Of a DNA stretch of 64,000 bases, positions 1 to 64,000 are shown piece after piece. Below the pieces are notes generated by a model that worked only from the letters and a program-made list of their open reading frames with translations, had not been told where the DNA came from and made no database searches. A program made the translations under genes and the position numbers. Origin of the DNA: Candidatus Gorgyraea atricola (GTDB taxonomy: Bacteria > Omnitrophota > Gorgyraeia > Gorgyraeales > Gorgyraeaceae); assembly GCA_030765235.1 (NCBI GenBank), contig JAVCCW010000030.1, positions 8,144 through 72,143 on the forward strand, written 5' to 3'. The first letter of the stretch is position 1; each line of letters opens with the position of its first letter.

Positions 1-1777
1 TGCTCGAAAGTTCTTTCTTTGCCCTTGTGTAAGATTCATCAATGATCCTGCGCACCTCTCCATCTATCTCCACCGCGGTCTGTTCGCTGTAATTCTTTTC
101 TTCGGTTATGTCGCGGCCCAGGAATACCTGATGTTCGCGCCTGCCAAAGGTAAGACTGCCTAGCTTCTCGCTCATGCCCCAGCGCATGACCATGTCTCTC
201 GCGATAGCAGTGGTCTTTTCGAGATCGTCCTGCGCGCCAGTTGAAAGCTCTTTAAACACGATTTCCTCGCTGGCCCTGCCTCCAAGTATCCCGACGATCT
301 TCCCAAGAAGCTCTTTTTTAGTAACGATGTGCCTGTCTTCTATGGGGAGTCTCATGGTATAGCCAAGCGCAAGACCCCGCGGTATAATCGAAACCTTATG
401 CAGCGGATCTGCGCCAGGTATAAGAAGCGCCAGAAGCGCGTGGCCTGCCTCATGATACGCGACGATCTTTTTTTCCTCTACATTTATCACACGCGTCTTT
501 TTTTCAGGGCCTGCGATCACCCTTTCTATGGACTCCTGCATATCTTTTATTTCGACACTATTTTTATTTTTCCGCGCAGCTAAAAGCGCTGCCTCATTTA
601 CCAGATTTGCCAGGTCTGCGCCTGAAAAACCAGGCGTCTGCCGCGCAATGTCCTTCAGATCAACGGTCTTATCTATCTTTATACTCCTAATATGGACCTT
701 TAGGATCTCTTCTCTGCCAATAATATCAGGACGTGTAATAACAACCATCCTATCAAACCTGCCTGGCCGCAAAAGCGCGGGATCAAGCACATCAGGCCGG
801 TTAGTCGCTGCGATCAATATAACGCCTTCCTGTGTATTAAAGCCGTCCATCTCCACCAGGAGCGCATTCAACGTCTGCTCTCGCTCGTCGTGCCCGCCGC
901 CAATACCCGCGAACCTCTGCCTGCCAACCGCGTCTATCTCATCCATAAAAATGATGGCGCCTTTACCGCCTGTCTTTGCAGCGCGCTTTGCCTGCTCAAA
1001 GAGATCCCGAACCCTTGAAGCGCCAACACCGACAAACATCTCTACAAAATCAGAACCGCTGATGCTGAAAAACGGCACGCCTGCCTCGCCGCTAACTGCC
1101 TTTGCCAGGAGCGTCTTGCCTGTGCCAGGCGGGCCCATCACCAACACGCCCTTGGGAATTTTTCCGCCAAGCTTCTGAAATTTTTTCGGGTCTTTTAAAA
1201 ATTCAATGATCTCTTTTAGTTCTTCCTTTGCCTCATCCACACCAGCGACATCCTTGAAGGTGATCTTTGTCTGTCCGCCAGCTATCTGCCTGGCGCGGCT
1301 CTTTCCGAATGAAAGGATCTTTCCTCCACCATGCGAAGCGCTTCTATACACAAAGAACCACAAAAATCCTATAAACAAGATCATCGGGCCAAGAGAATAA
1401 AAAAGATTTGCCAGTAATGTCCTTGAAGGCCTCACATCAAAATCCTCAACATTCTTTTTCAATAGCCGCAAGAGATCCTGGTCGCTGTCAGGGATATGCA
1501 CAGCAAAACTCGTGCCACTTGAAAAAACGCCCTTGATCCTAGAGTCAGTCTTAACAGCAGATGCTATGGCGCCTGTATCCATGTTGGTCTCGAGAAGTCT
1601 GTAGAATTCGCCGTAGCTTAATTCCTGTGGCACGCCCTGCGCAGAAAAAGAGCCTAGCCTAAGGATGTACGTAAGAAGCAGAAAAAGTCCTACCCACAGA
1701 AATATATTCTTGCTCATCTTGTTCTTATCATTGTCAGCCTTCTTAACAGGCTTTTTTACAGGGTTCGTCTTTTGCAT
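1..1777 (-). CDS. ftsH: ATP-dependent zinc metalloprotease FtsH; 3' end beyond window start, start codon ATG at 1775-1777
   Basis: Minus-strand translation gives the Walker [25 protein letters not shown], the AAA second region of homology, the HEAGHAL zinc motif and an N-terminal TM segment. Not in the ORF track because it is open at the window edge. Confidence 0.9.
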
Positions 1778-1811
1778 AGATAGTATATTTTAGCACCTAT
1801 GTGTTAAAAAA

Positions 1812-2807
1812 TCAACCCCTCAAACACAAAGATATGCTTTTTTTGTGCTTTACCACATCCACGCCTGAAGGTAGATCGACCTTTGAATTCACTGGCCTTA
1901 CATAAATCAACTGCTCCAGTTCCTTCCAATGTTGATAGGTAAGTCTCCTCAAGTTCCCTTTGATCTGAAGTAGCGCGGCTCTCAATATCCTCTTTCTTAC
2001 TGCCTCCGGCTGAGACTTGAATCTCTTAAGATCTATTAGAATGTGGCCGTTGTTAATTTTCGAAGAGCTTTTTAATTTTCTATTCGCGAACTTTTCTAAA
2101 AATTCATTTTCAACGCGCAGGTTCTCAGCCATATTAGCCAGGACCTCTTTTATGTTCGCATTAAAATTCTTTTCTAAGTAAGGCATCAATTCACGCCTGA
2201 TCTTGTTCCTGGTAAAAATGAGTTTTTCATTGGAAGAGTCTTGCCTGAATTGCAAGTCCTCATCTTTTATAAAAGCTTCTATCTCTTGGCGCGAGATCTC
2301 GATAAGAGGCCTGATTATTTTAATACCTCGCATCTCTTTTACTGGGTTCATGCCTCCCAGGCCTAACATGCCAGCTCCGCGAATCATCCTCATAAGAACT
2401 GTCTCTGCCTGGTCATCTTTATTGTGGGCGACTGCTATTTTTGTTATATCCTTGGCCTTAGCGATCTCTTTGAAAAAATCATACCTCTCTTGCCGGCCAG
2501 CCTCTTCAGGAGAAATACCTTTTTCCTTGGCGACCTGCGGGACGTTTATTTCTTTATAAGTTATTTCCAGCTTTAATTTTTTTGCAAGGCCTTCACAAAA
2601 CTTCCTATCACCCACAGACTCCTCACCCCTAAACATATGATCTAAATGCGCAATATGTATATATAGCGAGAATTCTTTTTTTAATGCCGAAAACGCATGG
2701 AGCAGGGCAACAGAATCAGCCCCGCCAGAAAGCCCCACTAAAATCCTGTCGCCTTTCTGCAGCATCTGATACTTTTTAATTGTAGCCCTGATTTTCTCAA
2801 TAAACAT
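1812..2807 (-). CDS. tilS: tRNA(Ile)-lysidine synthetase
   Basis: PP-loop motif LVGLSGGADSVALLH near the N-terminus, length 331 aa, conserved tilS-ftsH neighbourhood. Confidence 0.85.
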   Translation of the reverse strand: MFIEKIRATIKKYQMLQKGDRILVGLSGGADSVALLHAFSALKKEFSLYIHIAHLDHMFRGEESVGDRKFCEGLAKKLKLEITYKEINVPQVAKEKGISPEEAGRQERYDFFKEIAKAKDITKIAVAHNKDDQAETVLMRMIRGAGMLGLGGMNPVKEMRGIKIIRPLIEISRQEIEAFIKDEDLQFRQDSSNEKLIFTRNKIRRELMPYLEKNFNANIKEVLANMAENLRVENEFLEKFANRKLKSSSKINNGHILIDLKRFKSQPEAVRKRILRAALLQIKGNLRRLTYQHWKELEQLIYVRPVNSKVDLPSGVDVVKHKKSISLCLRG

Positions 2808-2920
2808 GGTGGTCTCCTACGCTCATGCGTTGCTAATCTCTGTAGCATGCTTCGGAGACTAAAGGTGGTGGCTTGCCATCCAAAGCATGCTTCGAAGATT
2901 CGCCCAATTTGAGCGTAGGA

Positions 2921-2997
2921 TGGTAGCGGCGAGTGGATTCGAACCACTGACGCGCCGGGTATGAGCCGACTGCTCTGACCAGCTGAGCTACGCCGCC
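2921..2997 (-). tRNA. tRNA with CAU anticodon (Met elongator or Ile2/lysidine substrate), CCA encoded
   Basis: Cloverleaf folded by eye: acceptor GGCGGCG/CGCCGCT, D-arm GCTC-AGCTGGTCA-GAGC, anticodon stem GTCGG/CCGGC with loop CTCATAC, T-arm AGTGG-TTCGAAT-CCACT, 3' ACCA. No C1-A72 mismatch or GGG anticodon stem, so not an initiator. Confidence 0.8.
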
Positions 2998-3029
2998 AAT
3001 TTTTGCGAAGCAAAAATTGATCCCGAGCA

Positions 3030-3056
3030 AGTCAAATAATGCGAAGCATTATTTGA
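3030..3056 (-). terminator. hairpin between the PP-loop ATPase gene and tRNA-CAU
   Basis: GTCAAATAATGC-GAA-GCATTATTTGAC perfect stem. Confidence 0.4.
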
Positions 3057-3079
3057 CGCGTCGAGGGACCTCCTTTGCT

Positions 3080-3826
3080 TCACAATACCTCATTCAAACT
3101 TCCTGTCCTATATCCCTCAAGATCCAGGGCAACATACTTAAAGCCTAGCCCCTTCAAATGCCTTACTATTTTATCACAAAATCTCTGATTAAAAAATTTT
3201 TTTACATCTTTTTTCTCAACCTCGAGCCTTGCTGTGTCATTGTGATACCTGACCCTTACCAGATCTACGCCCAGATCCCTGATAAAATTCTCAGCCTTTT
3301 CTATTCTTTGCAGTGTTACTTTACTGATCCGCTTACCATAAGGTATCCTTGATGCAAGGCACGGCATTGGAGGCAGATCCCATGTTTTTAGTCCCTGCCT
3401 TTTAGAAAATCTGCGTATCTCCTGTTTTGTTATTCCTGCCTCCTGCAAAGGGCTCCGCACCCCCAGCTCTTCTTTTGCCTTAGTTCCCGGGCGATAATCG
3501 CTTTTATCGTCGATATTTGACGCGTCAATAACGATACCTTTTGCCATGCGTTTCAGTTTTATAAATAATTCCTTTTTGCAGTAATAACATCTATCCTTTG
3601 GGTTCTTGATAAATCTTTTGTCTCTCATCTCATTTGTATAAATTATCTTGTGCCTGATCCCTAATGACTTCGCAAATTTTTTCGCCTGAGCCAATTCTCT
3701 CTTCGTATATGTATCTGAAACAGCAGTAACGGCCAGCACATCTTCTTTTGGCAATAGATCTCTCGTCATCTTCAGCAAAAAACTAGAATCCACGCCGCCA
3801 GAAAACGCCACCACCACGCTACCCAT
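3080..3826 (-). CDS. PP-loop superfamily ATPase, TIGR00268/LarE-like; track ORF extends to 3904, start MGSVVVAF at 3826 preferred
   Basis: SGGVDSS PP-loop motif plus a C-terminal CYYCK cysteine motif typical of this family. The shorter start removes the 47-nt overlap with mnmA. Confidence 0.65.
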   Translation of the reverse strand: MGSVVVAFSGGVDSSFLLKMTRDLLPKEDVLAVTAVSDTYTKRELAQAKKFAKSLGIRHKIIYTNEMRDKRFIKNPKDRCYYCKKELFIKLKRMAKGIVIDASNIDDKSDYRPGTKAKEELGVRSPLQEAGITKQEIRRFSKRQGLKTWDLPPMPCLASRIPYGKRISKVTLQRIEKAENFIRDLGVDLVRVRYHNDTARLEVEKKDVKKFFNQRFCDKIVRHLKGLGFKYVALDLEGYRTGSLNEVL

Positions 3827-3857
3827 CTTCCCTAAAACATTTTCTAGCCTCTTAAGC

Positions 3858-4907
3858 TTATCCAAACACTTTGTCGATCCAGCCGCCGCCAAGCACATAC
3901 TCACCGTCGTAAAATACTGCTGCCTGGCCCGGTGTAATCGCCTCCTGCTCCTGATTAAACTCCACTTCTAGATCCCCGTCCTTCGTCTCTTTCAAAGATG
4001 CCCTTGCTTTTTTATGAGAATATCTTATCTTGACCTCTGCCTCTTCGACCTTAGGCGAAAGCCAATTAACGCCCTTGACCATAAATCTCTTTTTCTTTAT
4101 CTCGGAGAAATCGCCCACCACTATCTCATTCTCTTCCGGCTTTATCTTTATAACATAAAGAGGGTTTTTGTGAGCTATGCCCAGACCTCTGCGTTGCCCT
4201 ATTGTGAAATTCCAAAATCCATTGTGAGAGCCCAGTATCTTGTTATTAGAATCGATTATGTCACCCTTCTCAGGCTCTTTTTTTATAAATTTAGCGTAAT
4301 CATTGTCCAGCACAAAACATATCTCCTGGCTATCTGCCTTTTCGTGAACTTTTAATCCTAGCTCTTTCGCCTTATTCCTCACGCTAAACTTGTCAAAGCC
4401 CCCTAAAGGCAGCAAGATCTTATCAATGCTGGGAAGAGAAAATAAAACGTAAGACTGATCCTTGGCTTTATCCGCAGATTCTTTTAATCTTAGCGCTCCA
4501 TTGCTTTCAATTCTTGCATAGTGGCCCGTGGAAATAAAATCGCATTCCAATTCTCCAGACTTTTTAAGCAGACTTCCAAATTTTATCTTTTCATTGCACA
4601 CGATACATGGATTAGGGGTCCGGCCCTTGAGGTATTCACTGATGAAATAATCAATGACCTCTTTTTTAAACACCTTTTCAAAATTTAATACATAATGCCT
4701 TATACCTAAAACATCACAGACCCTTTTTGCATCTTCTATGTCCTTAAGCGAGCAGCACGACTTATCCCTGTGTTTTCCGCAATACTCCTCTGGCCATATC
4801 TTCATGGTCGCGCCTATGACCTCGTAACCCTGCTCCTTTAATATAGCAGCAGCTACAGAACTATCCACACCCCCACTCATTGCAACCAGTACTCGCCTCT
4901 TATGCAT
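3858..4907 (-). CDS. mnmA: tRNA-specific 2-thiouridylase
   Basis: VLVAMSGGVDSSVAA PP-loop, 349-359 aa, conserved MnmA blocks. The track start at 4937 is a TTG inside a CCAATGACC repeat; ATG at 4905-4907 follows AAGGAG. Confidence 0.85.
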   Translation of the reverse strand: MHKRRVLVAMSGGVDSSVAAAILKEQGYEVIGATMKIWPEEYCGKHRDKSCCSLKDIEDAKRVCDVLGIRHYVLNFEKVFKKEVIDYFISEYLKGRTPNPCIVCNEKIKFGSLLKKSGELECDFISTGHYARIESNGALRLKESADKAKDQSYVLFSLPSIDKILLPLGGFDKFSVRNKAKELGLKVHEKADSQEICFVLDNDYAKFIKKEPEKGDIIDSNNKILGSHNGFWNFTIGQRRGLGIAHKNPLYVIKIKPEENEIVVGDFSEIKKKRFMVKGVNWLSPKVEEAEVKIRYSHKKARASLKETKDGDLEVEFNQEQEAITPGQAAVFYDGEYVLGGGWIDKVFG

Positions 4908-4916
4908 GCATCTCCT

Positions 4917-5036
4917 TACCAAATGACCAATGACCAATGACCAATGTCAAATAAATTTCCAATGCCCAATGACCAATTGGAAATTGGATAATTGGGAATT
5001 TATTGGGATTTGGTAATTGGGCATTTGTCATTGCGC
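4917..5036. repeat. CCAATGACC/CCAATTGG-rich imperfect palindrome between nfnB and mnmA
   Basis: Three direct CCAATGACC units, then ...CCAATGCCCAATGACCAATTGG AAATTGG...ATTGGGCATTTGTCATTG inverted arms. Confidence 0.6.
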
Positions 5037-6451
5037 CTTAGATAGTCATGTATCGCGCGGGCGGCGCGTTTGCCTGCGCCCATTGCTGCGATTACTGTGT
5101 CATCACCGTATGTGGCGTCGCCGCCAGCGTACACGCCTTTTAGATTCGTTGCTTGTGTCTCTGGATCCACAACTACCTTATTCCACTTATCGACTTTTAG
5201 TTCAGGTGTTGCTTTTAAAAATACTGGATTTGGGCTCTGGCCGACTGCCACTATAACTGTATCGACATCCATAGTAAACTCTGATCCCTCGATTGGGATC
5301 GGCCTTCTCCTGCCAGATGCGTCAGGCTCGCCCAGCTTCATCTTCACACACTCCATGCCTTTCACAAAATCCTTTTCATCCCCGAGTATTTTTTTAGGAA
5401 GCGTTAATATGTGCAGCTCGATCCCCTCTTCCTTCGCGTTCTCTACCTCTTCTCTTCGCGCAGGCATCTCTTTTTCTGAGCGCCTGTAAACTATATAGAC
5501 TTTTTCCGCGCCAAGCCTGAGAGAAACGCGGGCCGAGTCCATTGCAGTGTTGCCGCCGCCAATGACTGCCACACGTCTTCCTATATTTATAGGTGTGTCG
5601 TATTCTGGAAAAAGATACGCCTTCATTAGATTCGCCCTTGTTAAAAGCTCATTCGACGAGTAAACCCTGTTAAGATTCTCGCCTGGTATTTTCATGAAAC
5701 TCGGCAGTCCCGCGCCTGTACCAATAAAAACAGCCTTGTACCCCTCTTCGTACAGTTCCTTTAACGTCGAAACCTTCCCTACTATAAAATTCATCTTGAT
5801 CTCAACACCTAAAGACTTCAAATATTCTACTTCCTTTTTTACAATATCCTTGGGCAAGCGAAACTCAGGAATACCATAGACCAATACTCCTCCTGCAGTA
5901 TGCAATGCCTCAAATACAGTAACGCGATACCCAAGCCTTGCCAGATCCCCTGCGCAAGTAAGCCCAGCCGGCCCAGAACCAATGACTGCTACTTTAGCCC
6001 CACTCGTCCTTGTCCCTTGTCCCTTGTCACTTGCCTGCCCCGTACGAAATCTTTGATTTTCGTATGGGGTCCCTTCTTTAAGCTCCCAGTCTGCAGCAAA
6101 CCTCTCAAGCCCGCCTATATTTATAGGTGTCTTTTTCGCAGCCAGTACACACACGCCCTCGCATTGATCTTCCTGCGGGCAAACCCTGCCGCACACGCCA
6201 GGAAGATTATTTTTCTCTTTGATGATCTTAATGGCATCGTCGAATTTCTTATTTTTTATAGCTTCAATAAAACGCGGTATGTCTATTTCAACAGGGCACT
6301 TCGTCGAGCACCTGGGTTTTTTACAAAAAAGGCATCGGCTGGCTTCATTGACAGCCTCCTCCTGAGATAATCCAAACGCCACTTCATTGAAATTCTTGGT
6401 CCTATCTTTGGCGTTCTGCTTCTTCACTGTAATATCCCCCTTATCTTGCAC
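5000..6451 (-). CDS. nfnB: NfnB/GltD-like flavoprotein (glutamate synthase small-chain / SudA family), FAD/NAD(P) plus 2x[4Fe-4S]
   Basis: Cys cluster CLFCKKPRCSTKCP...CPQEDQCEGVC, dinucleotide fold KVAVIGSGPAG and a second GxGxxA. Lies downstream of a PyrK-like partner. Confidence 0.75.
   Translation of the reverse strand: MQDKGDITVKKQNAKDRTKNFNEVAFGLSQEEAVNEASRCLFCKKPRCSTKCPVEIDIPRFIEAIKNKKFDDAIKIIKEKNNLPGVCGRVCPQEDQCEGVCVLAAKKTPINIGGLERFAADWELKEGTPYENQRFRTGQASDKGQGTRTSGAKVAVIGSGPAGLTCAGDLARLGYRVTVFEALHTAGGVLVYGIPEFRLPKDIVKKEVEYLKSLGVEIKMNFIVGKVSTLKELYEEGYKAVFIGTGAGLPSFMKIPGENLNRVYSSNELLTRANLMKAYLFPEYDTPINIGRRVAVIGGGNTAMDSARVSLRLGAEKVYIVYRRSEKEMPARREEVENAKEEGIELHILTLPKKILGDEKDFVKGMECVKMKLGEPDASGRRRPIPIEGSEFTMDVDTVIVAVGQSPNPVFLKATPELKVDKWNKVVVDPETQATNLKGVYAGGDATYGDDTVIAAMGAGKRAARAIHDYLRRNDKCPITKSQ
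6004..6073. repeat. composite (CCCTTGT)n plus CCCCGTACGAAATCTTTGATTTTCGTATGGGG palindrome, in frame in nfnB
   Basis: Reads GTPYENQRFRTGQASDKGQGTRTSG immediately before the KVAVIGSGPAG FAD motif. Confidence 0.75.
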
Positions 6452-7245
6452 GCGTGTTTCTCCTGCTCCTTAAAAAGCCCTTGCCGCGCCATCAGCTCTT
6501 TAAAATTCACCTGGTGCGCGTCAAACTCAGGGCCGTCAACACATGCAAACTTTGTCTCGCCGCCCACTTCGATCCTGCATGAACCGCACATGCCAGTCCC
6601 ATCCACAAGAACTGTGTTTAAAGAGGCAAGTGTCTTTATTTTATGCGGTCGTGTCAGATCCGCAACCACCTTCATCATGATCGCTGGCCCAACAGCATAC
6701 ACTAGATCTATTTTTTTGTCGGAAGCAATAAGTCTCTTCAAGACATCTGAGACAAAACCCTTTTCTCCATCAGAGCCGTCATCAGTAGTAATAAAGATCT
6801 TATCGCACGCCTTGCTAAGTTTATCTTTAAATATAACAAGCTCTTTATTTCTCGCGCCCACGATAACGATCACCTCATTACCCGCGGCCTTGTACGCCTT
6901 TGCCACAGGATAAAGCTCTGCAATGCCAACACCTCCGCCAATACAACACACGGTTCCTATCTTCTTGTTATCTGTCTTGTGGCCCAATGGTCCAACAACA
7001 TCCAGCAAAGACTCGCCTTGTTTTTTCTCTGTGAGCCTGTGTGTTGTCACACCAACCACCTGATACACGATAGTGACAGTGTTTTCGCTACGATCAGCTA
7101 TAGTAAGCGGTATGCGCTCGCCTTTTTCATCGATCCTTACCATGACGAACTGGCCTGCCGCAGCCTTTTTAGCTACTACGCTCGCCTCGAGTTCCATCTT
7201 AAAAAGCGCTGGCGCTATTTTCTCATTCGATAAGATCTTATGCAT
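6424..7245 (-). CDS. nfnA: NfnA/SudB/PyrK-like FAD and 2Fe-2S electron-transfer subunit
   Basis: Ferredoxin-NADP reductase-like fold, C-terminal Cys cluster CGSC...CVDGP, 273 aa. Order small-then-large matches nfnAB. Confidence 0.7.
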   Translation of the reverse strand: MHKILSNEKIAPALFKMELEASVVAKKAAAGQFVMVRIDEKGERIPLTIADRSENTVTIVYQVVGVTTHRLTEKKQGESLLDVVGPLGHKTDNKKIGTVCCIGGGVGIAELYPVAKAYKAAGNEVIVIVGARNKELVIFKDKLSKACDKIFITTDDGSDGEKGFVSDVLKRLIASDKKIDLVYAVGPAIMMKVVADLTRPHKIKTLASLNTVLVDGTGMCGSCRIEVGGETKFACVDGPEFDAHQVNFKELMARQGLFKEQEKHACKIRGILQ

Positions 7246-7936
7246 CAGCTTCCTCCCCTATCAATCTCAAGCCTTTTAATGTCAATTCCGGGTCGATTTT
7301 ATCAACGCTTTTACAATAAGGCGCGATAAGACGCGACATTCCCCCTGTTGCTATAACTTTTTTTCGTCCATATCTCGCGATAATACCATCGCACATGCTG
7401 CTAAAACCATACACGGCGCCATTTATCATGCTCTGGCGAGTATCTTTTCCTAAAACACCTCTTGGCTTTCCCAGCTTCACCTTAGGTAAAAGCACGGCCT
7501 TGTTTGAGAGCGCTTCAAGTGAGATCTCAACACCAGGCATAATCACGCCTCCGAGATATTCCTTCCTATCGTTTACAACATCTATGGTAATAGCTGTGCC
7601 AAAATCTACTATAATACAGCTCCCGCCATACAGCTCGTAAGCTGCCCGAGCATTAACTAATCTATCCTGACCCACTTGTCTCGGGTTCTTATACATATTT
7701 TTTACTCCGCTATCAATATCCCTGCCCACAACCATAGCCTTCTTACCCAATGCCTTCTCAACATCCTTGAGCGCCTTTGGCACTACACTTACAGCAATAA
7801 CAGCGTCGAATCTCTTTTTGTATATTGATCTCAAATTCCTGCTATTAGTAGACACCCTGAAGCTCTCTTTCAAGACCTTGCCCTCAAATATGCCGTTATG
7901 AATATACGTATTTCCAATATCTATCGCCAATAACAT
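7238..7936 (-). CDS. coaX: type III pantothenate kinase
   Basis: MLLAIDIGNTYIH N-terminal motif, ~230 aa, ASKHA fold. Confidence 0.85.
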   Translation of the reverse strand: MLLAIDIGNTYIHNGIFEGKVLKESFRVSTNSRNLRSIYKKRFDAVIAVSVVPKALKDVEKALGKKAMVVGRDIDSGVKNMYKNPRQVGQDRLVNARAAYELYGGSCIIVDFGTAITIDVVNDRKEYLGGVIMPGVEISLEALSNKAVLLPKVKLGKPRGVLGKDTRQSMINGAVYGFSSMCDGIIARYGRKKVIATGGMSRLIAPYCKSVDKIDPELTLKGLRLIGEEADA

Positions 7937-7938
7937 AA

Positions 7939-8901
7939 TTACCTCAGCATTGTGATATCGCCGGCAAGGACGCGCTCGTTAAAACCAGAATCGAGCCTCA
8001 ATATAAGGGCCCCATCCCTATCCACATCTATGGCCTGGCCTGATATAAGCCTATTATGATAATTTATCTGGACGCGCCTGTCAAGCACTGCGGATAACTT
8101 TTTATATTCGGACAAAATGTCGCCTATCTTGCCTTTATTGAATATTTTATAGTATCTGTCAAGATTGACTAAAACTGTTTTAACAAATTCCAACCTTGAA
8201 ACCTGACAATGTCTTTCTTCTGCAAGAGATGTAGAGCCTTCAGGCAATAGTTCCTTTTTCGTATTTATATTAATACCTATCCCAGCTATAACAAAATTGA
8301 TCTTATCTGTTTCGCCATTCAATTCTGTCAATATACCGCACACCTTAAGGCCATTTATAAGAATATCGTTCGGCCACTTAATATATGCGGAAAGTCCTGC
8401 TGTTTCCCGCGCTGACTTTGCAACACTAAGCGCTGAGATAAGCGTGATCAAGGACACCTCTCTTGGCAAAATGTCCGGCCTTAATATTATTGAAAAATAA
8501 GCACCCTTGCCCCTTGGCGAAACCCATTTTCGCCCGAGTCTGCCGCGACCCTTTGTCTGATACTCTGCCACTACTACTGCGCCCTCTTTTTCGCCAGATA
8601 TAGCCAGCTCATGCACCGCGTCATTGGTAGAAGATATCTCTTTATAGGAATAGATCTTTTTACCTATTATCTCGGTCTTAAGATCTCGCCTCAACTCGAT
8701 CGAGCTCAAGATATCTGGAAGCGCCATTAATTTATAACCAAGGTGTGGAGACGCCATGATGTCATACCCTTCTTCACGCAGTTTTTCAATGTGCTTCCAT
8801 ATAGCTGTGCGCGAAACACCAAGCGCCTTGCTCAACTCTTCGCCCGAGGCATATTTATCTTTTCGCTTTTTAAAAAAATCTAATATCTTCTCGTCCATCA
8901 T
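7939..8901 (-). CDS. birA: bifunctional biotin-protein ligase / biotin operon repressor
   Basis: N-terminal HTH ([27 protein letters not shown]) plus BPL catalytic region (GRGRLGRKW). Confidence 0.85.
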
Positions 8902-10859
8902 GATTTTTTGAGTTGTTTGATCCTGTCCCGCAATTCTGCTGCACGCTCAAACTGCAGGTTTCTCGCGCAGAGTTCCATTTCTCTCTGCATCTCACCGACC
9001 AGGCTATCGACCTCATATTCCTCTTCGCTCTGGCCAGTTACATCAACAACAGTGCCCTCTGCTTTTTTGGCGATCTCTATGCCATCTTTAACAGCCTTCT
9101 CTATTGACTTTGGTGTAATATTGTTCTTCTTATTAAATTCGAGCTGCTTCTCTCTCCGCCTCTCTGTTTCTTGCATGGCCCTTTCCATGGATTTCGTTAC
9201 TGTGTCCGCGTACATGATCACCTGGCCGTCGATATTTCGCGCAGCCCTGCCTGCTACCTGAATAAGCGCTGTCTGCGACCTTAGAAATCCCTCCTTATCA
9301 GCGTCTAAAATCGCGACCAATGACACCTCAGGAAGATCCAGGCCTTCGCGCAATAGATTTATGCCCACCAGGCAATCGAATTTCTGCTTTCTTAAATCGC
9401 GTAATATCTCAACGCGTTCAATCGTCTGTACCTCAGAATGCAGATACCTGACCTTTAATTTCGCATCCTTTAAATACGCTGTAAGATCCTCTGCCATCCT
9501 CTTGGTCAAAGTCGTGACCAGCACCCTCTGGCCTTTTTTGGCGCGGTCCCTTATATTTTGCGCAAGATCATCTATCTGGCCATCAGTGGATTTAAGTATG
9601 ATCTCTGGATCAATAAGTCCTGTCGGCCTTATCAATTGCTCGACGACCTGACTGGATTCCTTTAGCTCATACTCGGACGGTGTAGCTGAAACAAATATCT
9701 TTTCATTGATCACGCTGGTAAATTCCTCGAAATTTAGCGGCCGGTTATCCAGCGCGGACGGGAGTCTAAATCCATAATCAACAAGCGTTTTTTTACGCGC
9801 CTGGTCGCCATTGTACATGCCCCTTATTTGCGGCACTGAGACATGTGATTCATCAAGAATAGTCAGAAAATCATCTGGAAAATAATCTATAAGACAATAC
9901 GGCCTTGACCCAGGAGAACGGCCGCTCAGATGCCTTGAATAATTTTCTATGCCATTGCAAAAGCCCAGCTCCCACAACATCTCAATATCATACCGCGTCC
10001 TGGAATTAAGACGCTGCGCCTCGAGTAATTTATTCTGAGACTTTAATTCCTCGAGCCTTTCCGCTAATTCAACGCGTATCGAAGCAATGGCCTTCTCTAT
10101 CTTTTCCTGCGTCGTGACAAAATGCTTCGCAGGATAAATAGCTATTTTTTCCACCTCTCCTAAAACCTCTCCCGTCAATGGATCTATCTCTAATATCTTC
10201 TCTATTGTGTCGCCAAAAGAATCCACCCTGAACACTGTTTCCTTATACGCGGGGAATATCTCCACGATATCGCCCCTTACTCTGAAACATCCACGCGTAA
10301 AATCAATATCATTCCGCGAATAGCGTATATTTATAAGCTTTAAAAGAAGGGTGTCCCTTTTTATCTTCTGTCCCCTTTCTAAAAATAACAGAAGTTTCTG
10401 GTAATCTTCCGGAGAACCCAGGCCATATATGCACGAGACACTGGAAATAATGATCACATCCCGCCGCGACATAAGACTGCTCGTAGCTGAAAGCCTGAGC
10501 CTGTCGATATTATCATTGATTGAGGCATCCTTCTCTATATAGGTATCTGTGTGCGGGACATACGCCTCTGGCTGGTAATAATCATAGTAACTTACGAAAT
10601 ACTCGACTGCGTTATGCGGGAAAAATTCCTTGAACTCAGCATAGAGTTGCGCGGCAAGTGTCTTATTATGCGATATTACAAGCGTTGGCCTCTGCACATC
10701 AGCAATGACATTTGCCATTGTAAATGTCTTGCCGCTGCCAGTAACGCCAAGAAGGGCCTGAGACCGAACGCCTTTTTTTAGCCCCTGCGTGATCTTCTCA
10801 ATAGCCTGAGGCTGGTCCCCCTGCGGCTTAAACGAACTGACTAACTTAAATTTAGACAT
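8898..10859 (-). CDS. uvrB: excinuclease ABC subunit B
   Basis: [17 protein letters not shown], Walker [13 protein letters not shown], helicase motifs and C-terminal UVR domain. Confidence 0.95.
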
Positions 10860-11700
10860 TTATTTCCAAGGAGAAATCTACAGATGGAGCTGAGTGGGTA
10901 AGAGCGCCTATTGAAATCCTGTCAACACCTGTACGTGCAATCTTCGCAACATTTTCTAAATTAATGCCCCCAGATACTTCTAACATCACCCTTGTCCCTT
11001 GTCTCTTGTTACTTGTCCCTAACCTCGTTGCTTTTCTTATATCTTCTAACGTCATGTTATCCAGCATTATAATATCAGCGCCTGAGGCCAGGGCCTTTTT
11101 AAAATCTCCCAGATTATCAACCTCTACCTCGATATTCTTATAATGTTTATTCTTTGCCCTTGCCACAGCATCCTCGATGCTGCACAGAGACAGGTGATTA
11201 TCCTTGATCAAGACCTGGTCCCATAACCCCATCCTGTGATTAGAGCCGCCCCCCACTCTCACAGCATATTTTTCCAAGACCCTCATGCCAGGCATGGTCT
11301 TTCTCGTATCAAATATCTTCGCCTTTGTCTTTTTTATCTTTTCTACAAACTCGGCTGTAAGCGTACTGACACCTGAAAGCCTGCTAAGAAAATTCAATGC
11401 AGTCCTCTCGCACGTCAGGATATTCTTTACAGGCCCTTTTATAGAAGCGATCTTCTTTCCCTTTTTAATGGTAGCTCCGTCATTATAAATCGATCTAAAG
11501 ATTATCCTTTCGTCCAGCGCGGTAAACACCCACTTTGCAACATCTATGCCGCAGAGCACGCATTCCTCTTTCGCGACAATGTCAGCCAGAACGATCATGT
11601 CTTTCTCAAAAATCGCTCCAGAGGTGATATCGCCGCCTCCCACATCTTCACCTAAGGCAGCCATTATTATTGGTAGGATTTTTTCTCTTACAGGTTTCAT
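10852..11700 (-). CDS. nadC: nicotinate-nucleotide pyrophosphorylase (carboxylating)
   Basis: QPRTase C-terminal blocks [12 protein letters not shown]...[13 protein letters not shown]; contains a heptamer-repeat insert. Confidence 0.85.
10987..11019. repeat. (CCCTTGT)-like heptamer tract in frame in nadC
   Basis: CACCCTTGTCCCTTGTCTCTTGTTACTTGTCCC; reads TSNKRQGTR at a site where E. coli NadC, from memory, is shorter. Confidence 0.6.
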
Positions 11701-14405
11701 AATGCTTTCAGGGTCTCGCTCAACCTTTTTATCTGTTCTTTCAACTTTAGACTCTTTTCCTTCTCCTGGCTTACTATTTTTTCAGGCGCCTTTTTAACAA
11801 AATTCTTGTCCTTTAGTCTTTTTTCAGTAAATCCCAGCTGCCTGTCAAGTTCCTCTCTCTTCTTACCAAGTCTTTTCTTTTCCGCATCAAGGTCTATAAT
11901 ACCTTTTAGCGGCACAAAGATATTAAAATCCTCTAACACTGCCGTAGCGCAGCCTTCAGGTTTTTTCATGTCCTTATCTATCACCAGCTCCTCTAATCGA
12001 GCAAGATTCTTTATGTAGTCAATGCCTCCTTTTAATTTACCCTCCGCGCCTTTTTTTAAAGGCGCCAGGTACACTTTAAATCTTTTCGTATGCGGGATAT
12101 TCATGTCAGCGCGTATATTTCTTATGCTCACGATAATGTTTTTTATGATCTCGACACTGTGCTCGATATCCTTTTTAATCGCCTTTTTATCTACGCTCGG
12201 CCATTTCTCTGTAATTATACTTTCTCTTTCCTTTATATTCTGCCACACCGCCTCTGTCACAAACGGCATAAACGGATGCAGTAACTTCAAAGAGCTTTCA
12301 AGGATATGTATTAATACGCATTCCGTTACCCGTTGGCCCGTTGGCCCGTTGGCCCGTTGCATTAGTTGCGGCTTTATTATCTCGAGGTACCAATCGCAGA
12401 ACTCATGCCAGAAAAAATCGTAGACCAATGACTCTGCCTCATTGAACCTGTACTGCTCGAGAGACTTTGTTGCAGCCTCGATTGTCTTATTGAGCCGGCT
12501 AAGTATCCACTTATCCGCCAAGCTAAAAGCCGAGGCTGGACCTCGGCTTTTTGAAAAAAGCCGAGGTCCAGCCTCGGCTTTTTGAATGTTCATCAACACA
12601 AATCTCGACGCATTCCAGATCTTGTTGGCAAAGTTTCTGCCGATCTCAAATTTTTCTTTGGAGAGAAATACGTCTTGCCCTGTCGCTGTTATGGCTATCA
12701 TGCTGTATCTCAATGCATCTGTGCCAAATTCATTGATGATGTCTATAGGATCTATGATATTGCCGAGCGACTTTGACATCTTCTTGCCTGTAAGATCCCT
12801 GACTGTGCCATGCAGATAGACATCACTGAATGGGATCTCTCCTGTAAATTCCATACCTGCCATGATCATTCTTGCCACCCAGAAAAATAATATCTCTGGC
12901 GCGGTAACCAAAACATCTGTTGGATAAAAATATTTGAGATCTTCTGTCTTTTCTGGCCAGCCAAGCGTAGAAAACGGCCACAGCCACGACGAAAACCATG
13001 TATCCAGCACATCCTCGTCTTGTCGTATCTTAGTAGAGCTGCACTCTGGGCATCTCTCTGGGTTCACCTTTGAAACAATCACCTCTCCACAAGTTTCACA
13101 ATAATAGACTGGAATCCGGTGGCCCCACCAAATTTGACGAGATATGCACCAATCCCTGATATTCTCCATCCAATTCAAGTACACCTTTGTCCATCTCTTG
13201 GGATAGAACTTGATCTTGCCTTTTTTCACTGCGTCAATGGCTGGCTTTGCGAGCGGCTTCATCTTAACGAACCACTGCTTCGACAAATAAGGTTCCACAG
13301 CAGTGTGGCATCTATAGCAATGCCCTACAGCATGATGATGCGATTCTATCTTCACAAGCAATCCTTTTTCTTCTAATTCTTTTACAATACCTTCTCTTGC
13401 CTGGAATCTATCTTTGCCGTTGTATGAGCCTGCATTCTCATTCATTGTAGCGTCAGGATTCATTACAAGAACAGGTTCTAAGTCGTGCCTATTGCCTATC
13501 TCAAAGTCATTTGGATCATGCGCTGGCGTGACCTTAACCGCGCCTGTGCCGAATTTTTTATCCACAAAATCATCCGCGATAATTGGTATCTCGCGGCCGA
13601 TTATTGGAAGGGTCAATTTTTTACCAACGAGTTTTTTGTATCTTTTATCCTTTGGATTAACAGCTACAGCCACATCCCCCAACATAGTCTCCGGCCTCGT
13701 AGTAGCAACTGTAACCCCTTGTCCTTTGCCTGCCCCGTACGAAATCTTCGATTTTCGTATGGGGTCCCTTGTCCCTTGTCCCTCCGCAAGTAGATACTTG
13801 ATATAGTACAGCTTCCCCTCAGTCTCCACATGTGGAGCTTCCTCATCAGAGAGAGCGGTCTTGCACCTTGGACACCAATTGATAATATAGTTTCCTCTAT
13901 ATATAAGGCCTTTTTTATGAAGACTTACAAATGCCTCCAAGACTGCGTCGGAAAGTCCTTTATCCATTGTGAAACGCGTCCTTGCCCAGTCACACGAGGC
14001 GCCCAGCCTCTTCAGCTGCATGATAATAGTGTTTCCATACTCCTCGCGCCACTTCCATACCTCTTTTACGAATCCCTCGCGGCCCAGATCGTCCCGCTTC
14101 TTTCCCTCCTTAGCGAGTTTTTTCTCCACGACGTTTTGCGTAGCAATGCCAGCATGGTCAGTACCTGGTACCCACAAGCTCGCAAAACCCTGCATCCTCT
14201 TCCAGCGGATCAAGATATCCTGCAGAGTATTATTCAATGCATGGCCCATGTGCAAAATGCCTGTTACATTCGGCGGAGGAATGACTATGGTAAAGGGTTT
14301 TTTGCCAGATTCTGGCTTAGCGCTAAAAACCCCCTGCGCCTCCCATTTCGAATATATAGACTTTTCAACTTCTTGAGGATTATATCGGGCAGGAATCTCT
14401 TTCAT
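11697..14405 (-). CDS. valS: valyl-tRNA synthetase
   Basis: HMGHALN (HIGH), KMSKSLGN, VATTRPETMLGD and a C-terminal coiled coil; 902 aa with three in-frame repeat inserts. Confidence 0.95.
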   Translation of the reverse strand: MKEIPARYNPQEVEKSIYSKWEAQGVFSAKPESGKKPFTIVIPPPNVTGILHMGHALNNTLQDILIRWKRMQGFASLWVPGTDHAGIATQNVVEKKLAKEGKKRDDLGREGFVKEVWKWREEYGNTIIMQLKRLGASCDWARTRFTMDKGLSDAVLEAFVSLHKKGLIYRGNYIINWCPRCKTALSDEEAPHVETEGKLYYIKYLLAEGQGTRDPIRKSKISYGAGKGQGVTVATTRPETMLGDVAVAVNPKDKRYKKLVGKKLTLPIIGREIPIIADDFVDKKFGTGAVKVTPAHDPNDFEIGNRHDLEPVLVMNPDATMNENAGSYNGKDRFQAREGIVKELEEKGLLVKIESHHHAVGHCYRCHTAVEPYLSKQWFVKMKPLAKPAIDAVKKGKIKFYPKRWTKVYLNWMENIRDWCISRQIWWGHRIPVYYCETCGEVIVSKVNPERCPECSSTKIRQDEDVLDTWFSSWLWPFSTLGWPEKTEDLKYFYPTDVLVTAPEILFFWVARMIMAGMEFTGEIPFSDVYLHGTVRDLTGKKMSKSLGNIIDPIDIINEFGTDALRYSMIAITATGQDVFLSKEKFEIGRNFANKIWNASRFVLMNIQKAEAGPRLFSKSRGPASAFSLADKWILSRLNKTIEAATKSLEQYRFNEAESLVYDFFWHEFCDWYLEIIKPQLMQRANGPTGQRVTECVLIHILESSLKLLHPFMPFVTEAVWQNIKERESIITEKWPSVDKKAIKKDIEHSVEIIKNIIVSIRNIRADMNIPHTKRFKVYLAPLKKGAEGKLKGGIDYIKNLARLEELVIDKDMKKPEGCATAVLEDFNIFVPLKGIIDLDAEKKRLGKKREELDRQLGFTEKRLKDKNFVKKAPEKIVSQEKEKSLKLKEQIKRLSETLKAL
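12324..12360. repeat. (CCCGTTGG)n octamer tract in frame in valS
   Basis: CCGTTACCCGTTGGCCCGTTGGCCCGTTGGCCCGTTGC; reads ANGPTGQRVTE. Confidence 0.65.
12527..12590. repeat. two tandem terminator-like hairpins (AGCCGAGGCTGGACCTCGGCT family) in frame inside valS
   Basis: AAAAGCCGAGGCTGGACCTCGGCTTTTTGAAAAAAGCCGAGGTCCAGCCTCGGCTTTTTGAA; reads as KAEAGPRLFSKSRGPASAF within the intact valS ORF. Confidence 0.75.
13717..13784. repeat. same composite palindromic element, in frame in valS
   Basis: CCCTTGTCCTTTGCCTGCCCCGTACGAAATCTTCGATTTTCGTATGGGGTCCCTTGTCCCTTGTCCC; reads EGQGTRDPIRKSKISYGAGKGQGV just before VATTRPETM. Confidence 0.75.
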
Positions 14406-14436
14406 GGTTTTGTCATTATGCTGAAGTTATTGCGCA

Positions 14437-14474
14437 GCTTCTGTAGGCCAGGTTTAAACCTGGCCTACAGAAGC
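14437..14474. repeat. GCCAGGTTTAAACCTGGC-core palindromic hairpin (copy 1), between cimA and valS
   Basis: GCTTCTGTAGGCCAGGTTTAAACCTGGCCTACAGAAGC perfect palindrome. Confidence 0.7.
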
Positions 14475-14500
14475 GGGAGACTGCTAAAGCGTAAAGATCT

Positions 14501-16069
14501 CTATTTGATTTTGTCTTTTAATAGTTTGTACTCGACGCTGTCTACTAGGGCTTGCCAGCTGGCTTCGATGATGTTCTCTGACACGCCAACAGTGCCCCAG
14601 GACGAACGCTCGTCCTGCGACTGGATCAACACACGGACCTTTGCTGCAGTGCCTGCTTTTTCATCCAGCACCCTTACCTTGAAGTCAGACAAATGCATCT
14701 TTGCGAGCGTTGGATAAAATTTGTTCAGTGCCTTACGCAGCGCATTGTCCAACGCATTCACAGGACCATCGCCCTCCGCGGCTGTGTGCTCCTCTTTCCT
14801 GTTTACCTTTACCTTTATAGTCGCCTCTGATATAAGGGTGTTATCTTCCCTTTTCTCAATGCTCACCTTAAAACCCTCGAGACTAAAAAATGGCTTATAT
14901 TTTTTCAGCGCCTTTTTCATCAAGAGCTGAAACGAAGCATCAGCTGCCTCAAAATAATATCCTTGATTCTCAAGATTCTGTATAAGCCTTAAGATCTTCT
15001 TGGTCTTTGGGTCCTCCTTTGAAAGATCTAGCTCCATCTCTTTTGCCTTAAGGATGATACTAGTCTTGCCTGAGAGCTCTGAAACAAGGATCCTTCTGTG
15101 ATTCCCCACTAACTCTGGCTTAATGTGTTCATATGTCTCGGGATTTTTCATGACCGCGTTGACATGCACGCCGCCTTTATGCGCGAAAGCGGACCTGCCA
15201 ACAAAAGGCTGATTATCCTTTTGTTTCATGTTCGAAAGCTCGCTCACGTACCGTGAAACTTCTGTAAGCTCCTTCAGCTTAGAATCTGACACGCACCTGC
15301 GCCCCATCTTTAATTGAAGATTTGGCACAATAACACACAGGTCTGCGTTCCCGCAGCGTTCGCCGTAACCATTGATCGTACCCTGCACCATGCTGCACCC
15401 TGCATCCACCGCGGCAATAGTATTTGCAACAGCCATGCCGCTGTCATTGTGTGTATGAATCCCTAAAGGCACCTGAAACTCACTTGCCAGAGCCATAACG
15501 ATCCTTGCCAGCTCATACGTAATCATGCCGCCATTTGTATCGCACAACACGATCTCGTCACACCCAGCTTTTACAGCTGTTCGCAGCGTCTCCAGCGCAT
15601 AATCCTTATTATTCAGATATCCGTCAAAAAAATGCTCTGCGTCGTAAAACACTTTACGCTTTTTAGACTTCAGATACTCGACTGTCTCTTTGATTATGTC
15701 CAGGTTTTCCTGCAAAGAAACGTTCAGGACGTCTTCTACGTGCAGATCCCAGGTCTTTCCAAACACAGTCACTGTTTTTGCGCCAGAGTTCAGGAGTGAC
15801 TTCAGATTACCGTCTTTTGCAGGGCTGATCTTTGCCCGTTTGGTGCTGCCAAAGGCAACTACCTCAGATTTTTTAAACCTGGTCTTCATAGCTTCTTTAA
15901 AAAATGCCATGTCTTTTGGATTAGACCCAGGCCACCCGCCTTCTATATAATGAATCCCCAGCAGATCCAGCTTCTTCGCGACCCTTAGTTTATCATTCAA
16001 AGAAAAGGAAACCCCTTCTCCCTGCGAACCATCCCGTAATGTAGTGTCATATAACTTGATTTCCTGCAT
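14501..16069 (-). CDS. cimA: (R)-citramalate synthase / 2-isopropylmalate synthase family, CimA-type; start MQEIKLYDTTLRDG at 16069 preferred
   Basis: DTTLRDGSQ, IEGGWPGSNPKD (TIGR00977-like) and a LeuA-dimer regulatory C-terminus. The shorter start has a GGGAAGAAGGG RBS and abuts the lysC stop. Confidence 0.75.
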   Translation of the reverse strand: MQEIKLYDTTLRDGSQGEGVSFSLNDKLRVAKKLDLLGIHYIEGGWPGSNPKDMAFFKEAMKTRFKKSEVVAFGSTKRAKISPAKDGNLKSLLNSGAKTVTVFGKTWDLHVEDVLNVSLQENLDIIKETVEYLKSKKRKVFYDAEHFFDGYLNNKDYALETLRTAVKAGCDEIVLCDTNGGMITYELARIVMALASEFQVPLGIHTHNDSGMAVANTIAAVDAGCSMVQGTINGYGERCGNADLCVIVPNLQLKMGRRCVSDSKLKELTEVSRYVSELSNMKQKDNQPFVGRSAFAHKGGVHVNAVMKNPETYEHIKPELVGNHRRILVSELSGKTSIILKAKEMELDLSKEDPKTKKILRLIQNLENQGYYFEAADASFQLLMKKALKKYKPFFSLEGFKVSIEKREDNTLISEATIKVKVNRKEEHTAAEGDGPVNALDNALRKALNKFYPTLAKMHLSDFKVRVLDEKAGTAAKVRVLIQSQDERSSWGTVGVSENIIEASWQALVDSVEYKLLKDKIK

Positions 16070-16071
16070 AT

Positions 16072-17298
16072 CTATCCCTTCTTCCCTAATCCAAACGCCT
16101 TGTGAAGCGTCCGGACTGCCTCCTCTGCGCGCTTCTTCTTTATCACGCACGATATCTTTATCTCAGAGGTCGAGATCATGTCTATATTAATCTTTTTTAA
16201 GGCCAGGGCCTGAAACATCTGCGCTGCTACTCCTGAGTGACTCTTCATACCAATGCCGACTATGGAAACCTTTGCAATGTCATTGTTATAAATCGCGCCC
16301 TTTGCCTTTACACCTTTCACTATCTTGTGCACAACCTGCTTGGTCCTGGCAAGCTCAGCAAGAGGCACTGTAAAAGAAACATCTGTATAGCCTGTCCTTG
16401 ATATATTTTGAATTATCATATCAACGTTTATATCTGCCTTTGCCAGATCCTTAAATATGACTGCTGCTATACCTGGCCTGTCAGGCACATCACATATAGT
16501 TACTTTTGCTTCGCCTTTATTTGCGGTAACACCGCTAACAAGAACATCTTCCATTGCCTTGACCTCCTCAGAAATAATAGTTCCCTGTTTATTGTTAAAA
16601 CTCGAACGTATGTGCAGCGGTACGGAAAATTTCTTCGCGACTTCCATTGACCTCGCCTGCATAACCTGCGCGCCCAGCGACGCCAGTTCAAGCATCTCTT
16701 CATAGCTTATGCGCGAAAGCTTCTTCGCATCCTTTACGATCCTTGGATCAGCAGTATAAACGCCCTCCACATCGGTATATATCTCGCACACCTTTGCCTT
16801 GAGCGTCTTGGCAAGCGCCACTGCTGTAATATCTGAACCTCCGCGGCCAAGCGTTGTGATCTCCTGCTCAGGATTTATACCCTGAAAACCAGCCACGATA
16901 ACCACCTTGCCTCTTTTTAGTTCTGCCTTTATTTTGCCAGCACTGACACCCACGATCCTTGCCTTTGTGTGGCTGTCATCTGTCATGATACCTACCTGCG
17001 CGCCGGTAAAAGAGATGGCTCCCACGCCCATCCTGTGTAACGCCATTGCCAGGAGCGAAACAGAAACCTGTTCACCCGTAGATATAAGCATGTCTATCTC
17101 TCGCTTGCTCGGCACAGGCGTGATCTCGTGCGCGAGATTCATGAGTTCATCTGTAGTATCTCCCAGCGCAGAAACCACCACCACAAGTCCATAGCCATTC
17201 TTCTTGTACCTGGCGATCCTCCTGGCTACATTCTTTATCCTGTCTATATTAGCGACAGAGCTCCCGCCGTATTTTTGTACGATTAAATTGTTTCGCAT
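16072..17298 (-). CDS. lysC: aspartate kinase
   Basis: MRNNLIVQKYGGSSV kinase N-terminus, two C-terminal ACT domains, 408 aa. Confidence 0.85.
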   Translation of the reverse strand: MRNNLIVQKYGGSSVANIDRIKNVARRIARYKKNGYGLVVVVSALGDTTDELMNLAHEITPVPSKREIDMLISTGEQVSVSLLAMALHRMGVGAISFTGAQVGIMTDDSHTKARIVGVSAGKIKAELKRGKVVIVAGFQGINPEQEITTLGRGGSDITAVALAKTLKAKVCEIYTDVEGVYTADPRIVKDAKKLSRISYEEMLELASLGAQVMQARSMEVAKKFSVPLHIRSSFNNKQGTIISEEVKAMEDVLVSGVTANKGEAKVTICDVPDRPGIAAVIFKDLAKADINVDMIIQNISRTGYTDVSFTVPLAELARTKQVVHKIVKGVKAKGAIYNNDIAKVSIVGIGMKSHSGVAAQMFQALALKKINIDMISTSEIKISCVIKKKRAEEAVRTLHKAFGLGKKG

Positions 17299-17997
17299 CT
17301 AAGCCTTCTTTTTTTAACTATCGTAAAAACATCAAAAACCATCGCGCCTGCCATTGCAATAAGCACGATTGAAACACTTACCAGCGCGAATTCTTTGTCT
17401 TTTATAAAATGCACTGCCTGATATAAAAGCGCTCCTATAGAGGTAACAAGCATAAAGACAGCTGGTAAAAAAGTAAACTTAATGCTTTTTCCTCTACACA
17501 AAAGCCAGCTCGATATCACCACAAAGCTAAGCGCTGCCACCAGCTGATTGCTGGCGCCAAATACAGGCCAGATCTTGCCCCATTTACCGCTTAGGGCCAA
17601 AAGACCACTGATAAATATTACCACAAAGGTAGAAAAGAATCTATTCTTTATTTTAAAAAGTTCTTCGGATAAGTACCTGCATATCCTTGTCGCTGTATCT
17701 AATGTCGTAAGGATGAATGCGTTAAGTATCATCACTGCTACAAGGCCACCATCCCCAGAGCGCTACACCTATAATAGGCCCTACGATCGGCCCTGCTCCG
17801 GCAATGCTCGCAAAATGATGACTAAAAAGGATTAACCAATTCCTGGCAGGTACGTAATCCACGCCGTCATAATACTTGTGGGCAGGCGTCACGTTTTTGG
17901 GATTTACTTCAAAGAATCTCTCTATGATCCGGGCATAAAAAAAATACCCGGCTCCGAGGAACACGAGCGAGGCTAGGATTACTGTGAGTGAATTCAT
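17283..17997 (-). pseudogene. cstA: carbon starvation protein CstA remnant: two out-of-frame fragments (17722-17997 N-terminal, 17283-17735 internal)
   Basis: Fragment 1 carries CstA N-terminal blocks (DYVPARNWLILFSHHFASIAGAGPIVGPIIG). Fragment 2 carries AFILTTLDTATR. Together ~240 aa versus ~600-700 aa for intact CstA, with a frame change at 17722-17735. Confidence 0.5.
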
Positions 17998-19245
17998 CTA
18001 TCGGATAAAGAATTCCATCAATTCGTAACCGCGGTCAATGCGGAATTTGGTCGAACGGGCCTCTTTCTCGTTAAAATACAGGATATCATCCTGCTCTATG
18101 TCAGTACCATACATCGCAAAACACACGTGATCGCGCGAATGTGTCCTGAGAGAGATGGGTGTCGCGTGATCAGAGGTAACAAGTATCCTGAATTCCTCTT
18201 TCGAAGACTTAAAATGCTCCAGCACTGTCCCGACGACAAATTTGTCAAACTTCTCAATGCTCGTGATCTTCTCTTTTAGATCCCCGTTATGACCAGCCTC
18301 GTCAGGCGCCTCCACATGCACAAATACAAAATCCCTATCCTTAAGAGAATCGATCGCATACTGCGCCTTGCCCAAATAATTCGTATCATAATAACCAGTT
18401 GCGCCAGGCACATCGATCACCTTTAGCCCAATGATCTTACCTATACCTTTAATAAGATCCACTGCTGAAATGATAGCGCCTTCTATCTTGTACTTCTCTG
18501 AAAACTTCGGCATGAATGGCCTTGTGCCTTGTCCCCATAGCCAGGTCGCATTCGCAGGATTTTCTTTCAGATCCAACCGCACCCTATTTACCTCGTGACT
18601 CAGCAGCACATCCCTGGAATCATCCATGAGCCTCTTTAAAAATTCAGCATAGTCACCTTTTTTCGGAAGACGAGGATCTATCTTTTTGCCGATAATGTCA
18701 TGCGGCGGCGCGCACTTCACCTTCATAAGCCCCTTTAGCTCATCTTTATTGTTGCACCTCAATATAAGCAAATGTCTATAGCTCATGCCCGCATAAAATC
18801 TTATATCTTTGGTACTCATCTTGGCATTCAGTTCATCAATAAGATGCCTGGCCTCTTCGCTCGATATATGGCCTGCGCTATAATCCGCCATCCGCCCGTT
18901 AGAAATAGTCACGAGATTGCACCTGAATGCTATCTCGTCGTCCTTCATATCTATGTCCATATTCGCTGCCTCGAGCGGTCCGCGGCCTGTATAATACTTG
19001 CGCGGACTATATCCTAATATAGAAAGATTTGCAACATCACTTGCAGGCGCAAAACGGCCAGGTATCATATTCGTAAGTCCGACCCTGCCCTTCTCTGCAA
19101 TAAAATTCATATTAGGGGTCTTGGCTGCCTCAAGAGGCGTCTTGCCTCCAAGTTCCTCCAGCGGCCTATCTCCCATACCATCGCCGACTAAAACAATATA
19201 TTTCATCTGCGCGCCCTTCTCTTTTTTATCTTCCCTTTTTTCCAC
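17998..19245 (-). CDS. ApgM-type cofactor-independent phosphoglycerate mutase family protein (possible non-orthologous homoserine kinase)
   Basis: MKYIVLVGDGMGDRPL...KTPLEAAKTPNMN metalloenzyme N-terminus, 415 aa, archaeal-type iPGM family. Confidence 0.75.
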   Translation of the reverse strand: MEKREDKKEKGAQMKYIVLVGDGMGDRPLEELGGKTPLEAAKTPNMNFIAEKGRVGLTNMIPGRFAPASDVANLSILGYSPRKYYTGRGPLEAANMDIDMKDDEIAFRCNLVTISNGRMADYSAGHISSEEARHLIDELNAKMSTKDIRFYAGMSYRHLLILRCNNKDELKGLMKVKCAPPHDIIGKKIDPRLPKKGDYAEFLKRLMDDSRDVLLSHEVNRVRLDLKENPANATWLWGQGTRPFMPKFSEKYKIEGAIISAVDLIKGIGKIIGLKVIDVPGATGYYDTNYLGKAQYAIDSLKDRDFVFVHVEAPDEAGHNGDLKEKITSIEKFDKFVVGTVLEHFKSSKEEFRILVTSDHATPISLRTHSRDHVCFAMYGTDIEQDDILYFNEKEARSTKFRIDRGYELMEFFIR

Positions 19246-21383
19246 GCCCTGAAAAATGCCTCTACTACAGCAGGGTCAAACTGTGTGCCCACGTTATCCT
19301 TGAGCTCTTTCAATGCCTGCTTCCCTGGCAATGCCTTTCTGTAAGGCCTGTCAGATACCATGGCATGATATGCATCCACAACAGCTATAATGCGAGACTC
19401 GATAGGGATCTCCTCGGCCTTTAGCCCGTCAGGGTAACCACTGCCATCATATTTTTCCTGATGGTGTTTGATTATAACAGCTACCTTTCTTAATCTAGCA
19501 ACAGGCTCCACGATCCTGGCGCCTACATCACAGTGCTGCTTCATTATGCCCCACTCCTCAGAACTGAGTTTCTTCTTTTTATTCAATATCGCGTCAGGCA
19601 CGCCTATCTTGCCTATATCGTGCAAGAGAAGCGCGACCTTTAATTCCTCCATATCAATGCTTGATTTCTGTAATTCAGGGAGCTCATTCGCAACTATCAT
19701 CCCATATTTTGTGACCTCATCCAAATGCCCGCGCGTATAAGAATCCTTCTCATCCACGGTCTTGGCCAGCGCCAACACTGTCTCGAAATGGTTCTTTTTT
19801 TCTTTCTCCCTGAGATTTTCCAGTTTGAGAAAATTCTTCGCATTCTCTATGGCAATAGCGACTTCGTTTGAAAGAGTGGAAAGCAGGCTGATCTCTTCAC
19901 TTGTATAAGGATCTCCCGAGAACTTCTCACCCAGGATCAAAAAACCTGTCAGATCCTTATTCCAGAAACTCGGCATACAAACCTGGCAACCCAACCCCCT
20001 TAATTCACGCTTTAGCTTCTTTTCTCCAACGCCCACGCTTGTATACAGGAGAGGCTTTACCTCTCTCTTTAACCACATAGGTACTGGATGATCACTCCCT
20101 AAAACACACCCTTCCAGGTCCTGGTTATCGCCTCGACGAAATCTTAAAACAAAGTCGCGCGTTTTCTCGTCATATAAAAAAATACAGACACTGCTCGAAC
20201 GCATGTATTTTTTTACAATTCGCGCTATTAGATTTATTAATTTCTGAAGATCAGTTATGAGCACCATGCCGCTACTTGCCTGTACCAGCATGCGCTCATA
20301 TGAAAACCTCTTCTGGAATAAAAATCTGTCTGTCAGCCTTACCAGGAGCCATTCCAGCGGCCTTATTGAAAACACTATGATGAGGACTGCTACGAGTTGA
20401 ATATGACGCGCCCAGTCAAATCTACTATAAAGGGCCTGCTGTATATGAAACACCGCGGATATAAAGCCAAAAAATACAAGCGTAAAGATAAACCAGAAAA
20501 TAAGCTTACGGCCGATCAAATGCCGTTTTTTAACAGTGACCTTTTTTTCGAGCCTCTCTGGCTCGACATACAGATTGTGCATTATGGCTGTGGCGCGCAC
20601 TATCCTGCCGAGCTTATCCATCTCCTCTGGCGCTAATTCAAGAGTAGCTGGATCAAACAATCCTCCTATAAAAGATGTCCCCTCTGTTTTATGTTTATCT
20701 TCAGCGCCTGGCGGCATACCATAAAGTATTACATCCTTTGGTGGTTCTGGCAGTCTTGTAAATCTCTCAGCCAGGTCATACAGCCTGAACATCCCTATAT
20801 CACTTAAAACAATGTTAGGCTTAAACGTCTTTATCTTCTTTAAGACCTCTTCTTTTGTAAAAGCGACGTCCAGCTGATACATGCCCTTGCAGCGCTCCTT
20901 ATCCTGGAAATACGCAAGTTTTGGACTGTACATTATCTTGTTCGGTTCTATAAAAAGAAGCCTTGCCTTGGTCAAGATATTAGAATCCTCAGTTAATTCT
21001 GAAAAACGCCCTCCATCGTATTTCTTTCGAGAAAGGGTCGTTTCTACAATGCTCGCGAGTGTCGCGACTGAAAAGGGTTTGTTTAAAACAGCGTCGCACC
21101 CTATTTTTTCTATCTCTTCCTTATAGTCATCCAAAAAACCTGAAAGCATAACAGTCTTGACGTCAGGATGCGCCTCCCTTACCACCTTCAGGACCTCCAG
21201 GCCGTCTACATCCGGTATTTGAATGTCTAAGAGGATCAAGTCAAACCTGCGTTCATTCAAATATTTTATTGCCTCCTGACCTGAAAAGACAACGCTGACC
21301 TCATAACCCTTTGAAACAAAGAGGTCCTTCAGTGTCAGGGCAATGACCTTTTCATCATCGACTATCAAGATGCGCTTGCTCAT
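19203..21383 (-). CDS. response regulator: receiver domain, membrane segment, GAF-like region, HD-GYP phosphodiesterase
   Basis: N-terminal REC (ILIVDDE...DLILLDIQIPDVDG), central hydrophobic stretch, C-terminal HD-GYP (HDIGKIGVP...HHQEKYDGSGYPDGL). Confidence 0.75.
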   Translation of the reverse strand: MSKRILIVDDEKVIALTLKDLFVSKGYEVSVVFSGQEAIKYLNERRFDLILLDIQIPDVDGLEVLKVVREAHPDVKTVMLSGFLDDYKEEIEKIGCDAVLNKPFSVATLASIVETTLSRKKYDGGRFSELTEDSNILTKARLLFIEPNKIMYSPKLAYFQDKERCKGMYQLDVAFTKEEVLKKIKTFKPNIVLSDIGMFRLYDLAERFTRLPEPPKDVILYGMPPGAEDKHKTEGTSFIGGLFDPATLELAPEEMDKLGRIVRATAIMHNLYVEPERLEKKVTVKKRHLIGRKLIFWFIFTLVFFGFISAVFHIQQALYSRFDWARHIQLVAVLIIVFSIRPLEWLLVRLTDRFLFQKRFSYERMLVQASSGMVLITDLQKLINLIARIVKKYMRSSSVCIFLYDEKTRDFVLRFRRGDNQDLEGCVLGSDHPVPMWLKREVKPLLYTSVGVGEKKLKRELRGLGCQVCMPSFWNKDLTGFLILGEKFSGDPYTSEEISLLSTLSNEVAIAIENAKNFLKLENLREKEKKNHFETVLALAKTVDEKDSYTRGHLDEVTKYGMIVANELPELQKSSIDMEELKVALLLHDIGKIGVPDAILNKKKKLSSEEWGIMKQHCDVGARIVEPVARLRKVAVIIKHHQEKYDGSGYPDGLKAEEIPIESRIIAVVDAYHAMVSDRPYRKALPGKQALKELKDNVGTQFDPAVVEAFFRAWKKGKIKKRRARR

Positions 21384-21619
21384 CCCTTGGTCAATTCCTT
21401 TCTTAAGGACTTTACTATCTCACCTATCTTCAAAGCATACTCCTCAAAATCATTTAAAAGCTGCACGAGTTTCTTCTTCTCGTCTTCTAATTTTTCTGGA
21501 TCAAGGCCTTTTGTCTCTAACTCATGCCTTGTCAGACCTGAGACTATCGTGATCTTGTTGAGCCAGTTATTCAGACTATGAAACTCTTTTCTCAGCGGAC
21601 TAAGCACTGTATCCTCCAT
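21380..21619 (-). CDS. small hypothetical protein inside the phosphorelay operon
   Basis: 79-aa ORF exactly filling the gap between the two receiver genes; no recognisable motif. Confidence 0.35.
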   Translation of the reverse strand: MEDTVLSPLRKEFHSLNNWLNKITIVSGLTRHELETKGLDPEKLEDEKKKLVQLLNDFEEYALKIGEIVKSLRKELTKG

Positions 21620-21988
21620 TTACTTTCCCTCCAGTAGTTTTTCTATGGTTTCTGTTAGACTCTTCAATGATGTGGGCTTGCTTAAAAAGGCATCTGCCCC
21701 AAGCGAGAGACAATTATCCTTTGCGTCATCCTCTTCTCCAAAGCCAGTAAACATGATCACCTTTATATCAGGCTTCAGCATCTTTGCTACCCTTAAGATC
21801 TGCGTGCCTGTCGGCCCTTCTTTTAAATGCAGATCCAGAACCATAAGATGCGGGTTATTTTTCTTCAATAGCTCGAGCCCTGAATCCCCATCTGTAGACG
21901 TGAACACCTGATACCCCTTCACTGTTAAAAAATCTGCTATATTCTTTAACAAGGCCTCTTCATCATCTACTATAAGTATCTTGTGCAC
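21620..21988 (-). CDS. single-domain response regulator (CheY-like receiver)
   Basis: ILIVDDEEAL...HLMVLDLHL...FTGFG receiver signature, 122 aa. Confidence 0.8.
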   Translation of the reverse strand: MHKILIVDDEEALLKNIADFLTVKGYQVFTSTDGDSGLELLKKNNPHLMVLDLHLKEGPTGTQILRVAKMLKPDIKVIMFTGFGEEDDAKDNCLSLGADAFLSKPTSLKSLTETIEKLLEGK

Positions 21989-24198
21989 TATTCCCCCCTC
22001 TTCTTTTTTCTTTTCTCGATAGGTAATTTAATGATAAAAGTCGCGCCCTTGCCATATTCAGACTCGCACCTTATCGAACCGCCGTGCATTTCAATAAAAT
22101 CCCTTATAACATACAGTCCCAGGCCGCTCCCTTTATTTGAGGTGGCCTTTGTTGTAAAATAAGGCGTGAAGAGTTTTTTCTGGCTTTCCTTTGTAAGGCC
22201 TGTGCCATTATCCTTTACCTGGACTGCAAGTATATTGCCTTCTCTTTTTAAGTTTACGATTACCTCGCCCTGGGTCATAACTCCGGCTTTTTCCTTTAAG
22301 GCATCACATATAGCATCAAACGCATTATCTATTAGATTGTAAAAACAGTCCTGCAGGAGCGCTTCACTTCCGAATATAACTGGTATATCGTTTAAAAATT
22401 TCAATTTAAACTTAGGCTCCTTAAATCCTCCGATCCCTGATCGCGAATGACTTATAAGAACAAGGCGGTATGCGTTTTCAATCAAGTTGCGCACATTCAC
22501 CTTTTGAAAATCCACCTTTGCCTTTGCCCTTTTTAATATTGCGGAGGTGATCTCTTTACCTTTATATACCTCTTTATCTATAAGTTCCAATGTGCTCTTT
22601 GCATCCTTTAAAACAGCCTTCACCTTTTCATCATTCACCTGATCCATCTTAAGCCCTTCAAGTTTCATAAGTAAAAGCTCAGCTGAAGAACTTATGGCGA
22701 CCAGACGATTATTAAACTGGTGACTCGCGCCAGGCGCCATATCTGCCAGGGCCTCCCTGCGGGATTTCTCGACTAAGACCATCTTTTCCTTTTGGTGAAA
22801 CTGCGCATTCTCAACTGCCAGGCCTACTTCGTTAGACAAAACCATCAAGAGATTCAGGTCCTCCTGGGTAAACGCTGCATTTGTTCTTTTATTAGAAAGG
22901 ATCACAAAACCTATAAGATCATTCCGTAAGAATGATGGGATTACGCTGTTTGCTTTTAGATGCGAAAGAGAGTTTATCAGTTCTTTTACATGAGGAGAAA
23001 CGCCCTTTGGCGCAAAAAGCCTTATCTCTTCTGTTACGATCGGAAGTCTCCTCATATAAAGATCCTTGATCAAAGCAGAATCTTTAGAAAATTCCCTGGT
23101 TGGCTCAAAAGTAGAATCCAAAGGCTGCATCGGCCTCCAGTAGTTCTTCAGTATATACTTATCCCTTTTGGCATCGAATAAATATATAGCAGCAAATTTG
23201 AGCTTCAAAATCTTGACCAGCTGATGCACTATCAATTTCAAAAGATTATTCAGATTTGCAAACCGAAGCATATTATGCGAAAGCCGCCTAAGGGCCTCTT
23301 GCGATTTAAACTCCTCAGCTCTCAATCTGGATTCGATCCTTTTCTGGAGTTTCATATAGATAAACGGGCCAAGGCTAGCCAAAAGCGCCATTAAAAATAC
23401 AGGCAAAAGCCACCAGCTAGAAGTTGCTCTGGATAAAGGCTCCTTAACCAAACCGCCGAGTCCAAATGGGATGCCTAAGACCACTGCATATACAAAAGCA
23501 AAAATACCTGCACGGGTGAGGGCAATGTTTACATTCATTATACGAAAACGGACGATTGCATAACTAATTGTCGCTAAACCTGCTAAAACAAATATAGAGC
23601 CAAAAGGATAAAATTCAAACCCATAATTAGGTAAGAAATCTATCGAACCTATGCTTGCAATTATGTATGCTATAAATATATATTTTATTTTATTATATTC
23701 TATAGAAGCAATGAACTTGTTTTTCTTGAAACCAGAATACAGCATACCAAGACAATAGAGATATAAAAAGCCATAACCTAATAAAAATATATTATGCAAG
23801 AAACCAACTTTCGTTTGATATCCCCAATAAAATTCATAAAAACCTGAAACAATTTGATCAGTTGTAATTGTTAAAATAACAAAAATAAAACCTACTAAAT
23901 AAACTAAAATAGTAAACTTCTTCTTTATTATCCCTAAAAAAGCAATGGTAAAATGATAAAAACAAACAGGAATAAATATAACTCCTACATAAGCAAATTT
24001 ACACCAAAAAATGGCATCTTCGGGCTTACTACGCGAATATACGACAAAGTATCCTAATAACCAAACAGAAACACTTATGCATTCAAATAGAAAAGTCCTA
24101 TTAATAAGCGATCTTGTGTTTTTGCTAAAAGCAAAGAAGCCTATAAATAAATATATGATACTTATGATTAAAGGTTGTATGGTATAAATAGTTATCAT
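21988..24198 (-). CDS. sensor histidine kinase with N-terminal multi-pass (7TM-like) membrane domain, GAF, HisKA, HATPase
   Basis: ~280 aa of repeated TM helices, then a GAF-like region, H-box SHQFNNRL and HATPase_c N/G boxes (DNGTGL...GSGLGL). Confidence 0.8.
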   Translation of the reverse strand: MITIYTIQPLIISIIYLFIGFFAFSKNTRSLINRTFLFECISVSVWLLGYFVVYSRSKPEDAIFWCKFAYVGVIFIPVCFYHFTIAFLGIIKKKFTILVYLVGFIFVILTITTDQIVSGFYEFYWGYQTKVGFLHNIFLLGYGFLYLYCLGMLYSGFKKNKFIASIEYNKIKYIFIAYIIASIGSIDFLPNYGFEFYPFGSIFVLAGLATISYAIVRFRIMNVNIALTRAGIFAFVYAVVLGIPFGLGGLVKEPLSRATSSWWLLPVFLMALLASLGPFIYMKLQKRIESRLRAEEFKSQEALRRLSHNMLRFANLNNLLKLIVHQLVKILKLKFAAIYLFDAKRDKYILKNYWRPMQPLDSTFEPTREFSKDSALIKDLYMRRLPIVTEEIRLFAPKGVSPHVKELINSLSHLKANSVIPSFLRNDLIGFVILSNKRTNAAFTQEDLNLLMVLSNEVGLAVENAQFHQKEKMVLVEKSRREALADMAPGASHQFNNRLVAISSSAELLLMKLEGLKMDQVNDEKVKAVLKDAKSTLELIDKEVYKGKEITSAILKRAKAKVDFQKVNVRNLIENAYRLVLISHSRSGIGGFKEPKFKLKFLNDIPVIFGSEALLQDCFYNLIDNAFDAICDALKEKAGVMTQGEVIVNLKREGNILAVQVKDNGTGLTKESQKKLFTPYFTTKATSNKGSGLGLYVIRDFIEMHGGSIRCESEYGKGATFIIKLPIEKRKKKRGE

Positions 24199-25490
24199 TT
24201 GTTTCGAGAATAGATTTTTTTAAAATATGAAACATTGTTTAAGAGCACTTTATCATCGTAAATAGTTTTATATACTTTTAGTAGCCCGTTTTGTAATTCG
24301 ATAGCAGACATATGTTTAGGGATAAAATTTACATCCCAAAAAGTATAATTATCCCAATTAAAAGATAGCAATCTATTCTCGTCTTTTAATCTTTCCCTTA
24401 GCCGAGTACCTGGTAAAGGAGTTAAAATAGTAAGTTGTGACGCATATATATGATTATTTATAATGAACTCTGCTGTGTTTTTAAAAACAGTTGTATCATC
24501 GTAATCAAAACCTAATACAAATGCTCCTATTATACCCATCCCTGCCTCTTGAATTTTCTGTATATAATCTTTATACTTGTCCAACATCCTAATTTTAAAA
24601 CCTGCCCTATCTACCGACTCCAAACTTTTTCTTGTAACAGATTCAAAACCTATAAATAAAAAACGACACCCACTTTTCTTCAATAATGCAAGCAATGCCT
24701 TATCCTTTGCTATTGAAATATCAGTCTGCGTCATCCATCTAATCTTTAAAGGAATTAATTTCTCTAATAATTCAAAAGCGTATTTCTTGTTCACAAACAT
24801 ATTATCATCACCAAACCCTATCCAAGGATTTTTAAAAATTGACTTTATTAATTTTACTTCTTTAATTACCTGTTTAATGGATTTGTGTCTAAATTTTGTC
24901 CCAAAAAGTCTAGACGCAATACAAAATTCACAATTATGCGGACATCCACGTGTTGTTTGTATCCAAATAGTCTTATAATTTTCAGGATTTAATAGCTCAT
25001 ATTTCGGGATTGGTGATTTTTCTAAATCAAAAGAGCGTGTAGAAAAATAAAAAGGTTGTGTATTGTTTTTTAAAAAATCATTTATAAATTGTGGCCAAGT
25101 TTCTTCTGCCTCACCTACAATTACACTATCACAATGCTCCTTGGCTTCTTTAGGTAAAATAGTGGCATGAATACCTCCAATTACTACTTTCACATTTCTC
25201 CTTCTAAATTCATCTGCAATCTGATACGCCCTCTGAGCCTGCTGAGTCATGGCAGATAATACTATCAAATCATAGCCCATATCAAAATCAATTGGCTCTA
25301 AATTTTCATCGATCAATTTACACTTCACATCTTTTGGCATTAATGCCCCGATTATTAATAAACCCGTACTCAGACCAGACCAAAAACGACTATAAAATTG
25401 TCTTATTTGATTCTTTTCCCAAAATTCTCTAAATTTAATATCTTTGCTAAAAAATGTTCCCTTTGGAGATATCAGAGCGACTTTTATCAT
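24195..25490 (-). CDS. B12-binding-domain radical SAM protein (class B)
   Basis: N-terminal cobalamin-binding Rossmann-like region and CxxxCxxC radical SAM motif TTRGCPHNCEFC. Confidence 0.8.
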   Translation of the reverse strand: MIKVALISPKGTFFSKDIKFREFWEKNQIRQFYSRFWSGLSTGLLIIGALMPKDVKCKLIDENLEPIDFDMGYDLIVLSAMTQQAQRAYQIADEFRRRNVKVVIGGIHATILPKEAKEHCDSVIVGEAEETWPQFINDFLKNNTQPFYFSTRSFDLEKSPIPKYELLNPENYKTIWIQTTRGCPHNCEFCIASRLFGTKFRHKSIKQVIKEVKLIKSIFKNPWIGFGDDNMFVNKKYAFELLEKLIPLKIRWMTQTDISIAKDKALLALLKKSGCRFLFIGFESVTRKSLESVDRAGFKIRMLDKYKDYIQKIQEAGMGIIGAFVLGFDYDDTTVFKNTAEFIINNHIYASQLTILTPLPGTRLRERLKDENRLLSFNWDNYTFWDVNFIPKHMSAIELQNGLLKVYKTIYDDKVLLNNVSYFKKIYSRNK

Positions 25491-25500
25491 ATGTCCTTCT

Positions 25501-26592
25501 TTATGCTTTCCGTCTAATATACTTCACATCCGCACAATACTTAAAGAGCCGCGAAAGCAGATCTTTGTCGATTACGGGCCATCTAAATTCTTTGCCGTTT
25601 ATGGCTGCGTCGAAGTTTTCAGCATCAAATATCACTGTACGATGATTAAAATATGGTAAATACGGCTCTATCACCTTTCTCCTGAAACCCTTTAGATCTT
25701 CAAAATGAAACTTTTGCTGCAATGTCAACTTGGGCTTTTGAAAACCAAAGTAAGAACTGGCCATCTCTAATAAGAAATCCAAGGCTATTGTATTAGGATT
25801 GGTCAGGTGATAATTTCTATTATTATTTTCCTTTTCGGACGATATAAGGTATATTGCCTGGGCCACATAATCTATAGGCACAAGATTATACCCGAGCGTC
25901 CTGTCAGCAGGGATCTCGTCAAATATTCCGAGTGAAAATATATGCAGAGGCTGGTAAAACATCTGAAAATTAGAGACCTCACCGGTCTTGGAATCCCCTG
26001 TTATTATGCTAGGTCGATATATGGATATAGATAGGCCTTTGTGTCTATATTCGGCTATCAACTTTTCTGCCTCAAATTTAGTCTCTTCATAAGTATTATT
26101 GAAACCCTGGCCTACATCCAGAGAGTCTTCATAAAAGATGCCACCAAACTTACCCACCACAGCCACTGTACTTATATGATGAAAAGAATCAAATTGATTA
26201 TTTTCATTGCACTGCAAGGCAAAATCCAGGACATTCTTTGTACCCAATACATTTATCTTTCTAATCGGCTCAAGCGGCATTCCAAATTCGCATAATGCCG
26301 CGCAATGATATATCGTCTCTATTTCTTTGCGTAGCTTATCGAGTGTGAATTTTTTAATCCCCATATCTTTCTTGGTTGTATCTCCATGCACGACCTCAAT
26401 TCTTTCATTTATGCCATCTCTCTTTGCCTTATCGTAACTCTTATTTATTAGCTTGGTTATCCTATCTTTGGCCTTCATATCTGAGTTTCCGCGGACAAGG
26501 AGATACAGCTTAGAATCCTGCTTTTTCAGCAAGTTCTTTACTATATCCCATCCCAAAAATCCTGTGGCCCCTGTAATAAATATATTCTTCAT
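25501..26592 (-). CDS. thioester-reductase / fatty acyl reductase (NAD_binding_4) family protein; track start 26649, MKNIFITGATG at 26592 preferred
   Basis: IFITGATGFLGWDIV Rossmann motif of TR domains and a catalytic YxxxK region. Confidence 0.7.
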   Translation of the reverse strand: MKNIFITGATGFLGWDIVKNLLKKQDSKLYLLVRGNSDMKAKDRITKLINKSYDKAKRDGINERIEVVHGDTTKKDMGIKKFTLDKLRKEIETIYHCAALCEFGMPLEPIRKINVLGTKNVLDFALQCNENNQFDSFHHISTVAVVGKFGGIFYEDSLDVGQGFNNTYEETKFEAEKLIAEYRHKGLSISIYRPSIITGDSKTGEVSNFQMFYQPLHIFSLGIFDEIPADRTLGYNLVPIDYVAQAIYLISSEKENNNRNYHLTNPNTIALDFLLEMASSYFGFQKPKLTLQQKFHFEDLKGFRRKVIEPYLPYFNHRTVIFDAENFDAAINGKEFRWPVIDKDLLSRLFKYCADVKYIRRKA

Positions 26593-27980
26593 TTTATCTT
26601 TACTGAGATCTTTCTGGGAATTTTGTAGATCGCCAGCCTCTCTTTGCAAAACGACTTTACATCTTTTTCTGTCACTTCTTTTCGTGAGGCGATCTCTAAT
26701 CGTGCATTGATCCTATGTCCCCACAAATCATCCGTTATAACATCCAGTTCTATATCCTTTGCCCCCGGGAAAGAAGACATTACATCTTTCACCTCCTTCA
26801 AATCAACATTGTTGCCCCCTATTTTGGCAATATCTTTCTTTAGGCCATTGAAATATATATACCCATCCTCATCCAGCTGCCCGTTATCTCCTGTATAAAA
26901 CCAGCCTTTTCTCAAAAATTTTTGATTCTCGCCGTTTTTATTATAATACCCCTGCATCACGGTTGGCCCGCCTATAAGGATCTCTCCGTCAGCGATCTTT
27001 ATCTCTACCTCATGTCCTGACACACCTAAGGAATCCGGCCTATTTCTTGATTTGGGATTACATGCTATCGGCATTGTCTCTGTCAGGCCATAACCCTGCA
27101 ACAACTCAATGCCCATCTCTTCTTTAATCGCTTTATGAATAGCTAACGGCATATAACTCCCGCCAGTAATGCCGTATTTAAGACTGCTTATGTCAAAGCG
27201 GCCCTTACTATAATTTTTAAGAAGAGAGATATACACTGTTGGTACAGCTATAATAAAGTCTATCTTGTGCGCCTCTATTACCTTGAGTATATGACTCGGT
27301 ATAAAACTTCGCGTTATGACTACAGTAGCCCCGCGCAACAGCGGCACGATCACACAGCTCACCAATGTGAAGATATGCGACATAGGAATGACCAATAAAA
27401 AGCGCTGGGCAGTCACGACTTCTGTAAGTCTTACATATCCGATGGCGCCGTGATGATAATTTCCATGCGTGAGCATTGCGCCCAAAGGTTTTCCTATGCC
27501 TCGATATGTATAGTTAATCGTAGCGACCTGATTATTGCTGGTGTTAAAATTCGGGAGAGGGCCCTCTTCTCCTATGCTTAACAATTCATTAATCTGTTTA
27601 TCAATAGCTATTATTAGCCTATCTTTACTAAGTATAGACGCGACCTTTTTGTCGTACAATGAAGAGGTAGTTATTATGCCTTTTGGCTTACAGTCATTGA
27701 AGATCTTTTTTAATTCAAAACTCGTAAGCTGTGGATTGAGCGGCACGCTTATGACATTTATCCTTGAAAGCGCATAGAAACTATATATGAACTCCTTGCA
27801 GTTTGGAAGAAAGATAACGATCTTATCGTCTTGCCTCAGCCCCATTTTTAAAAAGGCCTTTGCCAATAACTCAATATTCTTCCAAAGCTCGGAGTAAGAC
27901 ACCTTTACGTCATCCTGGATTATGCATGTCTTTTTTGACATCTTGGTTGATACCCAATGAAGTGAGGTGCCTAAGTTCAT
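26589..27980 (-). CDS. fatty acyl-AMP ligase / acyl-CoA synthetase family adenylating enzyme
   Basis: AMP-binding motifs INYTYRGIGKPLGAMLTH, YGLTET, YFTGDNGQLDEDGYIYFNGLKKD. Confidence 0.75.
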   Translation of the reverse strand: MNLGTSLHWVSTKMSKKTCIIQDDVKVSYSELWKNIELLAKAFLKMGLRQDDKIVIFLPNCKEFIYSFYALSRINVISVPLNPQLTSFELKKIFNDCKPKGIITTSSLYDKKVASILSKDRLIIAIDKQINELLSIGEEGPLPNFNTSNNQVATINYTYRGIGKPLGAMLTHGNYHHGAIGYVRLTEVVTAQRFLLVIPMSHIFTLVSCVIVPLLRGATVVITRSFIPSHILKVIEAHKIDFIIAVPTVYISLLKNYSKGRFDISSLKYGITGGSYMPLAIHKAIKEEMGIELLQGYGLTETMPIACNPKSRNRPDSLGVSGHEVEIKIADGEILIGGPTVMQGYYNKNGENQKFLRKGWFYTGDNGQLDEDGYIYFNGLKKDIAKIGGNNVDLKEVKDVMSSFPGAKDIELDVITDDLWGHRINARLEIASRKEVTEKDVKSFCKERLAIYKIPRKISVKIK

Positions 27981-27985
27981 ATACG

Positions 27986-28249
27986 CTATTTCTCCTTAAC
28001 ATAAAACATGACTAGATCTATCAGATCTCCAACAGTCACTATATCAAACGCCTTTGCCTCGTCAATCACTATACCTAACCTCTTTTCAACTGCAGCCAAT
28101 ATCTCCATTGCTGCTAAAGAATCAATGCCCAGATCATCTCTTATATCAGCGCTCTCCTTGACCTTTTTTACATCCATTCTTGCGATCTCAGCAACTAACC
28201 TTTTTATATCTTTCCTGATACCTGCTGCCTTAGAGGTTTTTTTAGCCAT
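27986..28249 (-). CDS. acyl carrier protein (phosphopantetheine attachment, DSL)
   Basis: 87 aa with DDLGIDSLAAMEI PP-binding motif. Confidence 0.7.
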   Translation of the reverse strand: MAKKTSKAAGIRKDIKRLVAEIARMDVKKVKESADIRDDLGIDSLAAMEILAAVEKRLGIVIDEAKAFDIVTVGDLIDLVMFYVKEK

Positions 28250-28259
28250 TTAGGTCTCC

Positions 28260-29570
28260 TTAATATTTATAGGTGAACCCCACTGCAAAAATATTCACGA
28301 ATTGTTCATATCTGCCGTCTATATCAGCATTACTGGTTGAACCTACGCCATTTGCTACATCTCTATCTTCGAAAAACAATGCAAGATATGAGATATCCAT
28401 TGTCATGTCTTTAAATGTATAACCAAATCCGCAAGTAATTCCATACCTGTCAGAATCAGGCAGAGCAGTGTCAAAATTTGCTTCAGATACAGGAGTTTGT
28501 TCATACATATATCCGCACCTTAGCTGTATCTTATCTGATGCGTCATAATTAACACCTATGCCAAGAGAAAACACGTCTTCCCAGTCCTTTGACGCTGGGT
28601 TACCGGCGTTTAAGATTTGGAGCTTTATGGGATGAGTTTCCGTCTCCCATTCTACCCAGTCTTGTACAACACTTGACCAACCTGTCCATTCCAAGTCAGC
28701 CTCGAAAGTTAATACATCGTTTACATCCCATGCATATCCTAAAGTAACAACCTCAGGAAGTGTCATGTCTGCCTTGATCGAGGTATCATAAGACGCGCCA
28801 AATAGTCCTGCAGTGGCATCAGCACCCAGGCCATTCAATGAAAGAGTGCCTTTTTGTGAAAAGTCTACCTCGCTCCTGTATGCTACAGCCAGTCTGTGCG
28901 AATCTTTAAAGCTATAAAGCATCCCCAAGTTATAGCCCCAGCTTTCATCATCAGCCTTAAGATAAAAATCACCGTCAGCCTCTACAGCAGAGCCACCTAA
29001 AAGCGTATTAACGCGTGTGACATTGAACTTCCTATACTTATTGACATTGCTTATCATATAGTTTAAACCAGCGCCGATTGATAGATTATCATTTACCTTA
29101 TATGCTACTGAAGGGTTTATATTCTCGACCCTCACATCTGATTCTGTGGCAACATACCGAGAATAGCTGTCATCTGGCCAGTCAGTGCCAAGTCCATATG
29201 GAATAGTAACGCCCAGACCAAATGTAAATTCCTCAAGGCCAAAGTCATCAACGAGGTAAAAATTTGGCACAAAAAAGCTCTGGCTTTCCATGTCTACTTC
29301 TCCTGCGCCTGTAGGCGTGCCTCTACCAATCGGCATCTCAAGGGTATAGCCTATACTTACTGCAGAACCGTCTAAATACGACATGGCAGCAGGGTTATAG
29401 TATACTGCTGCAGGATCATCTATCTGCGCAGCACCTGCTGAGCCCCTTCCCATACCTTTTGCGCTTACCACCTCATTCTTGAAGCCACCTGCGCCAACTG
29501 CAAAAGCTACATTAGTCGATACCATGATCAAAGTAAACAATAACAAGCCGCACCATAACTTCCTAAGCAT
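28260..29570 (-). CDS. fadL: FadL/TodX-family outer-membrane hydrophobic-compound transporter
   Basis: Signal peptide, then GSAGAAQIDDPAAVYYNPAAM N-terminal hatch motif; beta-rich sequence ending in aromatic FTYKY. Confidence 0.75.
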   Translation of the reverse strand: MLRKLWCGLLLFTLIMVSTNVAFAVGAGGFKNEVVSAKGMGRGSAGAAQIDDPAAVYYNPAAMSYLDGSAVSIGYTLEMPIGRGTPTGAGEVDMESQSFFVPNFYLVDDFGLEEFTFGLGVTIPYGLGTDWPDDSYSRYVATESDVRVENINPSVAYKVNDNLSIGAGLNYMISNVNKYRKFNVTRVNTLLGGSAVEADGDFYLKADDESWGYNLGMLYSFKDSHRLAVAYRSEVDFSQKGTLSLNGLGADATAGLFGASYDTSIKADMTLPEVVTLGYAWDVNDVLTFEADLEWTGWSSVVQDWVEWETETHPIKLQILNAGNPASKDWEDVFSLGIGVNYDASDKIQLRCGYMYEQTPVSEANFDTALPDSDRYGITCGFGYTFKDMTMDISYLALFFEDRDVANGVGSTSNADIDGRYEQFVNIFAVGFTYKY

Positions 29571-29764
29571 TACCCACCCCCATTTGTTTGCTGTTCACTC
29601 TCTTCTATCCACTTACTAATAGAATCCCTTCTTATTCTCCAGCTGGTACCTATCTTAAAAGCAGGGATCTTCCCGTTCTTCACATACTTGTAGATCGTCA
29701 TAGGATGCACATCCATATAGTCAGCCACATCCTTGATCGTTAAAATGTCCTTTGACTTAGTCAC
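29570..29764 (-). CDS. excisionase/MerR-type helix-turn-helix DNA-binding protein, GTG start
   Basis: LTIKDVADYMDVHPMTIYKYVKNGKIPAFKIG matches the TIGR01764-like HTH. Stop overlaps the fadL start; AAAGGAG RBS. Confidence 0.6.
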   Translation of the reverse strand: MTKSKDILTIKDVADYMDVHPMTIYKYVKNGKIPAFKIGTSWRIRRDSISKWIEESEQQTNGGG

Positions 29765-29804
29765 AATATACTCCTTTATATTCTATTAAACCAACGTATA
29801 AAGA

Positions 29805-29832
29805 AGTATACTGATTTTATACCCTTTGTCAA
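29805..29832 (-). promoter_or_regulatory. sigma70-like promoter for the HTH-fadL-ACP-ligase-reductase-rSAM operon
   Basis: Minus strand reads TTGACA, 16-nt spacer, TATACT, about 35 nt upstream of the AAAGGAG RBS and GTG start of the HTH gene. Confidence 0.5.
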
Positions 29833-29845
29833 GGGTAGCTGCCCT

Positions 29846-30733
29846 CTAGGAAAGAAGCGCTTCGAGATGGGAATAGGCTGAGTTTGCTAGACTTAGGAGG
29901 TTATAGCCGCCTTCTAGTACTGAAACAATAGGGGCTATATCCTTTATAAGACAGGTCATTTCGTGATATCCGGGTTCTGTTAGATTTATAGAAGATAATG
30001 GGTCGTCCTTGTGGCCATCGAATCCTGCTGAGATCAATATGAATTCCGGGTTAAAGTCTTTAAGCTTTGGGATTATGGCTTCTTTAAACGCTTTTATATA
30101 TTCTTTGTCGCCGCTCCCTCCTGGCATTGGGATATTTAGATTAAATGGCGAGGAAGTTTGGCCTGTTCCTGGATAGTGCGGGTATTGATGTAAGCTTATA
30201 TAGAAAACACTCTGGTCATTATAAAAGATCTCCTCTGTGCCATTTCCATGATGCACATCCCAGTCAATAATCGCAACTCGCTTTAAGCCATGCTTCCTCA
30301 GGACGTGCCTTGCGCCAATAGCAACATTATTGAATATGCAGAATCCCATTGCCTGTGAAGGCCCTGCGTGATGGCCTGGCGGCCGAACCATGCAGAATGC
30401 ATTGTCAGCATCTCCTCTAACCACCAGGTCTATACCTTTAATTACTGCACCTGCGGCAAAAAGCGCTGCATCAAAGGAATCCTTGGAAATCACTGTGTCA
30501 GGATCAAGGTTGCCAGGACCGTGCTCCTTTACGCGCAAAACATAGTCCTTGGCATGCACAGACACTATATCTTCTATAGTTGCGGCTTTCGGCTCAATAA
30601 GCTTTAACTTATCAATAAGCCTGGTCTTCTCTAATTTTCTAAGGATTGCCTGCAGCCTGGAAGCACGCTCTGGATGATGCGGCCCTGTATCGTGCTGCAG
30701 GAAGATGGGATGATATATTAATGCAGTCTTCAT
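29846..30733 (-). CDS. histone deacetylase-family amidohydrolase (AcuC/acetylpolyamine aminohydrolase-like)
   Basis: HDAC motifs MVRPPGHHA, DWDVHHGNGT, SAGFDGHKDDPL. Confidence 0.8.
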   Translation of the reverse strand: MKTALIYHPIFLQHDTGPHHPERASRLQAILRKLEKTRLIDKLKLIEPKAATIEDIVSVHAKDYVLRVKEHGPGNLDPDTVISKDSFDAALFAAGAVIKGIDLVVRGDADNAFCMVRPPGHHAGPSQAMGFCIFNNVAIGARHVLRKHGLKRVAIIDWDVHHGNGTEEIFYNDQSVFYISLHQYPHYPGTGQTSSPFNLNIPMPGGSGDKEYIKAFKEAIIPKLKDFNPEFILISAGFDGHKDDPLSSINLTEPGYHEMTCLIKDIAPIVSVLEGGYNLLSLANSAYSHLEALLS

Positions 30734-30739
30734 ATTGCT

Positions 30740-30776
30740 AAAAAAAGCCGAGGTCCAGCCTCGGCTTTTTTAGTCC
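30740..30776. terminator. AGCCGAGGTCCAGCCTCGGCT hairpin flanked by A/T runs, between trpF and the HDAC gene
   Basis: AAAAAAAGCCGAGGTCCAGCCTCGGCTTTTTT; same family as 12527-12590 and 61684-61727. Confidence 0.6.
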
Positions 30777-31417
30777 TCTTCTGCGCGGCGGACTTCTTTT
30801 ATGAATTCCTCCATCAGCTCCACATTTTTCTTGCCTGGACTTGATTCTATGCCGCTTGAAACATCTACAGCGTATGGCCTGATCTCTTTTACTATGTCAT
30901 AGACATTATCAGAGGTAAGTCCGCCTGATATTATAATGCGCCTGTCATATTCTTTTGCCAGAACAGCTAGCGTCCTGTCAAAACCCTTACCTGTGCCGCC
31001 ATACACACTGCTTATATACGCGTCCAGTAAAAATGCATCTGCTGGACATTCCTCTATGGAATCAAGGCTTTCTTTATCCTTGACCCTGATGGCCTTTATT
31101 AATTTAATGCCTTTGAATCGTAAGGATTTAAATCCTAAACAATATTTCACATCCTCATCGCCATGTAACTGCACAGCATTTAATCCATATCTTTCAACAC
31201 ATTCTTCAATAAATCCCAGATCTTCATTAACAAAAACACCTACTGCGCTTACATAGGGCGGAAGTCTCCTTATTATATCTCCCGCGTCTTTAGGGCTGAT
31301 ATAGCGAGGACTTTCTTTAAAAAATACAAACCCAAGGGCATCTGCTCCTACTGCAACAGCCTTCTCAGCATCCCGCGCCGAAGTTATCCCGCAAAACTTC
31401 ACCCTAACCCTTATCAT
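30770..31417 (-). CDS. trpF: phosphoribosylanthranilate isomerase
   Basis: KFCGITSARDA...GADALGFVF TIM-barrel PRAI signature. Confidence 0.85.
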   Translation of the reverse strand: MIRVRVKFCGITSARDAEKAVAVGADALGFVFFKESPRYISPKDAGDIIRRLPPYVSAVGVFVNEDLGFIEECVERYGLNAVQLHGDEDVKYCLGFKSLRFKGIKLIKAIRVKDKESLDSIEECPADAFLLDAYISSVYGGTGKGFDRTLAVLAKEYDRRIIISGGLTSDNVYDIVKEIRPYAVDVSSGIESSPGKKNVELMEEFIKEVRRAEED

Positions 31418-32198
31418 CCCCCATTACCTCCCTTATTTTTCCCTCAATATCCTTAGCCCCAAGAAAAGCCCCTCCTATCAAAACCGCATTTACGCCTGCA
31501 TCCCTGAGTCTGGCAATATCATGGTCTGACGCTATCCCGCTCTCGCTTACCTTTATTATTTGATCCGGCATCTTTGAAATTAATTTGAATGTGGCATCGA
31601 TATTCACCTTGAATGTATCAAGATCCCTATTGTTAATGCCTATTATTTTTGCATCGCTAATAATAGCCTTTTCCAGATCCTTCTCATCATGAACTTCAAC
31701 GAGGCACTCCATACCTATCCTCTTGGCCAAATACATAAAGCTTTTTATCTCTTCCTTTGTCAGAATCCTGGCGATCAGAAGGATCGCATCCGCTCCAGCA
31801 TAACGCGATTCATAGACCTGATACTCGTCTATGATAAAATCTTTTCGAAGCACAGGTAGATCTGTGACACGCCGCACCTCGCTGATATGCGAAATGTTGC
31901 CTCCAAAGTATTTTTTATCTGTCAATACGGATATCGCGGCAGCACCTGAGTCTGCATATATCTTGGCGAGACGCGCAACATCAAACTTTTTTGAGAAGCC
32001 CTTTTTATGTGAAGGCGATTTGGATTTTATCTCGGCAATGAGATTTACGCGATTGGCTATTGATATTGCTTCCCTGAAAGACCGTACACCTTTAAGAAGT
32101 CGTTTTGAATCAACAAAATGCGTAATCGGCCTCTTGACCTTCAAGGCCTCTACTTCTTTTTTCTTCAGATTGATTATTTCTTTTAAAAAATTGGTCAT
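31404..32198 (-). CDS. trpC: indole-3-glycerol phosphate synthase
   Basis: IAEIKSKSPS, LRKDFIIDEYQ, GINNRDL blocks. Confidence 0.85.
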   Translation of the reverse strand: MTNFLKEIINLKKKEVEALKVKRPITHFVDSKRLLKGVRSFREAISIANRVNLIAEIKSKSPSHKKGFSKKFDVARLAKIYADSGAAAISVLTDKKYFGGNISHISEVRRVTDLPVLRKDFIIDEYQVYESRYAGADAILLIARILTKEEIKSFMYLAKRIGMECLVEVHDEKDLEKAIISDAKIIGINNRDLDTFKVNIDATFKLISKMPDQIIKVSESGIASDHDIARLRDAGVNAVLIGGAFLGAKDIEGKIREVMGDDKG

Positions 32199-32214
32199 GC
32201 TTCTATCCCTAGTA

Positions 32215-32264
32215 AGCCTGGCTTCCGTAGGCCAGGTTTAAACCTGGCCTACGGAAGCCAGGCT
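32215..32264. repeat. GCCAGGTTTAAACCTGGC-core palindromic hairpin (copy 2), between trpD and trpC
   Basis: AGCCTGGCTTCCGTAGGCCAGGTTTAAACCTGGCCTACGGAAGCCAGGCT. Confidence 0.7.
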
Positions 32265-32268
32265 CAAG

Positions 32269-33279
32269 TTATTTATTTGTAAATACTATCAATTTCTCTA
32301 ATTTCTCCATCGCCCTGCCCGACGCGATGGATTCCCTTGTCAGCTCAATGCCTTTTTTGAAATCCTGGGCAAGTCCGCCCGCAACCAATGCACTAGATGC
32401 ATTTAAGAGTACAACATCTTGCTTTGCGCCTGAGACTCCTTTAAGCACCTCTTTTATGATTCGAGCATTATCTTCAGCGCTGCCGCCTTTTATATCTTCA
32501 AGCCGCGCGACCTTTATTTTAAAATCCTGAGGCTTCACGCAAAAAGTCTTTATCTTTCCATCCTTTAATTCAGACACCTGAGTCTTTCCTGTAATAGTGA
32601 TCTCGTCAAGGCCATCAAGTCCGTGAACCACAAATGAATGCCTTTCCCCAAGATTTTTCAATACACTTGCCATGACCTCTGTAAGTTCCTTGCGATATAC
32701 GCCCAGCACCTGACAATTAGCCCCTGCAGGATTTGTAAGGGGGCCGAGTATGTTAAATATAGTGCGTATACCTATTTCTCGTCGAGGATCTATGGCATAT
32801 TTCATCGCTCCATGAAAAAGAGGGGCAAATAAAAATCCAATGCCGACCTCTTTTATACAGGTCTCGACTTTATTTGGGGCAATATCGATATTCACCCCAA
32901 GCGCCTTTAAGACATCTGCGCTGCCGCATTGGCTTGAGACAGCCCTGTTGCCATGCTTGGCGACCTTTAGGCCTGCTCCGCTCACAACAAAACCAGCTGC
33001 TGTCGAGATATTAAAACTACCAGTGTTACTCCCGCCAGTTCCACAGGTATCAATAACTGTATCGCCGCCAACATTTATCTTAACTGCCTTTTCGCGCATA
33101 ACCATACTAGCGCCAGTAATCTCATCCACTGTCTCGCCCTTTAATCTAAGCGCAGTAATAAAGCTGGCTATCTGCGCAGAAGTTGCCCGGCCTGTCATTA
33201 TCTCACCCATGCACACGACCATCTCTTCACGCGTCAAATTAACTCCATCAACTACCTTACCTATGGCTTGTTTTATCAT
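32269..33279 (-). CDS. trpD: anthranilate phosphoribosyltransferase
   Basis: IDTCGTGGSNTGSFNISTAA and KHGNRAVSS motifs. Confidence 0.9.
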   Translation of the reverse strand: MIKQAIGKVVDGVNLTREEMVVCMGEIMTGRATSAQIASFITALRLKGETVDEITGASMVMREKAVKINVGGDTVIDTCGTGGSNTGSFNISTAAGFVVSGAGLKVAKHGNRAVSSQCGSADVLKALGVNIDIAPNKVETCIKEVGIGFLFAPLFHGAMKYAIDPRREIGIRTIFNILGPLTNPAGANCQVLGVYRKELTEVMASVLKNLGERHSFVVHGLDGLDEITITGKTQVSELKDGKIKTFCVKPQDFKIKVARLEDIKGGSAEDNARIIKEVLKGVSGAKQDVVLLNASSALVAGGLAQDFKKGIELTRESIASGRAMEKLEKLIVFTNK

Positions 33280-33282
33280 AGT

Positions 33283-33849
33283 CTACCTCATATTAACAAA
33301 GTTCTTTAATAGCGTCTTCCCGAAATTGGTCAGAATTGACTCAGGATGAAACTGTACGCCCCACACAGAAAATCTCTTGTGCTTCAATGCCATGATCTCC
33401 CTGTCTTTTGTACGGGCAATAATTTGCAAAACCTTGGGCAAGGATTTTTTCTCTACTATCAAAGAATGATACCGCGTTGCCTCAAATGGACTTGCAATAC
33501 CTTTAAAGATGCTGCCTGTCTTATGATAGATCATTGAGGTCTTACCATGCATCAACTGCTTAGCCCTTATAATTTTTCCCCCAAAGACTTCTGCAATGCA
33601 TTGGTGACCAAGACACACGCCCAATATTGGGATCTTTCCAGAAAATTCTTTTATAACAAGCTTGGAAATGCCTGCATCTTTAGGCCTGCCTGGACCAGGG
33701 GATATAATTATGTGGCTCGGCCTTAAAGCGCGAATATCCTTTAAAGATATCTTGTCATTTCTATGGATAACTAATTTCTCGCCGAGCTCAGACAAATACT
33801 GCACAAGATTATAGGTAAAGGAATCGTAATTGTCGATCATGAGAATCAT
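33283..33849 (-). CDS. trpG: anthranilate synthase component II (glutamine amidotransferase)
   Basis: Class I GATase with GVCLGHQ nucleophile and catalytic His-Glu at the C-terminus. Confidence 0.85.
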   Translation of the reverse strand: MILMIDNYDSFTYNLVQYLSELGEKLVIHRNDKISLKDIRALRPSHIIISPGPGRPKDAGISKLVIKEFSGKIPILGVCLGHQCIAEVFGGKIIRAKQLMHGKTSMIYHKTGSIFKGIASPFEATRYHSLIVEKKSLPKVLQIIARTKDREIMALKHKRFSVWGVQFHPESILTNFGKTLLKNFVNMR

Positions 33850-33854
33850 TCTAT

Positions 33855-33960
33855 GATACCTCTCGCATTAAAATCCCAAATCCCAATAAATACCAATACT
33901 ACCAAATAAATCCCAATTTCCAAATCCCAAACATGGTTTTGGATTTGGGATTTTGGATTT
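33855..33960. repeat. CCCAAT-rich palindrome between trpE and trpG
   Basis: AAATCCCAAATCCCAATAAATACCAATACTACCAAATAAATCCCAATTTCCAAATCCCAAACATGGTTTTGGATTTGGGATTTTGGATTT; related to 4917-5036. Confidence 0.6.
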
Positions 33961-35389
33961 ATTCAAGTCCTTCCTCTGCTATTTCAATAGCCTTGACCAT
34001 GGCCTTTGCCTTATTGACTGTCTCCTGATATTCTCTCGATGGCACTGAATCAGCTACTATGCCAGCGCCTGCCTGTATAAACGCGTCTTTTCCTTTTACG
34101 AGTATAGTCCTTATGTTAATGCAGGTGTCCATGTTGCCGTTAAAACTAAAATAACCTACTGCGCCTGCGTAAGGTCCGCGCCTCGAGTTTTCCAGCTCAT
34201 CTATTATCTCCATCGCGCGTATCTTTGGCGCGCCAGCCACAGTACCTGCAGGAAAAGCGGCCCTTAAAACATCGTACGCATTCTTGCCTCTGGCAAGCTT
34301 GCCTACGCAATTGCTTACTATGTGCATGACATGCGAATATTTTTCTACAAACATAAACTCTGACACCTTTACGCTGCCAGCCTTACACACCCTGCCTATA
34401 TCATTTCTGCCAAGATCAACAAGCATGACGTGTTCGGCCCTTTCCTTTGCATCCTGTAAAAGCTCCTTCTCGAGACGCGCGTCATCCTCTGCATCTTTTC
34501 CTCTCGGCCTTGTCCCGGCAATAGGACGCGTCTCAACAATCCCGTTCTCGCATCTTACAAGGACTTCGGGCGAAGCGCCTATCATCTTTACGTCGCCAAA
34601 ATTTAAATAGTACATATATGAGGAGGGATTCAGGGATCTTAGCTCACGATATACATCCAGTGGATCACAATTCAGGGTAGTGCGAAAACGCTGCGAAAGC
34701 ACTACCTGTATAATATCGCCAGCCTTGATATATTTTTTAGCCTTCCGCACAGCGTTCTCAAACCCCTTTTTTGTAAAATTTGATTTGATCTTGTGAGGGG
34801 TTTTTGTCTTTCTCTCCTTTTTTTCTTTTAGTGGTCTATTTAATTTTTTTATAATCTTGTCTATTTTCTTTACCACGCTATCATAACTCCCTTGTCCCTT
34901 GTCCCTTGTCCCTTGTCCCTCAGGATAAGCATTCACCACCACTTTAATCTTATGCGTTGAATGGTCAAAGATTATATGACTATCTGCCATCATAAAGATA
35001 GCGCCTGGGACATTTAGATCATCTGGATTTTCATCTGGCAGATCTTCGAAAAACCTAACTGTGTCATATCCCATATAACCTACGAGTCCCCCTGAAAATC
35101 TTGGCAGGCCCATTACTTTAGCCGGCTTAAAAACGCTCATGATCTTCGCGATCTCTTTTAAGGGCGAATCTGAGGTCTTAAAAATAATTGACGGCTCTAT
35201 GCCAATAAAAGAAAACCTCGCTATCTTCTCCTCACCTTCAACAGACTCCAGGAGATACGAATAATCGCCTTTCATCTTTACAAAGGCAGACACTGGCGTA
35301 AGTAAATCCGCGAGTATCTCGCGATATACCGGTATTACATTCGCTTTCTTTGCCAGTTTTACGAATTCTTTTTTTGACGGATAATACAT
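33959..35389 (-). CDS. trpE: anthranilate synthase component I
   Basis: Chorismate-binding C-terminus (GAVGYFSFNGNMDTCINIRT); contains a GQGTRDKGQG heptamer-repeat insert. Confidence 0.9.
   Translation of the reverse strand: MYYPSKKEFVKLAKKANVIPVYREILADLLTPVSAFVKMKGDYSYLLESVEGEEKIARFSFIGIEPSIIFKTSDSPLKEIAKIMSVFKPAKVMGLPRFSGGLVGYMGYDTVRFFEDLPDENPDDLNVPGAIFMMADSHIIFDHSTHKIKVVVNAYPEGQGTRDKGQGSYDSVVKKIDKIIKKLNRPLKEKKERKTKTPHKIKSNFTKKGFENAVRKAKKYIKAGDIIQVVLSQRFRTTLNCDPLDVYRELRSLNPSSYMYYLNFGDVKMIGASPEVLVRCENGIVETRPIAGTRPRGKDAEDDARLEKELLQDAKERAEHVMLVDLGRNDIGRVCKAGSVKVSEFMFVEKYSHVMHIVSNCVGKLARGKNAYDVLRAAFPAGTVAGAPKIRAMEIIDELENSRRGPYAGAVGYFSFNGNMDTCINIRTILVKGKDAFIQAGAGIVADSVPSREYQETVNKAKAMVKAIEIAEEGLE
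34889..34921. repeat. (CCCTTGT)x4 heptamer tract in frame in trpE
   Basis: CCCTTGTCCCTTGTCCCTTGTCCCTTGTCCC; reads GQGTRDKGQG. Confidence 0.7.
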
Positions 35390-35390
35390 C

Positions 35391-35705
35391 CTACGCCTTC
35401 CTATAGAAACAGCTTCTGTTTCCAGTGTGGCATGCCACGCCTTTTTGTCTTACCTTTATAAGGAGGGTGTCCATGTCACAGTCATAATAAACGCCTTTTA
35501 CGAATTGAAAATTCCCTGAAGTCTCGCCCTTTACCCAGTATTTCTTTCTGGAACGTGACCAGTAACAAGTCTTGCCTGAAGTAAGCGTCCTTTTTACTGA
35601 CGCCTTATTCATGTACGCCAGCATCAAGACCTCGCGGGTCTTATAGTCCTGCACTATCGCCGGTATCAGTCCATTTTTATCAAACTTCAAATCTTTGATC
35701 TTCAT
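35391..35705 (-). CDS. hisI: phosphoribosyl-AMP cyclohydrolase
   Basis: 104 aa, GLIPAIVQD...[16 protein letters not shown]...DCDMDTLL. Confidence 0.8.
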
Positions 35706-36478
35706 GTCCGCACTCCTACGCCTTTCTCTTTCAAATATTCTTTTGTGTCTTTTATTGAATATTCTCTAAAATGAAAAATAGATGCGGCAAGCGCCGCGTC
35801 TGCCTTGCCATCTGTCAAAACCTCATGTAAATGCTGGAGGCCTCCTGCGCCGCCAGACGCTATAATTGGGATGTTTAAATTCTCAGAGAATGCCTTTGTC
35901 AATTCGATATCGTACCCGTCTTTAGTGCCGTCCTTGTCCATGCTTGTAAGAAGGATCTCACCCGCGCCAAGCTTTTCTACTTTTTTGCCCCACTCTAAAG
36001 CATCTATGCCTGTTGGCGTGCGACCTCCATTAATATATACTTCCCAGCTTGCTCCTTGTCCCTTGTCACTTGTTGCTTGTCGCTTTGCGTCAATGGCCAC
36101 CACAATACACTGACTCCCAAACCTCTCCGAAGCCTTCTTGACAAGTTCAGGGTCTTTTACTGCAGCTGTATTGATCGAGACCTTATCTGTACCTGCATTC
36201 AATAACTCCCTGATATCATCGAGATTTCTTATGCCACCTCCGACTGTCAGCGGCATAAAAACCGTCTCTGCTGTGTGCCTCACCACATCCAGCATGATCT
36301 GCCTCTTCTCGTGGCTCGCTGTAATGTCCAAAAACACGATCTCGTCTGCCTCTTCCTTGTCGTAAAACTGAGCGACCTCTACAGGATCACCTGCATCCTT
36401 CAGGTTCAAAAACTTAACGCCCTTTACGACCCTGCCATCCTTAACGTCTAAACATGGAATAATTCTCTTGGTTAGCAT
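35702..36478 (-). CDS. hisF: imidazole glycerol phosphate synthase cyclase subunit
   Basis: [16 protein letters not shown] and IIASGGAG blocks. Confidence 0.9.
36052..36085. repeat. degenerate heptamer tract in frame in hisF
   Basis: GCTCCTTGTCCCTTGTCACTTGTTGCTTGTCGC; reads [10 protein letters not shown]. Confidence 0.55.
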
Positions 36479-37191
36479 ATTTTAATAGCTTCCTCAAGGT
36501 CGACCTTGCCCTCATACAGGGCTCGGCCAACAATAACTCCCTCTAAATTCTTGCTTCCAATATCCTTTAGCCTCTTGATGTCCTCCAGGTTCGAGACACC
36601 GCCAGATGCAATCACTGAGATATCTACGGAATTCAAAATCTTTTTCAATCTCTCTATATTAGGCCCTTTTAATGTCCCATCCACTGTAATATCAGTTACA
36701 ACAATTGTCTTTACGCCTATATTCTTGATCTTTTTAAGCATTGCCTCAGGCGTTAAGTCTGTAGCCTCGGTCCATCCCTTTTTTGCTATTTTTTCTCCTG
36801 AAAAATCAATACCAAGCACTATTCTTTGGTTGAATCTGGAGATCATGTCCTTTAAAAACTCAAGATCTTCAAAGGCCCTTGTGCCGATTACTACACGGCT
36901 AGCGCCCTGTTTTAAAAAATATTCTACATCTTTATCGCTGCGCAGCCCTCCTCCGACTTCACATGACATGTTTACGCTTTTTATAATACTGGTTATGATA
37001 TCCCTATTCCTGATCTCACCGTATTTTGCGCCATCCAGATCCACTATGTGCAAAAAAGAAGCGCCCTTATTCTGCCACTTGAGCGCCATCTTCACCGGAT
37101 CCTCTGAATAGAGCTTCTCCTTATTGAAATCGCCCTGATATAACCTAACAACCTTTCCGCCAATTATATCTATTGCAGGAATAACTATCAT
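36472..37191 (-). CDS. hisA: ProFAR isomerase
   Basis: [17 protein letters not shown] and VIASGGVS blocks. Confidence 0.85.
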
Positions 37192-37862
37192 AGCTTTACA
37201 AAATTCTCCACGATCTTTAATCCAACGCCCTGGCTCTTCTCAGGATGAAACTGAAATGCGTATATATTATCTTTTTGAATACCAGAGGTAAATTTCACAC
37301 CATAATCTGTCTCACAAAGAACCATACTCCTATCCTCAGGCTCCACATAATAAGAATGCACAAAATACATAAAACTCCCATCAGCCACGCCATCTAGAGC
37401 CCTTGTCCCGCCTGTCCCGAGCGAAGTCGAGGGATGTCCCTTGCCTGCCCCGTACGAAATCTCTGATTTTCGTATGGGGTCCCTTGTCCCTATCTGATTC
37501 CAGCCCATATGCGGAATTTTTAAGCCGCTTCCAGCATTAAACCTCTTGACCTTACCCTTTAAAACATCAAGCCCCTTGATCCTACCGCCTTCTTCGCTCT
37601 CTGAAAATAAAAGCTGCAGGCCCAGACATATACCCAAGAAAGGTTTTCCTTTTTTTATTGTTTCCAGTATAGCCTTGATCAAACCCCTTTTTCGCAGTTC
37701 TTCCATTGCATTGCTAAATGCGCCCACGCCCGGCAGGATGATCTTATCAGCTGCAAGAATATCGCGGCTAGACGAAGTCACCTTGACATCAGGACAAAAG
37801 AGCTCTACTGCCTTTTGCACGCTCCTAAGATTTCCCATGCCATAATCAATAACAACAATCAC
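37188..37862 (-). CDS. hisH: imidazole glycerol phosphate synthase glutaminase subunit
   Basis: MIVVIDYGMGN, GICLGLQLL, FQFHPEKS; carries a ~30-aa palindromic-element insert. Confidence 0.85.
   Translation of the reverse strand: MIVVIDYGMGNLRSVQKAVELFCPDVKVTSSSRDILAADKIILPGVGAFSNAMEELRKRGLIKAILETIKKGKPFLGICLGLQLLFSESEEGGRIKGLDVLKGKVKRFNAGSGLKIPHMGWNQIGTRDPIRKSEISYGAGKGHPSTSLGTGGTRALDGVADGSFMYFVHSYYVEPEDRSMVLCETDYGVKFTSGIQKDNIYAFQFHPEKSQGVGLKIVENFVKL
37400..37490. repeat. composite element with an extra CGCCTGTCCCGAGCGAAGTCGAGGGATGTCCC module, in frame in hisH
   Basis: Reads GTRDPIRKSEISYGAGKGHPSTSLGTGGTRALDG between conserved HisH blocks. Confidence 0.75.
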
Positions 37863-38470
37863 AGACGTCCTTTAGTGGAAGGGATGCCTTCTATCCTTGG
37901 ATCGATCTGAGTTGCCTCATCCAGGGCCTTGGCAGCAGATTTAAAAATCGCCTCCAGGAGATGATGCATATCAGAACTTGCCTGCAGAATAGAAATGTGC
38001 ATTGTAATAGGAAAATTATTTATCAGCGCCTGAAAAAACTGGCGCACATATTCTAGATTATATCCGCCTTGAACATCTTTTTCCTCACGAAGCCCTTCTG
38101 ATTTAATGCCATTAAAAAACGGCCTGCCGCTTATATCCACTACCACGCGAACATTGACTAGGGTCTCGTCCATTGGAATCGTCTTTTCACCAAACCGCTT
38201 GATCCCTTTTTTGTCACCCAGCGCTTTACTAAAGGCCTGGCCCAGACAAATCCCAAGATCCTCATTAGTGTGGTGCATATCCACATTTAAATCACCCTTT
38301 GCCTTTATCTTCAGATCAAAAAGCCCGTGCTTTGCAAAGAGCGCAAGCATGTGATCCAGAAAAGGTATACCGGTATTGATGCTGGACCTACCCTTCCCAT
38401 CTATCACCAGCTCTACAGCTATCTTCGTCTCCCCTGTCTTCCGCTCTATCCTAGCCTTCCTCTTCCCCAT
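37859..38470 (-). CDS. hisB: imidazoleglycerol-phosphate dehydratase
   Basis: RKTGETKIAVEL...GIPFLDHML...DMHHTNED...SDMHHLLEA metal-binding motifs. Confidence 0.85.
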   Translation of the reverse strand: MGKRKARIERKTGETKIAVELVIDGKGRSSINTGIPFLDHMLALFAKHGLFDLKIKAKGDLNVDMHHTNEDLGICLGQAFSKALGDKKGIKRFGEKTIPMDETLVNVRVVVDISGRPFFNGIKSEGLREEKDVQGGYNLEYVRQFFQALINNFPITMHISILQASSDMHHLLEAIFKSAAKALDEATQIDPRIEGIPSTKGRL

Positions 38471-38506
38471 ATCCCTTCTCCCCTTAGCTTAACTTTACAC
38501 TTGTGC

Positions 38507-38560
38507 AAAGCTCCTTCTCTGTAGGCCAGGTTTAAACCTGGCCTACAGAGAAGGAGCTTT
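38507..38560. repeat. GCCAGGTTTAAACCTGGC-core palindromic hairpin (copy 3), between proA and hisB
   Basis: AAAGCTCCTTCTCTGTAGGCCAGGTTTAAACCTGGCCTACAGAGAAGGAGCTTT. Confidence 0.7.
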
Positions 38561-38564
38561 AAAG

Positions 38565-39821
38565 TTATTTTCTGATTTGCCCAGTGCCAAGGACTACATA
38601 CTTATAGGTACATAGCTCTTCGAGCGCCATTGGGCCGCGCGCGTGGATCTTGTCTGTTGAAATGCCTATCTCTGCGCCCATGCCAAATTGATATCCGTCT
38701 GTAAATCTGGTGGATGCATTCCAATACACACAGGCCGAGTCCACCCTGCTCAAAAATTCATCCGCTACCTTTTTATTTTTCGTCACTATCGCGTCTGAAT
38801 GAGCTGAGCCATACTTATTTATGAAATCAATCGCCTCGCCCGCGTCGCTAACCACCTTGATGGCCAGCGTCAAGTCCAGATATTCTGCATACCAGTCTTT
38901 CTCAGTCGCTGCCTTTATGTCCTTCAATATCTTACGCGTCTTTTCGCATCCCCGCAGCTCAACGCCCGGCTCTTTTAAAATATCAGCCAAGAGCGGCAAA
39001 AACTTCTGCGCCACAGCCTTATGCACCAAAAGAGTCTCTATGGCATTGCACACGCCAGGTCTCTGCACTTTTGCATTAAATGCGATCTTAAGCGCTTTTT
39101 TTAAATCAGCGAAGTTATCAACATAAAGATGACACACGCCCTTATAATGTTTTATGACAGGTATTGTGGAGATACCTGCAACATGTTTTATCAATCCCTC
39201 GCCGCCCCTCGGTATTACAACATCCACTAACTCAGGGGCCTTTAGTAAGACCTCCACTGCTAGCCTATCAGCAATATCTATCATGCTGATAGCTGAACGC
39301 GGGATACCGAACTTTTCAATATCCTGCGTGATCACCTTATGGATAGCAATATTGGAATCGATCGCTTCACTCCCGCCCCGCAAAACGCATGCATTGCCAG
39401 ACTTCAGGCACAACCCTGCGCAATCGCTTGTCACGTTGGGCCTTGATTCATAGATAATACCGACCACACCTATGGGCACGCGCACCTTTTTTATCTTAAG
39501 TCCATTCGGCCGCTTCCATTGCCTCATTACCTCACCAACAGGATCCTTTAAACCCGCGACTGAACGCAGACCCTCAGCCATATCTTTTATGCGGCTATTT
39601 GTAAGAGTGAGCCTGTCTATCATGGCCTTTGAGAGACCTTTTTTCTTAGCAGATGCAACATCCTTGGCATTCCGCAAAAGTATAAATCTGGAATTCTTCA
39701 AAAGCGCCTGCGCCATTGCCGCTAGGGCTCTATTTTTATTCTTAGTAGAGATACCCGCCAGCACTCTCGAAGCATCCTTGGCCTGCATCAACATTTTTAA
39801 GATCTTATCCTTTAGTCGCAT
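38565..39821 (-). CDS. proA: gamma-glutamyl phosphate reductase; track start 39863, MRLKDKIL at 39821 preferred
   Basis: Aldehyde dehydrogenase fold with GPR blocks (IYESRPNVT, catalytic Cys region); preferred start lies just downstream of the proB stop. Confidence 0.85.
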   Translation of the reverse strand: MRLKDKILKMLMQAKDASRVLAGISTKNKNRALAAMAQALLKNSRFILLRNAKDVASAKKKGLSKAMIDRLTLTNSRIKDMAEGLRSVAGLKDPVGEVMRQWKRPNGLKIKKVRVPIGVVGIIYESRPNVTSDCAGLCLKSGNACVLRGGSEAIDSNIAIHKVITQDIEKFGIPRSAISMIDIADRLAVEVLLKAPELVDVVIPRGGEGLIKHVAGISTIPVIKHYKGVCHLYVDNFADLKKALKIAFNAKVQRPGVCNAIETLLVHKAVAQKFLPLLADILKEPGVELRGCEKTRKILKDIKAATEKDWYAEYLDLTLAIKVVSDAGEAIDFINKYGSAHSDAIVTKNKKVADEFLSRVDSACVYWNASTRFTDGYQFGMGAEIGISTDKIHARGPMALEELCTYKYVVLGTGQIRK

Positions 39822-40605
39822 CTGAGACCCTTCCTTTAGCTGGCACAAAAACCGTGCCCACATTTTCTCCTCTTGTGATCTTCAAAAGGATTCCTTTGGT
39901 GCGTCCATTTGCAATAACACACGAAACCCCTGAACCTATTACGATCTTACATGCCTCCAGCTTCGTCTTCATGCCACCCAGCGAATATTCTTTATTCGTG
40001 CCGCAAGCGGCCTTCTCTATTTTAGCATCAATATTTGCAACAAGATCGATACATCTATCATCAACGCACAATCCATCGACATCTGTCAGCATGATCAAAA
40101 GATCCGCGCTCACAAGGTTCGCCACCAATGCAGAAAGTTTATCGTTATCCCCGAATCTTATTTCATCTACAGATACTGTATCGTTTTCATTTATGACAGG
40201 TACGACCTTTCTGCTCAACAATGTATTAAGTGTATTCTCGGCATTCAAATACCTGCGCTTATCACGTATGTCCTCCCATGTCAAAAGCACCTGCGCAGCA
40301 TGAAAACCTAGCTTCCTGAAATGCTCCTCGTAAGTCCTCATTAAATGCCCCTGGCCAACAGCCGCGCATGCCTGCTGCTCAGGTAAAATGCTCGGCCGCT
40401 TCTTCATGCCCAATATATGCATGCCCGCGCCGATTGCGCCAGACGAAACCACGATCACCTCGCGCCCCTGTTTCAAAAGAATCGCTATCTGCTTTGCAAA
40501 ATTCCTTATCCACGCCTTATCCAGGGCAAAGTCCTTGGAAGCGAGCACACTGGTGCCTACTTTTACTACTATTCTTCTGGCTTTTTTTAAAGCTTGTCTA
40601 TTCAT
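39805..40605 (-). CDS. proB: glutamate 5-kinase (short form, no PUA domain)
   Basis: RIVVKVGTSVL...VVSSGAIGAG amino-acid kinase motifs, 266 aa. Confidence 0.8.
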   Translation of the reverse strand: MNRQALKKARRIVVKVGTSVLASKDFALDKAWIRNFAKQIAILLKQGREVIVVSSGAIGAGMHILGMKKRPSILPEQQACAAVGQGHLMRTYEEHFRKLGFHAAQVLLTWEDIRDKRRYLNAENTLNTLLSRKVVPVINENDTVSVDEIRFGDNDKLSALVANLVSADLLIMLTDVDGLCVDDRCIDLVANIDAKIEKAACGTNKEYSLGGMKTKLEACKIVIGSGVSCVIANGRTKGILLKITRGENVGTVFVPAKGRVSDATKG

Positions 40606-40610
40606 GTCAG

Positions 40611-41570
40611 CTATTTTAATTTCCTATACGTTTCTTCCAACAACTCCTTTATGCCCTCTCCAGTAGCACACGATATCGGGTATATTTTCTTGCGTGTCTT
40701 TTTCTTAAAGTCCTTGAGATTCTCTGAGGCCTGCGGAAGATCCATTTTATTCGCTGCTAGGATTTGAGGTCGCTTCAAAAGTGAGGAGCTGTACAGGCCT
40801 AGCTCGTTATTTATAGAATCTAGATCGTGAATAGGAGAACGCCCTTCTACAGCTGCCATATCTACCATATGAATGAGGACCTTGGTTCTTTCGACATGTC
40901 TTAGGAATTCATCTCCCAGACCCCTGCCAGAATGAGCGCCTTCTATTAATCCAGGTATATCACAAATAACAAGACTTCTTTCTTCGCCCAAACGCACCAC
41001 GCCCAGAGTAGGTGTCTTTGTCGTAAAAGAATAACTGGCTACCTTGGGCTTTGCATTGGATACGCGAGAAATCAAACTGGACTTCCCGACATTCGGATAG
41101 CCAATGATACCGACATCAGCGACTAATTTGAGCTCCAGTACAAGATCTTTTTCTTCGCCGTCTTTTCCAGGAGTAGCATCCTTGTGCCTAGAATTGCCTC
41201 TGCCACCTTCGCCACCCTTGGTAATTACTATTGAACGGCCTGATTTGTTCAGATCACAATACGTAATGTCTTCGTGCTTGTCTTTGACAAGCGTACCAAC
41301 ACTGACCCTTATTATACAATCCCTGCCTTCAGATCCTTTTTTGTGATTGCTGCTGGCATTGGAACCTGACTCAGCCTTAAAATGCTTGCGATAATAAAAA
41401 TCTACAAGGGTCTGCACATTGTTATCTGCAATAATTACAACATCCCCGCCCTTGCCGCCGTCTCCTCCATCAGGCCGCTTCCATCTTTGAAACTTGCCTT
41501 TGGAAAAACTGTGACAGCCATCTCCACCATCACCGGCCTTGATATTGATTGCTGCGTGATCGATAAACAT
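40611..41570 (-). CDS. obg: GTPase Obg
   Basis: Glycine-rich Obg fold N-terminus (KAGDGGDGCHSF...GGDGGKGGDV) and G-domain GYPNVGKSSL. Confidence 0.85.
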   Translation of the reverse strand: MFIDHAAINIKAGDGGDGCHSFSKGKFQRWKRPDGGDGGKGGDVVIIADNNVQTLVDFYYRKHFKAESGSNASSNHKKGSEGRDCIIRVSVGTLVKDKHEDITYCDLNKSGRSIVITKGGEGGRGNSRHKDATPGKDGEEKDLVLELKLVADVGIIGYPNVGKSSLISRVSNAKPKVASYSFTTKTPTLGVVRLGEERSLVICDIPGLIEGAHSGRGLGDEFLRHVERTKVLIHMVDMAAVEGRSPIHDLDSINNELGLYSSSLLKRPQILAANKMDLPQASENLKDFKKKTRKKIYPISCATGEGIKELLEETYRKLK

Positions 41571-41578
41571 TTGCGCTT

Positions 41579-41815
41579 TTAAATAATATTTATCTTACGT
41601 GCATTGCCGAATTTTACCACACCGTCTTTGAGCGCGAACAAGGTCCTGTCTCTACCCATGCCTACGCCAATGCCAGGAAAAAACTTAGTGCCTTTCTGCC
41701 TGACAAGGATGCTGCCAGCGCTCACTAACTGGCCCTCAAAGCGTTTCACTCCAAGCCGCTGTGAGTTACTATTTCTTCCGTTTTTGGAACTTCCCTGTGA
41801 TTTGGTATGTGCCAT
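41579..41815 (-). CDS. rpmA: 50S ribosomal protein L27
   Basis: [16 protein letters not shown]...LGVKRF...VRQKGTKF; AGGAGG RBS. Confidence 0.9.
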
Positions 41816-41841
41816 CTTACTCCTCCTTGATTTCGACGCTT

Positions 41842-41918
41842 GTGTAATGTTTAATGTTTAATGTGTAATGAACTAAGCTACCCTACCTACATTACACTTT
41901 ACACCTTACACATTACAC
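41842..41918. repeat. imperfect inverted repeat in the rplU-rpmA intergenic region
   Basis: GTGTAATGTTTAATGTTTAATGTGTAATG ... CATTACACTTTACACCTTACACATTACAC. Confidence 0.5.
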
Positions 41919-41924
41919 AAATCT

Positions 41925-42239
41925 TTACGTTGTGATGTTTTTGACTTTAAGCATAGTATACGTCTGCCTGTGCCCGATCTTTTTTCTGGAATTACCAAGC
42001 CTTCTTCTGTACTTAAAAGATATTGTCTTTTTGTCGCGCTTTTCTCCTACGACCTCGCAGACAACAGATGCCCCCTTTATATATGGCTTGCCTACTGATA
42101 TCTCTTTTTCATCAGAGACAAAAAGTACTTTATCCAGTTTTACCTCTTTCTTATCCTTTAAGTCCAATCTTTCGACTTTTAACAAGTCTCCTTTGCCTAC
42201 CCTGTATTGCTTTGCGCCTGTCTCAACTATTGCGTACAT
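41925..42239 (-). CDS. rplU: 50S ribosomal protein L21
   Basis: MYAIVETGAKQYRV start, 104 aa. Confidence 0.9.
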   Translation of the reverse strand: MYAIVETGAKQYRVGKGDLLKVERLDLKDKKEVKLDKVLFVSDEKEISVGKPYIKGASVVCEVVGEKRDKKTISFKYRRRLGNSRKKIGHRQTYTMLKVKNITT

Positions 42240-42281
42240 TATAACCCCCCTTTTATAAACTTTTAATTATACACTATTTGC

Positions 42282-43775
42282 CTATTTCTGTATACGGAAA
42301 TTTTCTATATGCATTTCTGGCTCAGCTATCACTACAATCCTGGTCCTGCACTGGGATTCGAGCTTGGTTATGGATGGTCTATCCTCATTCAGAAGATAAT
42401 TCGCCACATTAGGATGCACATACACGCGAATCTCCTTTATGCGAACACGCTCCACTTCCTTCCTTATTGCCCTTAGTGCCTCTATTGCCATTGTGGTAGC
42501 TGACTTTACTGCGCCACGACCTTTACAATACGGGCACTTCTGATATGATACTCTCCTCACGCCCCTACGTATGCGCTGCCTGGTGATCTGCACTATGCCA
42601 AACTCGGACATCCTGAGTATCTTGATCCTTGCCTTGTCCCTCTTGAAACATGTGACCAATATATTAAATATCTCACGGCTGTGCCTGTCCCTCATCATGT
42701 CAATAAAATCTATTATTACTATGCCGCCAATGTCCCTCAGCCGTATCTGCCTGGCGATCTCCACTGCTGCCTCAGAGTTAACTTTAAAGGCTGTGTCTTC
42801 CATGTTCTTTCTGCTAAAAGAACCGCTATTTACATCTATAGCAATAAGCCCTTCTGTCTCTTCTATGAAAATATATCCGCCACACTTAATCGGCACCTTT
42901 TTTCCGTAAAGCCTTTCTATCTCCTTCTCTATGCCACGTGAATCAAAAAGACTCGTCTTCTCCCTGTAAAGCATGAGTTTTCTCTTCATGCTCGGCATGA
43001 TATTATTCGCGAAATGCCGCAATTTATTATATTCTTCCTTGCTGTCAACAAGAACCCTGCTTACGTCCTCGCTAAAGGTATCGCGCAGGATCCTGAATGT
43101 AAGGCCATGCTCTTCATGCACAAGGCCAGGCGGTTTGACCCGGGTAGCATCGCGCTTTATGTTTTTCCAGAGCGCGGCCAAATATTTCACCTCGCGACTG
43201 AAATCATTCTCAGACTTACCAACTCCTGCCGTCCGCACAATAAGTCCCATCTTATAGGCAGGTGCTATCTTTTTCAGGATCTTGTGCAGCCTCTGGCGCT
43301 CTGCCCGATCAACAACCTTTTTAGAAACACCTATATGATGGTCAAAAGGCATCAGCACAACAAACCTGCCAGGTATGCCTATGTGTGTCGTAAGCCGCGG
43401 CCCCTTATTTCCTATGGGCTCTTTTCCCACCTGCACCAGGACATCCTGTTTTTCCCTTACAAGCCTGTTTATATCTGACGGCTTTGGTCTGGGTATTTTT
43501 CTTGGCGCGTGCTTACCCTCTTCATCCAGCACATCGAACTCCCGAGTCGAAGAAAGCATATCAGAAACATACAAAAATCCATTCTTTGACTGCCCTATGT
43601 CCACAAACGCAGCGCCTATACCAGAAACGACTGAATTAACGACTCCCCTGTAAATATTCCCTACCATGGTCACTTCAGACGGCCTCTCTATAAAATACTC
43701 CTGCAGGACCCCGCCCTCTACGACCGCTACTCTTTTTTCCTGCGATTCAACATTGATTAAAATCTCTTTCTGCAC
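42282..43775 (-). CDS. rng: ribonuclease G/E family (Rng/CafA-like)
   Basis: N-terminal S1 domain, RNase E/G catalytic core, ~497 aa without the RNase E scaffold tail. Confidence 0.8.
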   Translation of the reverse strand: MQKEILINVESQEKRVAVVEGGVLQEYFIERPSEVTMVGNIYRGVVNSVVSGIGAAFVDIGQSKNGFLYVSDMLSSTREFDVLDEEGKHAPRKIPRPKPSDINRLVREKQDVLVQVGKEPIGNKGPRLTTHIGIPGRFVVLMPFDHHIGVSKKVVDRAERQRLHKILKKIAPAYKMGLIVRTAGVGKSENDFSREVKYLAALWKNIKRDATRVKPPGLVHEEHGLTFRILRDTFSEDVSRVLVDSKEEYNKLRHFANNIMPSMKRKLMLYREKTSLFDSRGIEKEIERLYGKKVPIKCGGYIFIEETEGLIAIDVNSGSFSRKNMEDTAFKVNSEAAVEIARQIRLRDIGGIVIIDFIDMMRDRHSREIFNILVTCFKRDKARIKILRMSEFGIVQITRQRIRRGVRRVSYQKCPYCKGRGAVKSATTMAIEALRAIRKEVERVRIKEIRVYVHPNVANYLLNEDRPSITKLESQCRTRIVVIAEPEMHIENFRIQK

Positions 43776-44056
43776 TCTACTATCCTCACTTCCTCAGGTA
43801 ATTTTCCATTGATCCTATTCATAAATTCGTCCGGTTCGATCCATTTATCTAAAGAAAAACCCGCCTTTTCGCTTTCGCTTTCAACACCCAACTTTAACGC
43901 CTGCCCAAAACTTATTTTATAATGAGGGGAAAAACCCTGACTCAGGCTAACCGGAAGAGAGGCCCTTCTCACAGATCTCTGAAAAAGCCTTACAATGTCC
44001 AGGTGGGAAATATACCTTAGATCGCCTCTTTTGCAGAACGTCGCCTCTAACTTCAT
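43757..44056 (-). CDS. DUF2344 (TIGR03936-like) protein, unusually short
   Basis: RYISHLDIVRLFQRSVRRASLPVSLSQGFSPHYKISF matches the DUF2344 N-terminus. Only 99 aa; overlaps the rng start. Confidence 0.55.
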   Translation of the reverse strand: MKLEATFCKRGDLRYISHLDIVRLFQRSVRRASLPVSLSQGFSPHYKISFGQALKLGVESESEKAGFSLDKWIEPDEFMNRINGKLPEEVRIVECRKRF

Positions 44057-45459
44057 TTAGTTACTGCGACCGCAGTGCTGGAATCAGGATTGACTATGTT
44101 AACTGTTATAAAAAATAAAAGGTCAGTAGTATCGACCTCTTTTTCTTTTTTCTTAAACAATAAACTCAATATAGGTATATCCCCCAGGATCGGAATCTTG
44201 TACACCCTGTCTATTATCTGCTCTCTTATAAGTCCTCCTACAACTATTGTATCTCCATCTTTTACCATGACCTGTGTTGAGGCCTTGCGCGTAGAAAATC
44301 TCGGGGCCTGAATACTTCCTGAGCCACTTGTAAAGGTATCCCATGTTATAAAAGACGATACCTCTGGTTCCATGTTAACAACGATATAACCCGCTGGATT
44401 TATCTGAGGCGTAACTGAAAGAGTAATACCCAGTTCTTTCTCGTCATACCCAGTGACTTCTATCCTGCCTGTAGAATCGTCACGTTCATAAGTCGGTATG
44501 CTAAATGTAGTCGCAACCACTATCCTTGCTTCCTGATTATCCAAGGTCGTTATCCTTGGGTTTGAGATTATCTTTGTGTTTGCCCTGGACTTCAATACCT
44601 CGAGCACTGCCTGAAAAGAGGCAAAACTAAGTGTGCCAAAAGTATAATTACTTGGCAAGGCCAAAGGAAAAGCAGACGCAGGATTATTCACAAATGTTCC
44701 AACGTTTGTGCCTGCCTCTGCGCTAGAATCTCCGTCAGGATAAAAATGGCCCCCGTAGTCTCCAGTATGCCACGGCGCTGTTATGGGCCGCGATGCCCCG
44801 CTCGCGCTTATCTGTGATGTCCATCTAATGCCGAGCTTGTCGTCTTTATCAAGTGTTGTCTCTATGATCTTGGCCTCTATGTTCACCTGTTGTGTGCGCT
44901 TGTCGATCTTTTCTATGACCTGCTTGATCTTGTATATATTCGTAGGGATGTCTGTCACTATTACCAGGTTTGCTCGTTCATCAAACTTCACGCTCCCCCT
45001 GTCGCTCAGCATCTCTTCTATTACTGCTGGCACATCCCCTGCGTTTGCATAATTAAGCGAGAATACCTCTGTCGCGAGCTCTTCCTTTGCCAGGTTTTCT
45101 GTCGTAGTAACTCGAATAATATTCCCCTCTCGCTCGTATGTATAGCCGTAAGTCCTGAGTATGACATCCAATGCCTTTTCCCACGGCACATCTGTCAGCC
45201 TTATAGTCACAGGCCCTGTAACATCCTTGCCAGCAACAATGTTTATGCCGCTCTTATAGGAAAGTATCCTGAGTACATTTGTGATGTCAGCGTCTTTAAA
45301 ATCCAGGGTCACATTGCCGGGCAATGTACTCACCTCACCAGCAGCTAACATACCTGTCTGCGGCGGCGTCTCGGCCTGTTCAGCATCTTCTGCAAAAACC
45401 AGCCCTGTAATTCCAAAAAATAAAACGACAAAAATAACAAGACATTTTAATTCTTTCAT
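44053..45459 (-). CDS. pilQ: type IV pilus secretin
   Basis: Signal peptide, secretin/TonB short N-domain (ITNVLRILSYKSGINIVAG), C-terminal secretin (GGLIREQ...IPILGDIPILSLLF). Confidence 0.8.
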   Translation of the reverse strand: MKELKCLVIFVVLFFGITGLVFAEDAEQAETPPQTGMLAAGEVSTLPGNVTLDFKDADITNVLRILSYKSGINIVAGKDVTGPVTIRLTDVPWEKALDVILRTYGYTYEREGNIIRVTTTENLAKEELATEVFSLNYANAGDVPAVIEEMLSDRGSVKFDERANLVIVTDIPTNIYKIKQVIEKIDKRTQQVNIEAKIIETTLDKDDKLGIRWTSQISASGASRPITAPWHTGDYGGHFYPDGDSSAEAGTNVGTFVNNPASAFPLALPSNYTFGTLSFASFQAVLEVLKSRANTKIISNPRITTLDNQEARIVVATTFSIPTYERDDSTGRIEVTGYDEKELGITLSVTPQINPAGYIVVNMEPEVSSFITWDTFTSGSGSIQAPRFSTRKASTQVMVKDGDTIVVGGLIREQIIDRVYKIPILGDIPILSLLFKKKEKEVDTTDLLFFITVNIVNPDSSTAVAVTK

Positions 45460-45473
45460 ATCTCTCTCCTTTT

Positions 45474-45806
45474 TTAGTCGGTGACTAGCTCTACCCTTAC
45501 CTCGTCACCTTCTACTTCAAAGACCACAGCGCCTTTTTCTATTTTTAAAACCTTTACAATGCCTATTTTCTGACCTTCCTCAGCGATCTCTCCGTTTATA
45601 ATAGCGATGGAACCATTTGCCTCATCCCAGACTATTCCTTCCAATCTGATATCCTTTATGCTGGTTATCCCGTATGCGTCAGAGACATACATGCCGTCTT
45701 TTGAAATAAGCGGAATAAACGGATCCCTCTTAGCCTTAATATCATACTTAAACCCTGATATCAACAATATAGCAATGAAACAAAAAATGATGTATGTTTT
45801 TTTCAT
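45474..45806 (-). CDS. pilP: PilP-like pilus assembly lipoprotein
   Basis: Small signal-peptide protein placed between pilO and pilQ; assigned by position. Confidence 0.45.
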   Translation of the reverse strand: MKKTYIIFCFIAILLISGFKYDIKAKRDPFIPLISKDGMYVSDAYGITSIKDIRLEGIVWDEANGSIAIINGEIAEEGQKIGIVKVLKIEKGAVVFEVEGDEVRVELVTD

Positions 45807-46360
45807 AGTGTCTTTGTAATATATGTACTGACCCTTAACCTTATGTCATGACGCCTGGGATCTTCAGACCTACCCTTTATGTCCACATCGTCTATCCTTA
45901 TGAACGTAGTCATGCTTTCAAGATTGTTCACAAATACGCCGCACTGATGATAACCTCCTCTTGCCTCTATCAAAATCGGGAACTCAGAATAAAGCCCGCC
46001 TGCCTGAGAAATATTGTCCAGCGTCTCAAGGGGCTTGATCCTGAGTATCTTTACGCCCGAAGACTCCGCTACGCTGGAAAAATCCTCGAGCAGGACAGCT
46101 ATCTCATCATGGCCAGCCAGCTGCTGCTCGGAAAGCCTCACCTGCTTGCTTAACTCATCATGTTGTTTTTTTATCCTGGCCTCATTTGTAATCAAATTCT
46201 CAGAGTTTCTTACTCTGACCCTTACTGCGCAGTACTCCCTGTTATTCGCGATAAAACTTCTAAACTGCGGTTTCAGTAGAAGATTAAAATAAATCACAAG
46301 CGCTGCAATTCCAAAAATCCCAAAAAGTATATATAGTTTTTGTTTTTCTTTAAGCTCCAT
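45803..46360 (-). CDS. pilO: type IV pilus assembly protein PilO
   Basis: Single N-terminal TM plus coiled-coil, position after pilN. Confidence 0.55.
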   Translation of the reverse strand: MELKEKQKLYILFGIFGIAALVIYFNLLLKPQFRSFIANNREYCAVRVRVRNSENLITNEARIKKQHDELSKQVRLSEQQLAGHDEIAVLLEDFSSVAESSGVKILRIKPLETLDNISQAGGLYSEFPILIEARGGYHQCGVFVNNLESMTTFIRIDDVDIKGRSEDPRRHDIRLRVSTYITKTL

Positions 46361-46374
46361 ATTAACTCGCCCTG

Positions 46375-46953
46375 TTATTTAAGATACAACACGATCCTGA
46401 AATCCACTATGTCCCTCTCATCTATGCTTTTTCTCTGCACAGATTCGAGCTTGATGTTACTGAAATCTTTAAAGAATGTCTTATTATCGCGTACATTTTT
46501 CATGAACTTGCCTACTGTTGCCATAGCCTCTTCCTGCTTAGGTATCACACTGCCCTCTACTACCAGCTTATCTTCTGAATCTGTCCGGATCCTCGTAAAC
46601 CAGATCCCCGGCAGAATCAGATCAGAAAGATAGTTCAGCTTCTCTGCCCATAAAAATCTGCGGCTGGTGACCCCATCCATCATGTTCATCTTTGCCTTTA
46701 GGGTGACTATCTCTTTATTGATCGTCTCTATGTCTAATGTCTCTGCTGCAAAATTTTGCTCCTTAAGAAGCAGCCTCTGCGTCTGCTTCTTTCTGACGAA
46801 AGAGCCCACCAGACAAAACAGAACGAGTATTATTAATATGCCTGCAGCTGCAGCGCCTCCTATGACCTTGACTTTTTCCATCTCAAGGTCCAGCTTAAAC
46901 TGCGGCTGCCTTTTCTTACGCATCTCCTCCGGCAATAAATTTATCTCTATCAT
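46375..46953 (-). CDS. pilN: type IV pilus assembly protein PilN
   Basis: MIEINLLPEE start typical of PilN, single TM, ~190 aa. Confidence 0.6.
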   Translation of the reverse strand: MIEINLLPEEMRKKRQPQFKLDLEMEKVKVIGGAAAAGILIILVLFCLVGSFVRKKQTQRLLLKEQNFAAETLDIETINKEIVTLKAKMNMMDGVTSRRFLWAEKLNYLSDLILPGIWFTRIRTDSEDKLVVEGSVIPKQEEAMATVGKFMKNVRDNKTFFKDFSNIKLESVQRKSIDERDIVDFRIVLYLK

Positions 46954-46954
46954 A

Positions 46955-47926
46955 TCACTGCCTCAGCGCCAGGCCGATTGCTACTGCAAATAAGGCCGGC
47001 GATCCTTCTGGCTCGCTAACAGGACCCGCTAATGAAACAGCCTCAAACGGATCCCACATCACTACAGGTAAGCCTAAATTATCTTTAAGAAAATCCAGCA
47101 TATTAAAGAGATACGAAGTCCCGCCGCTTATGTAGACCTTTTCAACGCCCCTGCCGAACTGACTTTCAAAATAATCAAAAGACATCCGCATCTGCGACGA
47201 GAGCCTTTCAAGCACAGGATTAATAACGCTTATCACTTCTTCCCTTTTCTCAGCAGGGTTCTTCTTTAATGCCTCCGCGTCTTCCAGGCTGAGCGCCATT
47301 GCATCCCTGATCCTTTTTGTAATATCTGCGCCGCCCCACAATATATCCCTTGTAAAATATACATTTCCCTTTGTTACGATATTCATATTGGAAAAACGCT
47401 CACCCATATTGATAAGACCGTATGCCGCGTCTTCCTTTTTCTCTGCCGCTGCATGGAAACAATTTAAAAATGCAAAACTGTCTACGTCTATAGTGCCTAT
47501 CTCGAGTCCAAAATTTTTAAAAAGCTCTATCAGTCTATCCACTTCCGGCTTCTTTGCCGCGACCAGCAAAACCCTTTGACTCCCGGAACTCGTCTTGTCA
47601 AGCACCGCACAATCTATTATGGACTGATCTATGTCAAATGGTATATACTTCCCTGCCTCGAACTTTATTGCGCTTTCTATCTCTTCTTTTTTCATGGGCG
47701 GCATCTCGATGTAGCGCACTATCACTGACGGGCCTGCGAGTGAGACATTTACACGCTTCAAAGACAGCTTTGCCTGGCCCAGCAGTGTCTTGAGCGCTGA
47801 GGCTGGATTTCCATCAGCTACAGACGTGATGAGACACTTGGAGACTACAGGCTTGCCTTTTTTATGCTCCAGCTCCACTAACTTTACATTATATTGCCCG
47901 AGATCTATTCCAATGACTTTTTTCAC
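46955..47926 (-). CDS. pilM: type IV pilus assembly ATPase-like protein PilM
   Basis: Actin-like ATPase fold, VIGIDLGQYNVKLV start, 323 aa. Confidence 0.8.
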   Translation of the reverse strand: MKKVIGIDLGQYNVKLVELEHKKGKPVVSKCLITSVADGNPASALKTLLGQAKLSLKRVNVSLAGPSVIVRYIEMPPMKKEEIESAIKFEAGKYIPFDIDQSIIDCAVLDKTSSGSQRVLLVAAKKPEVDRLIELFKNFGLEIGTIDVDSFAFLNCFHAAAEKKEDAAYGLINMGERFSNMNIVTKGNVYFTRDILWGGADITKRIRDAMALSLEDAEALKKNPAEKREEVISVINPVLERLSSQMRMSFDYFESQFGRGVEKVYISGGTSYLFNMLDFLKDNLGLPVVMWDPFEAVSLAGPVSEPEGSPALFAVAIGLALRQ

Positions 47927-47973
47927 TCTATAGCTCCTATATATAAAAAATATTTAATATATACTTACCACAT

Positions 47974-48417
47974 TTATTGCACTACTGGATCATTTACGCT
48001 TGCCGGACCATTAGGATTTGCTTTTATTATGCTGGACTCATCAGAAAAAAAGTATCTCGTGCCTGTTTTTCCAGCAGAAACAGGATTGGCATTCAATGTA
48101 AAGGTCTCGCTGTCAACAAGGGCATAATTAAACGTATAGCCCTGCTTTGTGCCACTGGCAAGTATAGTATCAATGTATGGCGGAATAGAAATCGGCGGAA
48201 CAAGATCCAACATGCTAGATGGATAGGCATGCGGGTAAGAACTCGCGTAAAAGTTCTGTGCCGCAGTAACAACGGTCCTGCATGAAGCCACTGCAGCCAT
48301 CTCATTCGCATTATGCCTGGCGCGCAATACGCTAGAAATAGCCAAGGTCGCAAGCGTCATAACCACTGCGACAACTATCATTATTTCAACTAGGGTAAAC
48401 CCCTGACGCCCTTTCAT
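47974..48417 (-). CDS. type IV pilin / pseudopilin (prepilin cleavage-methylation domain)
   Basis: MKGRQG|FTLVEIMIVVAVV class III signal with Glu+5. Confidence 0.75.
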   Translation of the reverse strand: MKGRQGFTLVEIMIVVAVVMTLATLAISSVLRARHNANEMAAVASCRTVVTAAQNFYASSYPHAYPSSMLDLVPPISIPPYIDTILASGTKQGYTFNYALVDSETFTLNANPVSAGKTGTRYFFSDESSIIKANPNGPASVNDPVVQ

Positions 48418-48462
48418 TTATAACAAATCTATACTAATATAGACAAAAAGTCAATAAAAAAA

Positions 48463-48548
48463 AGTGCCACGTACTAATTTTCCATCGTACGTGGCACTAT
48501 AACAAAACAGAAAAAGTAGACCAGGTTTAAACCTGGTCTACTTTTTTA
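48463..48548 (-). terminator. tandem hairpins downstream of the major pilin gene
   Basis: AAAAAGTAGACCAGGTTTAAACCTGGTCTACTTTTTT (48511-48548) and GTGCCACGTAC-N12-GTACGTGGCAC (48463-48498), both with T-runs in the minus sense. Confidence 0.6.
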
Positions 48549-48559
48549 TTCCTTACTAA

Positions 48560-49006
48560 TTATTCTATCGGTACGCCAGCAGCATTAGTAAGTCTGATAA
48601 CACCGCTCTCATCCACGAAAAATACTCGCGTACCTGTTGTCCCGCTGACAGCTGGTGAAGCAGTGCATGTAAACTGGTTCGCGTTTACAAGTACATAGGC
48701 ATAAAAATACCCTTGCTTTGCATTCGCGGCCGCAGTTGCTCCTCCAAGTCCTCCATCGATGTATGCTGGAGTCGCTCCACTAAGCGCTGCTAAGTTAGCA
48801 GGATACGTGGGTGGCGTCTGCGCTGAACGGAAGCTCTCGCATGCAGTGCTAATGGTTCGGCTAGCTGCAATAGATGCTGCTTCGTTAGCGTTGTGCCTTG
48901 CTCGTAGCAAATTCGGTATGGCAATTGCTGCCAATAAAGATATGATTGCGACGACTATCATGATCTCTACGAGCGTGAAACCATGCCTTTCTCTTAATTT
49001 AAGCAT
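48560..49006 (-). CDS. pilA: type IV major pilin (PilA-like)
   Basis: MLKLRERHG|FTLVEIMIVVAII prepilin signal. Near-consensus sigma70 promoter and AAGGAGG RBS upstream, double hairpin downstream. Confidence 0.8.
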   Translation of the reverse strand: MLKLRERHGFTLVEIMIVVAIISLLAAIAIPNLLRARHNANEAASIAASRTISTACESFRSAQTPPTYPANLAALSGATPAYIDGGLGGATAAANAKQGYFYAYVLVNANQFTCTASPAVSGTTGTRVFFVDESGVIRLTNAAGVPIE

Positions 49007-49037
49007 ATTTCATCCTCCTTTCCTTTAGTGTGCAAAA

Positions 49038-49066
49038 AGTATATCATGCGATATGCGGTTTGTCAA
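49038..49066 (-). promoter_or_regulatory. near-consensus sigma70 promoter of the major pilin gene
   Basis: Minus strand reads TTGACA, 17-nt spacer, TATACT, then AAGGAGG and ATG of the pilin at 49006. Confidence 0.6.
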
Positions 49067-49077
49067 GGCAGGGTCGG

Positions 49078-49095
49078 CCTCCGCAACCCCGGAGG
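49078..49095 (-). terminator. short hairpin after the 1062-aa gene, upstream of the pilin promoter
   Basis: CCTCCG-CAACCC-CGGAGG; shares the GCAACCCCGGAGGTT core with 52476-52524. Confidence 0.35.
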
Positions 49096-49202
49096 TTCTT
49101 TATATATTAGACACATTTGGGAGGGTGGTTTCTTTCAAATTTTTTTGAAATATTTATAAGGAGGGTTAAAAATGTGAAATGTGTAGGCCTACTTCTAGAT
49201 AC

Positions 49203-52200
49203 CTAGATATTATGTATAAAACCTTTTGCTCTCTTGAGAATTTCGGGTATAAAAGGTACCCCGATAATAAAACTACGCATCATCTTGTTCTCAGGTTTAT
49301 TTCTAATTCTAATCATGTCGCCGTTTTTGTCTTTAATAATGTAATCTATAATATATAGGCCGCGTTTCGTTTTCTGTCCTTGATTATTTAAGCCGTTCCA
49401 TTTTAATCTATATTTACCAACACCTTTTGACAAGTTATTAAAACTTCTGACTTCTTTGCCTTCTATATTATAAATCCTTATCTCTAGGCTTTCAATAGAC
49501 TCATCTATGCTATAAGGGATAGTAGTCCTATTAGTAAACGGATTAGGGCGGTTCTGCTCAAGACTTATTGGCTGTTCAGTTGGGTCTATCTCAGCAAGGC
49601 GCCTATGGTCTTTTACTGAAGTGTCTATGGATTCTCCACCTCCTGGCTTAAAAGGATTAAGGCCTTTTTCTACAAGATTCAACCAAGAACCTGCGGCAGT
49701 ATGCTCTACACCTTCAGGAGGAACAATCCAACCATGCTTAGTGTACACAAGTCCTAATTCAGCATATAAGACTGCAAGCATATTATCTCTTTCGACAACA
49801 AGACGAGTATCAGGAGAAGTAACTATGCCATCATAAAGCTCTCCAGCCCATCGCATTAATTCTGTACGCCAAGCATCTGCATTAGCAGGATCTACATTAG
49901 GGTTCTTCCTATAATATGTCGCTGCATCCCTGCATGCAAGGATCATAAATATAGACCATTCTGCAGATCTATTATTTCGTGTATCACTATAATCAACGCC
50001 TGTTAGATTCCCATCTGCATCAAGAATACCAGCCTTATACATTGCGTTTTCTATTATCTTGAAGGTTTCGCCTGGGCCTCCTAAATTATCATCAATCCAT
50101 TTAGGGCCCTTAGACAAAGAAGCCCATAACTGGACATCTGTAGCAAAAACCTCATCCTTGGTCCATGTCTGGCTACCAATGTCAAAACTGGCACCTCGAC
50201 AAAATTCATGCTTACTCGAATCATGTGACCAGCTAAGAAACTCATCTATCCACTGTATGCCTTGTGACAATTTTATTTCCTTACCGTCATGTAAGGTTTC
50301 ATCGTATCCGCCAATAAGTTCATGATACTGCTCGTAAAAGTTAAGCATTGACTGATTATTCTCTAAAGATGCTGTATTATTAAAATGATCCATGCCAAGC
50401 CAATGATATGTACCTCTTGGCGCCATAGGAACAGGTTTTAAATCTGCACCCTGATTTTCTTTATCCTTTTGAAGTATCAATGATGCGCGCAAAATCTCTT
50501 CAGCTAATTGTGCTCGAACATCATTCTTCCAATCAATTTGATTCTTAAAGTCTGCTCCATGCTCTAACACCAGGCTCTGTAAACACATAATCCCTATCCA
50601 TGCAGCCTCACCTGCTATTGGCTGCCATTGACTCCAGGTGATATCCCTGCCTTTATATGTTATGATATACCTCTCGCTTATAAATTTAAAAGGCCATCCC
50701 CTTGTTCTTTTATTATTATTATCCTTGCCTATTACTGTGGGGTCGTTTTCGTAATAATTAAATGGATTTGCATAATCATTTGGACCGCCCCAATTACCGC
50801 GTATATTACTTAACCCGCCTGTCCTGCCTGACCAATAAACATCTGCTATTCTCTTAGTCCTTTCAATAAAGTCCTGGTCACTTTCATCCTTTCCATGTTT
50901 AGCAAGGGCCATGCCAGCTAGTGCCTGATCATAGCCTAAAATACCATGTATTAAAATCTGCAGCATATGATCGTCTACTGCTTGATCATAGATACTCTCA
51001 TTTTCGCCTGGAACATTTAATGTCTTGATAAGCCTTTGTGCCTCATCCGGGGCATCGGGCCAACCCATAATCCCTATGTACAGCTTAGCTCTTACATTCT
51101 CAATCCAGTTTATTATTCTTTCGGCATATCCCTGAACTACCGGTGGTTTGTGAAGTTCATCTATCTCTTGTACCTGCTCCCTGATTTGCTTTACCCTCGG
51201 AACTAAATATTCAGCTATTCCCGCTTGTTCCTGGTTAACCTCATCAAGAGCACCCTCAAGTGCATCCATGTCTAAATCTTTCTTTAGGCCCCAGAATGTC
51301 AACAACACCGCATCATATCCAGTTTCTCCTATATCGCTCAATACACTCTTTAATGTGTCTTTATCGCCAAACAACTTCTTTACCCTGCGCAATTCCCTGA
51401 ATCCATTTTTCAGATCACTTGTTATTTTCTTTTTAACCCTCTCTCTTGCAGGATTCGTCATGCTTTTGCGCTCTCTTCCGCATGTAAGATTACTCAAATC
51501 TATAGGAATCATATAGTACCTTGCCTTATTAAATATGGCGGTAAGCTTCCCTATGTTTTCTTTGGCAAGATTAATCTTTTGCTCCGCAGTCATGGGCTCT
51601 TGAGGAGCACTAGCTGTAAGAGTTGAAGCGGGATTAAGAGCTATTGCAGCAGTAAAAAGTCCTGTAATTTTTAAAAATGTCTTCCTATCTATTCCTGGCA
51701 TTCCAGCTGTCATTGTAAACTGGCCGCCACGGAAATAATATATCGCAATAAGGGCCTGAAGGCTCCGAAAATTGTCTTTCTTGAGAAGCTTTATTAAATC
51801 ACTATCTGAATACTCCCCTTCAGGATCTCCCATCTGTATTACAGCGCTAGTATCAAGATCATCAATTCCTTTATTTAGCTTATAAAGAATTTTTTCTATG
51901 TCATCTAGCTTGAAAACAATCTTCTGGCCCGAGAGTACTGCACTAGGTAAAGTTACGCCTTGAACAATTATCTCGTCTGTCTCTCCAGATGCTTTATGAA
52001 ACTCTAGAGGATCTGTATAAAGCAACAAAATATCCTCTCCCTTAAAACCTAAAACGAATTTTTTGCTTTTAATGCCTTTGATTGCCTGAGCCTTAGTAAT
52101 ATGCACTGTGGACTTATTTGCTAAGAGAATTGGGATCTTAGTCTCTTTTGAGTTTTCAATAGAAGCTAAAGCAGTCTCTTCATTAATAGCAATACCTTGC

Positions 52201-52391
52201 ACATCATAATTAGTCCTATAGAATTCACCTAAAGCTGTTAAGTTAAAACGGTCTTTTCCTTCTTCTGTCTGGAGTTGCGACTGGAGTCTTAGTATATCAG
52301 ATGAGGCATACAAGGTGTGGCTGGATAGAAACGTTGCGAGGAGTATGAAACTAATTAACCTGATTGTCAGACCTTTTTTAAATTTAAGCAT
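49203..52391 (-). CDS. large secreted protein (1062 aa) with C-terminal FlgD-Ig/T9SS-like beta-sandwich sorting-type domain
   Basis: N-terminal signal peptide. C-terminal NRPNPFTNRTTIPYSI...LEIRIYNIEGKEV...GKYRLKWNGLNNQG resembles Por-secretion-tail/FlgD-Ig domains; central region unassigned. Confidence 0.5.
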   Translation of the reverse strand: MLKFKKGLTIRLISFILLATFLSSHTLYASSDILRLQSQLQTEEGKDRFNLTALGEFYRTNYDVQGIAINEETALASIENSKETKIPILLANKSTVHITKAQAIKGIKSKKFVLGFKGEDILLLYTDPLEFHKASGETDEIIVQGVTLPSAVLSGQKIVFKLDDIEKILYKLNKGIDDLDTSAVIQMGDPEGEYSDSDLIKLLKKDNFRSLQALIAIYYFRGGQFTMTAGMPGIDRKTFLKITGLFTAAIALNPASTLTASAPQEPMTAEQKINLAKENIGKLTAIFNKARYYMIPIDLSNLTCGRERKSMTNPARERVKKKITSDLKNGFRELRRVKKLFGDKDTLKSVLSDIGETGYDAVLLTFWGLKKDLDMDALEGALDEVNQEQAGIAEYLVPRVKQIREQVQEIDELHKPPVVQGYAERIINWIENVRAKLYIGIMGWPDAPDEAQRLIKTLNVPGENESIYDQAVDDHMLQILIHGILGYDQALAGMALAKHGKDESDQDFIERTKRIADVYWSGRTGGLSNIRGNWGGPNDYANPFNYYENDPTVIGKDNNNKRTRGWPFKFISERYIITYKGRDITWSQWQPIAGEAAWIGIMCLQSLVLEHGADFKNQIDWKNDVRAQLAEEILRASLILQKDKENQGADLKPVPMAPRGTYHWLGMDHFNNTASLENNQSMLNFYEQYHELIGGYDETLHDGKEIKLSQGIQWIDEFLSWSHDSSKHEFCRGASFDIGSQTWTKDEVFATDVQLWASLSKGPKWIDDNLGGPGETFKIIENAMYKAGILDADGNLTGVDYSDTRNNRSAEWSIFMILACRDAATYYRKNPNVDPANADAWRTELMRWAGELYDGIVTSPDTRLVVERDNMLAVLYAELGLVYTKHGWIVPPEGVEHTAAGSWLNLVEKGLNPFKPGGGESIDTSVKDHRRLAEIDPTEQPISLEQNRPNPFTNRTTIPYSIDESIESLEIRIYNIEGKEVRSFNNLSKGVGKYRLKWNGLNNQGQKTKRGLYIIDYIIKDKNGDMIRIRNKPENKMMRSFIIGVPFIPEILKRAKGFIHNI

Positions 52392-52475
52392 ATTCTAGAC
52401 AAAAAAATAGCTCTATTTGTACTATAATTATACCATAACTTTACATTTAAAGCAAGACCTAAAATGTAAAGGACC

Positions 52476-52524
52476 CCCCGCAACCCCGGAGGTTGCCAGC
52501 ACGGCAACCTCCGGGGTTGCGGGG
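52476..52524 (-). terminator. GC-rich hairpin downstream of pilC
   Basis: CCCCGCAACCCCGGAGGTTGCC-AGCAC-GGCAACCTCCGGGGTTGCGGGG perfect inverted repeat. Confidence 0.5.
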
Positions 52525-52534
52525 TAGGAGAGGA

Positions 52535-53737
52535 TTAATGTGCGAGGATCTCTGTCATCTTGAATACTGGCAGGAACATGGCTATTACTATGCCGCCTAT
52601 CACTACACCTAGAACGGCTATTATAAGCGGCTCTATGAGGCTGGTCAATCCACTCACAGCAGCATCCACCTGGTCATCGTAAAAATCCGCGATCTTCCCG
52701 AGCATCTTTTCGAGTTCGCCTGTCTGCTCGCCTACATTTATCATCCTCACCACCATAGGAGGAAAAACGCCGCTTTTCGCGAGCGGATCAGCTATATTCT
52801 GTCCCTCTTTTATACTCTTGCGAACATCTTCAAGCGCTTTTTCTATTACCGCATTCCCTGAGGTCTTCGCTACTATCTCGAGTGAAACCAGTATCGGCAC
52901 CCCGCTCTTCACAAGTGTCGCGAGCGTTCTTGTAAACTTCGCAACTGCCACCTTTCTCAAGAGTGTACCCAGGATCGGTAGTTTCAAAGTAATACTGTCA
53001 AACACCATTTTGCCCTGTGAAGTCTTAAAATATCTCGCCAGCGCAAAACCAACCACGCCAAGAACAGCGACGACATACAAGAACATACTGCGCAATGTAT
53101 CGCTGACAAGGATCAAGATCCTTGTCGGGAGAGGCAGCGTGCCTCCCAGCGTCGCAAATATGCCCTTGAATGTGGGAATGACCTTTAGGAGCATGACAAG
53201 CGTTATAAGCATTGCCATAGTGACCACCACTGCGGGATAGATCAGGCTGGACTGCACCTTTCTCTGTAAGGCGCTTGCCTTTTCTAAATAACTGGCGAGC
53301 CGATCCAGAATATCATCCAACGCGCCGCTTGATTCACCGGCCTTGACCATATTTATATAAAGGGGTGAAAAAACAGCTGAGTGTTTCAAAAGCGAGTCTG
53401 AAAAACTAGCCCCTGCCTCTATGTCATCCCTGATAGTCGCCACGATGTTTTTAAAGTGCGGCTTTTCTATCTGGTCATATAAAATATCCATGGCCTGTAC
53501 AAGCGGTATTCCGCTATCTACCATTGTGGCCAGCTGCCGGGAAAATATGACGATCTCCTCGAGCTTTACGCCTCTGGAGCTAAAAGGAGCTGTTCTCTTT
53601 TTGGTCTCATTTATAGAGACTATGGTAAGGCCTTTTCTGCGGAGCGCGTCCATTAACACAGCCTTGTCAGAATATTCTAAGGTACCGCTTACTGTCTTGC
53701 CTGTATTTTCTTTTGCAACATATCTAAACGTCGGCAT
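52535..53737 (-). CDS. pilC: type IV pilus inner-membrane platform protein
   Basis: Two T2SS-F domains, 400 aa, 3 TM segments. Confidence 0.85.
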   Translation of the reverse strand: MPTFRYVAKENTGKTVSGTLEYSDKAVLMDALRRKGLTIVSINETKKRTAPFSSRGVKLEEIVIFSRQLATMVDSGIPLVQAMDILYDQIEKPHFKNIVATIRDDIEAGASFSDSLLKHSAVFSPLYINMVKAGESSGALDDILDRLASYLEKASALQRKVQSSLIYPAVVVTMAMLITLVMLLKVIPTFKGIFATLGGTLPLPTRILILVSDTLRSMFLYVVAVLGVVGFALARYFKTSQGKMVFDSITLKLPILGTLLRKVAVAKFTRTLATLVKSGVPILVSLEIVAKTSGNAVIEKALEDVRKSIKEGQNIADPLAKSGVFPPMVVRMINVGEQTGELEKMLGKIADFYDDQVDAAVSGLTSLIEPLIIAVLGVVIGGIVIAMFLPVFKMTEILAH

Positions 53738-53739
53738 GT

Positions 53740-55371
53740 TTAATCCTCCGATGTAACTCTCGAAACCTCTTCCATGGTAGTGACCCCGTCTTTATATTTC
53801 TCCATCGCATCATCTCTAAGCGTCTTCATTCCTTTAGAAATAGCGTATTCCCTTATATCATCTGTCGAGGCCTTTCCTATGATCATTTCCCGCATCTTAT
53901 CATCTACGCTCAAGACTTCCAGTATAGCACACCTTCCGTAATAGCCAGTGCCTGAACACTTTTTGCAAGTTTCTTTTTTTCCTTTACAGTCTGGGCAAAT
54001 TACCCTGCATAATCTCTGCGCTGCCACCAATATCACTGACGAGGCGATCAAAAAAGGCTCGACACCCATATCCATAAGTCGGTTAACAGCTGTTGGCGCG
54101 TCATTGGTGTGGAGTGTACTCAAGACAAGCTGGCCTGTCAACGACGCCTTTATTGCTATATCAGCAGTTTCAGAATCGCGTATCTCTCCGATCATTATCA
54201 CATCAGGGCTCTGTCTTAAAAGAGACCGTAGCCCACTCGCAAAATTAAGGCCTATATCTGAATTCGCCTGCATCTGAGTTATACCCTCGACCTGATATTC
54301 CACAGGGTCTTCTATTGTTATAATATTTTTGTCCGGCGTATTTAACTGACTTATTACGGAATAGAGTGTGGTGGATTTACCGCTGCCTGTCGGACCAGTT
54401 ACCAGTATCATGCCAAAGGGTTTAGCGACTGCCTTTTCGAATCTCGTCAGGGCATATTTTGAAAAACCTAATTTATTAAGTCCTATAGAAAGACTGGATT
54501 TATCAAGCGCCCTCAATACTATCTTGCTTCCAAATGATGTAGGCAAGGCCGAGACCCTGAAATCTACTTCTTTGTTCCGTGTACGTATCTTAAACCTGCC
54601 GTCCTGAGGCGTGCGCGATTCTGTTATATCCATACCTGACATGATCTTAAGCCTTGCCAGGATCGCATTTTGATTTTTCTTGGGGATCTTAAGTACGTCA
54701 TGAAGATTGCCGTCGATCCTGTATCTGACCCGCAGATCATCTTCTTCTGGCTCAACATGAATATCTGACGCCCTTTTCTTTAATGCCTCCACAAGGATCA
54801 GATCCACCATCTTTACGATCGGAGGCGCCTCTCCCTCAAGGGCCGCATCAGTTATATCAAACTCTTCTTTTATAGCGCCTATTACTTCGACATCACCATC
54901 TTCGGCGTCTTTAATAATATCCGATAGCGTCCTTCCCTCTGAGGCGTAAAACTTATCTATTGCCTGGAATATCTCTGTCTCTGTGCTCAAGACTGGTTCT
55001 ACATTGCACTTTGTGATCATCTTTAAATCGTCTATTGCAAATATATTCAGCGGATCGACCATGGCCACAACAAGTGTTGTGGAAAATTTACATATGGCAA
55101 TTGCCCTGTATTGCCTTGCCACCTTTTCAGGTATAAGGGGAACAGACTCCTTTTCTACTTTATATTTCGAGAGATTTATGGCGGGGATACTAAAAGTGCT
55201 GCTCATGACAACCAGCAAGTCCTTTTCGCTTACCAATCCTTCCTTAAGAAGTATCTCAGGCAAACTCCCGCCTTCCCTTGCCTGCTTTTCCCTAACGCGC
55301 TTAAGGTCTTTCTCTGAGATAAGCTTGTTTTTAATCAGGACCTGACTTAATTTATAGTGTGTGGTTGCCAT
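53740..55371 (-). CDS. pilB: type IV pilus assembly ATPase PilB/GspE family (copy 1)
   Basis: T2SSE_N domain, Walker A GPTGSGKSTT, Asp/His boxes, tetracysteine CPDC...CKKC. Confidence 0.85.
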   Translation of the reverse strand: MATTHYKLSQVLIKNKLISEKDLKRVREKQAREGGSLPEILLKEGLVSEKDLLVVMSSTFSIPAINLSKYKVEKESVPLIPEKVARQYRAIAICKFSTTLVVAMVDPLNIFAIDDLKMITKCNVEPVLSTETEIFQAIDKFYASEGRTLSDIIKDAEDGDVEVIGAIKEEFDITDAALEGEAPPIVKMVDLILVEALKKRASDIHVEPEEDDLRVRYRIDGNLHDVLKIPKKNQNAILARLKIMSGMDITESRTPQDGRFKIRTRNKEVDFRVSALPTSFGSKIVLRALDKSSLSIGLNKLGFSKYALTRFEKAVAKPFGMILVTGPTGSGKSTTLYSVISQLNTPDKNIITIEDPVEYQVEGITQMQANSDIGLNFASGLRSLLRQSPDVIMIGEIRDSETADIAIKASLTGQLVLSTLHTNDAPTAVNRLMDMGVEPFLIASSVILVAAQRLCRVICPDCKGKKETCKKCSGTGYYGRCAILEVLSVDDKMREMIIGKASTDDIREYAISKGMKTLRDDAMEKYKDGVTTMEEVSRVTSED

Positions 55372-55379
55372 ATTTCGTT

Positions 55380-57095
55380 TTATTCATCCGCTACAGTAAC
55401 TCTTAATATCTCTTCTAAGCTGGTAACGCCTTCGAGCACTTTTATAAGGCCGTCTTCTCTGAGTGTCCGCATGCCTTCTTTTCTTGCCTGGTTTTTCATC
55501 TCACTTTCCCGTACATTTTTCAAAATCATATTTTTTATCGACGGGCTCATGGTCAGGATTTCGCATATGCCCAACCTTCCGCTATATCCTGTGTTAAAAC
55601 AGTGCTCGCATCCCTTTGGCCTGTAAAGAGTCGAGTTCTTTGACTTATCCTTACCAATGCGCAGGTCAGCAATAATCGCATCACTTGGCTTATAAGATTC
55701 TTTGCACTTTGGACATAACTTACGGATCAATCTTTGGGCAACTATAGATATTAAAGAGGCGCTTATAAGAAAAGGCTCTACGCCCATATTTATAAGCCTC
55801 ACTACTGAACCACACGCGGTTGTCGTGTGTAATGTTGAAAAAACAAGATGTCCCGTAAGCGCAGACTTTATAGCGATGTCCACTGTATCAAAATCCCTTA
55901 TCTCTCCTATCATTATCACATCAGGATCCTGCCTCAAGATAGAGCGCAATGAACTTGCGAACGTAAGGCCTACTTCAGTCCTTACCGTGACCTGATTCAC
56001 ACCCTGGATCTGGTACTCAACAGGATCTTCAACTGTTATAAGATTTTTCTCAGAAGAGTGGACATGTTTCAATAATGAATAAAGCGTGGTGGTCTTTCCA
56101 CTGCCTGTAGGCCCGCACACCAGTATCATTCCATGAGGATGGGACGCTGATTTTTTAAACACTGCTACATTATTTTTTTCAAAGCCGAGTTTTTCAATAT
56201 CCAGCATAGCGCTAGACTTATCCAGCACCCTGAGCGCCACCTTTTCGCCTTTAGAGGAAGGTAAGATAGAGACCCTGAAATCCACTTCATTATCCTTTAC
56301 CCTTAATTTGAAACGGCCGTCCTGAGGAAGCCTGCGCTCAGCAATATTCAGTCGAGACATGACCTTTATCCTTGAGACAATAGACTCATGCCTGCTCTTT
56401 GGCAAAGACTCTATTGTCTTAAGCACTCCGTCTACCCTGTATCGTATGCGCAGAGATTTTTCCATTGGCTCTATCAGGATGTCGCTCGATCGCGCCTTTA
56501 TACCATTTTCAAGGATCGTGTTTGTCAATCTCACAACAGGCGCCTCTTCTACTAATTTATAGAGGCGTGCGGAATCAACTTCCTCTTCAGCCTCTGCCCT
56601 GATGATCTCAAGGTCTGCAATTTTCATGTCCTCCATCAGGTCTTCTATTGCTGCATGAGAATATCCGCCATAATGCTCTGCTATTACATCCTGTACTTCT
56701 TTCTGTGACGCGATAATAGTGCCTGTCTCGAATCCTGTAAGCGAACGGATATCATCTATCGCAAATACGTTCAGGGGGTCAGCCGTTGCTATCGTAAGGA
56801 TATTTCCTACTTTAGAGACAGGGACGATCTGATATTTTTTCGCTATATCAGCTGGCACTAGCTTCAATATCTCAGGATCGATTTTAAAACGGGAGAGTGC
56901 TATGGGTGGAATGCCTAAGCCCTGACTTAAGGCTGCCATTAGATCTCTTTCGCTCGCAAATCCAAGATTAACAAGAACATCCTTTAGCAAGCCGCCCTTC
57001 TGCTTCTGGACCTTCAAGGCCTTTTTTAGCTGGGCGTCAGTGATGACCTTGTTTTTTATCAATATCTCAGTAATGCGTTCTTTGAGAGAATACAT
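55380..57095 (-). CDS. pilB: type IV pilus assembly ATPase PilB/GspE family (copy 2)
   Basis: T2SSE_N domain, Walker A GPTGSGKTTT, tetracysteine CPKC...CEHC, 571 aa. Confidence 0.85.
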   Translation of the reverse strand: MYSLKERITEILIKNKVITDAQLKKALKVQKQKGGLLKDVLVNLGFASERDLMAALSQGLGIPPIALSRFKIDPEILKLVPADIAKKYQIVPVSKVGNILTIATADPLNVFAIDDIRSLTGFETGTIIASQKEVQDVIAEHYGGYSHAAIEDLMEDMKIADLEIIRAEAEEEVDSARLYKLVEEAPVVRLTNTILENGIKARSSDILIEPMEKSLRIRYRVDGVLKTIESLPKSRHESIVSRIKVMSRLNIAERRLPQDGRFKLRVKDNEVDFRVSILPSSKGEKVALRVLDKSSAMLDIEKLGFEKNNVAVFKKSASHPHGMILVCGPTGSGKTTTLYSLLKHVHSSEKNLITVEDPVEYQIQGVNQVTVRTEVGLTFASSLRSILRQDPDVIMIGEIRDFDTVDIAIKSALTGHLVFSTLHTTTACGSVVRLINMGVEPFLISASLISIVAQRLIRKLCPKCKESYKPSDAIIADLRIGKDKSKNSTLYRPKGCEHCFNTGYSGRLGICEILTMSPSIKNMILKNVRESEMKNQARKEGMRTLREDGLIKVLEGVTSLEEILRVTVADE

Positions 57096-57097
57096 AG

Positions 57098-57535
57098 CTA
57101 TTTATAATGATTATTTATTGCGTTCTTGATATCCGTCGCTGTGCTTACAAAAATTTGGACGCACAGACCTGAAACAAGCTCTATGTCTTCTATTGCGAGA
57201 CTGTTCAAAGGGTTTGACATCGCTATTGTAAGATTATTGCCGATCTTATCCACGGGAATGAGACAAAACTGCGTAGCCACATTCTTTGGCACGATCTTAA
57301 CGATCTCAGAATCTATATCATAATTATCGAGCGGCAGGTAAGGGAATCCGTATTGCGCGGTCAAGGCCTGCGCAATAGCTTCTTCAGTCGCATATTTCAG
57401 ACCCACAAGGACTTGGCCAATGAGCCCGCCCTTTGTTTTTTGCACCTCAAGCGCATGCTGAAGCTGCTTTTTATTGATAATTCCTCTTTCAATAAGAAGC
57501 TCTCCTAATTTTTTCTTAATGATCTTTTTCGCCAT
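57098..57535 (-). CDS. stand-alone T2SSE_N / MshEN-like domain protein (putative c-di-GMP receptor)
   Basis: 145 aa carrying two tandem 24-residue MshEN-like motifs, KLGELLIERGIINKKQLQHALEVQ and LIGQVLVGLKYATEEAIAQALTAQ. Confidence 0.65.
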   Translation of the reverse strand: MAKKIIKKKLGELLIERGIINKKQLQHALEVQKTKGGLIGQVLVGLKYATEEAIAQALTAQYGFPYLPLDNYDIDSEIVKIVPKNVATQFCLIPVDKIGNNLTIAMSNPLNSLAIEDIELVSGLCVQIFVSTATDIKNAINNHYK

Positions 57536-58636
57536 TTATGTCTTCTCTTTAAACATCCTCTCTAAATCCTGCACCTCAGTGGTCCTGCCCAGCGCGTCTT
57601 CCTTTGTAATCTGTCCTTGTACAAAAAGATCAAAGAGTGACTGGTTCATTGTCTGCATACCTTCTCTCTGAGCAGTCTGCATAGTAGAATAAACCTGATG
57701 CGCTTTTGATTCCCTGATCTGACTCCGCACCGCAGCGCTGTTCACAAGAACCTCTACTGCCAGCACCCTGTCCTTTCCGGATCGGCTTGGTATCAGCTGC
57801 TGCGACAAAACACCCATCATCACAAACGAGAGCTGTGCCCTGACCTGGGGCTGCTGCCTCGCAGGAAAAACATCGATGATACGATTTATTGTCTGTACGC
57901 TATCTGATGTGTGCAGTGTCGCTAAAACCAGATGGCCTGTCTCTGCAATAGTCAATGCTGCCTCTACTGTCTCGAGATCTCTCATTTCCCCTATCAAGAT
58001 GACATCAGGATCTTCTCTCAGAACATGCTTGAGCGCTTTTGCAAAAGTAAGCGTATCGCTGCCGACCTCTCTTTGGTCTATTATTGACTTCTTATTAGTA
58101 TGTACATACTCTATGGGGTCTTCAACCGTAATTATATGACAATCCTTGCGGCTATTGATCCAGTCTACCATCGAGGCCAGCGTCGTTGATTTTCCACTGC
58201 CAGTAGCGCCTGTAACAAGCACAAGCCCTTTGGGCTTTTCGCAGAAGCCCTCCATTACATTTATTGGCAGGCCGCATTCTTCAAAACTCCGTATCTTAAA
58301 AGGCAATGCCCTGATAGCAGCGCCAACGTATCCCCTCTGCCAAAACACATTGACCCTGAATCTGCCAAATTCTTCTTTAGTAAACGCGAAATCCAACTCT
58401 CTGTCTCTTTCAAAGTGCGCCTTCTGCTCATTGGTAAGAATAGAATATATTAAATCCTTTGACGAATTCTCAGTCAATTCCTTCTCGCTAAGCGCCACAA
58501 GGCCCCCATGCACTCTTAGATGCGGGACAGACCCGACTCCCAAATGTAGATCCGATGCATTCTGTTTTACCATCTCCTTCAGTAATTGATTTAGATCTAT
58601 TGCCATGCAATTCTCCTTTCGATATTCACACCACAA
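57536..58636 (-). CDS. pilT: twitching-motility retraction ATPase
   Basis: GLVLVTGATGSGKSTT Walker A, PilT AIRALPF-like and GEMRD motifs; ~356 aa from MAIDLNQLL. Confidence 0.85.
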   Translation of the reverse strand: MWCEYRKENCMAIDLNQLLKEMVKQNASDLHLGVGSVPHLRVHGGLVALSEKELTENSSKDLIYSILTNEQKAHFERDRELDFAFTKEEFGRFRVNVFWQRGYVGAAIRALPFKIRSFEECGLPINVMEGFCEKPKGLVLVTGATGSGKSTTLASMVDWINSRKDCHIITVEDPIEYVHTNKKSIIDQREVGSDTLTFAKALKHVLREDPDVILIGEMRDLETVEAALTIAETGHLVLATLHTSDSVQTINRIIDVFPARQQPQVRAQLSFVMMGVLSQQLIPSRSGKDRVLAVEVLVNSAAVRSQIRESKAHQVYSTMQTAQREGMQTMNQSLFDLFVQGQITKEDALGRTTEVQDLERMFKEKT

Positions 58637-60038
58637 CCCTGTTTTTACCTAATGATTTCGCGCTCTTAATAAGCTCCTCTGCCTTTTTCATAAGCTCATC
58701 TGCGCTTGAACCATCTATGGGATTCTCGCTCACGGCTATACTTACAGTCAGTTTCCCGCTGATCTCCATAAGTTTTGCAAGTCCAGATTCTACTTTTTTC
58801 TTTATCTCCTCTGCAACGTTTGCAACTTGTTTTTTATTTTTCTCAGGAACAATTATTGCAAACCTGTCTGTGGACAGGCGGCCGACTTTATCTACCGCTG
58901 TCACGCTGCTATTGAGCATCTCACCTAAACATTTTAGCAGAGTCTCTGCTTTTGATTCGCCAAAGCGCTCGTTAAAATCTTTAAAATTATCAATATCTAC
59001 GAGCAGATAACCGCATGGCCTCTGGTAAAGACACGCCCTTTTTATTTCTTCGTCAAGCCTTGCATGTATAAAACCTTCGTTGTAAAGTCCTGTTAATTCA
59101 TCCTTTACTGCGAGCTCCTTTGCTTTCTTTACCAGGATATCGTTCTCAACGGCTATTGTAACCTGTTTAACAAATATCCTCAGAAGCTCCTTTTCGTCTT
59201 CTTTGAACAGAAAATCCTCTTTTGCATTGCCTAACACGAGCATGCCGTAAGGCCTTCTGGAAATAACTATTGGAAGGATAGCAATGTTTTTCAAACCAAG
59301 CGAGGCGATAATCTTATTCGCTGCTATACTCCTAGGCTTCGAAGCCTTATCTATAATAAGCATATCTGTAACAAGATCACCTCTCTTAAGCACTAATTCA
59401 CTCACTCTCTTTTTTTCAATATTTGACTGTGAAAATACCCCGGGTTCTCCTGAAACGCTGTCCGGCAGCATAATAAACGAGCAAGAACCGTTCCCGAGCT
59501 CTGATATCTTTTGCGATATAAAATCAAGGATCCTTAGAAGATCCGTTGAAGAAGATATGAGATTGCCTACCTGCAAAAGCCCTGAAAGCGCAAGTACCTT
59601 CTTATTTATCTCCATATTGATCAACTTTGTCTTTTCACCATAGTTCTTCAGCTCTTCTATGTTATCCTTGATCTTCTGCGTCATAATATTTAAAGACATT
59701 GATAGCTCACCGATCTCGTCCTCGCGATCCACCTTGATCACTCTCTCCATGTCTCCTTCTGCGATTCCCCTTGCGTCAACCGCCATCTGGACCACAGGAT
59801 CTATCATCTGCTTTGTCGTATACAGCCCAAGAAGGGATATAATAATAGATATAACCAATATTAGACTTATATTGCCCAGTGAGAGACCAAGAAATAAAGC
59901 AATGTTAGGAAAGATGTAAGTCGTAACAAGCCATACGCATATCAAAAGCGGTATAAGCGACATCAGAGAAAAGGCGATCATCGTCTTGTACTTCAAACCT
60001 TTAGGAACCAGGGACATCTTTTTCAAGAAATTAATCAT
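58626..60038 (-). CDS. membrane protein with HAMP, GAF and a degenerate GGDEF domain
   Basis: Two N-terminal TM segments; HAMP-like IMTQKIKDNIEEL; GGDEF fold (LTGLYNEGF...DIDNFKDFNERFGESKAETLL) but the signature reads GRLSTDRF instead of GGDEF/GGEEF. Confidence 0.65.
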   Translation of the reverse strand: MINFLKKMSLVPKGLKYKTMIAFSLMSLIPLLICVWLVTTYIFPNIALFLGLSLGNISLILVISIIISLLGLYTTKQMIDPVVQMAVDARGIAEGDMERVIKVDREDEIGELSMSLNIMTQKIKDNIEELKNYGEKTKLINMEINKKVLALSGLLQVGNLISSSTDLLRILDFISQKISELGNGSCSFIMLPDSVSGEPGVFSQSNIEKKRVSELVLKRGDLVTDMLIIDKASKPRSIAANKIIASLGLKNIAILPIVISRRPYGMLVLGNAKEDFLFKEDEKELLRIFVKQVTIAVENDILVKKAKELAVKDELTGLYNEGFIHARLDEEIKRACLYQRPCGYLLVDIDNFKDFNERFGESKAETLLKCLGEMLNSSVTAVDKVGRLSTDRFAIIVPEKNKKQVANVAEEIKKKVESGLAKLMEISGKLTVSIAVSENPIDGSSADELMKKAEELIKSAKSLGKNRVVV

Positions 60039-60092
60039 ATTAACCTCCGTTTATCTTCATTTACTTTAGTATACATTACAACTCATCTAACT

Positions 60093-61676
60093 TCAAGCAA
60101 CAATAAAGCTCCAGGGAAACTTAGTATCTCTGTTTTTAGTCAGGTACGGATCTGGATTAATTCCAGATTCTTCAAAGCATTGCAGCCAGAGATCGTAGTT
60201 AAAATGCTCTGTCCATGCCTGAAGTCTGGCACCCTTTTGCCAGGCCATTTGTATAACCTGGCCTACTTTCCTGTCTCCCCTGGATAAAATCGCTTCGATC
60301 CTGCTCATGCGAAGATCATGAAAATCCATTCTTATTTTTGTCTTTGAACGTAAATATTCTCTTTTATTTTTCAACACTTCTATATCTTCCATGCCTTCTC
60401 TTTCAAATTCCGAATGCGGCTTTGGTATAAATGGAGAGATGCTCAGGTTGACTCTTTTTATGCTCGAGGCAAGCTCTATGATCGCGTCTAAATCCTCTTC
60501 TCTTTCACCTGGCAGCCCTATCATAAAATAAAGTTTGACCTTTTTCCATCCTGATTTAAGCGCGATCTCAGATCTCTGTATTATATCTTTATTTTCAATA
60601 TCCTTGTTCAAAAGTTTCCTTAATCGATCACTGCCGGATTCTGGCGCGAATGTCAATCCAGCCCTTTTCACAACACCACCTGCCTTGCCAGCATCAAAAC
60701 TTTTGACCCTAAGAGAGGGTAAGGATATCTTTATGCCCAGCGGTTTAAACTTCTCCCCTAACTTTCCAACAAGTTCCTCGAGATATGGATAATTTCCGCT
60801 GGAAAGAGATAAAAGTGAGATCTCTTCATACCCTGTGCTTTTTATTGACTCTTCTGCTATTTCCAAAATCCTTTTTACTGAGCGTATGCGAAGAGGTTGA
60901 AATATTTTACACGCCTGACAAAACCTGCAGCGGTGTGGACATCCACGCATGATCTCAATACTGATCCTATCATGCACGATCTGAAGATACGGGACGATCG
61001 GATCTGTAGGAAAATACGCGCTGTCGAGATCCCCTATGATGCGCTTCGTGATATTTGATGCCCGATATGTTGGAACGTACACACCTTTAATCTTCGCAAG
61101 CTCTCTCAACACCTTGTCCCTTGTCCCGCCTGTCCCGAGCGAAGTCGAGGGATGTCCCTTGTCCCTAATAATGCCCGTAATCTCAAGTACCGCCTCTTCA
61201 GCCTCGCCGATCACAAACGCATCGACAAAGTCTGCCATTGGCTCAGGATTAAACGCGCATGGCCCGCCAGCTATGACCAATGGATGCTCGTCTCCTCTAT
61301 CAGCGCTACGAAGCGGGATCTCGCCGAGCTCTAAAATATTCAAGACATCCACAAAACTCATCTCGTACTGGAGAGAAAAGCCAAGTATGTCAAAATCCTT
61401 CAGCGGCCTTCTGCTTTCCAGCGACGTAAGCACAGTCCCTTCCGTTCTCATCTTTCGCTCCATGTCAACCCACGGCGAAAACACCCGCTCACAAAGAATA
61501 TCCTTTTTGCTATTCAAGAGACCGTATATTATCTTCATCCCCAAATGACTCATACCTATTTCGTATATATCAGGAAAACAAAGCGCCACCTTTAACCTGT
61601 CACTCGTCCATTCCTTATGGACAGCATTCCACTCCTTATTTATATATCTGCCTGGTTTTAAAATAGTTTTCTCCAT
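60093..61676 (-). CDS. radical SAM protein, TIGR03960-like (usual partner of DUF2344 next to rng)
   Basis: B12-like N-terminal domain, CPHRCRFCQA motif, ~527 aa; carries a palindromic-element insert. Confidence 0.75.
   Translation of the reverse strand: MEKTILKPGRYINKEWNAVHKEWTSDRLKVALCFPDIYEIGMSHLGMKIIYGLLNSKKDILCERVFSPWVDMERKMRTEGTVLTSLESRRPLKDFDILGFSLQYEMSFVDVLNILELGEIPLRSADRGDEHPLVIAGGPCAFNPEPMADFVDAFVIGEAEEAVLEITGIIRDKGHPSTSLGTGGTRDKVLRELAKIKGVYVPTYRASNITKRIIGDLDSAYFPTDPIVPYLQIVHDRISIEIMRGCPHRCRFCQACKIFQPLRIRSVKRILEIAEESIKSTGYEEISLLSLSSGNYPYLEELVGKLGEKFKPLGIKISLPSLRVKSFDAGKAGGVVKRAGLTFAPESGSDRLRKLLNKDIENKDIIQRSEIALKSGWKKVKLYFMIGLPGEREEDLDAIIELASSIKRVNLSISPFIPKPHSEFEREGMEDIEVLKNKREYLRSKTKIRMDFHDLRMSRIEAILSRGDRKVGQVIQMAWQKGARLQAWTEHFNYDLWLQCFEESGINPDPYLTKNRDTKFPWSFIVA
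61112..61165. repeat. heptamer plus CGCCTGTCCCGAGCGAAGTCGAGGGATGTCCC module, in frame in the TIGR03960 radical SAM gene
   Basis: Reads DKGHPSTSLGTGGTRDK. Confidence 0.7.
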
Positions 61677-61683
61677 ATGAAGT

Positions 61684-61727
61684 AAAAGCCGAGGCTGGAC
61701 CTCGGCTTTTCCGAGGTCCAGCCTCTA
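61684..61727. repeat. paired AGCCGAGGCTGGACCTCGGCT-family hairpins between rodA and the TIGR03960 radical SAM gene
   Basis: AAAAGCCGAGGCTGGACCTCGGCTTTTCCGAGGTCCAGCCTC. Confidence 0.6.
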
Positions 61728-62804
61728 CCTGTGTATTGCTATGCTCTGCAAGAGGCCCAGCGCCATCATTGTGACCAAAAGTGATGAGCCGCCGTAACTC
61801 ACAAGAGGCAAAGGTAGTCCCACAACTGGCATAAATCCCATGGTCATACTCAGATTTACAATTACCTGCACGCCTATCATCGTCAATAGTCCTGCAGCCA
61901 GAAGCCTGCCGCAGGGATCAGTAGTCTTTTCAACTATAGCCATTGCCCGTCTTATTAAAATATAATAAAGGGCGATTAAAACAATGCCCCCGAAAAATCC
62001 CCATTCTTCTCCTGCTACAGAAAATATAAAATCTGTATGCCTTTCTGCCAGAAAATTTAACTGGTTTTGCGTGCCAGCCAGCCAACCCTTTCCAAAAATC
62101 CCCCCTGAACCTATGGCTATCTTCGACTGGATAATCGTATAGCCAGCGCCTAACGGATCCACGCCAGGATCAATGAACACCAGGAGTCTTTCCTTCTGAT
62201 AGTCCTTTAATAAAAACCACGCTAACGGAGATAGTAAAACGCCAGCGCCTATCATAGAAAATAAATATTTAATTGGCGCGCCCCAGACGTACAACAACAT
62301 AAATAATATCGGGACAAAGATAAGCGCAGTCCCTAGATCAGGCTCTTTAAGTATGAGAATAAACGGGGCTATTGTCATGAGTAAAGGTACGAAAATATTC
62401 TTAAGCCTCGCGTAGGCTTTATGAGTCGTGAGATACTGCACGAGCGCCAGCGTTATAAAAAGCTTTCCAAATTCAGAAGGCTGGATATTAAAAGCGCCTA
62501 TTGCAAGCCACCTTTGCGCGCCAAGCCTGCGACTGCCAAATAAAAGCACAGCAAAAAGAAGCGCTATCGTCAGAAAATAAAATATATTTCCTATTCCCAC
62601 GATCTTTCTGTAGTTTACGTTTATCATCCACATAAATATCAAAGACCCCAGCAAAAACCAAACTACCTGCCTCAACACAAAACCCCCATTATAAGGATAT
62701 GTAGCGCTAAATAAAAACAAAAGCCCTAGCGCAAAAATCCCCAGAGCGCTCCCCATCAACACCCAATCAAAACCCTTATACTTTTTCAAGTCTAATTTAA
62801 GCAT
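61725..62804 (-). CDS. rodA: SEDS-family peptidoglycan glycosyltransferase (RodA/FtsW); RodA favoured by adjacency to mrdA
   Basis: 10-TM FtsW/RodA/SpoVE topology; conserved VSYGGSSLL near the C-terminus. Confidence 0.8.
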   Translation of the reverse strand: MLKLDLKKYKGFDWVLMGSALGIFALGLLFLFSATYPYNGGFVLRQVVWFLLGSLIFMWMINVNYRKIVGIGNIFYFLTIALLFAVLLFGSRRLGAQRWLAIGAFNIQPSEFGKLFITLALVQYLTTHKAYARLKNIFVPLLMTIAPFILILKEPDLGTALIFVPILFMLLYVWGAPIKYLFSMIGAGVLLSPLAWFLLKDYQKERLLVFIDPGVDPLGAGYTIIQSKIAIGSGGIFGKGWLAGTQNQLNFLAERHTDFIFSVAGEEWGFFGGIVLIALYYILIRRAMAIVEKTTDPCGRLLAAGLLTMIGVQVIVNLSMTMGFMPVVGLPLPLVSYGGSSLLVTMMALGLLQSIAIHR

Positions 62805-62807
62805 ATT

Positions 62808-62908
62808 CGTTTAGCCCGTTTGCCCGTTTGCCCGTTTGCCCGTTTAGCCCGTTACCCGTTGACCGACGAAACGGGCAAACGGGCTAAACGGGCAACGGGC
62901 TAACGGGT
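62808..62908. repeat. inverted tandem (GCCCGTTT)n ... (AAACGGGC)n array between rodA and mrdA
   Basis: CGTTTAGCCCGTTTGCCCGTTTGCCCGTTTGCCCGTTTAGCCCGTTACCCGTTGACCGACGAAACGGGCAAACGGGCTAAACGGGCAACGGGCTAACGGG. Confidence 0.75.
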
Positions 62909-64000
62909 ATACCAGTATTCTATCGCCTTTCTCGCGATAAGCGCGGCAACATCACCGCCTGATCCGCCGTGTTCCAAAAAAACTACAAAACTAATCTCGG
63001 GTTTTTCATAAGGCGCGAATCCAGCAAACCACGCATGCGTCCTCAGGTCTCCCCCGGCCTGAGAAGTGCCGGTCTTGCCAGCAATAGAAACGTCACTGCT
63101 CCATGCCCGAAACCCTGTGCCGTCCTTATCATCGACAACGCCCCTCATCGCGCTTCTGATCAATTGTAGATTTTTTTCCTGCAGCTTTAACTTTATCTTC
63201 CTGGGCTTTCTCTCCAATATATGCGGTTCAATAAGATAGCCTCCGTTTGCCACAGCTGCTACCATGCGAACTATCTGTAAAGGCGTAACAAGCACATAAC
63301 CCTGACCTATTGAAAGATTCGCAGTGTCACCCGCATACCAGCTTTCTCTTCTCTCTGTCTTCTTCCATGCCCGCGATGGCAAAAAACCCTGCATCTCACC
63401 CAAAAGCTCTATACGCATCTTTTTCCCAAAGCCTAAACTCTTAGCATATTCCAAAATCTTTTCAGCACCTATTGAAAGTCCCACGTTATAAAAATAAATA
63501 TTGCACGACTGCGCAATCGCATCTCTAATATGCATCGCTCCATGACCGTCCCTATTCCAGCAGTGAAAATTGCCTGCACCGACCTTTAATCTTCCCCGGC
63601 AAAGAAAATCCGTCTCTGGCGTTATTTTATCAGACTCCAGGCCCGCAAGCGCAACAACTATTTTAAAAATTGAACCGGGTGGATATTGGCCCATGATAGC
63701 CCTATTTAAAAGAGGCGCATCGCTGTCGTTAAGGACGCTAAGGATCGAACCTCCGGGATCATAAGAAGGTGTGCTGACCATAGCCAGGATCTCCCCGCTC
63801 GAAACATCCATAAAGACTGCTGCGCCTTTTTTTTCTTTCATCGCTCTCCATAAAAAATTCTGCAGTTTCGCGTCTATTGTAAGAGAGATATCATTGCCCT
63901 TCCTTGGCCTTTTAAAATTCAAGATCTTCACCTGTCGGCCGCGATTATCAACCTGCACCTGCATGCCTCCATCCCTGCCACGCAGATGACCATCAATAAC
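62900..64000 (-). CDS. mrdA: penicillin-binding protein 2 (transpeptidase), 5' part beyond window end
   Basis: Transpeptidase motifs SIFKIV (SxxK), SCN, KTGT. Confidence 0.8.
   Translation of the reverse strand, partial: VIDGHLRGRDGGMQVQVDNRGRQVKILNFKRPRKGNDISLTIDAKLQNFLWRAMKEKKGAAVFMDVSSGEILAMVSTPSYDPGGSILSVLNDSDAPLLNRAIMGQYPPGSIFKIVVALAGLESDKITPETDFLCRGRLKVGAGNFHCWNRDGHGAMHIRDAIAQSCNIYFYNVGLSIGAEKILEYAKSLGFGKKMRIELLGEMQGFLPSRAWKKTERRESWYAGDTANLSIGQGYVLVTPLQIVRMVAAVANGGYLIEPHILERKPRKIKLKLQEKNLQLIRSAMRGVVDDKDGTGFRAWSSDVSIAGKTGTSQAGGDLRTHAWFAGFAPYEKPEISFVVFLEHGGSGGDVAALIARKAIEYWYTR

Follow-up and report, generated by a model that had tools for sequence, protein, structure and literature searches.

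A predicted exported carbohydrate-active protein encoded within the type IV pilus locus of Candidatus Gorgyraea atricola

The gene described here, gene X, on balance probably encodes an accessory, exported, multi-domain carbohydrate-active protein that does not belong to the structure of the type IV pilus (T4P), its activity being predicted. Gene X occupies positions 49203..52391 on the minus strand of the window, which is the whole stretch of 64,000 nucleotides analyzed from Candidatus Gorgyraea atricola, a member of the Omnitrophota. The open reading frame starts with ATG and encodes 1062 amino acids, and its coordinates include the stop codon. It is defined by the list of open reading frames, by its translation, and by the identity of the product to the NCBI protein "FlgD immunoglobulin-like domain containing protein" of Candidatus Gorgyraea atricola. 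An initial annotation had described a 1062-residue secreted-type protein with a signal peptide and a C-terminal FlgD-type domain, and the open reading frame, a Sec-like leader, and the FlgD-type domain have been confirmed.

The one known orthologue of the gene X product, P0002, has a sequence identity of 79%. A word-indexed protein search with the gene X product returned the identical protein and one orthologue and nothing else, and neither a metagenome scan with the single protein nor a second one with a three-sequence alignment yielded further orthologues. The Ka/Ks ratio of the gene X body relative to the 79%-identical orthologue is 0.23, which indicates that gene X is a real gene under purifying selection. 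Across gene X the ratio is 0.23–0.49, compared with 0.09–0.15 in the pilus genes, and the GC3 of gene X is 0.33, compared with 0.39–0.52 in the pilus genes.

Domain organization of the gene X product

The central part of the protein, residues 456–930 (49602..51026, minus strand), is predicted to fold into an (alpha/alpha)6-barrel resembling six-hairpin glycosidases. The AF2 model of the body has a pLDDT of 83 and a pTM of 0.88, and its barrel is composed of twelve helices in two concentric layers, the alpha/alpha barrel that characterizes the six-hairpin (alpha/alpha)6 glycosidase superfamily. The strong structural neighbors of the barrel are all enzymes. The nearest folds are those of MmpH (PDB 7qsj), GH15 and GH15-like proteins (9ju0, 5z3a, 1lf6), CPF_2247 (3ren), GH88/GH105, and GH76; however, the barrel shares only 5–13% sequence identity with solved (alpha/alpha)6 enzymes and contains extra beta-hairpin insertions. 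Because the identity to solved enzymes is about 10%, the reaction of the barrel could be that of a hydrolase, lyase, epimerase, or transglycosylase. Comparisons of the body with Pfam, NCBIfam, and PDB sequences, performed with the single sequence and with a 16-sequence profile, gave nothing usable. No named glycoside hydrolase family matched the body significantly in sequence, and the top Pfam match for the barrel family, GH47, was obtained with an E value of 0.02 for one of 16 members. The earlier statement that the body has no recognizable catalytic motif thus holds for sequence libraries but not at the level of the fold, because structure prediction of the central region, which the initial annotation had proposed, gave the glycosidase-like barrel. 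The idea of a secreted or surface-displayed enzyme, also raised there, agrees with such a body and makes the product a candidate enzyme.

Residues D488, E677, N678, S681, D752, Q754, E811, and W812 are retained in 82–84 of 84 domains of the barrel family, including that of gene X. The four carboxylates among them, D488, E677, D752, and E811, are positioned at the N-terminal ends of alternate helices of the model (H47, H237, H312, and H371), and we infer from the helix positions that they would cluster in the pocket of the barrel. The glutamine of an F-x-Q-G motif is present in 80 of the 84 domains and is replaced by arginine in gene X and its orthologue, which could alter or weaken the predicted activity.

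The barrel family is centered on Omnitrophota and is recognized by no protein-family library, and a word-indexed protein search with the family profile found three distant proteins only. A typical member has a leader and a length of about 500 residues, and other copies are located inside giant proteins of 4,000–7,000 residues. Elsewhere the barrel is fused to dockerin, FG-GAP, CarboxypepD_reg, or a GT2 synthase; in P0013, the domain is placed behind a GT2 synthase of the processive type. The typical relatives of the body are leader-bearing proteins or parts of Omnitrophota giants, and homology to a housekeeping enzyme without relation to surface biology, which the initial annotation had named as refuting its view, was not found among them. 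The family has now been defined in sequence and assigned to the six-hairpin glycosidase fold with its four carboxylates named, and its profile can be used to annotate further copies of the domain within the giants. The bacteria of the Omnitrophota are very small, have not been cultured, and are suspected of living on other cells, and most of their large surface proteins are without annotation.

The barrel is followed by an Ig-like beta-sandwich of the FlgD type, residues 942–1028 (49308..49568, minus strand), within which Pfam FlgD_ig (PF13860) matches residues 955–1014 with an E value of 2.3e-8 and a score of 34.4 bits, above the cut-off of 27. This domain accounts for most of the 23,395 HMMER hits obtained with the gene X product. 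The gene X product shares the PF13860 domain with FlgD, yet it is not FlgD: against full-length FlgD models it scores 12–24 bits, with cut-offs of 230–383, and the match is confined to the Ig-like domain. The domain is succeeded by a basic and hydrophobic tail, residues 1029–1062 plus the stop codon (49203..49307, minus strand), which contains 21.6% lysine and arginine, as the initial annotation of a basic tail implied, and is poorly conserved in the orthologue (Ka 0.52).

The initial annotation had linked the C-terminal module to sorting domains of the type IX secretion system (T9SS) as well as to FlgD, and only the FlgD-type assignment has been retained. Like T9SS type A sorting domains, the module forms a beta-sandwich close to the C-terminus and comprises about 80 residues, and Por_Secre_tail, CHU_C, TIGR04183, and the C-terminal end of PorU match it weakly. 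However, every such match is under its curated cut-off (20.5 versus 27 for Por_Secre_tail, PF18962; 19.5 versus 23 for TIGR04183; CHU_C likewise below). Unlike in typical carriers, which end with the domain, about 34 residues follow it in the gene X product; counted from the column aligned to residue 1015, typical hits end after 16–18 residues and the gene X product after 47. Furthermore, there is no T9SS component among the approximately 40 window proteins scanned, and T9SS is established for the Fibrobacteres–Chlorobi–Bacteroidetes group and is not known to occur in Omnitrophota. It is therefore extremely improbable that the gene X product is a T9SS substrate sorted by its C-terminal domain.

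The protein begins with a leader, residues 1–30 (52302..52391, minus strand), composed of a basic n-region, a hydrophobic core, and the sequence LYA/SS. It reads MLKFKKGLTIR, LISFILLATFLSS, HTLYA/SS and has the appearance of a Sec signal peptide. The leader is nearly identical in the orthologue (Ka 0.015), and its type, ..LLTFxFTNxVYPxQ.., is common to the gene X product and other proteins of related genomes. Strongly hydrophobic windows of 19 residues are restricted to residues 4–30, in keeping with the signal peptide noted initially, and residues 591–609, which fall within the helical barrel. The gene X product is probably exported, as judged from the leader. The possibility that it is a lipoprotein was rejected, since its first cysteine is residue 304.

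The leader precedes a rare N-terminal module, residues 31–229 (51705..52301, minus strand), which ends in SLQALIAIYYFRGGQF. The module matches only P0015, P0017 (twice), P0029, P0107, P0070, and P0002, and the copy in P0002 carries an internal deletion. The N-terminal 460 residues were modeled from eight sequences, and the only confident part of the AF2 model is the core of the module, residues 60–225, with a pLDDT of 77–88; the best Foldseek hit of this core in the PDB has an E value of 0.16, which does not constitute a fold match. The Ka of the module relative to the orthologue is 0.83, whereas that of the adjacent regions is 0.05–0.08, which indicates that gene X is a mosaic at this position.

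Residues 230–262 (51606..51704, minus strand; MPGIDRKTFLKITGLFTAAIALNPASTLTASA) form an internal segment similar to a Tat signal. The gene X version, which contains RK, matches weakly the Tat leaders of PvdN, a formate dehydrogenase target, and DsrO and does not pass TIGR01409. The corresponding P0002 segment, MPRREFIKTS...NIA, passes TIGR01409 when scanned alone (19.7 bits, cut-off 16.7), and RR-type motifs are present at the equivalent position in P0015 and P0070. The Tat-like segment is not N-terminal but starts at residue 230 of the open reading frame, and an internal start at Met230 is possible. In the orthologous locus L001, an AGGAGG is positioned only 1 nt upstream of this methionine, and the window has no such site there; clear ribosome-binding sites are similarly missing from many genes in the window. 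The pairing of an N-terminal Sec-like leader with an internal Tat-like segment in one open reading frame is a topological oddity. Tat genes are not represented among the approximately 40 window proteins scanned. The segment is followed by residues 263–455 (51027..51605, minus strand), which are predicted to be helical with low confidence (pLDDT of about 55), match only the close orthologue P0002, and have a Ka/Ks ratio of 0.22 relative to it.

Gene X as an insertion in the pilus locus

Gene X is located within a complete T4aP locus that comprises pilT, two pilB genes, pilC, two pilin genes, and pilMNOQ, together with a GGDEF protein and MshEN domains. The pilC gene (T2SSF; 52535–53737) is upstream of gene X, and two pilin genes with N_methyl motifs (48560–49006 and 47974–48417) are downstream and are followed by pilM, pilN, pilO, and pilQ. 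The position between the pilin genes and pilC is thus as originally described. Gene X combines a location beside the machine genes with an export-type signal, as do the genes of exoproteins secreted by T4P or T2SS machines, but these two features are common to many unrelated genes. Both neighboring pilins match N_methyl, whereas the gene X product has neither a class III prepilin leader nor an N_methyl match.

The locus was compared with those of one orthologous species and five relatives anchored on PilC. Gene X is present only in the window and in L001–L003, the PilC proteins of which are 94–100% identical. In L091 (PilC 84% identical), gene X is absent and only about 10 nt separate the pilC stop codon from the same pilin promoter, and in L089 (92%) gene X is also absent and the gene order is broken behind pilC, where unrelated genes follow. 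In L092 (93%), the place of gene X is taken by a transposase gene similar to Y1_Tnp and REP_Tyr_transpos, bordered on both sides by the palindrome that also flanks gene X. The 213-residue transposase scores 27.6 bits with Pfam Y1_Tnp, above the cut-off of 23, and its best NCBIfam model is REP_Tyr_transpos (E value 3e-14), for which its score of 53 is below the cut-off of 80. Gene X was inserted recently between pilC and the pilin gene, in a spacer that is a hot spot of insertion and rearrangement marked by a REP-like palindrome, which explains the location of gene X between pilC and the pilin promoter. Co-occurrence with T4P loci in related genomes, which the initial annotation had put forward as a check, is accordingly not conserved.

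A perfect REP/REPIN-like palindrome with a 22-bp stem is located directly after the pilC stop codon (52476..52524, minus strand). Its folding energy is −56.1 kcal/mol (z = −8.1), and it is conserved in L001–L003, where it is followed by TTTT. On the other side, between gene X and the pilin promoter, there is a collapsed REP remnant (49078..49146, minus strand). The hairpin at 49078–49095 within it has a 6-bp stem and is no more stable than shuffled sequence (z = −0.56). A 15-mer of the palindrome arm occurs three times in the window, where 0.03 occurrences are expected, and is confined to the two sites flanking gene X, so the sequence of the downstream hairpin is a non-chance copy of the upstream arm. 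Bases 49094–49146 share 96% identity with the left flank of the transposase element in L092, and the stretch from 49097 down to 49004 corresponds at 89% to the right arm of this element plus the pilin promoter. The remnant is absent from L001. The two hairpins had been ascribed to gene X as its own; their coordinates stand, but each is a copy of a REP-like palindrome, and in the sister genome this palindrome lies on either side of the Y1 (RAYT-type) transposase that occupies the site. A role as terminators of gene X was rejected, because the downstream hairpin is unstable and missing in L001 and both are REP-like copies.

A candidate promoter of gene X itself was read from the sequence at 52427..52455 (minus strand) as TTGCTT, a spacer of 17 nt, and TGg-TATAAT with an extended −10 element. 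It is conserved in L001 as ...TGGTATACT. With only three of six positions matched in its −35 hexamer, it was not among the promoters listed by the consensus scan. The promoter of the first pilin gene is outside gene X (49038..49066, minus strand; TTGACA, 17 nt, TG-TATACT) and matched 11 of 12 positions with the TG in the consensus scan.

Possible functions of the gene X product

According to the favored reading, the central pocket of the barrel would accommodate the chain of a glycan, which would be cut by acid/base catalysis, as in other (alpha/alpha)6 glycosidases. The enzyme would act outside the cytoplasm, the Ig-like domain may help to keep it on a glycan or on the cell surface, and the polysaccharide attacked could come from the environment or belong to a partner or prey cell. 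Gene X itself would then be of an ordinary kind, encoding a carbohydrate-active enzyme that is secreted and bears an Ig-like domain, and its barrel is a concrete candidate for the proposed attack on the walls of partner cells.

In a rival reading, the protein might instead be cargo or a partner of the pilus machine, a glycan-degrading effector that would first reach the periplasm and would then either leave through the PilQ secretin or travel on the pilus, to act at its contact with a host or prey cell. Gene X is placed inside a complete T4aP locus and at the same place in its one known orthologue, and in L012, L061, and L034 distant members of the barrel family are encoded on the same strand as pilB, pilC, pilM, and pilO genes. 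T4P or T2SS genes are located within 10 kb of a barrel-family gene in about 8 of 79 loci, some of them on the same strand. In addition, published surveys report the recurrence of T2SS/T4P genes and glycoside hydrolases near giant proteins of Omnitrophota, for which an attack on the cell wall of prey has been proposed. Together, these observations make a weak case for a functional link between the gene X product and the pilus machine; however, 8 of 79 is at most about twice the rough expectation of 5%. Gene X is missing from the locus in relatives with 84–93% identical PilC, a transposase takes its site in the sister genome, and it has its own promoter-like site, an upstream REP palindrome, and an atypical GC3. 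P0003, the closest homologue of the body outside the orthologues, and P0017 and P0029, the carriers of the N-terminal module that can be placed, are encoded away from pilus genes. We therefore consider pilus cargo unlikely, and the pilus adhesin or tip protein of the initial annotation is not supported, given the lack of a pilin-type leader, the absence of gene X from this locus in relatives, and the placement of these homologues. Because gene X is an insertion at a hot spot, nothing shows that it is part of the pilus, and the position of the gene in the pilus locus is here weak functional evidence, because the spacer attracts insertions and is marked by REP repeats and, in the sister genome, a transposase. 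A bolder proposal, which we regard as distinctly doubtful, is that the family consists of glycan-cutting effectors that Omnitrophota deliver by T4P or type II-like machines where they touch a host or prey cell, that the locus is a freshly assembled pilus-plus-effector unit, and that the N-terminal module and the Tat-like signal form a new targeting device. If this were true, these two elements would provide two export routes or two isoforms from one open reading frame.

Two further readings concern the envelope and the barrel itself. A periplasmic enzyme could remodel the exopolysaccharide, periplasmic glucan, or wall polymer of the producing cell, possibly easing the passage of the pilus. The fusion in P0013 follows the pattern of the synthase-coupled hydrolases BcsZ, PgaB, and PslG, and the members of about 500 residues most often have a histidine kinase, a response regulator, and PilZ-like proteins as neighbors, a context that counts in its favor because c-di-GMP is linked to the control of exopolysaccharides. 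The GGDEF protein and MshEN domains in the locus point in the same direction. However, the dockerin and FG-GAP fusions and the copies in giant surface proteins point outward, close relatives that have the same pilus locus do without gene X, and the enzymes with which secretion systems are known to open the wall are small, lysozyme-like transglycosylases of a different fold; remodeling of the own envelope is thus quite improbable. Alternatively, the barrel might be non-catalytic and the product a glycan-binding adhesin, in which the (alpha/alpha)6 pocket and the Ig-like domain serve as lectins. The nearly invariant glutamine of F-x-Q-G has been lost in the lineage of gene X, its Ka/Ks ratios exceed those of the pilus genes, and an adhesin had been the first idea. 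Nevertheless, all four family-wide carboxylates and their neighbors have been kept and the strong structural neighbors are without exception enzymes, which makes a lectin very improbable. The protein is thus best regarded as a predicted accessory carbohydrate-active enzyme.

Comparison with known systems

The actinobacterial Rieske protein is inserted jointly by the Sec and Tat pathways, and the gene X product resembles it in combining an N-terminal hydrophobic segment with an internal motif of the twin-arginine type and a mildly hydrophobic stretch. However, in Rieske-type proteins an even number of membrane helices precedes the motif, so that RR faces the cytoplasm, whereas the gene X product has one such helix only and its motif is RK.

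TcpF of the Vibrio cholerae TCP and CofJ of ETEC CFA/III are secreted by type IVb pili, and PulA of Klebsiella by the type II system. Like them, gene X encodes a leader-bearing non-pilin among pilus or secretion genes. By contrast, the genes of TcpF, CofJ, and PulA are conserved parts of their operons and secretion of the products has been shown experimentally, whereas gene X was inserted recently into a type IVa locus and has a promoter-like site of its own.

The palindrome is similar to REP/REPIN palindromes with REP-associated tyrosine transposases (RAYTs; PMC3116915, PMC3337134) in being extragenic, perfect, and present in several copies, on both sides of a Y1 transposase gene in the sister genome. 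Within the 64-kb window, it is found at only the two sites flanking gene X, and a translated search of the whole window detected no RAYT gene.

West-Roberts et al. (bioRxiv 10.1101/2023.11.21.568195) reported a GH76-like fold, obtained by structure prediction, in parts of giant Omnitrophota proteins that lack annotation. As a lead, the gene X barrel may be the same domain. In contrast to the giants, the barrel of gene X is part of a 1062-residue protein that has a leader of its own together with a C-terminal Ig-like domain.

The pilus locus around gene X

Gene X encodes a 1062-residue protein and is located at 49203–52391 on the minus strand of the window, with an ATG start and 1062 codons, exactly as the initial annotation had it. 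A full type IVa pilus gene set surrounds it; the transcription order is pilT, a stand-alone MshEN-domain protein, two pilB, pilC, X, two N_methyl pilins, pilM, pilN, pilO, a small protein, and the pilQ secretin. Within 53740–60038 (minus strand), both PilB-type ATPases are full-length and carry MshEN domains of their own. The stand-alone MshEN protein has 145 residues (57098–57535, minus strand), and a HAMP-GAF-GGDEF protein is encoded directly upstream of pilT (58626–60038, minus strand). The presence of MshEN and GGDEF genes at the locus suggests that the pilus is controlled by c-di-GMP. A strong terminator-like hairpin with a 16-bp stem and a following T run separates the first pilin gene from the second (48511–48546, minus strand; dG −25.7 kcal/mol, z −6.2), which is the pattern that would be expected of a highly expressed major pilin.

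Two further features of the window concern its gene order and composition. The match of a 99-residue open reading frame (43757–44056, minus strand) to DUF2344 is confined to the first half of that domain, the usual partner of which is the radical-SAM protein Radical_SAM_N2. A Radical_SAM_N2 protein is encoded 16 kb away, across the whole pilus cluster (60093–61676, minus strand), and the same arrangement is found in L001, a locus carrying the X orthologue, and in the relatives' loci L089–L093. The pilus cluster itself may lie between two normally adjacent genes. The segment 22000–26000 has a GC content of 0.33–0.38 compared with about 0.44, and encodes a 7TM-GAF histidine kinase, a B12-binding radical SAM protein, and a NAD_binding_4 reductase; it adjoins genes for an AMP-binding enzyme and a FadL-type outer-membrane protein, and is possibly an acquired lipid-related island.

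Palindromes and the arrival of gene X

Synteny was followed in loci anchored on PilC orthologues of falling identity (the window, L001–L003, and L089–L093). The one known X orthologue, P0002, which is 79% identical and present on four contigs, occupies the same locus position as X. In the window and L001–L003 (PilC 94–100%), pilC is followed by X and then by the pilin genes. In L092 (PilC 93%) a gene for a 213-residue Y1 transposase stands between pilC and the pilin gene, and in L089 (PilC 92%) pilC is followed by a glgC-like gene, an acetyltransferase gene, and leuCD, without pilins. In L091 (PilC 84%) the pilin promoter (TTGACA-17-TATACT) lies about 10 nt past the pilC stop and leads into the pilin gene, with neither X nor the hairpin. 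The contigs of L090 (PilC 97%) and L093 (PilC 82%) end just past pilC. In these two assemblies the break comes just a few bases from the pilC stop, and L089 switches there to unrelated genes (8204–8330); such breaks would fit a repeat or a variable junction.

The L092 transposase exceeds the Pfam Y1_Tnp cut-off, and its best NCBIfam model is the REP-associated tyrosine transposase (RAYT), with a score below the cut-off of that model. The element (L092 5498–6285; GCA_018818505.1, JAHIRR010000275.1) carries on both flanks the palindrome that stands after pilC in the window, together with three tandem CCGCAACCT units. No such transposase gene is present in the 64-kb window. In the window, each part of the spacer that separates X from the pilin promoter can be matched to L092: first come 53 bases with 96% identity to the element's left flank, next half a palindrome arm, and last the right flank including the pilin promoter. 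Judged from these matches, the spacer is a collapsed remnant of an L092-type transposase element.

Gene X had been described as flanked by its own hairpins. Both are where they were placed, at 52476–52524 upstream and 49078–49095 downstream, but they do not belong to X in particular. The stem of the upstream hairpin is perfect over 22 bp (dG −56 kcal/mol, z −8.1). The 6-bp stem of its downstream counterpart is not more stable than expected from shuffled sequence (z −0.56), but as sequence it copies the upstream arm, and significantly so. The palindrome reads CCCCGCAACCCCGGAGGTTGCC in Candidatus Gorgyraea atricola. REP/REPIN repeats, which are repeated extragenic palindromes, are associated with RAYT transposases (PMC3116915, PMC3337134). 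Since the same palindrome flanks the L092 transposase and the spacer remnant matches the L092 element, the palindromes of the window are best classified as REP/REPIN-like repeats of the kind linked to RAYTs.

Because the PilC-anchored loci vary at this junction, and transposase and palindromes are present there, the pilC–pilin spacer is read as a hot spot and X as a recent arrival limited to a narrow clade. Three further properties fit a recent arrival: a candidate promoter of its own (TTGCTT, 17 nt, TGgTATAAT; 52427–52455, minus strand) that is kept in the orthologous locus, a GC3 of 0.33 compared with 0.39–0.52 in the pilus genes, and the location away from pilus genes of P0003, the closest body homologue past the orthologue (38% identical by HMMER), and of two proteins carrying the N-terminal module of X. 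On this sequence record, gene X came into the pilus locus through repeat-associated insertion.

Domain organization of protein X

The product is identical to a GenBank protein titled "FlgD immunoglobulin-like domain containing protein" from Candidatus Gorgyraea atricola, an Omnitrophota metagenome-assembled genome from Ace Lake, Antarctica (PMC8542988). From the N-terminus, it consists of a leader and a rare module, an (α/α)6 barrel, an Ig-like domain, and a basic tail. The N-terminus, annotated as a signal peptide, resembles one of the Sec type: a basic stretch leads into a hydrophobic core of 13 residues and LYA/SS. The absence of an early cysteine rules out a lipoprotein. The Ig-like domain was also correctly recognized (Pfam FlgD_ig, residues 955–1014, above cut-off), and the final 34 residues contain 21.6% Lys and Arg. 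A T9SS-type sorting role is not supported: PF18962, PF13585, and TIGR04183 all score below their cut-offs, so X is not considered a T9SS substrate. The leader ..SLIILLTFxFTNxVYP-x-Q.. is unusually alike in X, P0003, P0017, P0029, and the protein encoded at L088 4207–6051, which are otherwise unrelated; this may be a sign of a leader type particular to the lineage, or of a processing site that these proteins have in common.

Residues 1–262 form the rare module (31–262 being encoded at 51606–52301, minus strand), which was found in only six other proteins (P0002, P0015, P0017, P0029, P0070, and P0107). It is joined there to differing cargos, among them an aldose epimerase; in one case it is repeated in tandem, and in one it stands alone. 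Its core has a fairly confident predicted structure with no fold match in the PDB. The module terminates in SLQALVAIYxRGGxF, followed by a segment resembling a twin-arginine (Tat) signal. In P0002 this segment, MPRREFIKTSTAATIGLGLLTTPTALTPSENIA, passes the TIGR01409 model when scanned alone; in X it reads MPGIDRKTFLK..., with RK replacing RR, and matches weakly. The consensus-like motif is MPRREFIK, SRRKFVE, or MPRREMLK in relatives and DRKTFLK in X, and a mildly hydrophobic stretch follows it. Met-Pro frequently precedes the motif and has the look of a former start codon. An interior Tat-like motif, 230 residues in, that coexists with a Sec-like leader gives a topology without a ready explanation and adds to the interest of X; a fusion of two genes may have left it behind, or it may mark a second start at Met230. 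Ahead of Met230, L001 has an AGGAGG at a distance of just 1 nt and the window has none, but such sites are missing from many genes here. Residues 31–229 (51705–52301, minus strand; L001 10091–10420) are essentially unrelated between the orthologues, with a Ka of 0.83 and a 90-residue deletion, whereas the leader (Ka 0.015) and everything past residue 263 (Ka 0.05–0.08) are close. Gene X is therefore a mosaic.

The barrel and its family

Residues 456–930 adopt the (α/α)6 six-hairpin glycosidase-like fold in the AF2 model. HMMER, run exhaustively over 1.8 billion representatives, finds the domain (residues ~460–920) again in about 70 proteins at E < 1e-10, in very varied architectures and in lengths up to 7,102 residues. 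Its 16-sequence alignment, even as a profile, has no match in Pfam or in the sequences of the PDB. The fold relatives are the methylmannose polysaccharide hydrolase MmpH (7qsj; score 26.2), dextran dextrinase (9ju0; 24.0), CPF_2247 (3ren; 23.2), a GH15-related glycosidase, GH88 unsaturated glucuronyl hydrolase, and cellobiose and glucose 2-epimerases (about 22), and GH76 mannanases (21.5). Because these folds match at a sequence identity of 5–13%, the modelled barrel is assigned to the six-hairpin superfamily, outside every described family. Residues D488, E677, N678, S681, D752, Q754, E811, and W812, which include the conserved carboxylates, are essentially invariant across 84 domain copies and all kept in X. 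In the model they occupy the first turns of alternate helices, where the active-site funnel of the six-hairpin fold would lie. The Gln of an F-x-Q-G motif, present in 80 of the 84 domains, is replaced by Arg in X and its orthologue (residue 732; 50194–50196, minus strand). The barrel has a Ka/Ks of 0.23, which indicates purifying selection.

Scanning GTDB at one genome per species yielded 173 relatives, and the best 79 of these 173 loci come nearly all from Omnitrophota genomes, some filed under Planctomycetes labels. The commonest member has about 500 residues, a Sec-like leader, and the barrel; the top neighbours of such single-domain members (L007–L085) are histidine kinases (17 loci), response regulators (15), and a PilZ-like protein (11). 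Further copies, one or several each, lie inside proteins of 4,000–7,000 residues (L008, L010, L018, L041, L066, and L085). Other members carry the barrel fused with dockerin, FG-GAP, or CarboxypepD_reg domains; in one protein (P0013, 1331 residues) it stands behind a GT2 synthase.

The main rival reading is that X serves as cargo of the pilus machine. About eight of the best 79 family loci have T4P/T2SS-type genes within 10 kb, in L012, L034, and L061 on the same strand in one gene run, and two surveys (one being bioRxiv 10.1101/2023.11.21.568195) found that glycoside hydrolases, along with genes for secretion or pili, recur near Omnitrophota giant proteins. Against a rough, guessed background of 5%, the excess near pilus genes would be about two-fold. 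This is not decisive, and the cargo reading is thus retained, although we consider it unlikely. The earlier proposal of an adhesin or a displayed enzyme is borne out by half: X is taken as an enzyme that is probably exported, and not as an adhesin built into the pilus. Its leader would direct X through Sec, a glycan would be bound and cleaved in the barrel pocket, and the Ig-like domain would have a holding or binding role, with X acting outside the cytoplasm.

The leaders, the copies in giant proteins, and the fusions point to a carbohydrate-active, extracytoplasmic role of the family, as does a GH76-like fold reported in unannotated segments of giant Omnitrophota genes and found solely by structure prediction (bioRxiv 10.1101/2023.11.21.568195). 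That fold is probably the same kind of domain as the barrel, and the giant proteins have been proposed to digest the walls of prey cells (bioRxiv 10.1101/2023.11.21.568195). The worth of the finding lies in the possible use of the family for annotating Omnitrophota surface proteins. A profile built from the 16-sequence alignment could annotate the otherwise blank regions of P0013 and of the giant proteins that contain the barrel. The family of X is a new sequence family inside a well-known enzyme fold.

Follow-up and report, generated by a model that had tools for sequence, protein, structure and literature searches.

Why would a type IVa pilus locus that already encodes two PilB assembly ATPases also encode a free-standing MshEN domain, and could this small protein read c-di-GMP on behalf of the motors? 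The question is raised by the window, i.e., the whole 64-kb stretch of Ca. Gorgyraea atricola DNA analysed here. This organism belongs to the Omnitrophota, a phylum whose members are nanobacteria with a putative predatory or parasitic lifestyle. The features under discussion are collected in Table 1.

Table 1. Position and evidence for the pilus-locus features and the HD-GYP protein of the window
Feature	Position	Strand	Evidence
PilC platform protein, last gene of conserved block	52535..53737	-	Pfam T2SSF 2.8e-68, synteny
PilB-2, second assembly ATPase paralog	53740..55371	-	TIGR02538, 628 bits
PilB-1 assembly ATPase	55380..57095	-	TIGR02538, 647 bits
Stand-alone MshEN protein, 145 aa	57098..57535	-	Pfam and NCBIfam, AF2, Foldseek
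MshEN_C / T2SSE_N1-like alpha/beta subdomain (residues 62-145)	57101..57352	-	Pfam PF05157
Putative c-di-GMP-binding motif 2, residues 38-61, LIGQVLVGLKYATEEAIAQALTAQ	57353..57424	-	translation
Putative c-di-GMP-binding motif 1, residues 9-32, KLGELLIERGIINKKQLQHALEVQ	57440..57511	-	translation
pilT retraction ATPase	57536..58606	-	TIGR01420, 482 bits
Pseudo-diguanylate cyclase, 470 aa, 2 TM helices-HAMP-GAF-GGDEF-like	58626..60038	-	Pfam, hydropathy, PleD alignment
STDRF, degenerate GG[DE]EF counterpart	58860..58874	-	translation, PleD alignment
REC...HD-GYP protein, 726 aa, likely c-di-GMP phosphodiesterase	19203..21383	-	Pfam HD_5 1.9e-39 and Response_reg

The 145-aa protein is covered by two profiles. 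Pfam MshEN (PF05157) spans residues 62–144 (E 4e-17), and NCBIfam NF053729 ("c-di-GMP_motif, MshE-related") spans residues 9–61 with 59.2 bits (E 2.6e-16), a score far beyond chance for a model whose cut-off is 38 bits. An ATPase domain is absent: MshEN is the only Pfam domain, TIGR02538 aligns solely through model positions 1–136 of 564, and the T2SSE ATPase with Walker A/B, Asp and His boxes that defines PilB/GspE-type proteins is missing. The AF2 model (pLDDT 92) has helices at residues 10–16, 22–35, 39–45 and 51–62, followed by an alpha/beta part with strands and helices at residues 76–143. Its top Foldseek match is 5HTL, i.e., MshE with c-di-GMP (TM 0.82–0.85, rmsd 2.2 Å, 139 columns), and the next ones are the GSPII-A and GSPII-B domains of PilF; the sequence itself matches MshEN domains of the PDB at 1e-15 to 1e-46. 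According to the model, the protein adopts the two-subdomain MshEN fold, composed of a four-helix bundle and a T2SSE_N1-like alpha/beta subdomain. These data support a bona fide MshEN domain bearing the c-di-GMP signature and bear out the original prediction that the ORF consists of this domain alone; the domain is complete, and no ATPase is attached. The C-subdomain (residues 62–145) is the probable protein-docking part. The segment leading into it from the end of motif 2 (residues 59–69, TAQYGFPYLPL) is near-invariant, with 78–80 of the 80 orthologs agreeing at each position.

The small gene is real and conserved across Omnitrophota. An NCBI hypothetical protein of Ca. Gorgyraea atricola matches its product at 100% identity, and more than 100 homologs of near-constant length share 60–95% identity with it; relatives are encoded in at least 246 species genomes. 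The ortholog counts for this gene refer to 80 fetched species loci, one complete genome among them. In all 80 the ORF is a separate gene, flanked by stop codons at most 41 codons upstream and at most 5 codons downstream. In the loci lacking pilT (see below), median identity to the window is 66% for the MshEN protein, 58% for both PilB-1 and PilC, 56% for PilB-2, 46% for RodA, 45% for the rSAM protein and 40% for the GGDEF-like protein; by this sequence measure, the MshEN protein is the best-conserved protein of the pilus locus. The phylum also has ATPase-less proteins of the MshEN-PilZ and MshEN_N-MshEN types, in the former, a relative is joined to PilZ, which is likewise a c-di-GMP receptor domain.

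The presence of two tandem 24-residue MshEN motifs, proposed at the outset, is confirmed by the NF053729 match and by the translations. The motifs are separated by five residues (KTKGG), giving a 53-residue site, and the residue numbering is identical to that of V. cholerae MshE. The reference hydrophobic triads are L10/L54/L58 and L39/L25/L29, with terminal glutamines Q32 and Q61 (Wang 2016; Neissner 2024). The window protein has L10, L25, L29, I39, I54, L58, Q32 and Q61, which are conserved in 77–80 of the 80 orthologs if L, I and V are counted together at positions 39 and 58. Position by position, the counts are L10 79, G11 80, L25 80, L29 80 and Q32 77 for motif 1, and L38 79, G40 80, I54 79, L58/I58 79 and Q61 80 for motif 2. 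The glycines are also found in divergent single-domain representatives (n = 34, 39–64% identity; G11 in 34/34, G40 in 31/34). Furthermore, some orthologs have a duplicated N-module, and the duplicates keep the motif. In V. cholerae MshE, the substitutions G11L and G40I result in poor or no c-di-GMP binding, and mutating any conserved hydrophobic residue costs more than 10-fold, as against less than 5-fold for changes of Arg9 (PMC5013675).

The conserved Arg, Leu and Gln positions singled out for checking in the initial proposal fare differently when aligned to MshEN structures: Leu and Gln are kept, whereas both Arg positions are replaced, by K9 and L38 in the window. This is exactly the configuration of PilF GSPII-B, whose two "Arg" positions hold K and L and whose KD is 6 nM; where a hydrophobic residue takes the place of the Arg, the authors expect very high affinity (PMC11731258). 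Motif 1 of the window protein fits the extended consensus (R/K/L)LGxx(L/V/I)(L/V/I)xxG(L/V/I)(L/V/I)xxxxLxxxLxxQ given in the same work. In the family, position 9 is typically Gln (67/80), a residue covered neither by the published relaxed motif [RKPN] nor by the extended R/K/L consensus. Moreover, K47 of the window is a minority state at a turn occupied by G47 in 68 of 80 orthologs, and D108, a guanine contact in MshE and PilF, is Asn. The residues contacting the guanine Hoogsteen edge and those of the Leu triads are all kept.

Both PilB copies do possess N-domains of their own, as had been stated (Pfam MshEN, 2e-19 for PilB-1 and 6.5e-19 for PilB-2), but these have lost the binding-critical glycines, so that the free MshEN is not a redundant extra layer. 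In the window, the changes are G11T, G40K and Q61G in PilB-1, and G11S, G40P and Q61T in PilB-2. According to the motif table, G11 occurs in 0/79 PilB-1 and 0/58 PilB-2 orthologs and G40 in 0/79 and 12/58, respectively, and position 61 is Gly in 67/79 PilB-1 sequences. Since the PilB N-domains share the fold and do not conserve these residues, the invariance of G11, G40 and Q61 in the free protein is not due to the fold alone. Comparable changes are present in PilF GSPII-A, which does not bind the ligand (PMC11731258). With NF053729, PilB-2 scores 35.5 bits, under the cut-off, and PilB-1 52.7 bits, over it; as PilB-1 retains R9, the Leu residues and Q32, it may have residual c-di-GMP binding. 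Judged from these residues, the free MshEN is the sole MshEN in the locus that looks ligand-competent. Because it keeps the ligand residues lost by both motors, sensing of the signal probably falls to a separate subunit.

We favour, at somewhat better than even confidence, the reading that the type IVa pilus assembly machinery (PilB-1/PilB-2) has the 145-aa protein as a detached receptor subunit for c-di-GMP. We infer its c-di-GMP binding, its partner and the direction of its effect. The N-terminal four-helix bundle would bind one c-di-GMP through the two Leu triads, the backbone amides of G11/G40 and Q32/Q61, with the K9/L38 configuration (Q9/L38 in the family), which in PilF GSPII-B goes with nanomolar affinity. 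The T2SSE_N1-like C-subdomain would then pass the signal in trans to the assembly ATPases; alternatively, the protein would do so by pairing with the PilB-1 and PilB-2 N-domains, which are structurally equivalent but seemingly ligand-blind. The free MshEN would thus act as a non-covalent extra N-domain; Clostridia and Thermus have a comparable arrangement in their (MshEN)2-3-ATPase fusions. High c-di-GMP probably promotes pilus assembly, to judge from the analogous MshE, PilF and M. xanthus PilB.

In the window, the TAA stop of pilT abuts the MshEN ATG and only 2 nt separate the MshEN stop from the pilB1 start; pilB1 lies directly downstream in 79 of the 80 loci. None of these loci contains an MshEN-PilB1 or GGDEF-MshEN fusion, so it is gene order only that points to the partner. 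The adjacency, with spacers down to 2 nt, would also suit a fission product, i.e., a first domain that split from an ancestral (MshEN)2-ATPase and is now a permanent structural subunit of the PilB-1 hexamer that also senses c-di-GMP. This origin would account for the 40% identity to the PilB-1 N-domain along the whole length of the protein (residues 4–142); multi-MshEN ATPases are known (PilF, Cthe_1107 and the (MshEN)4-PilB of Ca. Magnetoovum), and only some of the tandem domains of PilF are ligand binders. However, no fused version occurs in any of the 80 loci, the spacers between MshEN and pilB1 reach 100–300 nt in many species, and the MshEN protein evolves slower than PilB-1. In addition, the ATPase-less MshEN-PilZ and MshEN_N-MshEN proteins argue for an autonomous receptor module. 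We regard the fission origin as doubtful. It differs from the detached receptor subunit only in stoichiometry and dynamics, as it involves no diffusible partner-switching.

In 61 of 62 informative loci the MshEN gene has the GGDEF-like gene on its upstream side. The reported overlap of the GGDEF-like gene with pilT has to be withdrawn: it arises only from an alternative TTG start at 58636. The actual start is ATG 58606, which is preceded by AGGAG and coincides with the beginning of the ortholog alignments. The overlap is thus an ORF-calling artefact, and a 19-nt spacer separates the GGDEF stop codon from the pilT ATG. The placement of a free MshEN between pilT and pilB is true of the window but clade-specific. 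Indeed, pilT and the GGDEF-like gene are found together at the locus in 26/62 informative loci, all belonging to the window's clade, and 35/62 have no pilT at that position, the GGDEF-like gene directly abutting the MshEN gene. Hence, synteny gives no support to an arbiter of extension versus retraction. The best reading of the locus is c-di-GMP control in trans over PilB. A bolder version, which we put forward tentatively and consider rather improbable, is that a c-di-GMP-loaded mobile "N-domain in trans" and the pseudo-diguanylate cyclase select the platform motor among PilB-1, PilB-2 and, in some clades, PilT. If true, the motor-selecting free MshEN would represent a class of PilB cofactor that has not been described before, and this would be the first secretion-ATPase family with its second-messenger sensor on a separate polypeptide across a whole phylum. 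A free MshEN protein is not named among the PilB cofactors in the accessible part of a 2024 review (PMC11656802).

The architecture TM-HAMP-GAF-GGDEF with a degenerate signature, as first described for the 470-aa protein, is confirmed by two hydrophobic helices within approximately residues 17–79 (Kyte-Doolittle) and by the Pfam domains HAMP (76–124), GAF (165–298) and GGDEF (311–467). In the alignment with PleD, STDRF falls on GGEEF, and TAVD on RAID of the inhibitory I-site, the RxxD located five residues upstream of the GGDEF motif. GG[DE]EF occurs in 0/69 orthologs, the commonest states being GDDEF/GDNEF in the pilT-less loci and xxD[KR]F in the window's clade; on these residues the protein is almost certainly catalytically dead, as anticipated. 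The I-site Arg position is T/S in 60 of 70 sequences and R in 2 of 70. As for the guanine-binding residues (PleD numbering), Asn335 is kept in the window only, the orthologs having H, Y, S, R or Q, and Asp344 is Glu. Of the two roles envisaged, receptor or scaffold, the canonical c-di-GMP receptor is unsupported, since the RxxD I-site is gone and the guanine-binding Asn is not conserved; a scaffold or transducer is more likely. Degenerate in 69/69 orthologs and devoid of the I-site, the protein is best regarded as a pseudoenzyme. It would neither synthesize c-di-GMP nor bind it at the I-site, and would probably serve as a membrane-anchored transducer or docking partner.

Genes for c-di-GMP turnover exist in the Ca. 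Gorgyraea atricola genome, as shown by the predicted HD-GYP phosphodiesterase of the window, whose LLLHDIGK and HHQEKYDGSGYP motifs are intact. This gene is unlinked to the pilus locus; its product is 46% identical to the pilus-locus HD-GYP of other Omnitrophota. In 25 of 31 pilT-less loci a REC-HD-GYP gene lies between pilB2 and pilC. Its HHE..(D/N/G)GxGYP motif is found in 26/26 readable copies and LHDxGK in 26/27 matches, the 27th ending at a contig edge. In most pilT-less relatives this intact phosphodiesterase would set the local c-di-GMP level. The scanned ORFs of the 64-kb window include no intact diguanylate cyclase, and neither they nor the locus contain an EAL or PilZ domain; GGDEF and PilZ genes have been reported in Omnitrophota (bioRxiv 10.1101/2023.11.21.568195).

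A ligand-independent function has also to be weighed. The T2SSE_N1-like part could occupy the PilM/PilC docking site and tune the access of PilB-1, PilB-2 and PilT, the protein acting as an adaptor or decoy; the conserved motif residues are then taken as fold stability only. The C-subdomain is homologous to the GspL-binding N1 domain of GspE (2BH1 and 4PHT are among the Foldseek matches of the model), its positions 62–69, 83, 86, 96, 109, 114 and 127–132 are strongly conserved in the ortholog alignment, and the Gln at position 9 of the family departs from the published consensus. We consider this function unlikely, given that the PilB N-domains of the same fold do not conserve G11, G40 and Q61, that the motif residues persist in the 39–64% identity relatives and in the duplicated N-modules, and that an intact HD-GYP phosphodiesterase accompanies the locus. 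Alternatively, the receptor might serve another cyclic dinucleotide, e.g., 3'3'-cGAMP; VcMshEN is reported to be able to bind cGAMP as well (PMC5013675). Replacement of both "Arg" positions and of D108 would agree with a different ligand, as would the fact that no active diguanylate cyclase is seen in the window. Nevertheless, the guanine Hoogsteen-edge and Leu-triad contact residues are all kept, a c-di-GMP binder with 6 nM affinity has exactly this K/L pair at its Arg positions, and HD-GYP, the partner enzyme of the locus, is a c-di-GMP phosphodiesterase type; we hold a change of ligand to be very improbable. Finally, a non-functional remnant of a truncated pilB duplicate, or a frameshift/assembly artefact, is refuted by conservation and deserves virtually no credence: truncated pilB fragments coding for the MshEN part alone do exist, e.g., in the Paenibacillus thiaminolyticus reference strain, but here the ORF length is identical across 80 independent species assemblies including the complete genome, the protein is the most conserved of the locus, and the downstream PilB-1 is full length with its own N-domain.

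The detached receptor subunit can be compared with several known systems. V. cholerae MshE (5HTL) and T. thermophilus PilF GSPII-B (8PDK) have in common with it the two-subdomain fold and the pair of 24-residue motifs with a 5-residue spacer. MshE also shares its residue numbering, and K9/L38 correspond in kind to K167/L196 of GSPII-B. In MshE and PilF, however, the domain is covalently joined to a T2SSE ATPase, whereas in Omnitrophota it is a separate 145-aa protein, whose family differs from both by Gln at motif position 1 and Asn in place of the guanine-contacting Asp108. ATPase-less MshEN proteins are likewise represented by P. aeruginosa PA3740 (MshEN-diverged T2SSE_N1) and cyanobacterial cce_1044 ((MshEN_N)2). 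PA3740 is beta-/gamma-proteobacterial and has a highly diverged C-subdomain, and cce_1044 has none; in contrast, the C-subdomain of the Omnitrophota protein is canonical and 40% identical to that of its neighbour PilB-1. The source describes neither protein as encoded in a pilB operon beside ligand-blind PilB N-domains and a pseudo-GGDEF gene.

Degenerate-GGDEF receptors such as PelD, PopA, CdgA and SgmT bind c-di-GMP at an RxxD I-site; the Omnitrophota GGDEF-like protein differs from them in that nearly all its orthologs have Thr/Ser in place of the I-site Arg and that they do not conserve the guanine-binding Asn. PelD consists of a membrane anchor, a GAF domain and an inactive GGDEF domain (TM-GAF-GGDEF*), an architecture that the Omnitrophota protein resembles.

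In function only, the locus also recalls the FimX-PilZ-PilB module (X. citri; FimX-PilB in P. aeruginosa), in which a degenerate, non-binding PilB N-domain is combined with a separate docking c-di-GMP reader and, as in the Omnitrophota locus, a degenerate GGDEF domain is included. The X. citri PilB(N)-PilZ complex (7LKM/7LKO; PMC8389850) illustrates control in trans via a degenerate PilB N-domain. There, the receptor is a degenerate EAL domain bridged by PilZ, whereas the Omnitrophota candidate is an MshEN in a locus with neither EAL nor PilZ. Lastly, the (MshEN)n-T2SSE ATPases (PilF, Cthe_1107 and the PilB of Ca. Magnetobacterium/Magnetoovum) carry several MshEN folds per motor, only some of them ligand-competent, as predicted for Omnitrophota; unlike these fused motors, the Omnitrophota encode the predicted ligand-competent copy as a gene of its own.

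The 145-aa protein encoded between pilT and pilB-1 is a complete MshEN domain. Its residues 62-144 match Pfam MshEN, and residues 9-61 are recognized by the NCBIfam model NF053729 (c-di-GMP_motif, MshE-related) with 59.2 bits, the cut-off being 38 bits. Among PDB sequences it matches PilF, MshE(1-145) and the N-termini of several PilB proteins, at E-values between 1e-15 and 1e-46. The AlphaFold2 model, calculated from 29 input sequences (pLDDT 92), consists of helices at positions 10-16, 22-35, 39-45 and 51-62, followed by an alpha/beta subdomain. Its top structural match in the PDB is 5HTL, MshE with c-di-GMP (TM 0.82-0.85, rmsd 2.2 A, 139 columns), and the next ones are PilF GSPII-A and GSPII-B, the X. 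citri PilB N-domain and XpsE-N. The assignment of this ORF to the MshEN fold, made in the original prediction from sequence motifs, is fully borne out by these results.

The protein has the same numbering as V. cholerae MshE (VcMshE), whose residues L10, G11, G18, L25, L29, Q32, G40, L58 and Q61 are all retained, with R9 replaced by K, R38 by L, L39 by I, G47 by K and L54 by I. Both Arg positions of VcMshE are changed here (K9/L38). In the 80 MshEN orthologs G11, G40, L25, L29 and Q61 are invariant (80/80), 79 sequences have L10, 79 have I54 and 77 have Q32, and the Arg positions are occupied by Q9 (67/80) and L38 (79/80). Among 34 divergent single-domain representatives, G11 occurs in all and G40 in 31. 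In VcMshE, the G11L and G40I mutants show poor or no binding and mutation of any single conserved hydrophobic residue reduces the affinity more than 10-fold, whereas changes of Arg9, Asp12 or Gln32 cause a loss of less than about 5-fold (Wang 2016, PMC5013675). PilF GSPII-B carries K and L at both MshE-Arg positions and binds c-di-GMP with a KD of 6 nM, an affinity which drops 4- to 25-fold when Arg is restored; from this, the consensus (R/K/L)LG... was proposed, with the hydrophobic replacement as a predictor of very high affinity (Neissner, PMC11731258). Since K9 and L38 are the residues found in GSPII-B, the window protein fits the extended consensus, while the Gln9 of the family lies outside it.

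The N-domains of the two PilB proteins have the same fold and therefore constitute an internal control. Position 11 is never Gly, either in PilB1 (0/79; T, I, Q or V) or in PilB2 (0/58). Position 40 is Gly in none of the 79 PilB1 sequences (S, K or R) and in 12 of 58 PilB2 sequences, and position 61 is Gly in 67/79 PilB1, and Gln in 17/58 PilB2. Thus, both PilB copies do possess their own N-domains, as first noted, but these are degenerate at positions 11, 40 and 61. Comparable substitutions are found in PilF GSPII-A, which does not bind c-di-GMP (PMC11731258). Given this precedent and the loss of the PilB glycines, the free protein is the only MshEN fold of the locus that looks able to accept the ligand, and the alignments indicate that its ligand-site residues are under selection and have been lost in the PilBs.

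The contrast between degenerate PilB sites and a conserved site in the free protein makes control of PilB in trans by c-di-GMP, already put forward originally, our favoured reading. Free MshEN would bind c-di-GMP and, once loaded, would act on PilB1 and/or PilB2 as a detached N-domain, using its T2SSE_N1-like subdomain or else associating with their blind N-domains. If MshE, PilF and M. xanthus PilB are taken as a guide, assembly would be promoted at high c-di-GMP. Alternatively, MshEN could be a stable subunit derived from a fission event; this is a possibility of some weight, albeit a minor one, and it differs from control by a detached domain solely in dynamics. A ligand-independent adaptor is improbable, as the internal control offered by the PilB N-domains speaks against it, and we give slightly less credit still to the idea that the protein senses a different dinucleotide. 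A pseudogene or truncated pilB is excluded for practical purposes by the conservation and the ORF boundaries described below.

The free MshEN is encoded by a genuine gene that is strongly conserved in the Omnitrophota. The sequence is identical to that of a hypothetical protein from a Ca. Gorgyraea atricola MAG and has more than 100 homologs with 60-95% identity, nearly all 145 aa long; scanning one genome per species, relatives were found in at least 246 genomes. In all 80 loci fetched, which include the complete genome of Ca. Velamenicoccus archaeovorus, stop codons bound the ORF (at most 41 codons upstream and 5 downstream). No fusion with a neighbouring gene was found in these loci (0/80), including the Rosetta-stone fusions GGDEF-like-MshEN and MshEN-PilB1. 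Taken over the more distant loci, the median identity to the window proteins is highest for MshEN (66%), followed by PilB1 and PilC (58% each), PilB2 (56%), RodA (46%), the radical SAM protein (45%) and the GGDEF-like protein (40%). Many more single-domain proteins of 145-165 aa (39-64% identity) turned up among 1.84 billion cluster representatives searched, and all their name-bearing clusters are Omnitrophota. Loci of the Omnitrophota type (MshEN identity 59-86%) also occur in records labelled 'uncultured Planctomycetia/Planctomycetales' or 'Candidatus Eisenbacteria' (L003-L007, L011, L016, L036, L045, L046, L050, L059, L063, L068, L071, L073-L075, L078), labels which are probably wrong.

Outside these loci, relatives of MshEN are fused to PilZ, to an extra MshEN_N module or to a DnaA ATPase. 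The MshEN_N-MshEN proteins without ATPase (P0101, P0103, P0123; 212-221 aa, Omnitrophota metagenomes) keep the xLG...Q / LIG...Q signature in both modules. The PilZ-fused relatives (P0159, P0256, P0207, P0226, P0247, P0268, P0174; 41-49% identity) are arranged as MshEN-PilZ or unknown N-region-MshEN-PilZ, and their organism-named clusters are Omnitrophota. This union of two c-di-GMP receptor folds is absent from the architecture table of Wang 2016 and is reminiscent of the X. citri PilB(N)-PilZ complex. Finally, P0160 (454 aa, annotated DnaA at source) joins MshEN to a Bac_DnaA ATPase domain; this could connect c-di-GMP with the initiation of replication, or the fusion could stem from gene calling.

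Features of the window and of one related locus, with coordinates and strand
Feature	Coordinates	Strand	Remark
PBP2	62900-63964	-	start of the gene order
RodA	61725-62804	-	after PBP2
Terminator-like hairpin, strong	61691-61725		between rodA and the radical SAM gene
B12/radical-SAM protein, TIGR03960	60093-61676	-	between RodA and GGDEF-like gene
GGDEF-family protein, 470 aa	58626-60038	-
PilT	57536-58606	-
MshEN ORF, 145 aa	57098-57535	-
PilB-1	55380-57095	-
PilB-2	53740-55371	-
PilC	52535-53737	-
1062-aa protein, FlgD_ig/T9SS-like C-terminus	49203-52391	-	between pilC and the pilin genes
Two pilins, PilM, 192-aa ORF, PilO, secretin		-	in this order after the 1062-aa protein
7TM-GAF histidine kinase	21988-24198	-	adjoins the response regulator
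Single-domain response regulator	21620-21988	-	adjoins the REC...HD-GYP gene
REC...HD-GYP protein, 726 aa, intact HD and GYP motifs	19203-21383	-	unlinked to the pilus locus
CstA-like ORF, 150 aa	17283-17735	-	profile positions 440-558 of 560
REC-HD-GYP gene, Ca. Velamenicoccus archaeovorus	L070 11223-12395		between pilB2 and pilC

All genes between 44 and 64 kb of the window lie on the minus strand. The TGA of the GGDEF-family gene (58628-58626) is followed by a 19-nt spacer containing AGGAG and then by an ATG at 58606, at which the alignments of orthologous PilT proteins begin. Therefore, the overlap of these two genes in the original prediction results from the choice of an upstream TTG as the start. 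The TAA of pilT directly abuts the ATG of the MshEN gene (0 nt), whose TAG stop is separated from the pilB-1 ATG by 2 nt. The two PilB paralogs, both full-length, are conserved in tandem across Omnitrophota loci, and their translations contain Walker A/B motifs and CxxC...CxxC clusters. In most loci the radical SAM gene is kept after RodA and immediately precedes the GGDEF-like gene; as the hairpin separates it from rodA, it may head the transcription unit of the pilus regulators. Downstream, an unassigned 192-aa ORF occupies the usual place of PilN, between PilM and PilO. The 1062-aa protein, whose sole domain is its C-terminal FlgD_ig/T9SS-sorting-like region, had no tblastn match in related loci, most of which end near pilC.

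The position of the free MshEN between pilT and pilB proved true for the window's clade, in which pilT lies between the GGDEF-like and MshEN genes (26 loci), but pilT is missing there in 35 loci, where the two genes are 11-188 nt apart; pilT adjacency was thus rejected as a conserved feature. From these two variants, the conserved core consists of the pseudo-GGDEF gene, MshEN, pilB1 and pilB2. A REC-HD-GYP gene is inserted between pilB2 and pilC in 25 of 31 pilT-less loci and in none of 22 pilT-containing ones, so that the two features are mutually exclusive. The motif HHE..(D/N/G)GxGYP is kept in all 26 readable locus-embedded copies and LHDxGK in 26 of 27 HD-GYP matches, the 27th ending at a contig end. 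That a c-di-GMP phosphodiesterase is associated with the core independently supports a function in c-di-GMP signalling, and in the loci having it the HD-GYP enzyme would set the local signal.

The GGDEF-like protein consists of two hydrophobic helices with hardly any loop between them, then HAMP, GAF and GGDEF domains. Aligned with PleD, GGEEF is changed to STDRF, the I-site RAID to TAVD, H340 and D344 to Glu, and R446 to Lys. None of 69 orthologs carries GG[DE]EF, in agreement with the dead enzyme originally suspected: the pilT-less loci have mostly GDDEF or GDNEF, and the motif has decayed further in the window's clade, with Lys, Arg or Ser at the fourth residue (canonical Glu). We also considered GDDEF as a known active variant and discarded it, given that in the c-di-GMP papers checked it is a misspelling of GGDEF. 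At the I-site Arg position, 60 of 70 sequences have Thr or Ser and 2 have Arg, and the guanine-binding Asn335 is not conserved. Lacking RxxD and a conserved Asn335, the protein had to be abandoned as an I-site c-di-GMP receptor; with the active site degenerate as well, synthesis of c-di-GMP or its binding in the manner of PelD/PopA appears unlikely. Its near-constant position upstream of MshEN (61/62 informative loci) leads us to infer a membrane-anchored transducer or docking partner, which would provide anchoring or input to the system.

No intact diguanylate cyclase was found among the scanned ORFs of the 64-kb window, nor any c-di-GMP riboswitch at Rfam gathering thresholds; Omnitrophota are reported to possess GGDEF domains as well as small PilZ genes (bioRxiv 10.1101/2023.11.21.568195). 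The 726-aa REC...HD-GYP protein, with a long central region lacking a Pfam match, likely forms, together with the adjoining response regulator and histidine kinase, a two-component module for c-di-GMP degradation that lies 36 kb away from the pilus locus. The stretch 22001-26000 has a G+C of 0.33-0.38 against about 0.44 elsewhere and may be a foreign or fast-evolving segment; it includes the histidine kinase gene, a B12/radical SAM gene and the first part of a gene for a reductase. The 150-aa ORF matching the C-terminal part of CstA (carbon starvation protein) is probably a truncated gene or remnant.

The MshEN domain family is already known (Wang 2016, PMC5013675), as are MshEN proteins without ATPase (PA3740, cce_1044). 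Literature searches combining MshEN with stand-alone, and Omnitrophota with PilB, type IV pili, c-di-GMP or diguanylate cyclase, gave no account of a free MshEN gene, and the accessible part of the 2024 review of PilB cofactors (PMC11656802) does not name such a protein. We found no earlier account of a free MshEN that is present across a phylum as part of the pilB operon, nor of its pairing with ligand-blind PilB N-domains or with a pseudo-GGDEF partner. If confirmed, it would represent a new class of PilB cofactor and a clean natural system for the communication between MshEN/N1 domain and ATPase ring, called poorly understood in the same review (PMC11656802). The K/L and Q/L motif variants would in turn test the proposed rule that non-Arg residues predict very high affinity. 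Confirmation would also offer a way into pilus regulation in the Omnitrophota, most of which are uncultivated and which are thought to attack other cells.

Two forms of c-di-GMP control are known for type IV pili: either MshEN and the motor make up one fused protein (MshE, PilF, M. xanthus PilB), or the signal acts in trans via FimX and PilZ. The FimX-PilZ-PilB complex is a known case of trans control of a PilB having a degenerate N-domain. The locus described here suggests a third arrangement, in which the sensor fold of the motor would be ligand-blind and a detached MshEN would keep the site. Purifying selection on this free domain appears to be stronger than on all other genes of the operon. 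The domain seems to be accompanied by a pseudo-diguanylate cyclase and, in the majority of pilT-less relatives, also by an HD-GYP phosphodiesterase.

Follow-up and report, generated by a model that had tools for sequence, protein, structure and literature searches.

An inverted octamer-repeat cassette with hairpin potential at the mrdA-rodA junction of an Omnitrophota genome

Results

The mrdA-rodA gap is filled by an inverted pair of octamer arrays

We analysed a 64,000-nt stretch of DNA, referred to as the window throughout, in which all real genes lie on the - strand. Its last part carries the 3' portion of mrdA (62900..64000, - strand), coding for penicillin-binding protein 2 and matching TIGR03423 pbp2_mrdA (NCBIfam) with 418.9 bits over profile positions 205-592 of 593. 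The window thus holds the C-terminal two-thirds of the protein; the frame stays open to 63997, past the window end, and the terminus reads ...AIEYWYTR*. Downstream of mrdA, and likewise on the - strand, lies rodA (61725..62804, 359 aa; TIGR02210 rodA_shape, 386.5 bits versus a cutoff of 336.7), and the gene after rodA encodes a TIGR03960 B12-binding radical-SAM protein. The mrdA stop codon (62902-62900) and the rodA ATG (62804-62802) are separated by 95 nt. The mRNA order is mrdA, hairpin, rodA. The terminator/promoter scan placed a terminator-like hairpin with a T-run directly after rodA (61691..61725, - strand), which corresponds to a conventional transcription-unit end.

The gap between the two genes is taken up by positions 62808-62907, a 100-nt inverted pair of GCCCGTT(T) octamer arrays. 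An inverted octamer array between rodA and mrdA had been reported in the first-pass annotation, and we confirmed both its sequence and its coordinates. On the + strand the left arm (62808-62860) is composed of six tandem units, namely TTTAGCCCG, three copies of TTTGCCCG, TTTAGCCCG and TTACCCG, and Tandem Repeats Finder (TRF) called it at 62808-62853 with period 8, 5.5 copies and 94% matches. Separated from it by a spacer of ~8 nt, the right arm (62869-62907) comprises five AAACGGGC-type units that are the reverse complement of the left-arm units (TRF: period 8, 4.9 copies, 87% matches). The repeat search aligned the arms over 42 nt with 81% complementarity and additionally found two other registers in which pairing is perfect, one over 22 nt and one over 18 nt.

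Read as mRNA, the 5' arm (62869..62907, - strand) has the sequence ACCCGTT AGCCCGTT GCCCGTT TAGCCCGTT TGCCCGTTT. Of the two arms it is the less regular one. The mrdA stop codon TAG falls within it and is made by the 'A' unit variant CCCGTTAGCCCG. The 3' arm (62808..62845, - strand) is a regular (AAACGGGC)n array that ends 4 nt before the rodA ATG. We defined the boundaries of the cassette (62808..62907, - strand) as the positions where the homology to the related locus L003 stops and resumes. The cassette ends read CCCGTTAG... and ...CTAAACG, and the cassette is bracketed by the direct repeats GAATAC (62920-62915) and GAATAT (62808-62803). Of the GAATA copies on the - strand, the upstream one (62916..62920) lies within the mrdA codons for E-Y and the second is at 62804-62808.

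The cassette is predicted to fold into a long hairpin on either strand

Folding of the - (sense) strand as RNA gave -75.1 kcal/mol (z -8.6) and folding of the + strand as RNA -72.8 kcal/mol (z -7.9), and with DNA parameters the cassette reached -45.4 kcal/mol (z -10.5); in each of the three cases 0 of 200 shuffles were as stable. The arrays of the cassette are real and non-random. The long G+C-rich hairpin between co-oriented cell-wall genes that had been proposed earlier is supported. The minimum-energy fold of the sense strand has 47 pairs, 3 of them G.U, with a main stem formed by 62905-62869 and 62808-62845, and a stem of ~40 bp is predicted on either strand. The mrdA stop codon is paired in this stem (62902:62811 to 62900:62814). 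The apical loop of the fold (62846..62868, - strand) includes two degenerate units (62846-62860) for which alternative pairing registers are possible, and the frequency of the minimum-energy structure in the ensemble is 0.02. At the bottom of the hairpin a basal helix is predicted, the 3' half of which (62800..62805, - strand) includes the rodA start codon and pairs with 62908-62913, that is, with the mrdA codons TGG-TAT-A; as this helix has 6 bp including 2 G.U pairs, it is weak evidence by itself for burial of the rodA AUG.

No Shine-Dalgarno-like sequence precedes the rodA ATG, and the promoter scan gave no rodA promoter-like site above chance at the element. Rfam searches of the element returned sub-threshold miRNA-precursor models only (at most 41.5 bits versus 100), as expected for a generic long hairpin, and at gathering threshold the search of the whole window identified tRNA-Met only. 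Fold energies of sense and antisense strands, compared as a proxy for G.U use, are near-equal for this element and mixed across the family, with the underlying hairpin list being noisy and used qualitatively; these mixed strand energies do not separate RNA-level from DNA-level explanations.

Repeat arrays are abundant in the 64-kb window

The window contains 11 period-7 and 3 period-8 arrays, the numbers expected from 50 composition-matched simulated windows being 0.32 and 0.36, respectively. All 3 octamer arrays are accounted for by both hairpin arms and a tract in valS, with no others in the window. An element of this kind is not peculiar to mrdA-rodA: with the present one included, repeats build at least four hairpins between cistrons of the window, and at least seven arrays lie in frame. 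The second intercistronic repeat hairpin (4922..5032, - strand) is built from AATGACC / GGTCATT-like heptamers, its 5' arm encoding the C-terminal tail and the stop of a gltD-like gene, and the third (33870..33963, - strand), located between trpE and the next gene, from AAATCCC / GGGATTT heptamers; in both, the upstream stop codon lies in or at the first units. The fourth repeat-built hairpin (41840..41920, - strand) consists of TGTGTAA / TTACACA heptamers, followed by AAGGAGGAG on the sense strand.

Six housekeeping genes (the gltD-like gene, nadC, valS, trpE, hisF and the radical-SAM gene) carry in-frame tracts of GGGACAA (sense strand), which encode ...DKGQGTR... peptides, and within 200 nt no inverted partner of these six tracts scored above controls. 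The tandem arrays cluster near four units, and many units that have no G-tracts share the length of ~30 nt. Mini-elements of 28-36 nt were observed inside (GGGACAA)n arrays at several loci, where they differ between close relatives. We also considered the two in-frame arrays of the radical-SAM gene as a conserved coding-region hairpin and dropped this candidate, the arrays pairing only in L008, L034 and L021.

The valS tract belongs to the same unit family

The in-frame octamer tract of valS (12329..12359, - strand, 31 nt) is (CCAACGGG)x3.9 and encodes QRANGPTGQRV (aa 683-693). As called by TRF it is (CCCGTTGG)x3.9 with 100% matches, differing from the hairpin unit at one of eight positions. 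The encoded peptide is part of a variable loop between helices of the anticodon-binding domain, with a net gain of 6 aa compared to T. thermophilus ValRS (1GAX). A relation between the hairpin and the valS tract had been put forward in the first-pass annotation. Its core is supported, since the window has no octamer arrays besides the valS tract and the pair of hairpin arms, and the unit family is common to both loci; moreover, TTT and TTG unit variants are interleaved in single arrays of metagenome contigs (among the matches listed). The valS tract is, however, not a hairpin, as no inverted partner was found above control scores within 200 nt.

Among Omnitrophota relatives the valS loop is hypervariable and often contains peptides with a 7-aa period, as is characteristic of heptamer arrays that are translated. 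A degenerate form of the octamer version is found in P0003 (79% identity), and in P0001, a protein 91% identical, the loop peptide is DKGQGTRDKG. At the nucleotide level, the syntenic locus L201 (85-91% identical) carries (GGGACAA)4.4 at valS site 3, which at 31 nt has exactly the length of the (CCAACGGG)3.9 tract of the window. Thus, the hairpin and the valS octamer loci behave alike in that both have heptamer arrays instead in close relatives.

A further repeat structure of valS is a perfect 58-nt palindrome in frame (12525-12582), consisting of two inverted copies of a terminator-like hairpin. The same terminator-like hairpin is also found after rodA and at 30747. Comparison of the palindrome between the window and L201 revealed two changes in one copy (CTGGA/CCGAA) and the complementary two in the other (TCCAG/TTCGG), so that a perfect 28-nt stem is kept in both. 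This compensatory change reflects either selection for pairing or arm-to-arm copying, for example by template switching in quasi-palindromes, in this lineage.

The junction turns over rapidly among relatives

RodA and ValS relatives alike belong to Candidatus Omnitrophota. For RodA, amino-acid identity to the protein of SAG AM-312-B13 is 94%, and no exact match to its sequence turned up in public assemblies. In 11 of 24 readable relative junctions the mrdA stop and the rodA start overlap or abut (gap -23 to +3 nt), which is the classical arrangement for translational coupling. Hairpin-forming inserts are present at ~12 of the 24 and are of at least four unrelated kinds, including heptamer foldback arrays (L003, L013, L012), plain hairpins (L005, L010, L023, L020) and GTCATTGCGAG-type palindromes (L004, L006, L025).

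We aligned L003 with the window by blastn and global alignment. The flanks are 85-87% identical, but homology ends at 62908 and restarts at ~62807, and between the boundaries of the 100-nt cassette of the window L003 has an unrelated 119-nt heptamer hairpin. In L203, the closest relative found (90-91.5% identity), the hairpin is absent, the two genes share an overlap of 41 nt and the end of mrdA is changed; in place of the two flanking-repeat copies around the cassette of the window, L203 has a single GAATAT. The hairpin is hence not conserved at its locus, with a different one in L003 and none in L203. As genomes that are 85-91% identical have either an unrelated heptamer hairpin or overlapping genes without hairpin, the cassette is dispensable and its turnover is faster than the divergence of the flanking genes.

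The GAATA pattern fits a target-site duplication made upon insertion, and it fits equally a deletion between the short direct repeats that the palindrome would have stimulated; a 5-nt repeat could also be a coincidence. Measured against MITEs, the arms act as inverted repeats and are flanked by the 5-nt GAATA copies, an arrangement to which a deletion between pre-existing repeats would look identical.

The octamer family is widespread in metagenomes and occurs both between and within genes

Scanning of metagenome contigs with the pattern (CCCGTTK)2CCCGTT yielded at least 120 contigs with (CCCGTTK)3 arrays, their G+C ranging from 0.32 to 0.73 among the matches listed. Among these matches, many are direct arrays and a subset has an inverted AACGGG-type array 10-70 nt downstream; one 500-kb contig and one sample each account for several of them. 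The window itself carries the octamer unit at two loci, the hairpin and valS. A blastn search of the window against the metagenome loci with an octamer array (at least 120) gave no copies of the mrdA-rodA locus.

Two contigs with a G+C of ~0.4, L131 and L103, have an octamer hairpin between co-directional genes that abuts the start codon. Their regular (AACGGGCA)n arm ends ...AAACGAAAATG and ...GGGAAAATG, respectively, compared with ...AAACGAATATG in the window. In L186, which stems from the same sample as L131, a (GTTATCCC)4/(AACGGGCA)4 hairpin is located in frame in an ispG-like gene, and L175 and L126 have an octamer hairpin in frame at one common loop of asd. The connection between an intergenic structured repeat and an in-frame one, drawn earlier from the window alone, therefore reappears in a single metagenome sample, where two contigs (L131 and L186) show one octamer hairpin in both settings. 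The arms of L131 and L186 exhibit a periodic 2x2 mismatch between them, indicating that each arm was homogenised separately. Judged from the sequence, misassembly of the cassette is unlikely.

The genes of the metagenome loci are crude ORF calls, and the polarity and the 'regular arm' of related loci were judged by eye. An ATG of an ORF of at least 80 aa is located at most 45 nt downstream of the array in 21 cases for the AACGGG orientation versus 3 for the CCCGTT orientation among the matches listed, a count that was not de-replicated and in which at least 3 of the 21 are orthologous murC loci. A first orientation count that allowed ATG, GTG and TTG starts was discarded as uninformative (21/21/17, among the matches listed) because the array itself gives TTG and high-GC contigs yield spurious ORFs.

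As a separate observation, the 21:3 orientation of the arrays hints at a strand-specific role, and a purely neutral model does not predict such a bias.

Discussion

A proposed reading: a foldback cassette tolerated at a coupled junction

On balance, and with moderate confidence, we regard the element as one copy, tolerated at a translationally coupled junction, of a dispersed family of short tandem-repeat cassettes that resemble the short tandemly repeated repetitive (STRR) sequences of cyanobacteria and have colonised this Omnitrophota lineage. We infer that the hairpin forms in vivo and that mrdA and rodA are translationally coupled. The ancestral mrdA-rodA junction would have been a stop/start overlap, i.e. 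a coupled one, and an insert that folds on itself may be tolerated there as the fold would keep the two codons within a few nucleotides of each other where the stem begins. A ribosome terminating on mrdA would then melt the stem base and expose the rodA AUG so that coupling could survive. As likely side effects, the upstream mRNA may be shielded from 3' exonucleases and a double-stranded RNase III substrate may be created. At the DNA level, the cassette could originate and be replaced by slippage together with arm-to-arm copying, or by some insertion process, and it might be lost by deletion between the GAATA repeats that flank it.

A more far-reaching reading, which we put forward tentatively and hold to be rather doubtful, is that Omnitrophota, together with further uncultured lineages represented among the metagenome matches, have an unrecognised process by which tracts of ~30 nt made of tandem 7-8-nt units are written, and written over, at fixed permissive sites. 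The sites in question are intercistronic junctions and surface loops of ValRS, TrpE, HisF, NadC, GltD, Asd, IspG and the TIGR03960 radical-SAM protein. Equally tentative is the joint part of this reading, according to which whole cassettes are swapped between genomes at ~90% identity with length, frame and two-arm complementarity being preserved. If true, hypervariable cassettes that are restricted to particular sites would form a new class, and a dedicated mechanism, templated or mobile, would be behind them instead of the usual drift of microsatellites.

Alternative explanations

The hairpin might instead be an adaptive intercistronic regulator that sets the mrdA:rodA ratio, acting as a 3'-exonuclease barrier, as a site for RNase III processing or as a switch in which the rodA start codon is sequestered. 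We consider this unlikely. The lack of conservation in close relatives speaks against a dedicated regulatory role for mrdA/rodA, the closest relative, L203, having overlapping genes and no hairpin. Hairpins do recur at the mrdA-rodA junction in many relatives, but they come from unrelated sequence families, and in about half of the relatives the genes abut. The stem is long enough for RNase III, with both the stop and the start codon buried, yet at -75 kcal/mol it is too stable for a thermometer-type switch. A regulatory function would agree with the start-proximal position of the regular AAACGGGC arm here and, by eye, in most related loci, with the 21:3 orientation of direct arrays upstream of ATG among the matches listed, and with the similar role proposed for STRR hairpins (PMC2670836); the same cassettes, however, occur in frame within coding regions, for which a role of this kind would hardly be meaningful.

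It is quite improbable that the cassette is a DNA-level element, i.e. a cruciform, a slipped-strand structure or a periodic protein-binding array that acts on replication, recombination or supercoiling and has no RNA role. Both strands fold equally well, the DNA fold has a z score of -10.5, G.U asymmetry is not seen across the family, the arms of L131 and L186 with their periodic 2x2 mismatches were homogenised separately, and the junction occurs in deletion-like and replacement-like states, all of which a DNA-level element would accommodate. Every example examined lies within a transcription unit, though, the start-codon orientation bias is hard to explain without transcription or translation, and the units are too diverse for a single binding protein.

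The (AAACGGGC)n arm, with G3 tracts 5 nt apart, raises the question of a G-quadruplex (G4) former or of a phase-variable repeat in which slippage of unit number tunes rodA, either of which we hold to be very improbable. A regular expression for at least four G3 tracts with loops of 1-7 nt matched, as a motif only, at 62831-62857 (-) and 62873-62899 (+), and 4 of the 5 canonical motifs of the window fall in arrays (both strands of the cassette, the valS tract and the trpE array). On its own the 3' arm prefers a G4 in ViennaRNA (-13.8 versus -10.5 kcal/mol), but with both arms present the hairpin remained the minimum-energy structure, unchanged at -75.1 kcal/mol, when G4 formation was allowed, and we rejected a G4 as the dominant fold of the cassette. 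The clustering of arrays near four units parallels that of GGGNATC repeats between aligned ORFs (Rehm et al., PMC4692102), yet many units of the family have no G-tracts and make arrays of ~30 nt as well.

An intrinsic terminator or attenuator separating mrdA from rodA, as a very stable G+C-rich stem directly after the stop codon might suggest, is highly improbable: neither strand has a T/U run after the stem, and the U-rich tract that defines a Rho-independent terminator is thus absent; the terminator scan gave no site at the element; rodA begins 4 nt past the stem and shows no promoter-like site of its own beyond chance level; at 61691-61725 rodA is itself followed by a terminator-like hairpin of the conventional type; and the genes overlap in relatives. 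Finally, an assembly or amplification artefact, either a collapsed low-complexity region or a chimera from multiple displacement amplification (MDA), is barely credible, for although some close relatives are single-cell amplified genomes and MDA chimeras can yield inverted repeats, each arm (~40-50 nt) is shorter than a sequencing read, the genes on either side are intact and keep the order seen in relatives, and metagenomes assembled independently have this architecture at the junction (L012, L013) or the octamer design at other loci (L131, L103, L186).

Implications

The element is probably of little consequence for mrdA/rodA biology itself. The question of the origin and function of STRR-type repeats dates from their first description in cyanobacteria. 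The junction described here offers natural before and after states among genomes that are 85-91% identical, namely an octamer hairpin, an unrelated heptamer hairpin and clean absence with gene overlap, and together with the equal-length swaps in valS and the compensatory change in its palindrome these states make the generation of arrays, the copying between arms and their removal directly testable. Moreover, an uncultured phylum tolerates repeat cassettes in the protein loops that its essential genes encode, and perhaps makes use of them, which is relevant to annotation, alignment-based phylogeny and strain typing.

Comparison with known repeat systems

STRR hairpins located between hupS and hupL of cyanobacteria have been proposed to function in transcript stability or translational coupling (PMC2670836). 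The element shares with STRRs the short tandem units, the location between co-transcribed genes and the hairpin potential, and heptamer arrays dominate the window, too. STRRs form dispersed families; the unit described here is present at two loci of the 64-kb window and in at least 120 metagenome contigs. Unlike in the classical STRR, which has a unit of 7 nt, the unit here has 8 nt, and the host belongs to Omnitrophota instead of being a (heterocystous) cyanobacterium. Further differences are that the arms are explicit inverted arrays taking up all the space from stop to start, that the families are also present in frame in protein loops, and that the replacement of whole cassettes between close relatives is documented here. 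The element therefore resembles an STRR in its tandem units and intergenic hairpin and is, by its host, not a strict member of that class.

GGGNATC repeats of Xanthomonas and Nostoc belong to genome-wide SSRs with units of 6-9 nt, in which arrays of about four units are preferred (Rehm et al. 2015, PMC4692102). [quoted passage not shown] The AAACGGGC and GGGACAA units found here likewise fit the G4 consensus; in contrast to GGGNATC repeats, however, the G-rich array of the cassette faces its own complement, so the duplex should win, many units in this genome have no G-tracts, and many arrays are located in coding regions.

The TAACTGA heptamers of marine Beggiatoaceae are direct repeats in sense orientation that lie directly upstream of starts, often ending 1 nt before the codon (MacGregor 2015, PMC4679880). 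A role in translation has been suggested for them, with one inverted case in the genome and in-frame copies being rare (PMC4679880). Direct-only AACGGGC arrays are similarly placed upstream of ATG (21:3, among the matches listed), although the unit differs.

Rickettsia palindromic elements (RPE) occur between genes as well as in frame in unrelated housekeeping genes (PMC10969869), and the hairpins of L131 and L186 and the copies in valS, asd and ispG behave alike. RPEs differ in being ~150 bp long with a conserved consensus and an encoded peptide, rather than microsatellite-like arrays. We know of no description of cassette swapping at fixed sites for RPEs. REP/BIME and REPIN sequences of proteobacteria are dispersed multi-copy intergenic palindromes within operons that can stabilise upstream mRNA; REPs are single palindromes of 20-40 bp, reported to have a GTAG or CGTC tag at the end, with RAYT transposases mobilising them. 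The cassette, in contrast, has no GTAG/CGTC tag at its ends, and its arms are ~40-50 nt of tandem units.

Elhai and co-workers are said to have found, in 2008, that small dispersed repeats (SDR) insert into tandem heptamers in Nostoc. The mini-elements of 28-36 nt in the (GGGACAA)n arrays of the window are similar in this respect, a likeness that concerns the neighbouring arrays and not the mrdA-rodA hairpin, and as far as we know their sequences are unrelated to Nostoc SDRs. What sets the present system apart from those known is its octamer unit, the inverted arrays spanning from stop to start, the host phylum, the abundant in-frame occupancy and the equal-length swaps.

In-frame heptamer arrays in housekeeping genes

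One and the same tandem heptamer unit, GGGACAA on the sense strand, is found in frame within six housekeeping genes of the window, namely the gltD-like gene, nadC, valS, trpE, hisF and the TIGR03960 radical-SAM gene. The arrays, all on the minus strand, are located at 6008-6033, 10989-11020, 13764-13783, 34888-34920, 36054-36085 and 61112-61127. They occupy protein loops, the encoded peptides resembling DKGQGTR, and no inverted partner was found within 200 nt of any of the six tracts.

Of 30 Omnitrophota relatives (loci L002-L034), about 18 also carry in-frame heptamer arrays in the radical-SAM gene, which follows rodA. Here they lie about 520-680 nt into the gene (for example, L034 1175-1292, L008 5687-5799 and L003 5649-5758), each being about 30 nt long with about 4.3 copies, in two variable loops located on either side of the conserved segment ...ILKELSKIxGVYVP.... 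The repeat units vary from species to species, and the two arrays of some species are complementary to each other. In the protein alignment the array-carrying proteins have no extra length as compared to outgroups, indicating that the arrays overwrite the radical-SAM loops and do not extend them.

The heptamer arrays themselves harbor inserts. A mini-palindrome of 28-36 nt, CCATACGAAAATCNAAGATTTCGTACGG, occurs three times in the window (6040-6067, 13735-13762 and 37450-37477, minus strand) with 0 copies expected. At both sites compared with L201, a syntenic relative that is ~90% identical, it lies in frame inside (GGGACAA)n, i.e. at valS site 1 and in the gltD-like ORF, and L201 lacks it at both. 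The valS and nadC arrays of L201 hold another insert of 36 nt, CCCAGCACCAGTCGCTTCGCTCCGGTGCGAGGCAGG (L201 about 5265-5300 and about 7985-8020). Both inserts look like tiny mobile elements having heptamer arrays as their target.

Palindromes within and between genes

valS also contains a perfect 58-nt palindrome (12525-12582), which is in frame and corresponds to amino acids 608-627. It is built from a terminator-like hairpin, GCCGAGG-N5-CCTCGGC with a T-run, that is present twice in inverted orientation. The same hairpin and T-run are intergenic at two places, 30747-30765 and 61688-61706. Comparison of the palindrome with that of L201 revealed a double compensatory change, by which a perfect 28-nt stem is kept in both sequences.

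The mrdA-rodA junction of L203, the closest relative found (JGI 3300009311, Ga0117906_1026386, 1640-1880), is devoid of the cassette, the 100-nt octamer-repeat hairpin that separates the two genes in the window. mrdA and rodA of L203 overlap by 41 nt, the C-terminus of mrdA is altered to ...AVEYYFKSKKVQGF*, and rodA apparently starts with a TTG within mrdA. This junction looks like the scar left by a deletion between the GAATA repeats, the 5-nt direct repeats found on either side of the window's cassette.

Intergenic gaps of the window also contain a second palindrome family, whose conserved core is (T)AGGCCAGGTTT|AAACCTGGCCT(A) (14437-14474, 32215-32264, 38507-38560 and 48511-48546), and the copy at 48511 has A and T runs on its flanks, resembling a bidirectional terminator. 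A perfect 22-bp G+C-rich hairpin, CCCCGCAACCCCGGAGGTTGCC / GGCAACCTCCGGGGTTGCGGGG (52476-52524), is located in the gap upstream of the minus-strand gene 49203-52391. Essentially all real-looking long ORFs are on the minus strand over the whole 64 kb (1-64000), with 528-1178 as the possible sole plus-strand exception, and this series is a co-directional run of unusual length.

Chained arrays in metagenome contigs

In ten metagenome contigs with a G+C content of about 0.55-0.69 (L083, L085, L099, L111, L136, L150, L156, L174, L179 and L195) several different 7-8-nt arrays are joined head to tail. In L085, for instance, the chain reads (GTGGCTT)n(ATGGCCC)n(GCCCGTTT)n(GCCCGTG)n. The same few units, CAGAGGA, GATGTCG, AACCGGC and ATCCTGA, recur at many places in these contigs. 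The phenomenon thus extends beyond Omnitrophota.
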